Virus record (IMG/VR): IMGVR_UViG_3300032253_000001
Span: 1 to 46,750 of that record
From: a virus
Taxonomy: Duplodnaviria; Caudoviricetes
Reading direction: 5' to 3' (one strand)
Length of the DNA stretch: 46,750 nt
Shown: positions 1 to 46,750 of the stretch, piece by piece
Layout of the letters: each line of letters begins with the position of its first letter
Position numbering within the stretch: the stretch's first letter is position 1
The notes under the pieces: model-generated
What the model saw: only the letters and a program-made list of their open reading frames with translations
Told to the model about the DNA's origin: nothing
Databases searched by the model: none
Made by a program: the position numbers and the translations under genes

Positions 1-127
1 CCCACTCCTCTGGCTGACACGGAGACAGGCATGATAACCGACATCGAGCAGCAGCTCTGCTTTATCGACAGCGAGACGCGCCGGATCCCCGACGCCACCA
101 TCGACGACGTCACCAAGGTCGGTGGCT
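1..127. repeat. 127-bp direct repeat, identical to 46624-46750 (circular assembly overlap)
   Basis: CCCACTCCTC...GGTGGCT is present at both ends. It cuts through the 5' end of the polymerase gene, and 127 is a common assembler k-mer size. Confidence 0.93.
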
Positions 128-1248
128 ACCGCTACGCCCGGCAGGCCATGGCCACCATCTGGTCCGCCGCCATCGGCAGCGAGGAGGCGTGGGCTGTGGA
201 GACGGACGAGGACGCCCGCGCTCCCATCCGCTGGGCGCAGATGCCGGGCGAGGTGTACCGCTTTCACGAGCGTGTAATGGACGGCGACGCGTGGTACGGC
301 GCGTGGAACGCGGCCTTCGACCGCCTGATCTGGAACAGCCCGCAGAGCGACTTTCCACCCACAAAGCCCGAGCACTGGATCGATGTCATGGCGCAGGCCG
401 CCGCCTCGAACCTGCCCGGCAAGCTGGCGCACGCGGCCAAGTTCGTGGGCTGCACGCAGAAGCTGGAGACGGGCAACAAGCTGATCGGCCTCTTCGAGCC
501 CCCGAACGGGGCCACGCCCGCCTCCCGGCCCGACGACTGGGAGGAGTTTGTCGAGTACGCCTGCCTCGACGTAGAGGCCATGCGCGACGTCTACCTCGCC
601 ACCCGGCCCCTCGGCCTGAGCGAGTGGGAAGCCTACTGGGCCAGCGAGCGCATCAACGACCGTGGCGTGCCCGTGGATCTGCACACCTGTGCCCGGGCCG
701 CCATCCTGAATGACGAGGCCGTGTACGTGATGAACGAGCGCATCCGCGAGGTGACGGGGGGCCGGGTTGACAAGGTCACGGGCGTCTACAAGCTGAAGGC
801 GTGGCTGCTGGACGAGATCGCGGACGGCAACGTCCTGAAGATGCTGACGGAGAAGCGGGAGCTGCTGCACGAGGACGGCAGCCTGAAGCGTGCCGCCAAG
901 TACAGCACGGAGAGGGCGCGGCTGGAGCAGGCCGTGGCCTACTACGACAGCTGGGACGACCTGACGGAGATCGAGAGCGACCTGCGCGAGGTCATGGAGC
1001 TGCGCATCCACGGTGGATCCACCACCCCCGCCAAGTTTCGCACGATCCTGAACCTCGCCGACGATGACGGCAACCTGAAGGGGCAGTACGTCACCAATGG
1101 CGCGGGTCAGACGGGGCGCTTCAGTTCCCGGGGCGTGCAGACGCACAACCTCACGCGCTCGCATCTGGGCGAGCTGGAGGAGGAGGCCCTGATCTATCTG
1201 GGGGATCTGGACGACCCCCGCTGCGACACCCTGACGAGGAGAGATTGA
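31..1248 (+). CDS. Family A DNA polymerase, N-terminal half (3'-5' exonuclease + thumb region)
   Basis: ExoI FIDSET, ExoII WNAAFD, ExoIII YACLD, ERINDRGVPVD and QTGRFSSRGVQTHNL are present. The ORF stops before motif A. SD GGAG upstream. Confidence 0.9.
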   Translation: MITDIEQQLCFIDSETRRIPDATIDDVTKVGGYRYARQAMATIWSAAIGSEEAWAVETDEDARAPIRWAQMPGEVYRFHERVMDGDAWYGAWNAAFDRLIWNSPQSDFPPTKPEHWIDVMAQAAASNLPGKLAHAAKFVGCTQKLETGNKLIGLFEPPNGATPASRPDDWEEFVEYACLDVEAMRDVYLATRPLGLSEWEAYWASERINDRGVPVDLHTCARAAILNDEAVYVMNERIREVTGGRVDKVTGVYKLKAWLLDEIADGNVLKMLTEKRELLHEDGSLKRAAKYSTERARLEQAVAYYDSWDDLTEIESDLREVMELRIHGGSTTPAKFRTILNLADDDGNLKGQYVTNGAGQTGRFSSRGVQTHNLTRSHLGELEEEALIYLGDLDDPRCDTLTRRD

Positions 1249-1856
1249 TGGCACACGCGGAAGACATCACGGATAAACTGCGAAAATCTGATTGGTATGT
1301 GGCAGATGCACCTCTTGCCGAAGGCCAGAAAATGGTCAGAGAACACCATTACGCAAAAGGTGGGTCGAACACGTGCGTCTACATGCACGGCCTGTACAAC
1401 AGGGCGACAGGTAAATTGCAGGGAGTGGCGTGGTGGCTCCCCCCTACCCGCGTCGCTTGTGAAAGCGTTAATAAAGAGGAGTGGCGGAAAGTTCTGTCCC
1501 TGACCCGGTTCGTTCTATTGCCCGGAACGCCCAAAAACGCGGCGTCGTTTCTGCTATCCAGATCAGTAAAAATGATACGGCGAGAGGGTAGGTTTGTGTC
1601 GCTAGTTACCTACGCTGACGACGCGATGGGCCACACAGGCCACATATACAAAGTGTCGGGGTGGAGCTTTGCAGGTAAAACAGGCCCTTACCCTAGGTGG
1701 GAGGATAGCGATGGACGGCAAATAGCCGTGAAATCCACCAAAAACCGCCGAAAGGATGAGATGTTAGCCCTTGGCTACGCTAAGGTAGGCTCATTCTATA
1801 AGTACAAGTTTGTCAAGCACTTAGGTAAACCGCCTATGAAAGGGGTACTGACATGA
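1248..1856 (+). CDS. Mom-like (GNAT-fold) DNA adenine modification protein
   Basis: EHHY, LTRFVL..GTPKNAASFLLSRS and TYADDAMGHTGHIYKVSGW match the Mu Mom family pattern. ATG overlaps the pol stop (TGATG). Visibly lower GC than flanking genes. Confidence 0.75.
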   Translation: MAHAEDITDKLRKSDWYVADAPLAEGQKMVREHHYAKGGSNTCVYMHGLYNRATGKLQGVAWWLPPTRVACESVNKEEWRKVLSLTRFVLLPGTPKNAASFLLSRSVKMIRREGRFVSLVTYADDAMGHTGHIYKVSGWSFAGKTGPYPRWEDSDGRQIAVKSTKNRRKDEMLALGYAKVGSFYKYKFVKHLGKPPMKGVLT

Positions 1857-2278
1857 TCCACGAATACACTGAATACAACATGAGCCGGCTGATCGCGGGC
1901 CTGAGCAAGTACATCCTGACGGAGGCCAACTACGATGAGCTGAACCAGCTGAATGCCCGCTTCCTCGACGCCCTGAAGACGTTGGACCAGCCGGATCGGT
2001 ATCGCTCGTGGAGCCGGCTGATGAGTGTCTGGGCCGAGGTGCCCTGCGTGCGCATCGGGGCCGCCCCGCACCCCAAGACCTTCCCTCGCGTCTTCACGCG
2101 GACGAACGAAAGCGTGCACGTCGTGGCGGCGGAGGCCCCCGGCGGCGGCGACGCCATATTCCTGCGCGACGCCAACGACACCCCCGGATCCACCATGCTG
2201 GTGGCGACCACACAGAGGGAGGCGGATTGGCTGATATATGCTATCAAGGCGATCAAAATCCACCTTCCGCAGGAGTAG
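1853..2278 (+). CDS. hypothetical protein
   Basis: ATGA-coupled to the previous gene; phage-like codon usage. Confidence 0.7.
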   Translation: MIHEYTEYNMSRLIAGLSKYILTEANYDELNQLNARFLDALKTLDQPDRYRSWSRLMSVWAEVPCVRIGAAPHPKTFPRVFTRTNESVHVVAAEAPGGGDAIFLRDANDTPGSTMLVATTQREADWLIYAIKAIKIHLPQE

Positions 2279-2282
2279 ACCA

Positions 2283-2531
2283 ATGAGCCGAGCGAACATC
2301 ACCAGCCTCCGCCTACGCCCCACGGGCGCGATCCGCGTCGTCGTCGCTGACCAGTTCGAGCGCAACGTCTGGGGGCGCGACGACGCCACCATGGACGAGG
2401 CCACGGCCCTGTCGTGGCTGGCGGGGGAGATCGGCGTGGACGACCCCGCCGACTTCAGCACTATGCTGAAGGATGATCTGATGGCCGCCATCAGCGCCAT
2501 CTTCGCCTACACGCCCGGCGACGAGAGCTGA
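2283..2531 (+). CDS. hypothetical protein (82 aa)
   Basis: SD AGGAG before ATG 2283; stop overlaps the helicase start. Confidence 0.65.
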   Translation: MSRANITSLRLRPTGAIRVVVADQFERNVWGRDDATMDEATALSWLAGEIGVDDPADFSTMLKDDLMAAISAIFAYTPGDES

Positions 2532-3910
2532 TGCTCGGCCCCGCCGATCTCCACGGATACCAAGACCGCTCGATCACGGAGATATACGAGCGCGGCAGCG
2601 TCATGGGCATCGTGCCCATGGGCGGCGGCAAGACGACGTCCTACCTGACAGCCGCGCGTGAGCTGCAGAGGGACGGCGTCACGAGGGGCGGGATCATTCT
2701 CGCCCCCAAGGCCGTGGCTGCGGGCGTCTGGCGGCAGGAGGTGGCCAAGTGGTCGCATCTCTCCGACATGGAAGTTGTGCTGGTGGCGGGCAGCCCCGCC
2801 CAGCGTACGAAGCTCCTGAACAGCGCCGCCAGCCTGCACGTTGTGGGCATCGACAACACGCAGTGGCTGGTGGAGCAGATGGCCGACTGGTCAGCCGACG
2901 ACCCCCGCCTCGACACGCTGGGTATCGACGAGATCAGCCGCTATAAGAACCCCATGGGCAAGCGTAGCCGCGCCCTTGTCCTGACTGCGGATCGCTTCGA
3001 CAACAGGGTCGGCCTGACGGGCACGCCCATGCCCAACAGCGAGGCGGATCTCTACATGCCCGCCCGCCTGATCAGTCGCAAGCTGGTCTGGCCAGAAGCC
3101 TTCCTGAACTGGCGGATGAGATACTTCTTCCCCGACGACGTCTACACGCAGCTGAGCTGGTCGATCCGCGAGGACTACAAGCAGCAGATCCACGACGACG
3201 CCGCGCGCTTCAGCTTCACCGTGTCGCCAGACGAACTGCCGCCCACGCCCGAGCTGCGCACCGTCGAACACTGGGTGGAGATGCCGGGTCGGGCCATGGA
3301 TGTCTACCGCGACATGATGCGCCATCTCGTGGCCGAGGCGGGGGGCGACGTCGTGGAGGCCCTCAACCGCGCCGTGGCCAGCGGTAAGCTGGACCAGATC
3401 GCGCAGGGCTTCATTTACAAGGACGGCGAGACGCTGGAGATCCTGCACGACGCCAAGCTGCGCAAGCTGGCGGATCTTGTGGGCGGACTGGGTGGCGAGC
3501 AGGCCCTGATCACCTACTGGTTTCAAGAAGATCTCACCCAGATCCGCGACCTGCTGGGGGCCGATCTGCCCGTACTGGGCAGCAACACCAGCGAGGCGGA
3601 GACGGAGGCCTATATCGAGCACTGGAATACCGGCCGCATCCCCCTCATGGCCGTGCATCCGGCCAGCGCCGGGCACGGACTGAACCTGCAGGAGAGCAGC
3701 GCGGGGCAGATCATTCACTACTGCCCTACGTGGTCGGCGGAGCTGTACGATCAGGTCAACGCCCGCCTCGTGCGGCAGGGCAACAAGGCCGAGACCGTCA
3801 TGAACCACCTGATCCTTGCAGAGGGGACCACGGACAGCCTGAAACGCGACCGCGTGCGGGGCAAGCAGCTGCGGCAGGCAGATTTCATCGCGCACGTAAG
3901 GGAGATGTGA
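2531..3910 (+). CDS. SNF2-family (SF2) helicase
   Basis: PMGGGKT (Walker A), IDEIS (Walker B), LTGTP, SAGHGLNLQ, QVNARLVRQG. Confidence 0.92.
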   Translation: MLGPADLHGYQDRSITEIYERGSVMGIVPMGGGKTTSYLTAARELQRDGVTRGGIILAPKAVAAGVWRQEVAKWSHLSDMEVVLVAGSPAQRTKLLNSAASLHVVGIDNTQWLVEQMADWSADDPRLDTLGIDEISRYKNPMGKRSRALVLTADRFDNRVGLTGTPMPNSEADLYMPARLISRKLVWPEAFLNWRMRYFFPDDVYTQLSWSIREDYKQQIHDDAARFSFTVSPDELPPTPELRTVEHWVEMPGRAMDVYRDMMRHLVAEAGGDVVEALNRAVASGKLDQIAQGFIYKDGETLEILHDAKLRKLADLVGGLGGEQALITYWFQEDLTQIRDLLGADLPVLGSNTSEAETEAYIEHWNTGRIPLMAVHPASAGHGLNLQESSAGQIIHYCPTWSAELYDQVNARLVRQGNKAETVMNHLILAEGTTDSLKRDRVRGKQLRQADFIAHVREM

Positions 3911-3915
3911 GCAAG

Positions 3916-3942
3916 AAAAACCCGCCAACCGAAGTTGACGGG
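3916..3942 (-). terminator. Probable intrinsic terminator of the late (minus-strand) operon
   Basis: AAAAA-CCCGCCAAC-CGAA-GTTGACGGG hairpin at the convergence of helicase and lysis genes. Confidence 0.55.
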
Positions 3943-4116
3943 AGAGTTTGGTCATCCGGGCAGATGATTTAAGCGGTGCGTAACACCTAGTCTACACGGA
4001 CCTTTCCTTCTTGAAAACCGGGAACCGCCCGGCGCGGATTACGTTGCGGGATCGACGCACACGCCCCGAACCACTGTAGGTTCAAGGCCGCGAAAATGAT
4101 CACACTTAGCATGGCC

Positions 4117-4341
4117 TCATTCTCCCTCTACGTCACCAACGCATTCGCGATCCCATGTCGCATTTGTTTGAAAATCGCGGCGTAGGTTCCACGGTGCAAA
4201 TTCTGCGCGCCAGTCGATCTCGGGCTGACTGAACCGCCGGGGCTCCTCCACATCACAGAAGAATGCGCCTTCAATTGCCGACGTCACCGGCGGGGGGATC
4301 GCGCAGCCAGTGAGGAGGAACGCGGTCACTAAGAAGTTCAT
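4117..4341 (-). CDS. o-spanin (Rz1-like lipoprotein)
   Basis: MNFLVTAFLLTG-C lipobox followed by a Pro-rich stretch; overlaps the 3' end of the Rz-like gene. Confidence 0.7.
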   Translation of the reverse strand: MNFLVTAFLLTGCAIPPPVTSAIEGAFFCDVEEPRRFSQPEIDWRAEFAPWNLRRDFQTNATWDRECVGDVEGE

Positions 4342-4567
4342 CGGGGATCTGATCAATTTCAAGGTCACTTGCGGTGTCCTCCCTTATGTCCAGCAACCGA
4401 ACGGCGCAGTTTTGCAACTCGCCCCTGATCGTCTGTAGGCTTGTCAGAGCGGCGTCTCGGTCTCTCAGGGCGCGCTGGGTCTGCCCGTCCTTGATCGCCC
4501 CGTAGCCAACACCCAGAGCGGCTATAGCGGCTCCGAGTAGGACGGTCTTTAGGCCCAGCCCGAACAT
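4271..4567 (-). CDS. i-spanin (Rz-like)
   Basis: N-terminal TM helix then coiled-coil; directly downstream of the lysozyme. Confidence 0.7.
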   Translation of the reverse strand: MFGLGLKTVLLGAAIAALGVGYGAIKDGQTQRALRDRDAALTSLQTIRGELQNCAVRLLDIREDTASDLEIDQIPDELLSDRVPPHWLRDPPAGDVGN

Positions 4568-5157
4568 CAGCCTAGCCCCATCATGCAAAGAGCCACTTCA
4601 TCGGCTCGACGATCTACAAGGCCGCGCCAGACACGTCCACCCGCTCGGTTCCACCACCCTATGGCGTTACACCCGCCGCGAATATCACCGGCATTGAGGC
4701 GGCGCGTAGCCGTTGACCGGCCTGCCCCCGCGATCCCAACATTGTAGGCCAGCGATGAATAGGCGGCGTCGCGCCATGGCGTTAGTCGGTCGGCTCTGGT
4801 CTCTTCCGAGAAATAGTCATGCAGCCCGTCGCGATACCGGCGCAGGTTTTGCCCAAGCTGCGCCCGACAATCCTCAATCGTGCGCAATTCGTTTGGGGCC
4901 ACGTTGTTGGTGTCGCCATAGCAGATAGTCCAGACATCCGGCTCCGCAATGGTATCAAGATAGGCCCGCGCGCAGATACCTTCCGCGCTCTGGTCGCAGG
5001 CAACGGTCGGGCCTGTGCCCTCCCATCGCGATACCAGTGGCACCAGAACCTCAACAGTCTGGTCCCACGTCGGCGTGCCCGTTGCGGGCGGCTCGCCCTG
5101 CGGGGCGACAGACATTGCGCCAGCGGAAACAACCGCGAGGATGAGGAGCCATCTCAT
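4567..5157 (-). CDS. GH24 lysozyme endolysin with N-terminal signal/hydrophobic segment
   Basis: WEG...AYLDTIAEPDVWTICYGDT, AYNVG, GLVDRRADE; hydrophobic N-terminus MRWLLILAVVSAGA. Confidence 0.9.
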   Translation of the reverse strand: MRWLLILAVVSAGAMSVAPQGEPPATGTPTWDQTVEVLVPLVSRWEGTGPTVACDQSAEGICARAYLDTIAEPDVWTICYGDTNNVAPNELRTIEDCRAQLGQNLRRYRDGLHDYFSEETRADRLTPWRDAAYSSLAYNVGIAGAGRSTATRRLNAGDIRGGCNAIGWWNRAGGRVWRGLVDRRADEVALCMMGLG

Positions 5158-5369
5158 GCGTCGCCTATGCCTTGGTCAACAAGACGACCAAGCGCGCCGT
5201 AGATCAGCAGCACAAGGCCGACAGTGCCGGTCAAATACGGACTGACGATGTCGAACCCGGCCACCCGAAACCAGATTTCAGGCAACGTCAAAACAGCAAT
5301 CCCAAGCCATGTTGCGCGCATCGAATGGGATTTCAACGCAATGGCTTTCCAGTTCTTGACAAGTTTCAC
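5154..5369 (-). CDS. putative holin
   Basis: 71 aa with two hydrophobic segments; MKLVKNWK..LKSHSM start; immediately upstream of the endolysin. Confidence 0.7.
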   Translation of the reverse strand: MKLVKNWKAIALKSHSMRATWLGIAVLTLPEIWFRVAGFDIVSPYLTGTVGLVLLIYGALGRLVDQGIGDA

Positions 5370-5665
5370 GGTAACCCACCTCCATTGTGGTTGCGAAACA
5401 GACCGAGAATTTCGGTCCTCATTTCGATTTGCTCTTCCCGAAATGCCTTTTGGTCCGTTCTGATCTCCTCAATCATCGCACGATCCGCAGATCGCTCCTT
5501 ATCACGGTGCCGGATCTCCACTTGCGTCAATTCGATTTGCTTCTGGTTTGTGAACACCCTACGGACTAGCCACCCGACACCGCTAAGTATACCGGCAAGG
5601 GTGGCTACAATAATCCCGCTCGATGCCTGCTCGATGCGATCTAAGAGAAGAGCGAAAAAATTCAT
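5366..5665 (-). CDS. membrane protein (TM + coiled coil), possible holin/antiholin
   Basis: Likely start MNFFALL at 5665; TM segment GIIVATLAGILSGVGWLV. Confidence 0.6.
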   Translation of the reverse strand: MNFFALLLDRIEQASSGIIVATLAGILSGVGWLVRRVFTNQKQIELTQVEIRHRDKERSADRAMIEEIRTDQKAFREEQIEMRTEILGLFRNHNGGGLP

Positions 5666-5676
5666 GCCACTACCCC

Positions 5677-6006
5677 TTACGCAATATCGTCTTTTACGAT
5701 CACAGTAATATATCCCGTGTTGGGAAAGGTCTCGACGCTGCCGTCGGAGTACGTCACCTCGAACTCGGCCTCGTACTTGCCCGCCGTGTCCGTGTCCGTC
5801 GCCAGCCAACCATAGGCCACGACGCCGCCGCTGGCGTCTGTGACGGATCCGGCGGCATCCACCTTCGTGGTGCCGTCCGCTTTGCTGCGCATGTGGAACT
5901 GAACGGAGGCCCCCGTCAGCGTGACGACGTCGCCATCCGCGTCTCTCAGCGTGGCGCTGATCGCAGGTCCGGTGTCGTTCCGCTTGACCCAGAAGATATC
6001 CGACAT
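5677..6006 (-). CDS. BppU-like Ig-fold virion protein
   Basis: KRNDTGP...LTGASVQF...G.V.Y.W...[23 protein letters not shown] pattern. Confidence 0.7.
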
Positions 6007-6057
6007 GTGTGCGCTCCTTGGGTGGACCATACCAAAACAGACGCCATGCGTCCATCG

Positions 6058-6840
6058 CTACGCCATCTCCACCACGTTGCTGGTTTCATTCACTTCTACG
6101 CTGTTCTGCGCGTCGTCGATCTCGACCATGTTGTGGGGTCGGGTCAGCCGGGCGCTGTTGATACTCTTACTGACGTCGGGATACCGGAGCGCCGACGTAT
6201 CCAGACCCGTCGCCAGTATGGCGGGCAGAGAGGGTGTGCCTGATGCCGTCTTCGTAATCGCGCCCGTGCCACTGGCCGTGACCGCTGGCAGAGAGGGTGT
6301 GCCCGAGGCCGTGTTGATGACCTCGCCTACGCCACTGGCCGTGACTGCTGGCAGAGAGGGTGTGCCCGAGGCCGTCTGCGTAATCGCGCCCGTACCGCTA
6401 ACTGTGATCGCTGGCAGAGAGGGTGTGCCCGAGGCCGTGTTGATGACCTCGCCCACGCTACTGGCCGTGGCTGCTGGCAGAGAGGGTGCACCCGAGGCCG
6501 TCCGCGTGACCTCGCCTACGCCACTGGCCGTGACTGCTGGCAGAGAGGGTGTGCCCGAGGCCGCGTTGAGGCTCTCGCCCACGCCACTGGCCGTGACTGC
6601 TGGCAGAGAGGGTGCGCCCGAGGCCGTCTTCGTAATCGCGCCCGTACCGCTGGATGTGATCGCTGGCAGAGAGGGTGTGCCCGAAGCCGTGTTGATGACC
6701 TCGCCCACGCCACTGGCCGTTACTGCTGGCAGAGAGGGTGTGCCCGAGGCGGTATAAAGGTCGTAGCTTTCGTCGCCAAGAACCTGCCCGCTTTCGTCCA
6801 GTAGAACATTGCTGCTCTGGTCAAGCAGACGATTGGTCAT
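6058..6840 (-). CDS. virion/tail protein built from 21-aa tandem repeats
   Basis: About 9 copies of TASGTPSLPA(V/I)TASG(V/T)G(E/A)xxx. Confidence 0.8.
   Translation of the reverse strand: MTNRLLDQSSNVLLDESGQVLGDESYDLYTASGTPSLPAVTASGVGEVINTASGTPSLPAITSSGTGAITKTASGAPSLPAVTASGVGESLNAASGTPSLPAVTASGVGEVTRTASGAPSLPAATASSVGEVINTASGTPSLPAITVSGTGAITQTASGTPSLPAVTASGVGEVINTASGTPSLPAVTASGTGAITKTASGTPSLPAILATGLDTSALRYPDVSKSINSARLTRPHNMVEIDDAQNSVEVNETSNVVEMA
6205..6753. repeat. 63-bp coding tandem repeat, 8 full copies and 1 partial
   Basis: GCAGAGAGGGTG(T/C)GCCCGAGGC recurs every 63 nt. Confidence 0.9.
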
Positions 6841-6848
6841 GGTCTACC

Positions 6849-7238
6849 TCACCCGTCCCAGCCGAACAGCGCATCAATCTGCCCATCGGTTACGCTCGTA
6901 GCGACTTGAACAGCCTTAAGTAGCGGCGCATCCCGGCGGATTTCAGTTACCGCAGCCCATTCGATTTTTGCCTCTGCCGCCCGATCCGCCGTCATGCCGG
7001 TGAGCGCCTTGTCGAAAGACGCGGGCCACTCACCTTTGGCTGCGATAACTGCGTCATCCGCGCTGAGTAGACCGGCACGGAAGCAGGCGAGGCAGAAATT
7101 TCTGCGGCTAAGTGCGGCATTTCCTCGCCATCTACCCAATCGACCTGCCTCATACTCTGCGCGTTCGGCCTCTATGCGCGCAACTTCTTCATCTGGCAGT
7201 GGAACCATTTTCCCGTTGACCATCTTCTCCATCGTCAC
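6849..7238 (-). CDS. tail-fibre-associated/chaperone-like protein
   Basis: Follows the fibre gene; C-terminal W..VTEIRRDAPLL...QIDALF pattern. Confidence 0.6.
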   Translation of the reverse strand: MTMEKMVNGKMVPLPDEEVARIEAERAEYEAGRLGRWRGNAALSRRNFCLACFRAGLLSADDAVIAAKGEWPASFDKALTGMTADRAAEAKIEWAAVTEIRRDAPLLKAVQVATSVTDGQIDALFGWDG

Positions 7239-8077
7239 ACTCCTTTTGCGTAGCCGTAAAGGACGTATTTTCCAGAGGCGATATTACCTGAAGAGAAATA
7301 AAGTTGGATAGCGTCAACATCTCGGTCCGCGTTTGTTGTCCCAATAGTCCGATGACTGACATGCCTGTTAGAGTAGTCTCTGGTCCACGTAAGTCCACTG
7401 ATTACGAACTCGCCGCCTCCGTGCGGGTGCATGATATCCAGCACTGCGGTTAACCCATTGTTAACCGTGTCAAGGTTATAGGCTTCGTTGCTGATTTCAA
7501 TTGATGTCGATGCAGCAAAACTTGAAACAGCCGTGCTATCTACATAACCTCGGAGAAGGGTCTCATAGGCACTAGCCGATGAAATGAAGGTGGCCCCGCC
7601 ATCTATTGAAACCCGAGCTCTCAAGTCGCCATCGGCGGCTGGAATGCAGTTATACAAACACAGCTCAAACCTATCGTAAAGGGTTTCATCAAGGGTCAAC
7701 TCAAGGGTGGCGGCGCTGGCCAGTGTGCCGAAGGACACAACCGAAACCGTACCGCCTCCTCCGGCTGCCCATGAGGGCAACCCGGAAGCGACCGTCAGAA
7801 CGTCGTCTGTGGAGCCAACCGCAAGCCGGGCAAAAGCGCCGCCCGCCGTTCGGTAGTAAATATCCCCCGTGGCATCGGAAGCAACGTTGATGGCAGGACT
7901 GGTCAGGGTCTTGTTGGTGAGCGTCTCCGTCCGCGTCCTGAACAAGTCAGCGATGGCCGATAGCAAGAAGTTATTGGTCTCGCCCCCGGCATCATTGGTT
8001 GTGTTCGAAACATCTGTCCCGACGACCTTATCGTTGATCGCCGGGGTGACGTTGCCGTATGAACTGATCTTGGCCAT
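7235..8077 (-). CDS. tail fibre / receptor-binding protein
   Basis: TETLTNKTLTSP, GDIYY..RLAVG..DVLTVASGLPSW; C-terminal DAIQLYFSSGNIASGKYVLYG; lower-GC distal half. Confidence 0.75.
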   Translation of the reverse strand: MAKISSYGNVTPAINDKVVGTDVSNTTNDAGGETNNFLLSAIADLFRTRTETLTNKTLTSPAINVASDATGDIYYRTAGGAFARLAVGSTDDVLTVASGLPSWAAGGGGTVSVVSFGTLASAATLELTLDETLYDRFELCLYNCIPAADGDLRARVSIDGGATFISSASAYETLLRGYVDSTAVSSFAASTSIEISNEAYNLDTVNNGLTAVLDIMHPHGGGEFVISGLTWTRDYSNRHVSHRTIGTTNADRDVDAIQLYFSSGNIASGKYVLYGYAKGV

Positions 8078-8087
8078 GAGTTACCTA

Positions 8088-8477
8088 TCAGGATGCGGGC
8101 ATCGTTACCGTGAAAGATGTAATCGCCACAGTGTCGCCTGCGCCAATGGCGACGGACGAAATGTTCAGATCGGCCCCGGACGTAGCCACGGTACCCTGAA
8201 GCACGGCGGCACCATTACTGTCGAAGATGGTGAAGAAGCCAGCCGTACCACCCGTCGCGTTGGTGTCGTTCGTGATGGCCGAGGCTGTGGCGACACCGGC
8301 TGCGGCTGCGCCGAAGGCGGGATCCGAGAACGTACAGGTGGCGACCTCGTTGGTTCCCGCTACGGTGGAGGCGGCGGACTTCAGTTCGATGGTGCCCGCT
8401 CCGGCCCCGGCATCGACGAGATCTACGACCCCGTTGCAAGCCGCGTTCCGTGCGTTGGCGGTGAGAGTGATGGCCAT
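8088..8477 (-). CDS. virion structural protein
   Basis: Ala/Gly/Thr-rich beta protein (DPAFGAAAAG, GTAGFF, GADLNISS); SD AGGAG. Confidence 0.7.
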   Translation of the reverse strand: MAITLTANARNAACNGVVDLVDAGAGAGTIELKSAASTVAGTNEVATCTFSDPAFGAAAAGVATASAITNDTNATGGTAGFFTIFDSNGAAVLQGTVATSGADLNISSVAIGAGDTVAITSFTVTMPAS

Positions 8478-8478
8478 A

Positions 8479-8631
8479 TCAGGCTCCTTTGTCCAGACCG
8501 AGGTAAGCCTTGTCCACGGGGGTCAGCGCCGCCACAACCTCGGGCGGCAATTTCGACGGATCGTCCACCTTGGGGCGACCCTCTGCGTCACGTACAAGCG
8601 CGAAGACGCGGATTTCGGGTTGCGGTCCCAT
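8479..8631 (-). CDS. small hypothetical protein (50 aa)
   Basis: SD AAGGAG before ATG 8631; fills the gap in the operon. Confidence 0.5.
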   Translation of the reverse strand: MGPQPEIRVFALVRDAEGRPKVDDPSKLPPEVVAALTPVDKAYLGLDKGA

Positions 8632-8660
8632 CTCAGTATTTCTCCTTTTGTGCGTGCATC

Positions 8661-11600
8661 CTACCAGTTCCCCGCGCCCGAGGATAGACTTTCCAGATCC
8701 GCCTCTTCGCCGTCCGCAAGCAGGCGCTCCCGCGCCTCTGGCCACAGCTCTTGGATGGTGGCGTCGTCGTAGATCCGCGCAGTCGTACGACGGCGTAGCA
8801 GCTCATCGCGCACGGTGGGCGAGATCGCGGCGATCTCGGCCTCGACCATGCGCAGGTCGCTCAGATCCCGATGGCCCCAGCCGTCGGCGTCGATCAAGAT
8901 CAGGGAGTTGCGGGCGGCCCGGGTGGCGTAATCCTGCAGCAGCGTGGAGAGCTGCGTCCGGTCGCTCGCCGACAGCTGGATGACCGCTAGTGCGTCAGTG
9001 TCCGCCAGACCGGCCTCGGAGCGGATATCGCGCCGCATCTGCGAGACGACGGACGAGATGTCGCGCGCCTGTCGCAGTGGGTGCAGCCGCTTCTCGTCGG
9101 CAGAAAAGTGCTCGTTCAACAGGGCGTAGGCTCGCTCGTCATCCGGCAGCGCGGCGAGATTGCGCTCCGTCATCAGGGGGTTGCCACTCTCAAGCCAGCG
9201 GCTATACGCGCGGTAGGATCCCTGAAAGGTGCCTGTAGTACCCGACATGCGCTCCCAGAAGTCCCTGACCGCCGTGCTGGAGCGACTGGCGTCCCGGATG
9301 AAGCGCCGCAGGATGGGGGCGTCCACGGCGTCTAGGCTCATGTCCACGGGGGACATGAGCTGGTTGTAGACCGTACTCGCGTCACGCGCCGCGCTGGCAC
9401 CCATGCTGCTCAGGTAGTGGTCCACGATGATGGGCCGCCAGCCCGTGATCTCGCCTATGTCGCGCGCCAGCTGCGACGTGTACGCGTTCACGGCCAGCTG
9501 GCTGTCGATCCGGGCCTCGGCCTGCAGCCATTGGGGGATCAGTTCGCGACCAAAGAAGAAGTCGCGATTGGCCATGTGCTCCACCATGGCCGTGATCAGG
9601 GGCTGCTGTGTGGGCAGGGAGATCATCTCCTGCAAACCGCGCCGCATGCGCGCCATGGCGGCTTGATCGCCGCCCCCGGCTTCGAGCCCGCGCTCGATTA
9701 TGTTGGAGAAGATCGCCCACTCGAAGGGCTTCGGGATGTAGGCGAGACGGCCATTCCCCGTGGGGATGACCCAGCCCGTGACACGCAGGTACTCGCTGGC
9801 CTCCTGATAGTCCTCGTCATCCTTGAACAGGAAGTGGATCAGGGCTCCGATCAGCCCGAAGCTGGCCATCTTCATCCACGCCTTGCGGCCCGTGCTAATA
9901 GCCCGGCGCTCATTGCGTGTCAGGGTCTGGTCACCGTCGATGCTGCGGAAGTACGACCTCAGGGCGAACATGAGACCACGCCGCCGGGCGACTTCCGTTG
10001 ACCCCAGCGTGCGCACGAATTTGCTGAGACCCTGAATATTGGCGTTCAGAAAGGGGATCAGGCGGCGGACAGCCAGCGTCTTGGACCCGTGCAGGCCGAA
10101 AGAGGCGATGTCGGTGGCCGTGTGCGCGGCCTCGATGCCCGCCTCCCACTCCGTGAGACCATCAGCTAGAGCACGCTCGTACGCGGCCTTGAAGACCCCG
10201 ATCCGCGTGCCCGTCTCCGTCACCTCCGTGACGTGTGCCAGACCGCGCAACATGCCCGTGGGGGTGGCCTCGAACGTATTGGTGAGGTAGCCCTTGCCCG
10301 TCAGGGAGTTGAGATCCCGAGCGATCCGAGCGCGGTCGAACTGAGCCACGCCAGCGCCGCCCATGATGCCACCGAAGATGTTGTATTTTCGCGCCCACTC
10401 GGTCTGCAGAAGCTCGTTGCCGACACCCTTCAATCCGCTCCAGAAGGGTTTGAAGCCCACGTCCGTGGCCGTCCACGAGCTAAGCTGGTCGCGCACGAAA
10501 TTGACGAGGATGAAGTCGGGCCAGCTCGTGATCCCGGCCCGGAATACGTTAGAACTGAGCGCCATCAATTCGAACAGGGTGCCCTGTGCCTCTGACCCCA
10601 GCCCGTTTAGGGCGTTGACAACGTCAGCCGCTACGCTCTGGTCATTGATCTGCAGCGCCTTCACCTTGCCGCCGTCGCGGTAGAATATGATCGGCTCTCC
10701 CCGGGTGCCCGTGGTCTCGTGGCGAAAGAAGGATAGCTCGTGATTATTCTCAAGGAAAGGCTGCAGGATGATTGATAGTTCCTCCGCCTCCGCCGTTCCG
10801 ATACTGTCGTCGTTCGTGAGCTTGCGCACGAGATCTGCCGTGGAGACGCGCATGGCGCGGGGATCCGTGGCCGGGATATTCTCCACGAAACGACCGGCCT
10901 CGCGCCCTGCCCTGTCGGTCAGCCGGGCCAGCGCCTTGCGCACGTCATTCTGGGCGATCATGCTCTCGACGGCGATGGTCTTCTGGATCAGCGATTGCAT
11001 GGGGTCGATCACGCGTCTGTCGGATCCGCGCAGCTGGAAGACCACGCGGCGCAGCTCTCCCGTTCGGTTGGTCATGTTGCGCATGATGGTGCCCATGTCG
11101 CCGCCCGTGTCGCTCATGTCGCGCAGGAGGGGTACGTAGAACTCGTTCTCCTCCATGCCCACGAACTGTTCGGGGGTGATCAGCCCGGCGTCGTGCATCC
11201 GCACCCAGAGGGCCCTGCCGTACCCACGCACAAGATCCGCGCCGTGGGTGAAGCTATCACCGTACTTGCTCTCCATCTCCTTAATGACCTGTTGAGCCGC
11301 CTGAGGAGAGGCGTTCACGGCGTCGCGCTCCAGATCGCCTTTTTCCTCCAGCGCCACGACGCGCCGGGCCACCAGATACGCCGCGAAATCCTCCTGTCTC
11401 TGTTCATCGATCTTGCGCAGCCGGTCCCCCTCTTTCACGCCCTGCGACACTTCCAGCGCCTTCTGCAGAGGTGCCGCCATGGCCTCGGTACTGTGGTAGC
11501 GCATGACGCCGTCAGTCGTCATCTGCCGCATGGCCGACCCGGTGAAGTTATTCACAAGTTGCGCCAGCTTGCCCGGGTCGTCGGCTATTTTCAGGTCGAG

Positions 11601-14600
11601 TAGCCCAGCCTCGGTGCGCGATGTCGCGTTGAGTAGGCGCGATGTCAGAAGCTGCAGACCATAAATGTGATCCACGTAGTCGTTGACGAAGGCCTGACCG
11701 GCGGAGCGGAAAATCGTGGATGCCGTTTCTCGTGCGCCCTTCTCATGCACTTGCTGCATGAGCGCCTGCGCGGTGGTGTTGGGGGTGGCGGAGGCAATCA
11801 TGGAGCGGAACTCGTTCGAGGACGACTGCAGCTTCCATGATTTGTACATCGTGCCGACGTCGTTGATGCCCGAGAGGATCTTGGGTGCCTCGCGGGTCAG
11901 GAGATCCTCCATCGCCTTGGTCCAGCCGGGGGCGAACTGACGCGCGGCCTCCCGGTTCTGTACAAAGAGACGGAATAGCTCGGCGTAGCCCTCCCGCAGT
12001 TTCGCTTCGCGCGGCTTGCCACTGAGGTCACTCTCGTACAGCTCCTCGGCGGCGCGCAGGATCTCCCTGCGGTGACTTTGGACGAGGGGCCTCATGGAGC
12101 CGTCCATGCTGTCGTACAGGTCGTGCCCGGCCTCGTGAAAGAGGGTGGAGACATCACTCATGTTGCGCAGGCGGATCGTGCCCTGCTTGCGGTTGTACTG
12201 CCCCATGATCTCGCTGCCCTTGAGCGTGAAGCGGCCCTGATTGGCCACGACATTCATGACGGTGCGGAAGCGTCGGGAGATGTCCTGCAGGGACATGGGC
12301 CCGATCTCGGCGTTACTCTCGTCCGCAGGTATGCCCTCGGTTGGTCGTGTAGGCTCGCCTTTATAGGGTGCACGGTTGGAGGCCGTGCCGCGCCCGCCTT
12401 CGCGCGGGGGCGTACCCTCGGCTGCGAGGAAGTCAGGGTTGTTGGCGTCGAACTCGCCCCGGTTGAAGACGCCCTTGATCTGCTCGGGGCGGAGAGCGAT
12501 ATAGCTGGTGCTACCCGGATCCTCGATCACATTCTCGTATGTGATGCCGTCGTACCCGAGATCCCCAAGCGCCGAGGCAAGACGCTCAAACAGGGGGCGC
12601 GTCTCCTCCAGCTCTGCGGTGTTCCAGTCGATATCAGCCATGTCATTGAGAACAACTTCGATGCCACCTGTTTTTGCGCCGCCGTCTACGGATGAAAACG
12701 TGATCGTGGTCATGATCTGGCGGGCCATGTCATAGGGCGTTTGCCATGAGCCCACCATGCCGGTCTCAGCCCCCACACTCAGAGGGTTCTGCATGCTTAG
12801 GTACGTGGGGATGACGCGCTGCCGCGCGTAGGTGGCGGGGGCCATGGATAGGAAGCCGGGGTAGAACTTACTGTTCACCTCGACGCGATCATTTGCCGCC
12901 TGCGCAGTGCCGAAGTGCGACATCGGCATGAAGTCCTCGAAGGTGGCCTTGGTGCTATGGTACACCACTAAAGGCTGACCGTTCTCGTCCACGACCTGAC
13001 TGTCGCCAAACCACGCCCTGAACTCCGGTGTTTCCGTGATGTCTGCCTGCGTACTGATCTGGGCGTCGAAGTCCTCGCTGAGCACGTCGCTGCCGTCGCG
13101 GTCGTCCACGATGCTATCCGCCGCCGCTTGGTTGAACAGACCCACGACCGCGCCCGCCTCGTGGTTGGGGTTGAAGTACCCCGCGTAGCCGATCTCGCGC
13201 ACCCGGGCGACGGCGAGGTCCACACGCTCCCCGGATGTAGCACCCTCGTTGGCGCGCAGGCCCATTGGATCTTCGGCCAGATTGTAAAGCCGGGTGGCGG
13301 GGATCGTCAGCTCGTGCCGATAGGGGCCGAGGTTCTCTTTGCGGTAGCCGCCCTCCTGCCCGACGCCTGCACCCAAGAAAACATGCTTCCACCCCATGCG
13401 GCGCTCACCGCCGAGCAGGGGGCCAGACCCCGCCTGAGCGGGATCCAGTACGGGCCGGGGGCTGTCCGACCAGTGGGTTAGCGTCAGGTTTCCTTCTTCG
13501 TCCGCGAACGGCTGGCTTCCGGCCTGCGCAGCGAGCGTTTCCACTCTTCCTCGCTGGGTACGCTCGGAGCGCTGCTCTTCTCGATAGATTTCGGCGGCGA
13601 GCTGGCCATGGAGCGTTTTCCGAGCTGCATGAAGCTCGGCTGGGAAATCTCGTCCTGTCGCGTCGCGATAGTGGTTTTCATAGTCAGTCCCTTCCTTCGT
13701 CCAGTCATTCTCTATATAGACCACGTCGGCGTTTGCCAACTGGGCGTTGGCTTTCTCCCTCAGGGGGTGGAAGGCCGTCGGCCCCAGCGCCACGTCCATG
13801 GGCGACGGCTGGCTTTCGTCGTGCACCATGTCATCGTTGATGCCCAAGAAGGTACGGATCTTCTTTGCCTGCGCACCCGTGTCCCCGGCCACGATCCGAA
13901 TACCCTCGCTGCCGTCGGGCATGATCACGCTGGTGAAGCCGTCGATTAGGCCCTCGGGCGCGGCTGCGCGGATCTTGTCGAAGGCCTCCGCGTGCTGGGC
14001 GCGCGTGAACTCTCCGCTCGGCCATGTGACCGTGATGGCGTAGGTCTTGGAACTCTTCGTGGCCGGAGTGAGCCGGGCCGCGAACATGGCGTCCTGATCG
14101 AGCAGATACCCCAACGAGGCCGCCGTTGCCTGCGCCTGTTCGCGCGTAGCAAAAAGGCGCGACGATACATTTAAGGCCAGCGCACCCTGCCATCCGCCCT
14201 GTCCCGTGAAAACCGGCGTCGCTGCTGGTGTATTGCTGAGCCTGAAGGCGACGTCCTGTGCCCGCTGCGCGTGACGCCGGGTGATGCGGTTCTGCGCTGG
14301 CACAGGGAGTGCCGACAGCCTCTCGGCCATCGTGCGCACTAGGGGGTGCTTCGTGGTGTCGCCGGGCACGATTTCGAAGGCCATAGTGTACGTGTTCTCG
14401 GCCACGGCGTCCTGCGGAGTACCCTCGCGGCTGTCCATCAGGCGTAGCGTGGCGTGCCAGCCCACGGCCTGCACCTCGCGGGGCTGCCAGTCGTTACGGC
14501 CCTGCCAGCCGATACTGTTCAGGTGATCGGTCAGCCGACGACCAAAATCCGCGCGGTTCTCGTACATGCGCCCATTGACGCTGATCTTTTTCCCTTCAGG

Positions 14601-17288
14601 GAAATCCACCTGTACACCCTCAGGTATCGCGTACCCGCGCGCCTCCAGAGCGTCGAGGAAGACGTTGTCCACGATACCCGTGTCGCGGGCCGTGTGCCGG
14701 TCCACCACAAAGGGTGCGCCGGTCGATGCCGCATTGCCTGTCCACATGCGTGCGGGGTTGTTCCGCCCACTGTCGATGAAGTCCGAGATCTTAGCCCCCA
14801 CGCCATCCGTGAGGGTCTGCCCGGCGAGGATGGAGCGGACGCGGGCGGACACGGCACCGAAGCGCTGGATGCGCGGCTGGTTGGTGCCCGTGGCGAGATT
14901 ATCGTTCTGTAAAAGGGCGTCGCGCATGGCGGCTGTAGGCGACACAGCTTGGTTAGCGGCCAGCCAACCGATCATGTAGCGCTCCGCGACCACGGGCTGG
15001 CCGGGGAACAACTCGTCAAACGTGCTGCGCAGATCCTCGTACCAGCGGCTGAAGCGCGTGATGTCTTCGGCTGGGAGCAGGGCCTCCGTCTTGGCGATCC
15101 AATCGTCGAACGTCAGGTCGCCTACTGCAATGTCGGGCAGGCCACTACCCACAGGGGCCACGATCACTGTGCGGGGGGCGGGCGCGAAGCCCCGACCTTC
15201 GTTGGTGCTGGCGCGCTCGGCGAGGCGACGATTACCTTCCACGATGGTATCGGATAGTTCGATGAAGGGGGGTTGATAATCCGCCTGCGCGCCCTCCGTG
15301 ATAACGGGCGCTACCTGCGCGTCCTCCTCCGGGGTCGCTATCTGGGCGGCCTCACGCAGTGCGTCTCCGATATTCGCCGGGGCTACGTCCTCGGGCAGCG
15401 TGTCGAAGAAGGTCTCGTCGAAGTTGTTGGCGGCGGCCTGAAAGTTCGCGGGGGCGTTGGACACAACCGCCCTGATTTGCGCCAGACCATCCTGTATCTC
15501 CGCCTCCGTCCATATGGGCTCGACGACACCCCCGTACGCCGCGTAGCCAGACGTTGCCATCCCGCCCGCCGCGCCGGTTATGGCCCCAAGGCCGCCCTGT
15601 CGCAGCCACTGGGCGAAACTTATCTCTCGCGTCGGGTCGCCCGCATCCGCGCCCAGCCAGCCCCCGAAGCCGTAGCGCAGGAGGAGATCTTCCCCGGCGG
15701 ATTGCGAGAACTCCTGAATGAACTCTTCCATCGAGCTGGCGGAGCTGTTGGCCAGTACCTGCGCAAAGCGTTCCGGGCCGAAGACGTCGGACATGCGGCG
15801 GAAGGCGCGGTCCACGGGGATGGCTTCGGAAGCCCCCAGCCCGAGACCAAAAATCAACTGCCAGTAGCGCGCCCCCGCGTCGGCATATATAGCTTGTTCG
15901 TGCTGAATGGATCCCTGCGACGCTGCGCCTGCGGCCCACACGGGAATGCGTGCCGCCCCGGCGACGTAAAAGCCGAGAAGAGAGCCCGTGGCACCGCCCA
16001 GTTGAGACATGAACTGATCGTCGCGCGCCGGGTCATTCGGGGCGATCTGATCTATGGCAGCATTCATGCGGTCGGAAAACCAGCGAAGCGTACGGTTATT
16101 TTCGCTGTCCCACGCCTCATCCCCGCCGCGAAAGAAGCCCACCACGGGGGCCATCAACAGATCCACAGTTTCGACTGAGCTGGGGACCAGCCCGAGACTG
16201 TCTCGCACGACGCCCGCAAAGGCGTCTTGGATGGCGGTCATGCGGTAGCGTTCAAGCTCGCCGCCGATACGCTGGTTTTGCTCCGCGTACGCCTCGAACG
16301 ACTGGCGCAGGGTGTCGTAATTTGCCTCCGGCACCTCGAGTGCAGCAAGCTCCGCTTCCAGCGCCGCCCGGATGGCCGGATCCTCCTCGCCGTCCAGCAT
16401 CTCGCGCAGTAGGCCCCGCTGTGCCTCGTCCTGCTCAGCCTGAAGGGCATCATACCCCGAGGGGGCATCCGCCGGGGGCGTCGGAGCATCGCGCAGACTA
16501 TCGAGGAAATCCGTCAGCGTTTGCGTGTCCACGACCGGGCCTTCGCGTTCGAGGGCGCTGGCGGGATCTGAGGAACGATCTACGCTGCTGCCTCGGCGTG
16601 CCATCTGCCCTAGCTCGGCGATTAGCGTAGCACGCGAGGCGGGGTTCGTCTCCTCTCCCAGTGTATCAACAAGTAACTGAAAATACTCAGCTTCTTCGGC
16701 AGAAAATTGGTCCCCGATGACATCTGGTATCTCCACGGAAGTGGGCTCTACGTCCTCGCGCTGCGTCTGCAAAGCGATCTCCAGCGCTGCGTCACGCGCC
16801 ATCTGCTCCAGCTGCGGCAGGCCCTCCAGCGCCTCCGCGCCAACCTGCTCGGTCAATATCTCTATCGCCCGTGCAGACCCAACGGCTCCCGCCACCCGGC
16901 CAAATTCGGTTGTCAGGGCGGTATACGCTTCGTCTCGCTCGCGCGTATGGGCCTGCAGCGCCTCCGTGTCCGACAGAGGGGCGAACAGACCCCTACTCAG
17001 CTGCGGAGCGTATGTCATGGCGTCTATGAGCGGATTGCCTGTGCGGGGCGTGTTCTCGAGGGCGTTGAACGCGCCACTTACATCGCGCGCTGCCTCGGCC
17101 ATCCGTGCCTCGCGGTCGGCGGCACGCCGCTGCGCGCCCAGTTGCTCTTCCAATCTCCCCTGCAGGATCAGAAGGTTCTCGGTCGCCTGCGTGGCCGCCA
17201 CCCCATCTTGGATCGCGGGCTGACCGAACAAGTTCGCGAGGGCGGCATTCGATCCGTTATCGGTGATGAAGGGGCGGTGGGTCGTCAC
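8661..17288 (-). CDS. giant internal virion / ejection protein, large polyvalent protein (2875 aa)
   Basis: Lies after gp14/gp15-like genes. Motifs: TPEFRAWFGDSQVVDENGQPLVVYHST (ART-PolyVal-like), LFHEAGH...EGYAE (metallopeptidase), C-terminal PFLNANIQG...IPKPFE (LPD38-like). Confidence 0.85.
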   Translation of the reverse strand: MTTHRPFITDNGSNAALANLFGQPAIQDGVAATQATENLLILQGRLEEQLGAQRRAADREARMAEAARDVSGAFNALENTPRTGNPLIDAMTYAPQLSRGLFAPLSDTEALQAHTRERDEAYTALTTEFGRVAGAVGSARAIEILTEQVGAEALEGLPQLEQMARDAALEIALQTQREDVEPTSVEIPDVIGDQFSAEEAEYFQLLVDTLGEETNPASRATLIAELGQMARRGSSVDRSSDPASALEREGPVVDTQTLTDFLDSLRDAPTPPADAPSGYDALQAEQDEAQRGLLREMLDGEEDPAIRAALEAELAALEVPEANYDTLRQSFEAYAEQNQRIGGELERYRMTAIQDAFAGVVRDSLGLVPSSVETVDLLMAPVVGFFRGGDEAWDSENNRTLRWFSDRMNAAIDQIAPNDPARDDQFMSQLGGATGSLLGFYVAGAARIPVWAAGAASQGSIQHEQAIYADAGARYWQLIFGLGLGASEAIPVDRAFRRMSDVFGPERFAQVLANSSASSMEEFIQEFSQSAGEDLLLRYGFGGWLGADAGDPTREISFAQWLRQGGLGAITGAAGGMATSGYAAYGGVVEPIWTEAEIQDGLAQIRAVVSNAPANFQAAANNFDETFFDTLPEDVAPANIGDALREAAQIATPEEDAQVAPVITEGAQADYQPPFIELSDTIVEGNRRLAERASTNEGRGFAPAPRTVIVAPVGSGLPDIAVGDLTFDDWIAKTEALLPAEDITRFSRWYEDLRSTFDELFPGQPVVAERYMIGWLAANQAVSPTAAMRDALLQNDNLATGTNQPRIQRFGAVSARVRSILAGQTLTDGVGAKISDFIDSGRNNPARMWTGNAASTGAPFVVDRHTARDTGIVDNVFLDALEARGYAIPEGVQVDFPEGKKISVNGRMYENRADFGRRLTDHLNSIGWQGRNDWQPREVQAVGWHATLRLMDSREGTPQDAVAENTYTMAFEIVPGDTTKHPLVRTMAERLSALPVPAQNRITRRHAQRAQDVAFRLSNTPAATPVFTGQGGWQGALALNVSSRLFATREQAQATAASLGYLLDQDAMFAARLTPATKSSKTYAITVTWPSGEFTRAQHAEAFDKIRAAAPEGLIDGFTSVIMPDGSEGIRIVAGDTGAQAKKIRTFLGINDDMVHDESQPSPMDVALGPTAFHPLREKANAQLANADVVYIENDWTKEGTDYENHYRDATGRDFPAELHAARKTLHGQLAAEIYREEQRSERTQRGRVETLAAQAGSQPFADEEGNLTLTHWSDSPRPVLDPAQAGSGPLLGGERRMGWKHVFLGAGVGQEGGYRKENLGPYRHELTIPATRLYNLAEDPMGLRANEGATSGERVDLAVARVREIGYAGYFNPNHEAGAVVGLFNQAAADSIVDDRDGSDVLSEDFDAQISTQADITETPEFRAWFGDSQVVDENGQPLVVYHSTKATFEDFMPMSHFGTAQAANDRVEVNSKFYPGFLSMAPATYARQRVIPTYLSMQNPLSVGAETGMVGSWQTPYDMARQIMTTITFSSVDGGAKTGGIEVVLNDMADIDWNTAELEETRPLFERLASALGDLGYDGITYENVIEDPGSTSYIALRPEQIKGVFNRGEFDANNPDFLAAEGTPPREGGRGTASNRAPYKGEPTRPTEGIPADESNAEIGPMSLQDISRRFRTVMNVVANQGRFTLKGSEIMGQYNRKQGTIRLRNMSDVSTLFHEAGHDLYDSMDGSMRPLVQSHRREILRAAEELYESDLSGKPREAKLREGYAELFRLFVQNREAARQFAPGWTKAMEDLLTREAPKILSGINDVGTMYKSWKLQSSSNEFRSMIASATPNTTAQALMQQVHEKGARETASTIFRSAGQAFVNDYVDHIYGLQLLTSRLLNATSRTEAGLLDLKIADDPGKLAQLVNNFTGSAMRQMTTDGVMRYHSTEAMAAPLQKALEVSQGVKEGDRLRKIDEQRQEDFAAYLVARRVVALEEKGDLERDAVNASPQAAQQVIKEMESKYGDSFTHGADLVRGYGRALWVRMHDAGLITPEQFVGMEENEFYVPLLRDMSDTGGDMGTIMRNMTNRTGELRRVVFQLRGSDRRVIDPMQSLIQKTIAVESMIAQNDVRKALARLTDRAGREAGRFVENIPATDPRAMRVSTADLVRKLTNDDSIGTAEAEELSIILQPFLENNHELSFFRHETTGTRGEPIIFYRDGGKVKALQINDQSVAADVVNALNGLGSEAQGTLFELMALSSNVFRAGITSWPDFILVNFVRDQLSSWTATDVGFKPFWSGLKGVGNELLQTEWARKYNIFGGIMGGAGVAQFDRARIARDLNSLTGKGYLTNTFEATPTGMLRGLAHVTEVTETGTRIGVFKAAYERALADGLTEWEAGIEAAHTATDIASFGLHGSKTLAVRRLIPFLNANIQGLSKFVRTLGSTEVARRRGLMFALRSYFRSIDGDQTLTRNERRAISTGRKAWMKMASFGLIGALIHFLFKDDEDYQEASEYLRVTGWVIPTGNGRLAYIPKPFEWAIFSNIIERGLEAGGGDQAAMARMRRGLQEMISLPTQQPLITAMVEHMANRDFFFGRELIPQWLQAEARIDSQLAVNAYTSQLARDIGEITGWRPIIVDHYLSSMGASAARDASTVYNQLMSPVDMSLDAVDAPILRRFIRDASRSSTAVRDFWERMSGTTGTFQGSYRAYSRWLESGNPLMTERNLAALPDDERAYALLNEHFSADEKRLHPLRQARDISSVVSQMRRDIRSEAGLADTDALAVIQLSASDRTQLSTLLQDYATRAARNSLILIDADGWGHRDLSDLRMVEAEIAAISPTVRDELLRRRTTARIYDDATIQELWPEARERLLADGEEADLESLSSGAGNW

Positions 17289-19909
17289 GGTAGTCTCCCC
17301 CGCACGGCGGCCCGCGTTTCGGGATCCGCGATCCGGTTCAGTGCCGCGACGCGCTCACCCTCTGGCAGGGCCTGCAGCTGCAAGGCCTGCCGGTTCAAAT
17401 CTTCTTCCGTAACATCGTCCAGCGTGGCGTCCACGAGGAACACTGTGTCATCCGCTCCCCCGCCTTCGCGCACGGCGGACAGGGGGCCTGTGTCCACGTT
17501 GGCGTCCCTCATGGTTCGTGTGAGGCGACGTGTCAGCGTCGCCTCCGGCGTCCCCTCCCCCGTGTCGCCCTGCATGAAGCCGAGTACATCCACGAGTACG
17601 TCATCCGCCCGGTCCCCGAAAATCCACACCATGCGATTGGCGAACACCGCCATCTGCTCGGTTACCTCTTCGGGGGGTATATCCGGGTTGCGGGTTATGG
17701 CGGCCACGTGCTGGGCCATCTCGGCCAGCGTACGGTTGGGCAGCGTCTGGGCGGCGGCATCGGACAGGCCGAAGCGCTCGCGCTGGATACGCGTGGACGC
17801 TTCGATATAGTCTCGGAACGTGCTCCTACCGTCCTGCTGATCCGCCACCTGCGGTACAGGTACGCCGGATACCATGTTGATAGTGAGGCCGTCCCATAGC
17901 GCCGCCAGATCCGGGTCGCGATGCGCGGCATTGGCGGGCTCTCTCAGGCGGTACTGCTGCTCCTCCTCGACGGCGGCCACTGTCCGGTCGTATATGGTCT
18001 CCCCCACGTCGGTGCCCCGATACGGCATGGCCGGGCTTTCCACTTGGTTTAGTAAGCCGGTAAGCTCGGCGGCGTCCATTTCGTCGATGTTCTCTGTTAG
18101 CGCCGCTACCGCCGTCTCCTCCGTGATCCGGTCGCGGTACGTCTGAGCGTTGGGGGGCGTCAGCGCGTTCAGTGCGTCCTCCAGCACCGAGCGCATGGGC
18201 AGGTCTTCCCCCACCCGGAATGCGGCGAGGCTATCGTCGAGGAATGTCTGGGCATCCGCGCGCATCTGTGCGGTGGGCGTGGCCGTATCCGTCAGGCTCT
18301 CAATAGCGCCCTGCCGAGCCGCGAGTATGTCGCCCGCCGCTGCACCAGATACCCGTGGGTTGACGCCGCCCATCGGGTTCAGGGTGACGCTGTCGATCTC
18401 CCCCCTGACGTGCCGCCCTACGACCTCGGTTGCCCAGCTGGGGACTGGACCCCACGACCCATCCGCAAGCTGGTTGCCCCACGCTCTGCGATCACCGAAA
18501 TCGAGGTGAATAAAATTGCCGTTGTAGACGCCGATCCCCGTCACCCCTGCGGTAGAAAGCGCCTCCAGCAACTGCACACGCTGGGGGGTGCTGAGCTGCG
18601 CCACACTGATATCTATGGCCCCCCTGCGGCCCGTCGGCGTGCCGTCTTCACGTCGCAGAACATGCTGGCTGTTGCTCGCCCCGTAGCCCGCATTATCGGC
18701 GCGCTCGGCGTCAAGAATGGGCAGGCTGTCGTAGCCGAACTGAGCGAAGACGTTCCGGGCTATTTGCACGAGCTGGGGGTCGATTTCGTCGTACCGGCTC
18801 TCGGGGAGAGCATTACCGGCTCCGTCCGTGAGCGGTATACTCGACGTGAGAGGGATGCCGGGACTGCCCGTCATGAAGTCAGGCAGGGCCTGCCGCAACG
18901 CGGATTGCACGCCCCGGGGCAGATCACCCCTGCTCCAGTCGCCGTTGGCGAACTCTTCGCCCATGTAGAACGCGACGACGGCGTCCACGGGATCCTCGAA
19001 CCCCGCCTCCGTCATTAGGTACTCCATCTGGCTTTGCGCCAGCATGCGCGCCCGCGTGGGGTTGGAGAGGTACGCCTCCCAGCCGCCCGGTTGCGAGGCG
19101 GGGTCGATACCCTCCCGCTGAGCGATAGCGGAGAGATCCTCGCGCCGCAGGCCGAACTCTCCCACGCGCTCACCCGAACGACCCGGCCCGAGCGCCCAAT
19201 CCTCCAGAGCACCCGTCAGGAGCGCGGCGCGCGTATCCACGGGAAGCTCCATTGGCGTGCCGCCAGTCTCGTACATGACGCGCAACGGGTCGGAGGCGAT
19301 ACTCTCGAGGTATCCGCTGGCAAAGAGCCCGTCCGCGTTGCGGATCATTTCCTCCTGATCAGCGGGTGGCAGGTTGGATCCCCGCACTCGGGCCTCGTAA
19401 TCCTCCTGCACGTCCTCGATGCTGTCGGGATTTGCCGCGATCATCGCGAGGGCGTCGTTGCCTACATCCGTCAGTACCCCGCTTTGGAAGCTCACAAGCT
19501 CTTGGTACTCCGCCCTGTCGGCGCGTAGCCCGCGCTGATCGAAGAGCAGGCCTATGTCGGCCTCGCGCCGGGCGCGCAAGTCCTCATCCTCGATGCTGGA
19601 GAGGTACGCCTGCGTCAGTTCCGTCAGCGCACCGCTCCTGAAGCCTTCCGAGAAACCGCGCCCGCCCGCAGGCATGTTTTGCTCGGCGTCAAACATGGCC
19701 GCGTCCAGATCGGTTTGCAACTGTCGGAACTGCTGCGTATCTTCCATCTCCAGACGTCTCTGCTCACGCTCTACGAGCGCTCCGCCTAGTTGCGCGAGAC
19801 CTCCTCCCAGCCCCTGAATAGCCCCCGGCATGGCGTCACGTAGCTGGGGCCCCGGACTGGCCGTGACCTGCATGGGGACAGAGGATACGAGGCGTTCGAT
19901 ACGGGCCAT
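17285..19909 (-). CDS. internal virion protein with peptidase M15-like peptidoglycan hydrolase domain
   Basis: GASNSQH...GAIDI...GIGVY..NFIHLD zinc-peptidase motif; gp15-like position. Confidence 0.75.
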   Translation of the reverse strand: MARIERLVSSVPMQVTASPGPQLRDAMPGAIQGLGGGLAQLGGALVEREQRRLEMEDTQQFRQLQTDLDAAMFDAEQNMPAGGRGFSEGFRSGALTELTQAYLSSIEDEDLRARREADIGLLFDQRGLRADRAEYQELVSFQSGVLTDVGNDALAMIAANPDSIEDVQEDYEARVRGSNLPPADQEEMIRNADGLFASGYLESIASDPLRVMYETGGTPMELPVDTRAALLTGALEDWALGPGRSGERVGEFGLRREDLSAIAQREGIDPASQPGGWEAYLSNPTRARMLAQSQMEYLMTEAGFEDPVDAVVAFYMGEEFANGDWSRGDLPRGVQSALRQALPDFMTGSPGIPLTSSIPLTDGAGNALPESRYDEIDPQLVQIARNVFAQFGYDSLPILDAERADNAGYGASNSQHVLRREDGTPTGRRGAIDISVAQLSTPQRVQLLEALSTAGVTGIGVYNGNFIHLDFGDRRAWGNQLADGSWGPVPSWATEVVGRHVRGEIDSVTLNPMGGVNPRVSGAAAGDILAARQGAIESLTDTATPTAQMRADAQTFLDDSLAAFRVGEDLPMRSVLEDALNALTPPNAQTYRDRITEETAVAALTENIDEMDAAELTGLLNQVESPAMPYRGTDVGETIYDRTVAAVEEEQQYRLREPANAAHRDPDLAALWDGLTINMVSGVPVPQVADQQDGRSTFRDYIEASTRIQRERFGLSDAAAQTLPNRTLAEMAQHVAAITRNPDIPPEEVTEQMAVFANRMVWIFGDRADDVLVDVLGFMQGDTGEGTPEATLTRRLTRTMRDANVDTGPLSAVREGGGADDTVFLVDATLDDVTEEDLNRQALQLQALPEGERVAALNRIADPETRAAVRGRLP

Positions 19910-20358
19910 TACGATACCCCAAAAGCGTCAGGGAAGCGGGCCGCACCGCTCAAGATGGGCGACAGGAAGGCGAATGGCGCGGAGCGGCGAGCGGATCGGG
20001 CGTTCGCCTGCATGATACTGCTCTCGAAGCGGCTCTGATCAGCCTGTGCCCGGGCATTATAGCTGATCATGGCCAGATCCATATCGGCCTCGTTGGCGGT
20101 GTCCATAGCGACGTCGAAAGCGCTACCCCCCGATCCGAGGCCCCCCTCCGCGAAGGCCGCGCGCTGCTGGCCGCCTACACGGGCCGCCTGCCGTTTGGCC
20201 TGTCCCTGTCGAAGAGCGCCTGCGGTGTACTGCTGCTCAGCCCGCCGCTCCAGCGCCTGTGATTGCATCTTGGCGCTTTGAGCCTGCGCCTGCGCGCCCA
20301 TGAAGGCCCCCATCCCTTGGATGACGGACCCCGCGATCAGTAGTTCCGGCCCACACAT
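19909..20358 (-). CDS. internal virion protein (T7 gp14-like)
   Basis: MCGP start; Ala/Gln-rich; GQQRAAFAEGGL...GSAFDV pattern. Confidence 0.75.
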   Translation of the reverse strand: MCGPELLIAGSVIQGMGAFMGAQAQAQSAKMQSQALERRAEQQYTAGALRQGQAKRQAARVGGQQRAAFAEGGLGSGGSAFDVAMDTANEADMDLAMISYNARAQADQSRFESSIMQANARSARRSAPFAFLSPILSGAARFPDAFGVS

Positions 20359-20359
20359 A

Positions 20360-22918
20360 TCAAGTCCCCCTATCTGTCGTCACCATAACAGCTCGAATGG
20401 TCGCGGGGAATGGCGCATCGGTGCCGATGCGCACCCGGGCCTCCTTGCCCCACCCGCCATCGACAGCCACTTCCAGCATGCCGTCGTATAGGGTGGGTGC
20501 GAAGTAGACTTCGCCCCTGTTTGCTGCGAAGTCGGCCTCCGTGCGCAGCTGCTCGCTTTCTGCCGCCCTGTCGGCATCGCCGCCGTACAGCCCGTAGGCT
20601 TCAAACACATCCACGTGAACCTCGAGAATGCTGGTGGGGCGGCCCATATAGCCGCCATCCTCGGGGATGCCCGGTGGGCGAAGGGTCTCGATGACGCTCT
20701 CGTAGGCGAGGCCAATATAGGCATCCGTGGTCGTATACGAGTTAGGGGCTTTGACCGATCCGCTAACGACCACGGCGGTGCCCCAGTCACGGCCCTCGTT
20801 CGCCTCGTAAATGGTGACCGTCTCCCCCTCCAAGTGGTCCAGTCCCGTGAAGGTTCCCGTGGCCGCGCCCTGATAGCGGGCGGCAGCCATGAGGTACACG
20901 GGTCGATTGCTCACAGACGCTGGTCCTCTCCACGGAAACGTAACCTTCTCGATGCGATACTGGAGCGCGCCGTCCACGTACCTCTTGGTCACCATAAGGG
21001 AGGCGTCACCGTCGTCGTCCGGTAGCACGCACATGCTCTCCACACCCGCCAGCGTGCCCGGGATCTCTATCCTACTTACGCCGAAGACCTGCTGCTGCCG
21101 GTCGTAGGTGCAGGCGGCCACTATGCCATCCTCCATCACCACCCAGAGGAGGTCCGATGGGATTTCCTGATAGTGGACTTCGCGCACCTTGCCGCGAAAA
21201 ATATGTTCGGCGAGCATGGTCAGCTCTCGCACGATGTAGCCACCGTCGTCGGCGCTGAAAGCGGTTTCGTGCAGGCGCTGCTTGGCTTTGCCCGCAAAGA
21301 TGAGGATGTTGGAGACCCAGACGGGGAGGACGTCGCTGGCGCGCACGTCCGTGGCCCCCTCCTCCTCCGCGTTCGCGGGGCTGAATACGGCCCCGGGGTC
21401 GCGCTCGTTCACGACCCTGATACCGCCCACTGTGCCCAGCAGGAGGTCCGTGCCATTGCTGGTCGCCCAGAGGATGTCGTCCATGCGCCCGTTCGTGAGG
21501 TCGAAGGCCACGGCGTCGTCGTCTACAAGAGGGTCAGAGACCCCGAAATTGTCGAAGTCATCGGACACGCTCAGCCAGCCCCCTCGGGGCTGATCGCTCG
21601 TGTTAAAGAAGGCGAGGCGGCCCTTGTGCTTGCCCACTCGCTTGGGCCAGCCGCTCTCGTCCGACCACGCCTGCAGCTGCCACGCCGCCGCCACCGTGCT
21701 ACCTAACGTAAGCGGTGCGGGACCGACGACCTTAGCCGACACGGACGTGGTGCTGGCTCTGGCCGTTATGACGAGTACGCGCCAGAAACCGTCATCCGCC
21801 ATAACTCGAATAAGTCGCCCAACATCAGTAGTTTGGAAGCCGGTATCGTTGTTGATGCCGGTCACCGCACTAGCAGTAACTGTAAACGCCGCTTGATCGT
21901 CCACATGCAACAGCGCCTCCCATTTGGGGTAGCGTGTTGCACTCGCCGAACCCCCGCCGCCATCTGCTGCACCCATGGTTTCAATTCTGTACACGCGATA
22001 CGCTGTGCTGTTGGTGATCTCGAATACACGGGTTTCGCCGGATACCCAGTCGCTCTCGCCTCTATGTTGGTCCAGTGTCACCCACGCGGCCGATCCGTCT
22101 TTCTGTGCCTTTAACGTCCAGTTCACTGCAGTGTTCCGCGCCTTATCGACGTCCGTGCTCTCTGCCGTAAGAGCATACCCCGTAATCACTTTCTCGACGC
22201 CCGCACCGTAGTCATACTGGATATAGCCGCGCCCCGCCGCGCCGTCTAGCGTTGCCGTCGCACGCTCGTTATCGAAGCTCTTCCACGCAGACGTGCTGGC
22301 CGTACCTGTACCTCCGCTGGCGATAGTTGTCGTGGTGGTCGACGCCGTACCACTGGGCGCTGTGTTGGTCGTCATAGCAGGCCATGCGTGGCCCGTGTCT
22401 CCGAGCGTCATCGACGCTGCGCCAGCACCCGGAGAGGGGAGCCAAGGCCCGTTCAGCGCCTCGAAGGTGGCCAGCGTCCAACTGGTGTCGCTGGATCGCG
22501 TCAGGGTGCGGTTCTCGTAGCCGTCGCACGTGACGTAGACGACGTCGCCGATACTGTCCGTCTGGATTTTCCAGAGGTCCGCCTGCAGGTAGGGCGTCAC
22601 CACCTCCACGGGGCTGCCGCCGCTCTCGATGACGCCGTCCACGGTGTGGAAGCGCAGCTTCAGGTTGCTGAACTCCAGCGCGTAGGCTTGGCTCTCGTTG
22701 AAGATGAAGGGGATCAACCGACTGGCCGCAGTCTCCGTCGTACAAGCGTTCTGGTCCAGCGTGCCCGGCATACGAATAACACCTCCGTACTTCGACACGA
22801 TGAAATTCGTGCACGTATGTAGACCTAGCCTATAATCCTGTAGATCCACGCGCCCGTGCACAAGGGGCGTGACCTCTCCCCGGGTCATGGATACGACGTG
22901 ATTGTGGACCCTCGTCAT
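20360..22918 (-). CDS. tail tubular protein B / nozzle
   Basis: Likely start MTRVHN at 22918; GEVTP..GRVD..Y, NFIV..GG..R.PGT, RLIPFIFN..QAYALEF. Confidence 0.85.
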   Translation of the reverse strand: MTRVHNHVVSMTRGEVTPLVHGRVDLQDYRLGLHTCTNFIVSKYGGVIRMPGTLDQNACTTETAASRLIPFIFNESQAYALEFSNLKLRFHTVDGVIESGGSPVEVVTPYLQADLWKIQTDSIGDVVYVTCDGYENRTLTRSSDTSWTLATFEALNGPWLPSPGAGAASMTLGDTGHAWPAMTTNTAPSGTASTTTTTIASGGTGTASTSAWKSFDNERATATLDGAAGRGYIQYDYGAGVEKVITGYALTAESTDVDKARNTAVNWTLKAQKDGSAAWVTLDQHRGESDWVSGETRVFEITNSTAYRVYRIETMGAADGGGGSASATRYPKWEALLHVDDQAAFTVTASAVTGINNDTGFQTTDVGRLIRVMADDGFWRVLVITARASTTSVSAKVVGPAPLTLGSTVAAAWQLQAWSDESGWPKRVGKHKGRLAFFNTSDQPRGGWLSVSDDFDNFGVSDPLVDDDAVAFDLTNGRMDDILWATSNGTDLLLGTVGGIRVVNERDPGAVFSPANAEEEGATDVRASDVLPVWVSNILIFAGKAKQRLHETAFSADDGGYIVRELTMLAEHIFRGKVREVHYQEIPSDLLWVVMEDGIVAACTYDRQQQVFGVSRIEIPGTLAGVESMCVLPDDDGDASLMVTKRYVDGALQYRIEKVTFPWRGPASVSNRPVYLMAAARYQGAATGTFTGLDHLEGETVTIYEANEGRDWGTAVVVSGSVKAPNSYTTTDAYIGLAYESVIETLRPPGIPEDGGYMGRPTSILEVHVDVFEAYGLYGGDADRAAESEQLRTEADFAANRGEVYFAPTLYDGMLEVAVDGGWGKEARVRIGTDAPFPATIRAVMVTTDRGT

Positions 22919-23514
22919 ACATACCTCACGTCGATCACGTCGTGCTGCTCCACGATCTCCGATGATCCCTCCAGCGTGTCCACGTCGGCTGCGAGGCGCA
23001 GGGCGTCGGCCAGATCCTGCAGCAGGCGGTCCTTGTACGTGGCCTTGCCCGTGGCCCGCAACGCGAGCCGGTGGGCGAGGAAGATGGAAAAGGCGTCCAC
23101 AGCCAACGGATCCCACTCCGTGAAGTCCTCTACGCGCTGGATCGTGCGCAGGTAAAGCGTCGTCGCGGTCGGCGGGTCGTTCACGTAGATATAGCCCCCG
23201 ATTACCTCGAAGGGGATGGGGCTATCCGTACGCTCACCATACTGGGTGGGGGGGATGATACGGATCCAGTCGGAGGGCAGAGGGAAGCGGTAGTCCCAGC
23301 GGAAGGCGGGGGCCGTGTTGTCCACTGTCAGCGTGTTCAACTGCATGGCGAAATTCCACGGCTTCAGCCGCAGAAAGGCATCCCGCGCCTGATCGTGGTT
23401 GCGTCGCAGCCACCGGGCGTATGTGCTGGCATCCGTGGTGGCATTCAGGGCGTGCTCGACGAGGTGGTCGAGCGCCATGTTCCAGACATCCAGCTTGGTC
23501 ACATTCGCGGGCAT
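22915..23514 (-). CDS. tail tubular protein A / adaptor
   Basis: NMALDHL, PWNFA, YRFPLPSDWIR, DPL..DA..LA pattern. Confidence 0.85.
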   Translation of the reverse strand: MPANVTKLDVWNMALDHLVEHALNATTDASTYARWLRRNHDQARDAFLRLKPWNFAMQLNTLTVDNTAPAFRWDYRFPLPSDWIRIIPPTQYGERTDSPIPFEVIGGYIYVNDPPTATTLYLRTIQRVEDFTEWDPLAVDAFSIFLAHRLALRATGKATYKDRLLQDLADALRLAADVDTLEGSSEIVEQHDVIDVRYV

Positions 23515-23524
23515 GGGTCACCCC

Positions 23525-23866
23525 CTAGCTTGCCTTCGTGGTCGCCGCCGTATTCGGTCCCGCAGGCTTGGTGGGCGTGGGCCGCTTCTTGGGTGCGCCA
23601 CCGCGTTTCAGGGTCTCATTGACCGCCGTCGCCGCAGCCTTGGCCGCCTTGATGTTCAGGTCGTTATGCGCACGGTCCACTTCACGCTGACGGATGTTCA
23701 GGACGTGCAGGGGCACCTGCTCACCCGGTCGCAGCTTGACATCTGGATCCTTGGGTTTCACCATCGCGTCGCGCTCGGCGACTTTGGTTGCCGTCCGACG
23801 TTCCTGCTCCTTGCGCTTCGCCACGGCGTCTGCCCGGCGAATGTCTTCTGAGGTTGGCTTTGCCAC
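23525..23866 (-). CDS. hypothetical basic protein
   Basis: SD AAGGAG; sits within the head-tail operon. Confidence 0.65.
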   Translation of the reverse strand: MAKPTSEDIRRADAVAKRKEQERRTATKVAERDAMVKPKDPDVKLRPGEQVPLHVLNIRQREVDRAHNDLNIKAAKAAATAVNETLKRGGAPKKRPTPTKPAGPNTAATTKAS

Positions 23867-23939
23867 GGGATATCTCCTTGGTTTGGGTGTGTGGGCGGCC
23901 CGCTGGGGGCAGGCCGCCCTGTCGTGTCACGGCAGCCGC

Positions 23940-24620
23940 TTACCGCTCCACGAAGGCGCGGACCCAGTCCACAGTCATGGTCTTGGCGACAGCCTCGCCG
24001 TTCTGCAGACCGAAGGTCAGGGTCAGTTCTTCGTCGTCGGGCACGTTGGTCATGGCCACACCCGCGACGCGGGATCCGTCCACAAACACCTCGATCTTCG
24101 AGCCGGTCAGCGAGCTGCCGTCCTCGTCGGTCTTGCCGTTGTAGTAGAACTCCAGCGTCACCCACGTGTCGTCGGCGGCGGTGCCGACGGCGGCGCTCTC
24201 CGTCTCCGAGCTATCCTTGGTGACAGTGAAGTCGATGTTGGCGTCGCCGTCATCCTTGACGAAGGCGATGCCGTCGGTGTGCGCCAGAGGCGTGGTGTCC
24301 GTGATCACCAGACCGGCAATGAAGTCGCTCTCGGTGGCGTCGGACACCTGCAGACGGATGCCGAAATACATCCGCTTCCCTGCCGCGAACTTGAAGCCCT
24401 CGGAGGGGAGTTGGAAGAAGTCGTGGTCGTTGTCACCGGCTGCGTTGGTGACCAGCAGCTGGCCCCCAGCACCCGGGGTGAGGGCTTCAGTGGCCGATCC
24501 CGCACCTGCTTCTGTGGTGGTGATCGTCCAATCGGCGGCAGTGTAGTTAAAGAAGTCCTCGAAGACCTCGTAGAACGCGGTGCGATTGCCCACGTTACTC
24601 AGGATGTCGCGAAAGCCCAT
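23940..24620 (-). CDS. structural protein (possible capsid decoration)
   Basis: Follows the MCP with strong SD AAGGAG; beta-rich, FEDF...VDWVRAFVER. Confidence 0.7.
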   Translation of the reverse strand: MGFRDILSNVGNRTAFYEVFEDFFNYTAADWTITTTEAGAGSATEALTPGAGGQLLVTNAAGDNDHDFFQLPSEGFKFAAGKRMYFGIRLQVSDATESDFIAGLVITDTTPLAHTDGIAFVKDDGDANIDFTVTKDSSETESAAVGTAADDTWVTLEFYYNGKTDEDGSSLTGSKIEVFVDGSRVAGVAMTNVPDDEELTLTFGLQNGEAVAKTMTVDWVRAFVER

Positions 24621-24735
24621 GGCTTTTCTCCTTGTCGATGCTCAGGCCACCATGGCGAGAGCGGGGGTGGGGCCGGGGGCGGAGTGAAGGGAGGAAAGAC
24701 CTTTTCCGCCCCCGGCGCGACCGATCTAAGGGAGA

Positions 24736-25746
24736 TCAGCCGTTCGTTTTCAGCAGCGCCATCGGGATCTGCTTGCGCTCCACGTAGACGCGGTCCCAGT
24801 TGGCGGCTGCCTGCAGCTCCGTGTTCGTCGGGAACTCGGCTGCGACCGAGCTGTCCGTGAACTTGATGCCGTAGGGGTGGATCGCAAACTGCTGACGGGT
24901 CCACAGTTCCTCGATCCCCATGCCATCTGCAGCGCTCTCGTCGCTGTCAGTAGACACCGGGTTGGCGACGGGGCTCTGCCCCATACCGAAGGCACCCATG
25001 CCGAGGACGAAGGTCCAGTAGGCCGTCTGGTACGTTCCGGCAATGGCCGGGCAGCGGTCAGACACATGGATCCGGTAGTCCTGATAGTAGGGCCACCAGC
25101 GCTTGCCGTCGGCGTCCATCCGGTAGTCGATCAGCTGCTGCTTCGCGAGCCGGTTGTGGACCACGGAGTGCATGACCACGAGGGACAGATCCTGCTTAGC
25201 GTCACCCAAGGTCTGCCCGGTGTCGAGCACCGCATCAGCCGAGAAGAGGGTGGCCGCCGCAGGGGTGCCCACAACATCACTGGTGATGTCGTTGATCATG
25301 TCGCCGCTGTCGTTCGCCGCGTTGTCGGCGAAGACGCCGCGCAGGGTCGAGATGGCGACATCGTCGAACTGACGCCCCCAGTAGTCGGTGACCCGGGAAG
25401 CGATGCGCTTCATGGGGTCGTCCCCGGCCAGCTCACGGGTGAGCTGTGCAGTGGACCAGCCACGGGTGCGGACCTGCCGACGGGCGATGTCCTTGCCAGT
25501 GGTGATCGACCCCGGGGTCGCGTCGCTCGCCGGATCGTCCGATGCCGGGTCGCTCTCGGTGTCGTCCAGATCTTTCCAGAACGACACGTTGAAGGTGCGA
25601 CCGCCACCTGCCAGCTTGGCAGACAGCTCCGCATCCATTGTCATCGCCCCCGCTCCGTAGAGCGCGGTCTTCTGCATCGTCTCTTTCATCATGTACGATG
25701 CGAACACCTCGGGCACGATGACGTCACTCAGTCGGGTAACAGCCAT
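24736..25746 (-). CDS. major capsid protein
   Basis: MAVTRLSDVIVPEVF..., FWKDL, LAGDDPM..IA..V..YW, HPYG, PTNTEL...NWDRVYVERKQI; follows the scaffold. Confidence 0.88.
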   Translation of the reverse strand: MAVTRLSDVIVPEVFASYMMKETMQKTALYGAGAMTMDAELSAKLAGGGRTFNVSFWKDLDDTESDPASDDPASDATPGSITTGKDIARRQVRTRGWSTAQLTRELAGDDPMKRIASRVTDYWGRQFDDVAISTLRGVFADNAANDSGDMINDITSDVVGTPAAATLFSADAVLDTGQTLGDAKQDLSLVVMHSVVHNRLAKQQLIDYRMDADGKRWWPYYQDYRIHVSDRCPAIAGTYQTAYWTFVLGMGAFGMGQSPVANPVSTDSDESAADGMGIEELWTRQQFAIHPYGIKFTDSSVAAEFPTNTELQAAANWDRVYVERKQIPMALLKTNG

Positions 25747-25760
25747 TTTTCAGGTCTCCG

Positions 25761-26666
25761 TTAACTAAGGTTATACAGGTCAAGATCCGCGCCTGCGGCA
25801 CGGGCCAGCTGCTTGGCCTTATCGGGTTGCTCTTTGACGAGTTTCATGATGGCTGTGAGATTGCCCTCGCCCTCGAAGGGGTTGACCCCCGTCAGGCTGT
25901 CCCCGGCCCCATTGAGCGTACCGCCCTCGGTGAAGAGGGCGATACCGGCCTTGGCGAATGCCGTGGCCAGCTCGGGTACGAGAACTTCACGATCCGGGCC
26001 CAGCAAGCCGCGCTTTGACAGCACGTCCGTTAGATTGCCCTTCTCGTCGATGGCGTCGAAGAAGCGGCTGGCCATCTCAAGATTGGCCTTCCACGTCTCG
26101 CCTTCCTTGGCCCCCCAAACATCTTCGAGGGCCGCGTTGGCCCTCTCGATGTCTGTTTCGAGGGTCTGGCCCATGGTCTCCTGCATCGTAGTTGCCTGCT
26201 CCGTCATACGACCAGTGAACCAGTCGTGAAGAGAGGAAGCCTGCTTCTGCGTCAGACCAAGCTCGTGCGCCTGATCCTTGAAGCCCTTTGCCATGTCCTC
26301 GTCGTAGGGGACCGTCTCAGGCAGGTCGGCGGGGACCGCCAGCTCGTACTTGTCCGAACTTTCAGGCCGACCAAGTCGGCTGAAGACCTTATCCCACGCA
26401 TCTGCGTCGTCGTCTTTCGGGATTGCCACGGCTCCGCCCGCGAACTTGTCTCGCTCCAGTGCGAACTGAGCGAGCTTCACGGGGTCGTCACCATGGCGCT
26501 CTTTCACCCAATTGCGGGTCACTTCATCAAGTTCCGCAAACAGATCGGTCCCGGCGTCTTCGCCTGCCCCATTGCCGGGAGGGTCGCCGTCACCGGCTCC
26601 TCCTGCTCCTTCACCTGCGGCGTCCCACGTGATCGCGGGGTGCAAGATATCCTGTAGAATGTTCAT
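25761..26666 (-). CDS. capsid scaffolding protein
   Basis: Acidic; LGRPESSDKYEL, AHELGLTQKQA, L..VWG motifs; lies between portal and MCP. Confidence 0.8.
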   Translation of the reverse strand: MNILQDILHPAITWDAAGEGAGGAGDGDPPGNGAGEDAGTDLFAELDEVTRNWVKERHGDDPVKLAQFALERDKFAGGAVAIPKDDDADAWDKVFSRLGRPESSDKYELAVPADLPETVPYDEDMAKGFKDQAHELGLTQKQASSLHDWFTGRMTEQATTMQETMGQTLETDIERANAALEDVWGAKEGETWKANLEMASRFFDAIDEKGNLTDVLSKRGLLGPDREVLVPELATAFAKAGIALFTEGGTLNGAGDSLTGVNPFEGEGNLTAIMKLVKEQPDKAKQLARAAGADLDLYNLS

Positions 26667-26998
26667 ATGTCGCTTCCCTCTGCGTTACTGGCGGCGTCCT
26701 CCATGCGCACCGCCAGTGCGAGGGCCGCCTGCGCCTCGGCTGGTAGATTGGTCAGGCTCAGGATCCGGGCGAAGACGCTCCGGCGGCCCTCCATGTGCGC
26801 GAGAATATTGGGGTCAACCCCCGGCTCGGAGACGTGGAAGAAGCCCGACCAACGAGCCAGATCCGTGCTCACGATCTCTGCGTCCTGCAGACCTCCTCGG
26901 CCCGAGAACACGGCGGCGTACGCCTCGACGAGACGCGACTGCGCCGTCGCCGTGCGACGCGCCCCGTATTCAAAGAGGCTGGCTATCGTGTCGGTCAT
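26663..26998 (-). CDS. Bbp19-like head protein
   Basis: Y..VFSG..G..V..DL...EGRRSVF.RI pattern, downstream of the portal. Confidence 0.7.
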   Translation of the reverse strand: MTDTIASLFEYGARRTATAQSRLVEAYAAVFSGRGGLQDAEIVSTDLARWSGFFHVSEPGVDPNILAHMEGRRSVFARILSLTNLPAEAQAALALAVRMEDAASNAEGSDI

Positions 26999-28779
26999 GC
27001 TGCCACTGCCTCCTGCGCTGCGGGCGTCGGTCCTTGGTTAACGGCTGAGCCACCCACGGCCTGCGCCCCGGCCCCCATGGCCTGCGCCCCGGCCCCCATG
27101 GCCTGCGCCCCGGCCCCCATGGCCCCTGCAGCCTCTCCACCGGCACGCAGGGCCTCGATAGTGCCCATGAGCTGCTGCAACTGAGCGTCCTGCTCGCGGT
27201 TCTGCTCCACCTTTTTGTCCTCAATAAAGAGGTCGGCGGGTGCGCCATTGCCACGACGCAGCAGGCTGGCATAACGGTCAACGTCCAGCCTGTCCATGAT
27301 CTCGGGTTTGAGCGCGGCGATCTCGATCATCCCGGCCACGGTACGCTGCGCACCCACGACCTCGTCCATATTCCGCATGCGGTCGAGCGGAGACGTAAAG
27401 GCGGGGCTCAGATCCTTGTCCACGAGGCTCTCGGGTGCCTCCAAGGGACTACCGGCGTCGAAGGCTCCCTTACGTCCGAGGATAGCGATTTCGCGATCCA
27501 CAAGCTGGCTCAGGCTATGGTTGAAGCTGATGCCCACGGGGCCGAGTAGGTCGCCCTTCTCCTGCGAGCGCAGCATGGCCTCCGTGGCCGTCATATCGGG
27601 GCTCTCGATCAGGATCTGCCAGAGGTTCAGGTAGAGCATCTCCCGCACGTTGTTGCGACGGGTCTCCAGCACAGCCTGCGCGAAATCGGGCCGGGTGTGC
27701 GTCATGATCGGTTGTACCAGCAGCTTGCCGTCACCGTTGATCAGGTTAGTGTTCACCGCGCCAGCGTTCAGGTTGATGCGCTGCATGTTCTCGCCGTAGG
27801 CGGCGAGGGGCGGGCGCACAGCCTGCTGACTGGAGATCAACTCGTTCTTGCTCATCTCGTTCAGCGACTTGATCTCGGCCAGCGCCAAGGCCATTGGCCC
27901 CTCGCTGTAGCGACGACCCGCGATGCGGTTCCAGCTGTGGCCGATATAAGGCATCTCCCAGTAGCCTGTCTCGCCCAGAATGCTCTCCGCGTCCACGTCG
28001 ATATAGACCCCGGCGTAGGGGGCCTTCAGAACGCCAAAGCCCTTGTAGCGACTGAGATCGTCTCGGGGTATGACGGCGTGGGCAATAGGGAATTTGGTCA
28101 GCCGCTTCGTGGGATCGTCTGCGTAGGCCTTGATCTTGGCGCTGGCGTTATCGGGCCAGCGCCGAGCGATCTGTTCCGCAGTCAGGTTGCGGTAGCGGTA
28201 GAAGCGCAGCATCTGGCCGCTCATGTCCACCGTTAGGTAACACTCGCCGAGAGGCACGAACTCGTAGCGCCACGGTGTGCGGACGTCGCCGAACAACTCC
28301 TCGTGGAAGATGAAACCGTCACCCAGTGCGCAGGTGCTGCGCACGGCGGCCTTGTGCGCGGGCCAGAAGCCCGACTTGGGGTTGCTGCGGACCTTGAAGA
28401 GATAGCGCGTCAGCTTATCCATCCACGCCTCCTCCTGCAGCTCCGCCTCGTGGCCAAAGGGATCGTCCACGTCGAGGCTGTGCCACTGGCTGGCTTCGGG
28501 TGTCTTCAGGGAGATCAGCCCTGCGGTCAGACGCTCGATGGCCCAGAGACTGGTCTGGTCGTAGAGGGTCTTGGTGGTGCGCTGGGCGGGAGGCGATGAC
28601 ACGACGGCTGTGGCCGAGCGTACGTTGCCCTGCATGAGTAGCTGGTCGTAGCTGACGTCGGCGGGCAGTGCGAAGCGCATGCAGTCGAGCCAATACTTGT
28701 CCCAGCCCTGAGCGACCCGGTCGCTGACCAACTCGTTCAGTTCCCTGACGAGCGTCGATGCCGTGTCAGCCCCCAGCAT
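26995..28779 (-). CDS. portal (T7-like head-tail connector)
   Basis: LYDQT...L.AGL, RYSEGP...L, PPL, MTATE...R.QEK..LGP, FTSPL. Confidence 0.9.
   Translation of the reverse strand: MLGADTASTLVRELNELVSDRVAQGWDKYWLDCMRFALPADVSYDQLLMQGNVRSATAVVSSPPAQRTTKTLYDQTSLWAIERLTAGLISLKTPEASQWHSLDVDDPFGHEAELQEEAWMDKLTRYLFKVRSNPKSGFWPAHKAAVRSTCALGDGFIFHEELFGDVRTPWRYEFVPLGECYLTVDMSGQMLRFYRYRNLTAEQIARRWPDNASAKIKAYADDPTKRLTKFPIAHAVIPRDDLSRYKGFGVLKAPYAGVYIDVDAESILGETGYWEMPYIGHSWNRIAGRRYSEGPMALALAEIKSLNEMSKNELISSQQAVRPPLAAYGENMQRINLNAGAVNTNLINGDGKLLVQPIMTHTRPDFAQAVLETRRNNVREMLYLNLWQILIESPDMTATEAMLRSQEKGDLLGPVGISFNHSLSQLVDREIAILGRKGAFDAGSPLEAPESLVDKDLSPAFTSPLDRMRNMDEVVGAQRTVAGMIEIAALKPEIMDRLDVDRYASLLRRGNGAPADLFIEDKKVEQNREQDAQLQQLMGTIEALRAGGEAAGAMGAGAQAMGAGAQAMGAGAQAVGGSAVNQGPTPAAQEAVAA
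27058..27120. repeat. 3 x 21-bp perfect tandem repeat in the portal C-terminal tail
   Basis: GGCCTGCGCCCCGGCCCCCAT x3, encoding MGAGAQA. Confidence 0.9.
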
Positions 28780-28782
28780 ACC

Positions 28783-28992
28783 TCAGGCCGCCGCGCTGCC
28801 GCCACCACCCAGTCGGGTGGCGGACGTGGTGGCTCCGCCCAGTGTCCCGGTGGGGCTGGTGAAGATGTTGCCGAACGCGCCTGTGGCGTTCTGCCGACGG
28901 CGCTGGAAAAGCTGGGCCACGGCACCGCCCTTGCGCCGGGTGGGAGGGGCCGCTGGTGAGGGAATGTCCGGAGTCTTCATCGAGAGGCACAT
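28783..28992 (-). CDS. small virion protein preceding the portal
   Basis: MC..KTP..P..PP...IFTSPTG..G...LG pattern typical of this position. Confidence 0.65.
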   Translation of the reverse strand: MCLSMKTPDIPSPAAPPTRRKGGAVAQLFQRRRQNATGAFGNIFTSPTGTLGGATTSATRLGGGGSAAA

Positions 28993-29036
28993 GGTGGGGC
29001 CACCTTTCGTGGGATATCAATATGTTGTGCGGAACC

Positions 29037-29495
29037 CTACACTGTCAGGGCGCGTCTGAAAAGGACGAAGTCTTCACCCCCCGCGCCGAACCCGGTCAGC
29101 GTGGCGACAGGGCTGGCCCCCAATGCTACCAACCACCTGTGCGCGGCATCGTGCGAGGCAATGCTGCGTGCCTCGGCCCAGCGATAGCCATGTAGCCTCA
29201 GATCATGCGCCAGTGGGCCGTTGATGAAGCGGGTCAGCGCCGGGACTGCACGAGTGAAGTGGCCTGTCCCCACAGCCCACGCGCTCACGGTGGTGGCGGA
29301 GATCGGGGAGGCCCCGAAGATGGCCACGGGCCTGTCGTGCAGCCGGATCTGGTACGCCCACGGGGTGGAGAGGCAGACGGCGGCTATGTCGAGAGCCGTG
29401 GCATCACCATAGGTGCCCTGCAGCTCGACCCTGTCGGCCTCTCGCAGGTTGGCCAGCACGTAGGTGCAGTCGCGCAGGTTCAGGGCAATGATCAT
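29037..29495 (-). CDS. GNAT-like protein (T7 gp13/DUF2833-like)
   Basis: NLREADRVE...PVAIFG...WAVGT...H.AAHRWL..LG. Confidence 0.65.
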   Translation of the reverse strand: MIIALNLRDCTYVLANLREADRVELQGTYGDATALDIAAVCLSTPWAYQIRLHDRPVAIFGASPISATTVSAWAVGTGHFTRAVPALTRFINGPLAHDLRLHGYRWAEARSIASHDAAHRWLVALGASPVATLTGFGAGGEDFVLFRRALTV

Positions 29496-31234
29496 ATATC
29501 CCAGTCCCCCAGCGGGTCGATCTCGGGTACGCTGGACGTCTGTTTGCGGAAGTCCCCCAGATCCTCATTCCACCCGCCTAGCTCCACGGGGATAGGATCA
29601 ATGCTGTGCTCCCGGGCCATGGCTGTAGGCAGATAGTGTTTGGCCATGATCACGGCATCGGCCTCGTCGGTCGAGGTGCCGATGCGCTTGCGCACGTCAT
29701 CCTTGGCCTCCACGAGGATCTGGTTACCCCTGACGCCGAAGTGGGGGGCCGTCAACTGGGCGCGCAGGCGGTCGCCCGGCGGCAGCATGATGTCGGAGTT
29801 CTCGTCGGGGTCCAGCGCCTCCCTGAACTTCCACCACATCTCGGCGCGCAGGTTGTAGAACCTCAGGCTCATGTCACGCGTCCACGCCGTCGATCCGGCG
29901 GACGCCACACAGCTGATGGCCGCGATGCGGTGATTGTCTCGCAGGTTGTCCCGCGTGCTGATCCCCCATCCGCCCGTCATGTCCAGCGCGATGGTGGCGC
30001 GGTCGCGCCGGGTCTTCAGTATCCGTGCTACAACGCTGGGGCCGTCGGGCGTCTCACTTCCGGGAAAGGTCTGCAGTTCCTCGAAGAAGCCATCCTCCCG
30101 CAGGGGTGCCAGCACGGTGATGTCGGCCCCGCCCTGTGCGATGTCAGCCGCCAGCACCCGCATGGCTGCCTTGCGCATGTCGTGGTCGGCCTCCAGCCGG
30201 GATACATACTCCCGCCAGCGATCCTGAGCAGTCAGCACCCAGTTGGTGGGGATGACCTGCATATCGTGATCCGCCAGCTTGATGCCGAAAGCGCCGTGCA
30301 GCAGCATGGTGCGAAGGGGCTCCGGCGTGGCCGACAGCTTCTCGAGGTAGCCGGTCCCGGCGAGGAACTGGTTATCGGTGACCAGCGACTGGACAAATGT
30401 GCGGCTCTTGGAACTGGCAAGGCTCAGGCTCTTGATCTGCGCCTGTGTGGGCTCGCCTACGTGTTGCTCGCCCGTCTTGATGACGTACCAGCCCGGACCA
30501 TCGACCCAGACCGTCTCGTACTGGTTGCCTCTGGTGCGCATGTAGCACCAGCGTAGCTCGCCGCTCTTGGCCTTTTGATCCTCGGGCAGATCGGGATCAA
30601 TCCACGGCGCGAACCAGCGCTTGAGCCAGTCGCCCGTGCTGACGTCCGTCATCGAGCCGTCCTTGAGGTCGGGTACTGGTGGGTTGGTAGCAAAGACCAC
30701 CCGGCAGCGCTGGCCGGGTGTGGTGCTCCTGAGCCAGCGCATGACGAACTCGACCTTCAACTCATCTAGCTGGGCGGCCTCGTCGAAGCAGATCAGATCG
30801 TGGGGGCGGCCCTGCCAGCTCTTCTCCGAGCCCGGCTTCTCGAGGTGCCCCATATCAACTACGCGGCCATCAATGGTTCGCATGTGCTTCTTGACGCCAT
30901 TGCGCGTGCTGATCCGGCTGATGGGGTCAAGAATACCCTCCAGCCGCTCCCAGATGCCGTCGAGATCGGTGCTCTGCCGCCGGAAAATCAGCGTGCGCTC
31001 GTGCAGGGTGGTGGCGAGGCCGCAGACGAGGTCGGTTTTGCCTCCCCCGGCTGCGCCGCCGTAGAGCATCTCATCGGCTTGACTGTGGTATGCCGTGAAC
31101 TGCGGCCCGGGTTGGGGCTGCCACGCCAGCTGCAGCTCCGCGTGCAACTGGTCCACAAGTTGCTCGCGCTCGGTGTCGCCCATGCGCCGGATCCGCTCTG
31201 CGATATCGTCGAGGTTGAGGCCCAGATCACTCAT
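29492..31234 (-). CDS. terL: terminase large subunit
   Basis: YGGAAGGGKT Walker A, ICFDEA Walker B, ATNPP, ADIAQGGAD nuclease motif, C-terminal DEADA. Confidence 0.93.
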   Translation of the reverse strand: MSDLGLNLDDIAERIRRMGDTEREQLVDQLHAELQLAWQPQPGPQFTAYHSQADEMLYGGAAGGGKTDLVCGLATTLHERTLIFRRQSTDLDGIWERLEGILDPISRISTRNGVKKHMRTIDGRVVDMGHLEKPGSEKSWQGRPHDLICFDEAAQLDELKVEFVMRWLRSTTPGQRCRVVFATNPPVPDLKDGSMTDVSTGDWLKRWFAPWIDPDLPEDQKAKSGELRWCYMRTRGNQYETVWVDGPGWYVIKTGEQHVGEPTQAQIKSLSLASSKSRTFVQSLVTDNQFLAGTGYLEKLSATPEPLRTMLLHGAFGIKLADHDMQVIPTNWVLTAQDRWREYVSRLEADHDMRKAAMRVLAADIAQGGADITVLAPLREDGFFEELQTFPGSETPDGPSVVARILKTRRDRATIALDMTGGWGISTRDNLRDNHRIAAISCVASAGSTAWTRDMSLRFYNLRAEMWWKFREALDPDENSDIMLPPGDRLRAQLTAPHFGVRGNQILVEAKDDVRKRIGTSTDEADAVIMAKHYLPTAMAREHSIDPIPVELGGWNEDLGDFRKQTSSVPEIDPLGDWDI

Positions 31235-31649
31235 CGGGTAGCACCACAGCCTCGATCACGTCGCTGTCAGCGGCCACACCGCGCTGCAGGACATTGATCA
31301 GTGCCAGCGCCAGTCGCCTGTCATCCGCCGCATTCGCCGGGTCGAGCTTGGCGGCCTCCTGTTCCTCAGGGGCGGCGGCCTTCTCCGCGCCCTCAATCAG
31401 CTTCAGGATGGCAGGCAGGTCGTTCAGGCGCTCCAAATGCTCGATTGCCTTGTCGTACGGGCGCTCGTGCTCCGCGATATGCTCGTCCACAGAGGTGATC
31501 AGACTGACCGCGCGCAGACTGCGCTGCCGGATGCCCATGGCGATCTCGGCGTTCGCTCGACGCATGTCCTTGAGTTCTTTGGACAAAACACCGGGCAGGT
31601 TGCCGCGCGGGCCGCCAAAGCGGGTGGGGTTCGATGGACTGAAGGGCAT
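31227..31649 (-). CDS. terminase small subunit (probable)
   Basis: Directly upstream of and overlapping terL; SD GAGGAG; N-terminal RFGGPRGNLPG. Confidence 0.65.
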   Translation of the reverse strand: MPFSPSNPTRFGGPRGNLPGVLSKELKDMRRANAEIAMGIRQRSLRAVSLITSVDEHIAEHERPYDKAIEHLERLNDLPAILKLIEGAEKAAAPEEQEAAKLDPANAADDRRLALALINVLQRGVAADSDVIEAVVLPDE

Positions 31650-31743
31650 TTAGCTCCTCGCTTAAAAGCCTTATTTTGCTGCACTTTACGCCCTTTTTTA
31701 GTCGCTGACGACCACTTTTTTCGTAAATAGGTGGGTCCACCTA

Positions 31744-31772
31744 TTGACCCCACCATCTTTAGCGCTTATCTA
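31744..31772 (+). promoter_or_regulatory. sigma70-type promoter of the putative early operon
   Basis: TTGACC-17 nt-TATCTA in the AT-richer divergent intergenic region. Confidence 0.6.
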
Positions 31773-31796
31773 GTGTGTTGAGGCCGGTGGTCTCGC

Positions 31797-31808
31797 CGCT
31801 CTTTGACA
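31797..31808 (+). promoter_or_regulatory. boxA-like antitermination element
   Basis: CGCTCTTTGACA about 25 nt after the -10 box, preceded by the small hairpin CGGTG-GTCT-CGCCG. Confidence 0.6.
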
Positions 31809-31938
31809 TCGTGAAAGCAGTCAGCCTAGCCTCCCGGCGATGATGGCAAGTCTCTCCAGACTGTGTTCTTCAGCCAGCCCTTCACAGGGCTGGCTTCACG
31901 AGCGCAATCGCTCGATTACAGCAAAAATGGAGACCGAC

Positions 31939-32142
31939 ATGAAAAAGACCGTTATCGCCCCGAACTCTCTTGGTCATGATAAAGAGATGGACCGCGAAGA
32001 GTATGTCAGGCGGGCCGTCATGGACCCCCGCTGCATGGCGTTCGACGATGACACGCGGGAGACCGCCGAGCGCCTGTTGATGCAGCAGCGCGACTTCGCC
32101 CACATCTGCTTTGACGCCCTCTACGCCCGCCAGAACGCTTGA
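31939..32142 (+). CDS. early hypothetical protein (67 aa)
   Basis: SD GGAG and repeat leader before ATG 31939. Confidence 0.75.
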   Translation: MKKTVIAPNSLGHDKEMDREEYVRRAVMDPRCMAFDDDTRETAERLLMQQRDFAHICFDALYARQNA

Positions 32143-32218
32143 GCACCTCGGCCAGCCGCCCCTACCCGGGGCGTCTGGGACGGGCGCTCAGCCCGATTAC
32201 AGCAAATTGGAGACCGAC

Positions 32219-32452
32219 ATGAACACTACACAAGCAGACCGCATCTTCAGCAACTTCGACGCCGCCATGATCGTGGAGGGCCAGTGGGAACTGACGGGTG
32301 AGGAGCCCGACGAAGAGGTTTACTTCGCAGCCGCTCAGCACCTGATCGACACCGGCCTCGCGTGGTCGCTGCAGGGCTTCTTCGGACGCCAGTGCAGCCA
32401 CCTGATCGAGGCGGGTTACTGTCGCCCGGCACCGGAGGAGGTGCCATCGTGA
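32219..32452 (+). CDS. early hypothetical protein (conserved small phage protein)
   Basis: QHLIDTGLAWSLQGFFGR..LIEAG motif; repeat leader. Confidence 0.8.
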   Translation: MNTTQADRIFSNFDAAMIVEGQWELTGEEPDEEVYFAAAQHLIDTGLAWSLQGFFGRQCSHLIEAGYCRPAPEEVPS

Positions 32453-32787
32453 GCCTGAACAACCAGTCCAACTTATCCCGCGTAAAGCGCATCCTAGACG
32501 CGCTGGACCTAATCGAGGTGTCTGCCAAGTCAAACCGGGCCTCTCCCGACGACGTGGCAGCCCTGCTACGCCCCGTCACGGCGCGTCTGGTGCCCCCGGG
32601 GGCATCCCCAACCCCTCAGACGCCGCCTGCGGCTTCTGCGGCCCCCGTGGCCCCCGCCGGGGCCGCTCGTGAGGCGGTAGGCCCCGGCGTACCCTCACGC
32701 GACCGAGAGGACATACGACAGGCTCTGGCCGATCTCACCCGCGACGTGGGTAATCTACGAAGCGTCGTACTGGGATGGCCCGTCTGA
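32449..32787 (+). CDS. early hypothetical protein
   Basis: GTG start coupled to the previous stop; SD GGAGG. Confidence 0.65.
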   Translation: MSLNNQSNLSRVKRILDALDLIEVSAKSNRASPDDVAALLRPVTARLVPPGASPTPQTPPAASAAPVAPAGAAREAVGPGVPSRDREDIRQALADLTRDVGNLRSVVLGWPV

Positions 32788-32868
32788 TATGAGCACCAAG
32801 ATCTGCAGCCCCGCTCGGGGCTGCAGCGCCGGGCGCTCAGCCCGATCACAGCAAAATGGAGACTAGAC

Positions 32869-33771
32869 ATGTTTAACGACGTAGCATTCAACGCCCAAGT
32901 CCGCGACATCTTCGACGCCAATGGCAACCGGGTTCCCCGGGACATTGGCCGGGGGGTGTATCGTGACGACAGCGACGAACTGATCTCGATCTGCGGTCCG
33001 GCCTTCAAGCCCGTTCAGCACATGGACGTGCTGGAGCCGCTTATGCGGGGCCTCGAGGAGCAGGGTTACGCCGTCGAGGAGCGCACCGGAGCCACCCGCT
33101 CGGCCCTCCACGACCTGAAGGGCCGCAAGGGCGCATGGATCTCGCCAAAGGTAACCGATAACGGCGCAGTGATGCGCACGGATATCATCCTCGGCGACTT
33201 CATCGAGCCCACTGGCTCGACCAGCTATCTCGCCGATGGCCCGGATACCAACTTCTTCCGGGTCTCGATCCTCAACAGCCACAACAGCAAGTACGCGGTC
33301 AGGGTGAACACCTCGTACCTGCGCGTCATCTGCATGAACGGCATGACCCAGCCGCACTTCTCGGCTGGCGTCTACGGCAAGCACACCAGCGGCTTCTCGG
33401 TCGATGGTTTGCAGCGCCAGATTGCCAGCGCCATGCAGATGATGGGCGACGACGCCGACCGCTTCGGCCTCTGGGCTAAGACCAAGGTCAGTATCGATCA
33501 GGCGACTGACTTCTTGAAGCTCACCCTCGCCAAGCTACCCAATAAGGCGACTGGCGAGGCCCACCATAGCGAGCCCCTCCTGAACAAGATCATGGCCCGC
33601 TTCCGGGTCGAAGATCAGACCCTTTGGGGATTGTATAACGCCGTCACGTGGTGGCAGACGCACGACGACTTCCGCGCCAATGCCGACCGGCTCACCGCCG
33701 GTATCGGACGCGAGCAGAAGGTCGCCTCGATGCTGAAGTCGCCGGTGATGGAGGAAATGTTCGCTATCTGA
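32869..33771 (+). CDS. DUF932/DUF945-family phage/plasmid protein
   Basis: YRDD...G..FKPVQH, ILNSHN, RVICMNG, GKHT, TLWGLYNAVT..TH. Confidence 0.8.
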   Translation: MFNDVAFNAQVRDIFDANGNRVPRDIGRGVYRDDSDELISICGPAFKPVQHMDVLEPLMRGLEEQGYAVEERTGATRSALHDLKGRKGAWISPKVTDNGAVMRTDIILGDFIEPTGSTSYLADGPDTNFFRVSILNSHNSKYAVRVNTSYLRVICMNGMTQPHFSAGVYGKHTSGFSVDGLQRQIASAMQMMGDDADRFGLWAKTKVSIDQATDFLKLTLAKLPNKATGEAHHSEPLLNKIMARFRVEDQTLWGLYNAVTWWQTHDDFRANADRLTAGIGREQKVASMLKSPVMEEMFAI

Positions 33772-33844
33772 GCACCAAGATCTGCAGCCCCTCCCGGGGC
33801 TGCAGCGCCGGGCGCTCAGCCCGATCACAGAGGAGTATAAAACT

Positions 33845-34396
33845 ATGGGAACACGTGGAGCAATCGGTTGGATCCTCGACGGCGAGGTAAAAGCCATTTA
33901 CAACCACTTCGACAGCTACCCCGATGTCCTCGGGCGAAAAATGCTGGACGCCTTCAACGCCATGCAGGGTGACCTCGGCGGCTGGAAGGCCAAGGCCAAG
34001 GCACTGACATTCGTCGAGGGTGAGCCTACCCCCGACGATATCGAACGCCTTACGGCCATGGGCATAACCCCCCAAACAGTGAGTACGGGAAGGGATTGGT
34101 ACGCGTGGCTTCGTAACCCTCAGGGTGACTTGCTCGAAATCCTGAATATGGGTCTCGCGGAAGACGGCACGGACTTTTTGGGCGACAGCCTGTTCTGTGA
34201 ATACGCCTATCTGGTGGATTTCGACAGCAACGAACTGGTGTGCCTCAAGGGGTTCAACAAGAAAGAGGCCGATGCGTGGCCGCCCGCTCAAAAGATGGTG
34301 ACGAGGCGTAATACCTACCACGCCGTTAGCCTCGCCGGTCGCTTGGCCCCGAGCAGCACCTACACGGACATGGGGGATATCTACTTCACCGAGTAA
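33845..34396 (+). CDS. early hypothetical protein (MGTRG...YNHFDSYP family)
   Basis: MGTRGAIG, YNHFDSYP..LG, FL.DSLFCEYAYLVDFD; repeat leader. Confidence 0.8.
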   Translation: MGTRGAIGWILDGEVKAIYNHFDSYPDVLGRKMLDAFNAMQGDLGGWKAKAKALTFVEGEPTPDDIERLTAMGITPQTVSTGRDWYAWLRNPQGDLLEILNMGLAEDGTDFLGDSLFCEYAYLVDFDSNELVCLKGFNKKEADAWPPAQKMVTRRNTYHAVSLAGRLAPSSTYTDMGDIYFTE

Positions 34397-34460
34397 ACCG
34401 GGTAGCCCCCGCCCGGGACTACAGCGCCGGGCGCTCAGCCCGATCACAGAGGAGAACATC

Positions 34461-34892
34461 ATGAACCAAGCCGCACACCTGCTCACCCTGTCCAGCGTCG
34501 CGGAGGAGGACGCCACGGGCCGCTTCTACGCCTTTGCCACTCGCCTGCACGACGGAGAGACCGTCTATATCCCCTCGCTGATCTGTGAGAAGGAGGGCAT
34601 CGACTACAGCACCATCGGAGACCGCCTCTGGGCCTTTTGCAGTCAGGTGCCGGGTCGGGGGGACGGTACCCGCCTCACGGCCTTTGTACGCTGGGATGGC
34701 GACGACGAAAAGGCCGATCACGTCGAGGTCAGGTTTGTCGAAAACATTCCCCTCGGCGATACCGAGACCCTTCTCGCGGCCATCCGCCTGCAGCGCGATC
34801 TGCTCGAGAAGATCGAGCGCTCGATGGGTGTCAGCGTGCGCTATCTGCAGAGCCGCGTGGACGCCGCCGAGGCGACCAAGCCCGACGCATAA
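34461..34892 (+). CDS. early hypothetical protein
   Basis: SD GAGGAG; repeat leader; ends at the terminator. Confidence 0.75.
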   Translation: MNQAAHLLTLSSVAEEDATGRFYAFATRLHDGETVYIPSLICEKEGIDYSTIGDRLWAFCSQVPGRGDGTRLTAFVRWDGDDEKADHVEVRFVENIPLGDTETLLAAIRLQRDLLEKIERSMGVSVRYLQSRVDAAEATKPDA

Positions 34893-34896
34893 AATC

Positions 34897-34928
34897 AGCC
34901 CCCGGCGAGTGATCGCCGGGGCTTTTTT
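34897..34928 (+). terminator. intrinsic terminator of the early operon
   Basis: AGCCCCCGGCGA-GTGA-TCGCCGGGGCT followed by a T-tract. Confidence 0.85.
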
Positions 34929-34943
34929 GCGTCCAAATTTCCA

Positions 34944-35101
34944 AGTCTGTAGCGACTAGAATAGGGCAACCACGGAGCTTTTCCTTATATAGGGGGGACT
35001 TTTGTATTTTCACAACCTATGGTTGTAAATATAAAAGTCGTCGTTCTCATATAGAAAGCTCCGTGGTTGCCCTATTCTAGTCTGTAGCGACTAGAATAAG
35101 G
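34944..35101. repeat. long palindrome with direct repeats; candidate replication origin
   Basis: Perfect 28-bp inverted repeat (34954-34981 / 35055-35082) around an AT-rich imperfect inner palindrome; 20-bp direct repeat (34944-34963 / 35079-35098). Confidence 0.85.
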
Positions 35102-37438
35102 TCAGTCGCCCTGACCCTCTTCGTCTTTTTTCCAGCGATCCAAGTCTGTGACGACTTCGCCGCGCAACTTGGCGTTCGCGTCCAGCCAAGGGGCGGCAGC
35201 CGGTCCTCGACGGTATCGGCGAACGTTTTTCTGGTGCCCGGCGGACGCCAAGACGACCCACCCGGCGGCCTGAATGGCCTCCGTCATGGCGTGTACATCC
35301 GACCTCGGAATGCGCTTCGCGGAGGGGTCCATGGCCGTCTGGTAGATCTCCATCATCGTGGGGCATTTCGACGCCAGCAGGGGGTGATCCTCCGTCACCC
35401 TGAGGGCCTTCTCCACGCTGGCGTTGAAGGGGTTATCCTTGCAGGCTCCCTCCTGCGCCCTGATCACGTCCTCGTACAGCTGCCGGTCCCCCGGCACCCT
35501 GTCGTAGTCGAACCACCACGTCTCCCCCGCCTCGTAGGCCGCGCGGGCCTCGGCCCAGATCTGCAGCCTGACGTCGCGCAGGCCGCGCACGTTGAAGCGA
35601 CCCTCCGCCAGCACGGGCCAGAAGCGGCGGTTGCCCGTGCTGTCGGTCAGGAACTGCATGTGATTGGTGGTGGCGGCGAAGACCGTGCGCCGCTGCACGG
35701 TGACCGCCTTCGAGGTGTAGGGCACCCTGTAGCGATCCGAGGTGGTGCTGATGAAGCTCTTGACGTGTTCCGCATCCGCCTTGCCAATTGCCGTCATCTC
35801 GGCCACCTCGGCGATCCAGATCCCGGCCAGCCACTCCTTGGCCGCCTTGTCCGAGGCCCCCGCACCCACCTTGGGCATATCGTCGCCGAAGAGCTGGCCG
35901 TCGGCCCCCGGGGCCACGCTGCCCGCCAGAGCCGCGAGGAGACTGCTCTTGCCCTCCCTATGCACGCCCTGCGCCCCCTTGATCACGAGGATGTTGTCCA
36001 GCTTGCAGCCCGGTCTCATGGCCCGCGCGACGCAGGCGATCAGCCACTTGCGCGACACGGATCTGACATAGGCCTCGCTATGCGTGCCGTCCGCCGTGGC
36101 CCCGCCGTAATCAAGCAGCCACGCGTCGATCCTAGGCTCGCCGTCCCACTCCGGCAGATCGGCGAACATGGCGTGCAGGGGATCCCACGGATGCTCACCC
36201 GCCGCCATGCCCACGCCGTCCCGCGTGGCCTCCTTTCCGAAGGGCTGACCCATCCAGTCCTCCATATCGTAGTTGATATGCGAGCAGAGCAGGAGGTCGT
36301 CCACGTCCGTCATCTGTCGGGGGAAGCCCTCGCCGGGAGGGAAGATGCCCCCGCCGTCGTCCATCAGCCACGGGTGGTGCTGCATGCTGTTCAGGCGGAT
36401 GGTGCCCTCCATATGCTGGGCGATCCAGTGCGCGATGTTGGTGTAGACGTTTTTCACATTGCCGTTGGCCGCCGTCAGGTAGCCACGGGCCACGGGCGGG
36501 CGGTGTACCACTGTTTCCGTCTGCGGCAGGTCAGCGCCCAGCGCCTGAAGGCGATCCGCCACGTCGGAGGCCACGTCGCCCACCTCACGCGGCTCCAGCG
36601 CCGCCTCGTGGTGCGTGTGATCCGTCATGCTGTCCCAGACGGCCACTCCCCCCTGTGTGTCCAGCGTGGCGCTGCAGCGACGCGTATTGCGTGCCACGGA
36701 GCCGTCCAGCCACGACGCCGACAGATAGTAGTAACCCCCGCCTCCCAGCCGCTCGCGCAGCTCGTCGAGGCTCAGCTCGCCGTCCTCCCGCGTGGCGAAG
36801 GTCATTTCAGGCCCCAGATCCCAGATCTGCGAGGCCGAGGTGCGCTCCACGTCCTCACCCCGCACGCGCTCGAAGCGAGCGTCCAGCCAGAGGTAGCAGA
36901 AGCGGGCGATCTCCTCGAAGCGACCTAGGCTCAACTCGGGCAGATCCGCCAGTCGTGTATCGAGGGGGCTGCCGTCCAGCCACTGGTACTCCAGTACGCC
37001 CTTGGTGTGCCAGCCCATCGCCCCGAACTGGCGCGGGCTCTCGCCGCCGAAGATCTCCACGGTAAGGCCCTCGCCGCCGTCCGTGTACGTGGCCGTGGCG
37101 ATCCTGCCGAAGGGCTCGGCTGTGCGCACGAACCACGCCTCCTTGAAGCCCTTGCCTCCCCGGTAGAGGGCGCTCTGGAGTTCGGGGAAGGCATCGAGCA
37201 GGCTCTCGTACAACTCACCGGCCTCGTTCACGTTGGTGTCGAAGTCCAGAGCCGCCAGCCCGTTCTGCAGGCGTAGGCCCGTGGCCTCGAAGGCCGACAT
37301 ACGATCCCAACGCCGTATTTCGGCCTCCGTGATCTCGATGGATGACCAGCCGGGAAACTGGCAGAGCTTGTCCACATTCGGAAGCACGGCCCAGCCATTT
37401 CTGAAAGCCCGCAGGCGGTCGTCGGTACGCGCGTTCAT
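35102..37438 (-). CDS. primase-helicase (Prim-Pol-like N-terminus + VapE/VirE-like ATPase)
   Basis: TGLRL..LAALDFD; WDGEPRID, VARAMRPGCKLD, GAQG....GKS, EVAEM, DRYRVPY, FLTDSTGNRRFWPV. Confidence 0.88.
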   Translation of the reverse strand: MNARTDDRLRAFRNGWAVLPNVDKLCQFPGWSSIEITEAEIRRWDRMSAFEATGLRLQNGLAALDFDTNVNEAGELYESLLDAFPELQSALYRGGKGFKEAWFVRTAEPFGRIATATYTDGGEGLTVEIFGGESPRQFGAMGWHTKGVLEYQWLDGSPLDTRLADLPELSLGRFEEIARFCYLWLDARFERVRGEDVERTSASQIWDLGPEMTFATREDGELSLDELRERLGGGGYYYLSASWLDGSVARNTRRCSATLDTQGGVAVWDSMTDHTHHEAALEPREVGDVASDVADRLQALGADLPQTETVVHRPPVARGYLTAANGNVKNVYTNIAHWIAQHMEGTIRLNSMQHHPWLMDDGGGIFPPGEGFPRQMTDVDDLLLCSHINYDMEDWMGQPFGKEATRDGVGMAAGEHPWDPLHAMFADLPEWDGEPRIDAWLLDYGGATADGTHSEAYVRSVSRKWLIACVARAMRPGCKLDNILVIKGAQGVHREGKSSLLAALAGSVAPGADGQLFGDDMPKVGAGASDKAAKEWLAGIWIAEVAEMTAIGKADAEHVKSFISTTSDRYRVPYTSKAVTVQRRTVFAATTNHMQFLTDSTGNRRFWPVLAEGRFNVRGLRDVRLQIWAEARAAYEAGETWWFDYDRVPGDRQLYEDVIRAQEGACKDNPFNASVEKALRVTEDHPLLASKCPTMMEIYQTAMDPSAKRIPRSDVHAMTEAIQAAGWVVLASAGHQKNVRRYRRGPAAAPWLDANAKLRGEVVTDLDRWKKDEEGQGD

Positions 37439-38064
37439 CGGGCACCCCCTTCCGACACGTAGGACCAGAGCCTCCCGGCTCGAATGGCCTTCACTGTAGA
37501 GTTCGACACCCCGAACTCCCGCGCGAGAGATGACGACGGCTTACCCTTTCGTGACAGTATGGACACCACCTGCGCCTCTTTCAGCATACAGTTTGGGTTC
37601 GCTTCACCGGGCAACGAACCGCCTGCGGCACGCCCCTTCGCCACTGCGTCTCGCATGTTGTCGATGTGGGTGCCCAAGAAGAGATGGTCAGCGTTGCAGC
37701 ACAGGGGATTATCGCATTTATGTAGGACGTGCATGCCGTCGGGGATGGAGCCGTTCGCGCGCACCCAAGCGAACCTGTGCGCACGAACGGTCTGGCCTCC
37801 GGTGCGCATTGCGCCGTACCCCTTCTGCGTGGCCCCGATCCAGTTCATGCAGCCGGTTTCAGGATCGTATAACGTGCGGGCCTCGAACGCTGCGTCGGGG
37901 TCACCCACGAAGTGGGGGGTAGCCCCGCCTGTCGGCGTTCCATGCCTGCGCTGCCGTAGGTAGTGCGCGTTGCACAAACCGTATTTCTTCACGTGGATCA
38001 GGCTTTGGCACCCTTTTACGGTGCATGTGTCGCGTGTCAGTCTGTCTTCGGTGCGCTGGTGCAT
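37435..38064 (-). CDS. free-standing HNH endonuclease
   Basis: C..C...LCNAHY.R.RRHG, GCMNWIG...GYG, AHR, VLHKCDNPLCCNADHLFLGTHIDNMRD; C-terminal HTH-like LAREFGVS. Confidence 0.9.
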   Translation of the reverse strand: MHQRTEDRLTRDTCTVKGCQSLIHVKKYGLCNAHYLRQRRHGTPTGGATPHFVGDPDAAFEARTLYDPETGCMNWIGATQKGYGAMRTGGQTVRAHRFAWVRANGSIPDGMHVLHKCDNPLCCNADHLFLGTHIDNMRDAVAKGRAAGGSLPGEANPNCMLKEAQVVSILSRKGKPSSSLAREFGVSNSTVKAIRAGRLWSYVSEGGAR

Positions 38065-38184
38065 CTCTCAGCGGCTCCTGTATGTTGCGGTCGTTGACGA
38101 CCTGTGTGATAGCCGTTGCGCCCGCACCCATCATCTTGTATGAAGATCGCAGACGTGTCAGTCTCATTGGTGCCCTGCACCGGA

Positions 38185-38218
38185 AGGCCCCGCCCATAAA
38201 ACAGGCGGGGCCTTTTTC
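38185..38218. terminator. GC-rich stem-loop, possible terminator
   Basis: AAGGCCCCGCC-CATAAAACA-GGCGGGGCCTTTTT; the T-tract is on the + strand. Confidence 0.45.
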
Positions 38219-38239
38219 GTATCACGCTTGTCGGTTCCG

Positions 38240-38584
38240 TCAAAGTGACCTGTGACGTCGCGCCAGTACGACCCGGCGACACCTGAGCACGGAGCGTAGC
38301 TCTCCCGTCGATAGCTCGCACCAAAGTCTGGCGTAGCCCCCCGTCAGCACGACGAAGCCGGAAGGCAATTCGATTGCCTTCGGCCTGCGGGCCCCACCGA
38401 AAGTGCCGAAGCGAAGACGCAGATCGTCGTTCGATGCGCCGTATGATGTCACAGCGGGACCGACTGCGTATTCTCCGCGCGCGAAGACGCGGTCTCGCTC
38501 GAAGCGGCGGCTCAAGTCACCCATCGTCATCACAGCGGCCCTCCACAGTAGCGGCACACGTGCCCCCGCCCCCTTGCTCCGCAC
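38240..38584 (-). CDS. hypothetical protein (start uncertain)
   Basis: Only sizeable co-oriented ORF in the gap. Confidence 0.4.
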   Translation of the reverse strand: MRSKGAGARVPLLWRAAVMTMGDLSRRFERDRVFARGEYAVGPAVTSYGASNDDLRLRFGTFGGARRPKAIELPSGFVVLTGGYARLWCELSTGELRSVLRCRRVVLARRHRSL

Positions 38585-38647
38585 CCTCTTTACACAGACG
38601 CTGCAGGATGGCCTCTACCAGCCTGTCAATCTCTTGTTGATCGCAGC

Positions 38648-38863
38648 TCATATCACCCACCCCACAAGAATGATCGCGATGTTCAGCATGATGCCGCCGA
38701 GGATCAGGCGCAGATAGATGGGCCAGCGCTCGTAGTAGAAATTACGCCAGTAGCTGTCGAAGCCCGTGGCGTAGGCCAGCAGGGAGACCGCCGTATCGCC
38801 AATCAGAGCGAGGCCGAGGAAGAGCGCGGGGATGGCGAGGAGGTAAAAGAGGATTTCAGTCAT
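38648..38863 (-). CDS. small membrane protein
   Basis: Two hydrophobic segments; overlaps the previous stop; SD GGGAG. Confidence 0.7.
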   Translation of the reverse strand: MTEILFYLLAIPALFLGLALIGDTAVSLLAYATGFDSYWRNFYYERWPIYLRLILGGIMLNIAIILVGWVI

Positions 38864-39383
38864 GATCGTGGCTCCCTCTCAGTTCGTCGCCCGTGGCTCC
38901 GGGACCGAAAGTGACGCGCGGCGCTAGTTTTTGCCGGGCCGCGCGCGCCATATCCGCGAGCACAGTGTCGGGTAAAACAGGGAGCCGGACCTCCTGCTGG
39001 CCCAGAGCCGCCCCCAGAACCTCCTCGAAGACAGCCATCGAAGGCGTGGTGCCGCACTCCATCTCACCGGGGCGGTCGTCCCGGCCCGTGCCCCGCGCCT
39101 CGTAGGCGATCAGGAATGCAATGCAGCAACCGGCGTGCCAGAGGTGGCTCATGCCCGTCTCTAGGTCGCAGTCCTGACCGCCCCACCACGCCGCCATGTG
39201 GCGCTCCAAAGCGGCGTAGAGGCGGCTCCAGTCCATGCCCAGTTCCCAGTTGCGGTCGCTATACTTGCCCGCGCCATAACTCAGCACGGCGGCCACGGCG
39301 GCCCCCAGCTCGGGGGGCAGCAGCTCGTAGCGCAGCTTTTGCCGGTCGTCCTTGCGACCCTCCAGCCTCTTCGCGTCTTCCAT
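38856..39383 (-). CDS. DUF5664-like dATP/dGTP pyrophosphohydrolase
   Basis: GRKDD..KLRYELLP, YGAGKYSDRNWELGM, ALERH..W..G.D.D.ETG.SHL.HA. Confidence 0.8.
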   Translation of the reverse strand: MEDAKRLEGRKDDRQKLRYELLPPELGAAVAAVLSYGAGKYSDRNWELGMDWSRLYAALERHMAAWWGGQDCDLETGMSHLWHAGCCIAFLIAYEARGTGRDDRPGEMECGTTPSMAVFEEVLGAALGQQEVRLPVLPDTVLADMARAARQKLAPRVTFGPGATGDELRGSHDHD

Positions 39384-39384
39384 G

Positions 39385-41220
39385 TCAGTCTCCTACTTTG
39401 GTGTAATAGTCGTTCTGCGTCGTCTCCGCTACCATGGGCAGACCCTCGGCCCACTTGGGTAGGGTCTCCATGGCCAGCTTCAGGCGGATCTCGGCCTCGT
39501 CCGCGTGGCGCTCGGGCACCAGCTGGCCAATCTCGTCGTGCGTGTGCAGGATCGTCTCGGCCCAACTCCAGTCGCGCTTCTCCAGATCCACCAGCGTGTG
39601 GCGGAGGAGCGACCCTGCGGTGCCCTGTGTGACGTTCTCACAGTTATGTACGATCAGCGGCCCCGCATCACCTCTGACCACGAAGCGCGATCTGGGTCCG
39701 GCGTTGACGATGTCATAGACAGGCCGCGCACCCATCGGTACCGCAGCGTGCTCTCCGCCAGCCCCGTCATCCGCTGCGCCGCCGGGATGTCCACGGGCAG
39801 TGAGTTGCGCCGGTTCCTCGCCTGCTCCTCGCGGGTCGCCCAACAGCAGTTCTCGGGTGTGTAGTCGCCCCCGTTGTCGATCCGCTCCAGCGTGAGACCT
39901 CGTCGGTACGAAGGCCCCATGTCCCGCCAAAAAACCTCGAAAGTCTGCCAGCGTGTGCAGACAGAGATGCCCCGCCCACCGTAGTTGTGCCACGCCTGAT
40001 GCGAGGGCAGCCTGCAGCGGTCTAGCATGGACCGCCACACCGCGTAGGCGGGGTGCGACGTCATCCCGTGGGTGCATATGCTGCTGCCGATCAGAGCGCC
40101 AGTCATGCAGCCGCAGGATTTTGGCGATGGAGGCCGGTTGCCCCGCAGCCAGCCCGAGCTGTCGTACAAGTCGAGCGAGCCGCACACGCACCTCGCCCAC
40201 CACTGTGCGCTCCTGCCGTGACCAGCCGGAGGTCCGAGTGACACGACCGTCAGGTAGCCGAACGCTCGGCCTGCCAAATCGTTTACAATCCTGCGCCGCT
40301 TTCCATCCGTCATCCGTCATCACCTCGTGCCCTCGTGTCATCATGACACCGTCCACGGGCATGGTAAGGTCATAACCATTAAAACTCAACCCCCCGTGCC
40401 GCACCCACTCGACGCCGTCCCACAGCCTGTCGGAGAGCTGGACGTCAGTCAGCTGCACCCAGCCTCTGTCGGTCAGGACGTCCGTGCCACCCTCCAGACA
40501 GAGCGTGCCGTGCCAGAGGCTCTTGCGCTCGTAGCCGGAGGTGTAGCGGATCTTCACCTCCCTCACCTCCTCGCCTGTCTCCTCGTCCTCGTACTTGACT
40601 ATCTCCCGGCGTAGGGCAGGGTATGTAATGGCGCGTCCGTCGGGCAGGTAGCAAAACATGCAGCCGCGCAGAATAGAGGGCAGAAAGACGTAGCTGACGC
40701 GGCCCGCACTCTGGATCTCACCCGGATTATCCCACGCCTTCTGAAAGGCGCGCATCAGCTCGGCCCAGAAGTCCACGGCCCACTGGTTGTTTTGCCGCCA
40801 ACGGCTGACAACCATGGCCTTGAAGTCCTCCTCGAGGTGCAGGCCGTAGCCCGTGGCCATGGCCGTGAGAGCGCCCGCGCCGCCCCCGAAACCCAAAGCC
40901 AAAACACTCACCTTACCCACCTGACGCTCCCCCTTGTCTACGTCCGTGGCTGGCTTGTCGTAGATCCCTCCGGCTTCGACCCTGTAGATGTCGGGCAGGG
41001 AGGGATCGGCGTCGTTGGTGCGGAAGATGTCCAACACGCGATCTGCGGCCTTGGTGTTGGCCAGCCACGGCAGCACGCGGGCCTCAATGGCAGACCAGTC
41101 GCCCCAGACCAGCTTGTACCCCTCGGGGGCCACGATCTGGGGGCGGATCAGGCGGCTCACGGCCCTGCTGGTGGGCCCGAAGCGAGCCTCGAAGTCGGTG
41201 ACGGTGTCAGTCGTAATCAT
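39385..41220 (-). CDS. Family A DNA polymerase, C-terminal half (palm/fingers), intein-containing
   Basis: Motif A DWSAIEAR, motif [21 protein letters not shown], motif C HTHDE; own SD GAGGAG; 325 aa after intein removal. Confidence 0.9.
39643..40500 (-). mobile_element. intein (286 aa) in the DNA polymerase
   Basis: Starts [14 protein letters not shown]; block B TRGHEV; block [10 protein letters not shown]; ends IVHN followed by +1 Cys. Splicing restores WHGTL-CENVTQG. Confidence 0.93.
39654..40313 (-). CDS. HNH endonuclease nested in the +1 frame of the intein
   Basis: [59 protein letters not shown]; SD GAGGTG 7 nt before ATG 40313. Confidence 0.88.
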
Positions 41221-41294
41221 GGTTTAAGTTCTCCTCAGTGCGGCCATATCACCCTTTTTGGGTGTGACGTCCCGTACGATGCAGGGACATTGCG

Positions 41295-41645
41295 TCAGTC
41301 CTCCTGCGCGATCAGGGCCTTTAGGATAGCGATTAACCACGCTCGGGCGGGATCAGGCGCTTCTCCCTGTTGGGTAAGGCGGCTGTATTTTTGGTCTCTC
41401 GGGGTGACATGACCACGACCCCAAGATGCCCAGACCCAACCCCATCCCGGCAGAACAGCCTCGTGCAGTGCCTTGGCTGCGTCTAGTGAGCCTGAAAATG
41501 CACCATACGCTGTCTTAATGATCGGCAACTCGGTGTCCAACTGAACTCGATATAGACCAATTTCGCGGGCGTCACCATCCGCCGGAAACTCTCCCGCATC
41601 AACCATCGCCAACAGGTCCGTTAGCGCTTCCTTGCGATCACTCAT
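41295..41645 (-). CDS. hypothetical phage protein (ABA-sandwich-like)
   Basis: SLDAAKALHEAVLPGW...PARAWLIAILKAL. Confidence 0.7.
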   Translation of the reverse strand: MSDRKEALTDLLAMVDAGEFPADGDAREIGLYRVQLDTELPIIKTAYGAFSGSLDAAKALHEAVLPGWGWVWASWGRGHVTPRDQKYSRLTQQGEAPDPARAWLIAILKALIAQED

Positions 41646-42306
41646 GGCGATCACCGGAGAGGGCGCGGAGAATTTGCGAGAACCAATGACGAACTGGTGT
41701 TTCCTGCGTTATGTTGACATGCGCGGAAATCAGTTCGTTCGCCGTAATCATGTCGCTATCAATCCAGTCAGCCACAACGATAGCCGCCTCCTGCACTGTC
41801 ATGCCTTTCGACCTCGGCGGGTTGTCTTCTACCGGACCAACCCGCCATATTTCCTTAATGCCGACCCGCTCTGCCCGGCGAATAAAGCAGATCGGGCAGA
41901 TAATGCCGCCGGGATCGTCCTTGCAATCTTCGCCGCCCATGACACGGTTCCAGAGATCATGCGGCGCGAACCATACTGGATTTTCCCCGCCGCACTCTTG
42001 ACATCCTGTTTCATCAGGTGGCGTGAAGGTGGGCTGGTCGATAGGGGAGAGGGCGCGGATTGCGTCACCTACGCGTTCGGATAAAAAGTGCCCGCTTGGG
42101 AGTATGCAAGTTGACGTTTTGTCCGCGCACTCCGCCGCCTCTCTCAGCCCCGCCTGCCGTCCTTCTTCGCGGGCCGCTGCGACCCGATCGGCGCGGATAT
42201 AAAGGACATCATCGCGCATGTCGGCGCGCGCGCTACCTACCTCATCAAATACATGGTAGCCTTCTGGGTCTCGCAAAACCCAAATCCGGTGCGATGCTTT
42301 ACTCAT
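41638..42306 (-). CDS. hypothetical protein with CxxC pairs
   Basis: YIRAD, GLREAA, CQECG...W...ICPICF; SD GAGG. Confidence 0.7.
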   Translation of the reverse strand: MSKASHRIWVLRDPEGYHVFDEVGSARADMRDDVLYIRADRVAAAREEGRQAGLREAAECADKTSTCILPSGHFLSERVGDAIRALSPIDQPTFTPPDETGCQECGGENPVWFAPHDLWNRVMGGEDCKDDPGGIICPICFIRRAERVGIKEIWRVGPVEDNPPRSKGMTVQEAAIVVADWIDSDMITANELISAHVNITQETPVRHWFSQILRALSGDRHE

Positions 42307-42520
42307 GTCTTATCCTCACGTATCGATGTTTCAAAATACTGCGCGGTAGCTATTTTCCCACAAGCGATGCAACGCCATTGGCCAAACCTGCCGCGCAGTT
42401 GAATAACCACATGCAAGCACGCCCCCGGTCTTTTCAGTCATTCTGAGCCTCCGCAAATAGGACAACGGCAATTGTCGGGATGTTTTCGCGGCGACATTGG
42501 CTTTCCCTTCGGTACGGGCA

Positions 42521-42955
42521 TCACACTCCCTCCTGTTTCGGCAGACCAAATGCGGCCATGATCTGGGCGGTGTAGTGGGCTTGGGCGGCCTTCTTCGCGT
42601 TGGCCTTGCTGTTTCTTCCCAAAGCACCTGCGCATCCCTTGAACGTGTATTCTTGGTCTTCTCTGGCTGTTAAATGAAACCACATCCAAGTGCCATGGAT
42701 GTTGCCAATCGAGAATGTGCCCAGCGGGGTATCGCACCACATGTCCTTGCGATTATATCGAAACTCCCACTCCAACGGCTTAATCATCCCCGGCAGGGCG
42801 GCAATGATAGCGTCGGCGCGTTTGCGGGCTTCGTCCTGTGCGAAAGAATTACCGCCATCAAACCATGCGGGACAAATATTTCCACTGCCGTCCTCATACG
42901 CCCAAGCCATAGATGCGTAGACGTGTTTAGCCAGTTCTTCGCGCATATCAGTCAT
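42521..42955 (-). CDS. hypothetical protein
   Basis: GNSFAQDEARKRAD, IKPLEW, AKKAAQAHY; ATGA-coupled to the upstream gene. Confidence 0.7.
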   Translation of the reverse strand: MTDMREELAKHVYASMAWAYEDGSGNICPAWFDGGNSFAQDEARKRADAIIAALPGMIKPLEWEFRYNRKDMWCDTPLGTFSIGNIHGTWMWFHLTAREDQEYTFKGCAGALGRNSKANAKKAAQAHYTAQIMAAFGLPKQEGV

Positions 42956-43224
42956 TGGCCGGTTCCTTTCAAGACAGGCCATACATCGCCTGTAGACATA
43001 ACGAACTTTGCCTGAATGTCCTGCAACGCTCTGCTGAACACCACTACAGTGTCGGACACAGGCGAGTAGGCCACCAGCGGCACAAGATCGCCAACGCGCA
43101 AGGCGTGACCGCGAACGATGTATTCATTTCCCGTTCGGACGTGACGGATGATACGTCCCTGCGGCACCAAGCGGTTAGCCGCGCACATCCGCGCTTGCAA
43201 TTCTTCGATACTCTCGCGCTTCAT
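42952..43224 (-). CDS. hypothetical protein (DUF1653-like)
   Basis: RHVRTGNEY.V...A...LVAY...FSR...KF; SD AAGGAGG. Confidence 0.65.
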   Translation of the reverse strand: MKRESIEELQARMCAANRLVPQGRIIRHVRTGNEYIVRGHALRVGDLVPLVAYSPVSDTVVVFSRALQDIQAKFVMSTGDVWPVLKGTGQ

Positions 43225-43297
43225 TGGTCGGTTCCTCCTTTCATTCTGCGAGCCAGACGGGGGAGGGGCCAACCCGACCCGCAAGCGACCGGGGCCG

Positions 43298-43669
43298 CTA
43301 TTCAGTCGTCCCACCCCCCGACAGGTCGCTCAGATACGCTTCGATCTTCGCTCGAGCCTCCTGATCCAGTTGCATCGCCTCGATCAGCAGGCGGAACTCG
43401 CCCAGCTTCCAGACGACGTGGACCTCATGCCCCAGCTCGCGCAGGCGCGCGATGCGCAACTCCTGCTGGCGGCTCAGCCGACCCTTCTCATCCTTGACCT
43501 CGATCCACCAGACGCGGCCATTAGGCAGCACCAGCAGGCGATCAGGCCAGCCGCGCCGACCCTTGATCTCGATCTTCAGAGCCTCCCCGCCCAGCTTCTT
43601 CTCTGTGAGAGAGACGATCTGCTGTTCGAGGTAGCTTTCTGGCTGTTTTTTCGGCTTCGGTGTTGACAT
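43298..43669 (-). CDS. VRR-NUC nuclease
   Basis: E..LE...GWPDRL...WIEVK...GRLS..Q...I.RLRELG. Confidence 0.9.
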   Translation of the reverse strand: MSTPKPKKQPESYLEQQIVSLTEKKLGGEALKIEIKGRRGWPDRLLVLPNGRVWWIEVKDEKGRLSRQQELRIARLRELGHEVHVVWKLGEFRLLIEAMQLDQEARAKIEAYLSDLSGGGTTE

Positions 43670-43729
43670 GATAGTCAGCGCTCCGTAAAAGGTGGGCCAC
43701 AGGTGACCCCTTATAAGGCCCCACCAACT

Positions 43730-44047
43730 ATGAAGTCAACAGCTAAAACCCCGCTTCAGGAGGCCCTGCCGGACCGCCCGGACAAGAGGCGAAAATTCAC
43801 GCTTAGCGACGAGGCCTACCTGCGCCTGTCCTGCGAGGCGGACACAACGGGCGTCTACATCAGCGAGGTTCTGGAAGATTTGATCATGACAGCTTTGGAC
43901 CCGCCGCCCGTCGGATACGAACCATCAGGCCGCAAGGGCAAACGACGCTACAGCCGGGCGCTGGCCCGGCGGCGCTACGCCCGGGATCCCAAGGCCCCCG
44001 CCACACGAGACACGAAACTGGAAGACGCTCTGAAGGGAGAGATCTAA
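43730..44047 (+). CDS. ribbon-helix-helix-like DNA-binding protein
   Basis: KRRKFTLSDEAYLRL..EA...G..ISEVLEDLI; first gene of the divergent operon. Confidence 0.55.
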   Translation: MKSTAKTPLQEALPDRPDKRRKFTLSDEAYLRLSCEADTTGVYISEVLEDLIMTALDPPPVGYEPSGRKGKRRYSRALARRRYARDPKAPATRDTKLEDALKGEI

Positions 44048-44307
44048 TGAGACAATCAATGTTTGGTGACTTCTTTGTCACCGATGCCAACGAGGATATC
44101 CTCGACGTTCTGGTGGCGCGAGAGGTTGAGCTGGATGACTGCTTCGCCGACGTCGAGGAAGACGGCGAGGGCGGATATGCCGTCGCGATCCGTGACAACG
44201 AGACGGGCGAGGAGGTCCTCCAGACCGACACGGGACTGTTCGCTGACGTGGGTGCCGCCCGCTCATGGGCTGCCAAATGGGTCAGTGACGTCAACATCAA
44301 CGTGTGA
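44047..44307 (+). CDS. small acidic hypothetical protein
   Basis: About 21 D/E versus 5 K/R in 86 aa; SD GGAG. Confidence 0.7.
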   Translation: MRQSMFGDFFVTDANEDILDVLVAREVELDDCFADVEEDGEGGYAVAIRDNETGEEVLQTDTGLFADVGAARSWAAKWVSDVNINV

Positions 44308-44331
44308 TCGCACGGGAGAGGAAACCACCAC

Positions 44332-45645
44332 ATGACCGACACACAGTACACCCCCACCGCCCACTCGAACGTCGTCGGCGGCAGCTCCGCCGCCCGCGTT
44401 CTCGCCTGCCCCGCCAGCGTCAAACTGATCCAGACCATGCCCCCGCAGGCGGAGAGCAGCTACGCCGCCGAGGGCACGGCCCTGCACAACGCCATCGAGC
44501 ACTGCCTCTATGAGGGGTTGGAGCTGGAGGGGGTGCAGGAGCTGGCTGGCGAGGAGTTCTACGGCATCAAGCTGACAGCTGACATGGTCGAGGGCGGCCT
44601 CGTGCCCGCGTGGCAGATGTTCTGGGACTACGTGGACAGGATCGAGGCCGAGGATGAGAGCGAGTTCATCTTCGCCGTCGAGCAGTCGGTCCACTTCCCC
44701 GGCATCGGGGATGCCTTCGGCACCGCAGATATCATCGGCCACACGAGCAAGCGCTCCGTAGTCTGGGACTGGAAGTTTGGCAAGGGCGTCGTCGTCTCGG
44801 CGAAGGAGAACAAGCAGCAGATGTACTACGCCTGCGGCAGTTCCAACACGGCGCAGGCGCCCTTTCTGCCCAAGTCTATCGGCGAGTGGGAGAACGCCCC
44901 CGACGACTGGGCCGTGGACCTGATCATCGCCCAACCCTTTATCCACGAGGAGCCCTCCGTCTGGACGACGAACCCCGTGCAGCTGGAGGACTTCGAAATC
45001 AAGTTGCAGGGGGCCGTGACGGAGGCTCTGGAGGCGGAGGATCCCCGCGTGGCACGCGGCGATCACTGCCGCTGGTGCACGGCCTCCCCCATCTGCCCCA
45101 TGTACCGGCAGGTGGGCGAACGGCTGGCGGCGCTGGTGAACGGCGAGCGCGAGCCGGGCACTGTTCAGGAGGTGGCGGAAGCCGACATGACGGAGGTGGA
45201 GGGCCCCGAGCCGGAGGTTCTCGCCAAGGCTATCACCCCTGATCTGCTCGCCGAGTGGCTGCTCAAGGCCGATATCGTGGAGCTGTGGGCGAATAGCGTG
45301 CGCGGGCTGGCCATGAGCGAGGCGGAGGCGGGCCGACCGCCCGCAGGCCTGAAGCTGGTGGAGAAGGTCGGCAACCTCGCCTATACCTCCCCCGCTACGG
45401 CAGACAAGATGCTGGGCAACAAGGGTCTCACCGCCGTCGAGCGTCGCAAAATCGCCCCGATCACTCCCACGCAGGCGAATGCCCTGCTGAAGAAGAAGGG
45501 CAAGAAGCTGCTGACGGACAGGCAGGCCCTGCGCCCGAAGACAGGCGTGGTGCTCGCGCCGCTGGACGACAAGCGTCCTGCGGTGAAGACTGTGGCCGAC
45601 AAGGCGGCAGCCGTAGCAGAGAAACTGTTGCACGAGCCCGACTAA
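44332..45645 (+). CDS. DUF2800 / Cas4-like PD-(D/E)xK exonuclease
   Basis: GGSSAAR..ACPAS, AAEGTALH, FGTADII, DWKFGKG, N.Q..YY, GDHCRWC....C. Confidence 0.88.
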   Translation: MTDTQYTPTAHSNVVGGSSAARVLACPASVKLIQTMPPQAESSYAAEGTALHNAIEHCLYEGLELEGVQELAGEEFYGIKLTADMVEGGLVPAWQMFWDYVDRIEAEDESEFIFAVEQSVHFPGIGDAFGTADIIGHTSKRSVVWDWKFGKGVVVSAKENKQQMYYACGSSNTAQAPFLPKSIGEWENAPDDWAVDLIIAQPFIHEEPSVWTTNPVQLEDFEIKLQGAVTEALEAEDPRVARGDHCRWCTASPICPMYRQVGERLAALVNGEREPGTVQEVAEADMTEVEGPEPEVLAKAITPDLLAEWLLKADIVELWANSVRGLAMSEAEAGRPPAGLKLVEKVGNLAYTSPATADKMLGNKGLTAVERRKIAPITPTQANALLKKKGKKLLTDRQALRPKTGVVLAPLDDKRPAVKTVADKAAAVAEKLLHEPD

Positions 45646-45733
45646 AATCAGGCTCGCGCGTTTTGGGTCGCGCGGGGCGGCCTGCATGCAACGGACCCCG
45701 CACATAGCAACCGACAACAATGGACAATGACCA

Positions 45734-46576
45734 ATGACTGGAACAAACGTAGCGGCGGCAGCCGCAGCTGGCGATCTCGCCACCCTTCAGGGCCTGAAGC
45801 AGGCCGTGACCAAGACCCGCAGTGAGGTGCCCGACGTGGGCACCAAGCCCTTTCTCAAGCTGGAGAAGACCGGCAACTGGGTCTACGGGCAACAGGGCGT
45901 CGTCGTGGAGGACGGCAGCCTCTGGGCGATCAACCCCCTCTCCTTCATGCACGGCTATGTCTGCTGGACGGACTACCCTAAGGAGGCCAAGCAGAAGAAC
46001 AAGAACCTCGGCAAGGTCGTGGTGGGTCTGGGCAAGGACAAACCCCTGCCGGAGAACCTCGCCGAGTACATCGACCCCGACGGCTGGAATAACGGCCAGC
46101 CGTGGGAATGGACCACGTGTATCAGCGTCGAGCTGATGTGCGTATCGGGCGAGGACGAGGGTACAGTGGTCGTATACGATACCAACAGCGTCTCCGGCGT
46201 GCGCATGCTGAGCGCCTACCTCGACAAGCTCATGGCGCAGCTGGACAATCCCAACCCCAAGCCCGTGGCCGTGGTCACCTTCGGGAAGGACAGCTACGAT
46301 CACCCGCAATGGGGCGTAACTGTGGTGCCCGAATGGTCGTATGAGGACTGGCGGGCGCTCGACGACGCCACCCCCGTGGCTGCGGATCCCGAGCCGCAGG
46401 GCGAGGCCCCCAAGCCTCAGGCTGAGCCCGAGACGACCGAGGCGGAACCCACCCGCCGTCGCCGTCGCGGGGCAGCGGATCAGGCGGCGGAGGCTCCTGC
46501 AGAGGCGTCCTCCGGCGCACCGGAGGAGGGACGCGCGCCGCAACCGACCCGGCGTCGGCGTCGTCCCGCCGCCTGA
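45734..46576 (+). CDS. single-stranded DNA-binding protein (probable)
   Basis: Lies between exonuclease and pol; FLKL...G.W.YG, INP.SF.HGY..W, YDHPQWG...P; acidic/Arg-rich tail. Confidence 0.65.
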   Translation: MTGTNVAAAAAAGDLATLQGLKQAVTKTRSEVPDVGTKPFLKLEKTGNWVYGQQGVVVEDGSLWAINPLSFMHGYVCWTDYPKEAKQKNKNLGKVVVGLGKDKPLPENLAEYIDPDGWNNGQPWEWTTCISVELMCVSGEDEGTVVVYDTNSVSGVRMLSAYLDKLMAQLDNPNPKPVAVVTFGKDSYDHPQWGVTVVPEWSYEDWRALDDATPVAADPEPQGEAPKPQAEPETTEAEPTRRRRRGAADQAAEAPAEASSGAPEEGRAPQPTRRRRRPAA

Positions 46577-46623
46577 TACGGCGTGCGCTGATGCGCGTCC
46601 TCGGGCCGCCCCCTCGGGGGCGG

Positions 46624-46750
46624 CCCACTCCTCTGGCTGACACGGAGACAGGCATGATAACCGACATCGAGCAGCAGCTCTGCTTTATCGACAGCGAGAC
46701 GCGCCGGATCCCCGACGCCACCATCGACGACGTCACCAAGGTCGGTGGCT
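46624..46750. repeat. terminal copy of bases 1-127
   Basis: Exact match to the window start. Confidence 0.93.

Follow-up and report, generated by a model that had tools for sequence, protein, structure and literature searches.

Active DNA polymerases encoded by two dispersed genes are established for family B. They include the split PolB of T4-like gp43A/B, RM378 and Methanothermobacter (PMC3061061) and that of PhiKZ, in which DNAP-N (gp82) and DNAP-C (gp50) were shown experimentally to form a stable, active 1:1 complex, with the cut in a helical palm insertion that both subunits build (PMC13648687, a 2026 preprint). In family A, Czernecki et al. (2023; PMC10201439) described an exonuclease/polymerase fission in T7-like phages, which they called the first PolA split. 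In these S-SBP1-like enzymes of T7-like cyanophages, which belong to the T7-like subfamily (PMC10201439; Flores-Uribe et al., 10.1101/325100), the two overlapping genes lie side by side and the cut falls between the exonuclease and polymerase domains; reassembly was predicted, and differential regulation of the two parts was raised as a possibility (PMC10201439). Yang et al. (2023; PMC10580990) reported PolA in two ORFs in MEP401 and MEP402, cultured OM43 phages of the Zobellviridae, and suggested an intron. The two-gene family A cases in these texts are side-by-side genes, for which an intron or frameshifting is hard to exclude, and their function is predicted. The original prediction for the DNA studied here cited as precedent interrupted phage PolA genes that stay collinear, which is incomplete, given that two-gene PolAs without introns or inteins have been published (PMC10201439, PMC10580990).

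Here, we describe a phage family A polymerase whose two halves lie on opposite strands. Our preferred reading, to which we assign a probability of about 0.8, is that a SPO2-like PolA is encoded by two separately translated genes whose proteins are predicted to join non-covalently, and that the layout arose by gene fission, insertion of genes into the spacer and then inversion. As in the S-SBP1-like pair, the two genes go back to fission and not to an intein; here, by contrast, the polymerase domain itself is cut, the enzyme is probably of the SPO2-like subfamily, and the halves are found in layouts from neighbouring genes to opposite strands. MEP401 and MEP402 resemble the present locus in that their PolA is divided between motifs 2 and A into two ORFs, with a small ORF between them, but they are collinear and belong to another PolA group. 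Their cut is directly before motif A, whose Asp is residue 6 of the second ORF, whereas ours precedes the motif by about 40 aa. Unlike intron-interrupted phage PolA genes, in which collinear exons share one transcript, the halves here occupy opposite strands, and unlike fractured genes with split inteins, which carry intein halves at the gene ends, they have none at the break. PhiKZ PolB likewise is a replicative polymerase made from two separately translated genes and cut in a helical insertion, although our enzyme belongs to family A and its complex is predicted. Two-gene PolA is therefore already known; the SPO2-like split and the dispersal of its halves are the new variant found here. We found no description of either in the literature searched, mostly the main texts of papers outside subscription journals, and the accessible text of PMC3201878 and PMC4889955 holds nothing on a SPO2-like split.

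The phage genome and its replication module

The window, by which we mean the whole stretch of DNA analysed, is the 46,750-nt virus record IMGVR_UViG_3300032253_000001 (positions 1 to 46,750) from an uncultured bacterial virus. It has a GC content of 63% and is classed in the record as a virus with direct terminal repeats; the contig ends share 127 nt, giving a 46,623-bp circle. It is a complete circular phage genome in which family scans identified a T7-like portal and internal virion proteins. DNA of this phage was found in three runs, all of them microbial mat metagenomes; no RNA run was listed as containing it, which has no bearing on whether the genes are expressed. Among cultured phages, the closest by polymerase is Octadecabacter phage OANV1.

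The replication module, with genes for a VRR-NUC protein, a DUF2800 protein, an SNF2 helicase and a VapE-like primase-helicase, is arranged in two arms that are transcribed away from each other. The left arm, on the minus strand, begins with the VRR-NUC nuclease gene (43298..43669), which five small low-GC ORFs separate from the C-terminal polymerase gene, polA-C, and the VapE-like primase-helicase gene (35102..37438) follows distally, downstream of polA-C. On the plus strand, the right arm carries a DUF2800/PD-(D/E)XK nuclease gene (44332..45645), a conserved gene (45734..46576) immediately upstream of the N-terminal polymerase gene, polA-N, and, distal to polA-N, an SNF2-type helicase gene (2531..3910). 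For the conserved gene we use the provisional name 'ssb', taken from its position; no match in the family scans supports it. No second DNA polymerase was detected among the 51 scanned ORFs of the window. The halves had been assigned to separate operons, which is right insofar as they occupy different strands and arms; both arms, however, belong to one divergent replication module.

The two polymerase genes and the place of the break

The gene polA-N (31..1248, plus strand; 405 aa) matches phrog_17 (E 3e-26) and is preceded by a Shine-Dalgarno-like GGAG (21..24, plus strand) 6 nt upstream of its ATG; its first 97 nt are repeated at 46654-46750, owing to the overlap of the contig ends. The polA-C precursor (39385..41220, minus strand; 611 aa) matches PF00476 at 38.7 bits (cut-off 34.3), and its profile also matches Klenow and Taq. 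A GAGGAG Shine-Dalgarno sequence (41231..41236, minus strand) stands 10 nt upstream of its ATG. On the circle, the two starts face away from each other with 5,433 nt between them. Coordinates, strands, the ribosome-binding site before polA-C (read 41236-41231) and the spacing of about 5.4 kb all agree with the original prediction.

polA-N comprises a 3'-5' exonuclease (approximately aa 1-205), the thumb, the palm strands of motif 2 and the opening helices of the insertion downstream of that motif, whereas polA-C holds the remainder of this helical insertion, motif A, the fingers with motif B, and motif C. The catalytic motifs are intact, as had been claimed: Exo I (D13/E15), Exo II (N93-D97), Exo III (Y176/D180) and motif 2 (R363) on polA-N, and motif A (D41), motif B (R99/K103) and motif C (H561-D562-E563) on polA-C. 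D13, E15, D97, Y176 and D180 are invariant across 78 aligned rows. An AlphaFold2 model of polA-N folded alone reached a pLDDT of 93.4. Its best fold match was the phiVC8 family A polymerase (Z 14.4, rmsd 4.8, 312 residues aligned), and it also matched residues 312-638 of Bacillus Pol I (Z 13.6); the two matches cover 307-312 residues at rmsd 4.8-5.3 and take in the exonuclease, the thumb and the motif-2 strands. A PDB sequence search with the polA-N alignment returned nothing below E 0.25, so this placement comes from fold comparison alone. Together, the motifs, the PF00476 match and the exonuclease/thumb fold identify polA-N and polA-C as a family A DNA polymerase, for which DNA synthesis is predicted.

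Motif B of polA-C reads R99-x3-K103-x3-L107, with a leucine at position B3. This leucine (L109 in the numbering of the sister protein P0122) and the motif B lysine are invariant in 82 aligned C halves. A leucine at B3 defines the SPO2-like PolA (cluster 3), a group that clusters by sequence with SPO2 and CDD cd08642 and whose features include a small-helix bundle supporting a broken thumb helix (PMC10201439). In the polA-N model, helices 371-374, 380-392 and 397-404 come after motif 2. The SPO2 polymerase itself is among the top 15 matches listed for polA-C (33% identity, E 9e-31), and L107 and this identity point to the SPO2-like subfamily.

Aligned with the intact 748-aa polymerase of phage Nsp-JY18, residues 1-404 of polA-N correspond to 7-437, while residues 6-241 and 527-611 of polA-C correspond to 430-666 and 666-748, so that the insert-free halves cover the intact protein end to end, without a gap and with an overlap of about 8 residues. 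Without its insert polA-C has 325 aa, and the halves sum to 730 aa (405 + 325). The expectation of about 730 aa with neither gap nor duplication thus holds once a 286-aa insert, which had gone unmentioned, is removed; the two ORFs as encoded sum to 1,016 aa.

polA-N terminates 31 aa past ...VQTHNL, and the Asp of motif A is residue 41 of polA-C, in line with the earlier estimates of about 30 and 40 aa. In fused relatives, motif 2 and motif A are 61-89 aa apart, mostly about 70. The break falls in the middle of this stretch, past helix 380-392 and inside a short helical insertion, about 200 aa beyond the exonuclease. The thumb and motif 2 both precede it and remain on the N protein, so the cut crosses the polymerase domain and does not divide proofreading from polymerization. 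In Pol I, the motif-2 arginine and the thumb are required for synthesis. With these on polA-N and motifs A, B and C on polA-C, neither protein is expected to polymerize alone.

As the contig comes from a short-read metagenome, its layout might be a misassembly of one contiguous gene, a reading to which we give a negligible chance. In run X1, which is possibly the source of the record and hence not independent, unbranched contigs span both the end of polA-N and the start of polA-C: one of 10,622 nt starts at 42314, crosses the junction of the circle and reaches 6312, and another of 7,030 nt spans positions 38000-42108. Neither differs from the record, and their depth is 37-39. Runs X2 and X3 yielded short pieces only, and among the pieces listed none bridges either break. 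The separately assembled sister locus L091 carries an N gene 94% identical to that of the window in the same order, with SNF2 next and no C half behind it, and the distant loci L011 and L013 share the order as well. The sister C protein, P0122, has 327 aa, lacks the insert and is 89% identical to that of the window. According to their records, P0122 and P0242, the N protein of L091, both come from a contig of 47,046 bp, which we infer to be the same one. The two-gene layout is real, and reflects gene fission rather than misassembly.

An intein-like insert with a nested endonuclease gene

The 286-aa insert occupies aa 241-526 of polA-C (39643..40500, minus strand) and has the end motifs of an intein, namely Cys1, a block B TxxH, a terminal His-Asn and Cys+1. 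Related inserts occur in four other loci (L028, L056, L070 and L106), at the same site or a few residues off; C1, T55/H58, H285 and N286 are invariant in all five, and Cys+1 is present in all. The sister protein P0122 represents the empty allele, with Ala at the +1 position. Searched against the PDB, a profile of the five inserts gave 11 matches, all 11 of them inteins, at weak scores (E 0.005-0.16), while Pfam and NCBIfam returned no match to the insert at E up to 1. We predict from these motifs that the insert is a cis-splicing intein. It is independent of the split, because L070 carries it and is fused.

A gene for a 219-aa HNH endonuclease (39654..40313, minus strand; phrog_374, E 1e-49) is nested in the insert in the +1 frame, with GAGGTG 7 nt upstream of its ATG. 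Each of the four related inserts likewise contains an HNH ORF of 175-228 codons in the +1 frame, whose ATG is preceded by a run rich in purines. Gosselin et al. (10.1101/2025.01.02.630785) described inteins in which the homing endonuclease is out of frame, and there, as in the ShiLan hidden HNH gene (PMC11855218), the endonuclease lies in another frame and the host frame is kept open. The out-of-frame types in the former text are endonuclease VII-like (frame 3) or antisense LAGLIDADG or VSR-like, and the ShiLan gene is an HNH without a splicing domain; the arrangement found here combines a +1-frame HNH with an insert bearing intein end motifs, in PolA, at five loci.

Split and fused relatives

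A scan of viral contigs with the single polA-N protein found no relative, and alignments were required. In length-limited searches, 93 of the best 120 of 250 N-half homologues (222-709 aa) had no motif A, and 88 of these 93 end 25-60 aa past motif 2. Correspondingly, 98 of the best 120 of 164 C-half homologues (132-420 aa) have their initial Met 34-55 aa upstream of motif A. Fused forms among longer proteins are at best 43-44% identical to polA-N, compared with 50-56% for the nearest stand-alone halves.

We gathered 258 loci, adding the window and removing its own three records; 216 had both halves, and clustering at 90% identity left 135. As each scan contributed its best 80 loci, the following counts are not population frequencies. 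The polymerase was fused in 108 non-redundant loci and split at the same place in 27. The split halves are adjacent in 6 loci, with the N stop touching or overlapping the C start; collinear with a gap (approximately 0.2-6.2 kb) in 18; and divergent on opposite strands in 3. Divergent spacings are 5.4 kb in the window, 3.0 kb in L010/L011 and 8.1 kb in L013, with L011 and L013 representing two distant lineages in the order of the window. Three partial loci (L117, L194 and L091) are consistent with this order, while in L136 the C half lies upstream of the N half on one strand. OANV1 (MW805363), a podovirus similar to the window phage in size and gene set, has the same family and break: gp32 (418 aa) and gp29 (352 aa) are 39% and 47-49% identical to the halves of the window, collinear, separated by two small ORFs and free of an intein. 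In the report on this phage (Demina et al. 2022; PMC9239159), the main text contains neither 'polymerase' nor 'split', and the supplement calls both ORFs DNA polymerase.

A quick, unrooted tree of 53 rows comprised all 27 split loci and 26 of the 108 fused ones. All split rows fall in one 36-row group (SH-aLRT 93) that includes 9 fused rows. L031 is fused inside a split group (SH-aLRT 99) and has a long linker of 83 aa. L064, in turn, is split inside a fused group. At least five changes between the split and fused states are needed on this tree, four of them forced by strong branches. A single origin without re-fusion was rejected (split-only clade, p-AU 7.6e-69; the tree was quick, and a short search may account for part of the likelihood gap). 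These data are compatible either with one old fission and later re-fusions or with several fissions at a single tolerant loop. The window groups with L010 (100), whereas L013 is placed apart from them, so that the opposite-strand order probably had two or more origins or was transferred by recombination.

Start signals, selection and predicted assembly

As a rival reading, the halves might be rejoined at the RNA or protein level by a trans-splicing intron, a split intein, or frameshifting or bypass. Inteins have invaded the polymerase family of the window at two sites, and an intron was proposed for the similar split of MEP401 (PMC10580990). Opposite strands, however, rule out cis-splicing and frameshifting; the divergent loci exclude a cis intron for this family and remove the doubt that attaches to side-by-side genes. 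At the break, we found no intein-like ends on either the N end or the C start, and no intein model matched the N protein, which bears out the reported absence of split-intein termini. In fused relatives, uninterrupted sequence aligns to both ends, which add no more than short tails: what lies past the last conserved helix of N and before the first of C is short, variable and free of intein motifs. Searching the window and nine split loci against Rfam gave no match that reached the gathering score, a search that divergent introns can escape. Moreover, the C half has conserved start signals of its own. A start codon with a Shine-Dalgarno match of at least 4, placed 30-60 aa before motif A, was present in 20 of 26 split loci, against 25 of 103 fused loci (one split and five fused rows had no motif A pattern and were left out). 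We therefore regard rejoining as very improbable.

Decay fares no better. The halves could be degenerating remnants in a phage that relies on the host polymerase, and the large insert of the C gene, which has no curated intein match, might be taken in that sense. Against this stands the dN/dS of 0.08 between the N gene of the window and that of L091 (405 codons), below those of two neighbouring genes (0.21 and 0.12), so that the relaxed selection named in the original prediction as a sign of pseudogenes was not borne out. Across seven pairs of split phages, dN/dS was 0.18-0.31 for N and 0.11-0.34 for C; for the C gene of the window, the only pair involves a distant relative with saturated dS (4.3). 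Six of the seven motif patterns (exonuclease, motif 2, motif A and motif C) occur in 26-27 of the 27 split loci, and the narrow motif B pattern occurs in 13, although its lysine is invariant in the 82 C halves. Considering also the 89% identity of polA-C to its insert-free sister and the lack of another DNA polymerase among the 51 ORFs scanned, decay is hardly credible, and both halves are conserved and probably functional.

The complex of polA-N with P0122, the sister's intein-free C protein (89% identical) used in place of that of the window, was predicted with a score of 0.91, compared with 0.00 for the best of three controls. Among solved pairs, 116 of 157 reached the mark, as did 2 of 215 mismatched pairs. 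Runs shared at least 93% of contacts, with a partner pLDDT of at least 90, and the approximately 240 contacts include N 374-398 and C 1-32 in the interface. Because halves of a split gene pass such a prediction easily through their likeness to single-chain structures, the score indicates compatibility and not binding. Evolutionary distances of N and C correlated across the 27 loci (Spearman 0.82) and, in matched sets, more strongly than with four neighbouring genes (0.75-0.87 against 0.51-0.79); since linkage predicts much of this and the pairs are non-independent, we take no proof from it. The conserved break, the start signals proper to each half, purifying selection and the predicted complex make a natural two-subunit, non-covalent PolA, as first proposed, the most likely reading.

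Gene order and the divergent control region

Five gene orders are described below, with a slash in place of the vertical bar for the divergence point and < or > for gene direction. The order snf2< vrr< / duf2800> ssb> pol> primhel> was found in 7 fused and 7 collinear split loci (one of the latter without a vrr match). The others are primhel< vrr< / duf2800> ssb> pol> snf2> (33 fused), snf2< ssb< duf2800< / vrr> pol> primhel> (6 fused), primhel< snf2< vrr< / duf2800> ssb> polN> polC> (6 split, one without a vrr match) and that of the window, primhel< polC< vrr< / duf2800> ssb> polN> snf2> (3 split). Each of these four differs from the first by one inversion that spans the divergence point. The inversions differ in their end points alone, which lie behind pol, ahead of pol, past snf2 or in the interval separating polN from polC.

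Where transcription diverges, the window has two promoter-like sites that form a divergent overlapping pair: TTGACA-17-TAAAAG (43663..43691, plus strand), facing the arm to polA-N, and TTGACT-18-TATAAG (43710..43739, minus strand), facing the arm to polA-C. They are the only sites in the window at 10 of 12 positions on a relaxed sigma-70 pattern, which was picked after the site had been seen; a standard promoter scan of the window gave 2 sites against 1.9 expected, the divergent pair not among them. Both sites are kept in L091 while the spacer bases change, and across 20 loci the rightward site was found in 7 (0.6 expected) and the leftward one in 2. The polymerase halves lie about 2.5 and 2.9 kb from the divergence point and are likely driven from this one control region, although internal promoters or terminators could exist. 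A terminator-like hairpin (42702-42682) between the VRR-NUC gene and polA-C, of a kind no commoner than in shuffled sequence, means that polA-C could have its own promoter. Hairpins upstream of polA-C are no more stable than those of shuffled sequence (z -1.26), which gives no ground for proposing a translational operator there.

We propose an order of events that, on an unrooted comparison, stays inferential. The gene would first have been split in place, leaving stop and start side by side, and genes would then have been inserted between the halves. The block VRR-NUC / DUF2800, ssb, polA-N would next have been inverted, one breakpoint lying in the spacer between the halves, so that polA-C remained with the primase-helicase on the other arm. 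As this inversion spans the divergent promoter region, the genes would keep pointing outward and the halves would still be made together; such inversions need cost nothing, and the split merely offers one more breakpoint. In the cell, the C protein would first splice out the 286-aa intein, and the N and spliced C proteins would then assemble non-covalently into one ordinary proofreading polymerase.

It is also conceivable that the split is adaptive, with the subunits regulated separately or with N serving in addition as a lone nuclease, tuning proofreading against synthesis. The location of the halves on different transcription arms, each with its own Shine-Dalgarno sequence, the retention of the split state in 27 of 135 loci, the confident fold of N alone (pLDDT 93.4) and the differential regulation raised for the S-SBP1-like exonuclease/polymerase split (PMC10201439) would fit this idea. 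We nonetheless consider it unlikely. With the thumb and motif 2 on the N side, the cut does not separate exonuclease from polymerase; 24 of the 27 split loci keep the halves in order on one strand; the fused L031 within a split group makes the fused state look interchangeable; and both arms begin at one divergence point. For the same reasons of domain content and shared control, the 'separately regulated proofreading and polymerase subunits' of the original prediction are not supported. The opposite-strand oddity is largely explained by recurring inversion, and the regulatory reading is unsupported. In a broader and doubtful version, the halves are free, independently placed modules and the helical insertion behind motif 2 is a hinge that was split and re-fused more than once, with N dosed or used separately for fidelity and N and C of different phages pairing in mixed infections. 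If true, it would make this PolA the first whose two subunits serve regulation or reassortment.

Implications

PolA is a common phage marker gene, and halves of 320-430 aa can be discarded as fragments; sequences shorter than 350 aa, for instance, were removed in the survey of PMC10201439. Such filtering may explain why the split went unremarked. The break marks a natural cutting place in a Pol I-type enzyme, which may be of use in split or conditionally assembled polymerases, and with the cultured phage OANV1 the question of a two-subunit PolA can be tested now. In this polymerase family, a single site is seen fused, adjacent, separated, inverted and probably re-fused, which makes it a clear example of a gene that was split and then rearranged.

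The HNH gene overprinted in the polymerase insert

The C-terminal half of the split family A DNA polymerase (polA-C) carries an intein-like insert (40500-39643, - strand), within which a complete HNH gene is nested (40313-39654, - strand). Such overprinting of an HNH gene in the +1 frame was found at five loci, comprising the window and four related phage loci, L028 (insert at 3828-4685), L056 (13038-13895), L070 (11936-12874) and L106 (12578-13351). The codons adjoining the block B histidine of the intein also form the likely ribosome-binding site of the nested gene, reading GAGGTG in the window and L056. No intein match to the insert was found in Pfam or NCBIfam, and it would thus escape annotation.

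A different intein interrupts motif 2 of the homologous protein P0023 (668 aa), a stand-alone N-terminal half, with matches to Hint_2 (E 2.5e-4) and TIGR01445 (E 3.8e-4). It marks a second intein site within this polymerase family. The polymerase of the related locus L031 (9893-12232) is encoded by one gene and lies nested within a split group. Its stretch between motif 2 and motif A spans 83 aa and retains both free ends, and the gene is likely a re-fusion.

Surroundings of the two polymerase halves

The stop codon of the N-terminal half (polA-N) is overlapped by a Mom-family DNA modification gene (1245-1856, + strand; PF25680, E 1e-25) of lower GC content (52-56%). This gene is missing at the corresponding place in the sister phage locus L091, and therefore represents a recent insertion precisely where the N half ends. 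A G+C-rich hairpin without a T run (46600-46627), which separates polA-N from the ssb-like gene, could dampen polA-N expression.

The interval between the VRR-NUC gene and polA-C (41295-43314, - strand) holds five small ORFs of lower GC content (54-57%) and is represented by numerous variant contigs in the sequencing runs; in the related locus L011, the corresponding distance is about 55 nt. This interval is a variable cargo site adjoining the C half. Immediately after polA-C lies a dATP/dGTP diphosphohydrolase gene (39383-38856, - strand; PF18909), whose location varies among relatives. No PurZ-type gene was found in the 51 window ORFs scanned.

Repeats and a virion-module protein

Four copies of a partly palindromic repeat of 55-65 nt (32160-32214, 32787-32863, 33766-33842 and 34385-34461), each directly preceding a small + strand gene, are likely phage promoters or regulatory sites. 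Where these small genes meet the primase-helicase, the gap contains a 38-nt inverted repeat (34944-34981 and 35055-35092; 89% complementary, 73 nt apart), a candidate terminator or replication origin.

Beside the lysis genes, an unannotated ORF (6840-6058, - strand) contains tandem 63-nt (21-aa) repeats (6158-6850). Because the assembly graph breaks up there, their copy number may vary. In the virion module, a 2,875-aa protein (17288-8661, - strand) combining ART-PolyVal (ADP-ribosyltransferase) and LPD38 domains is likely injected into the host cell.
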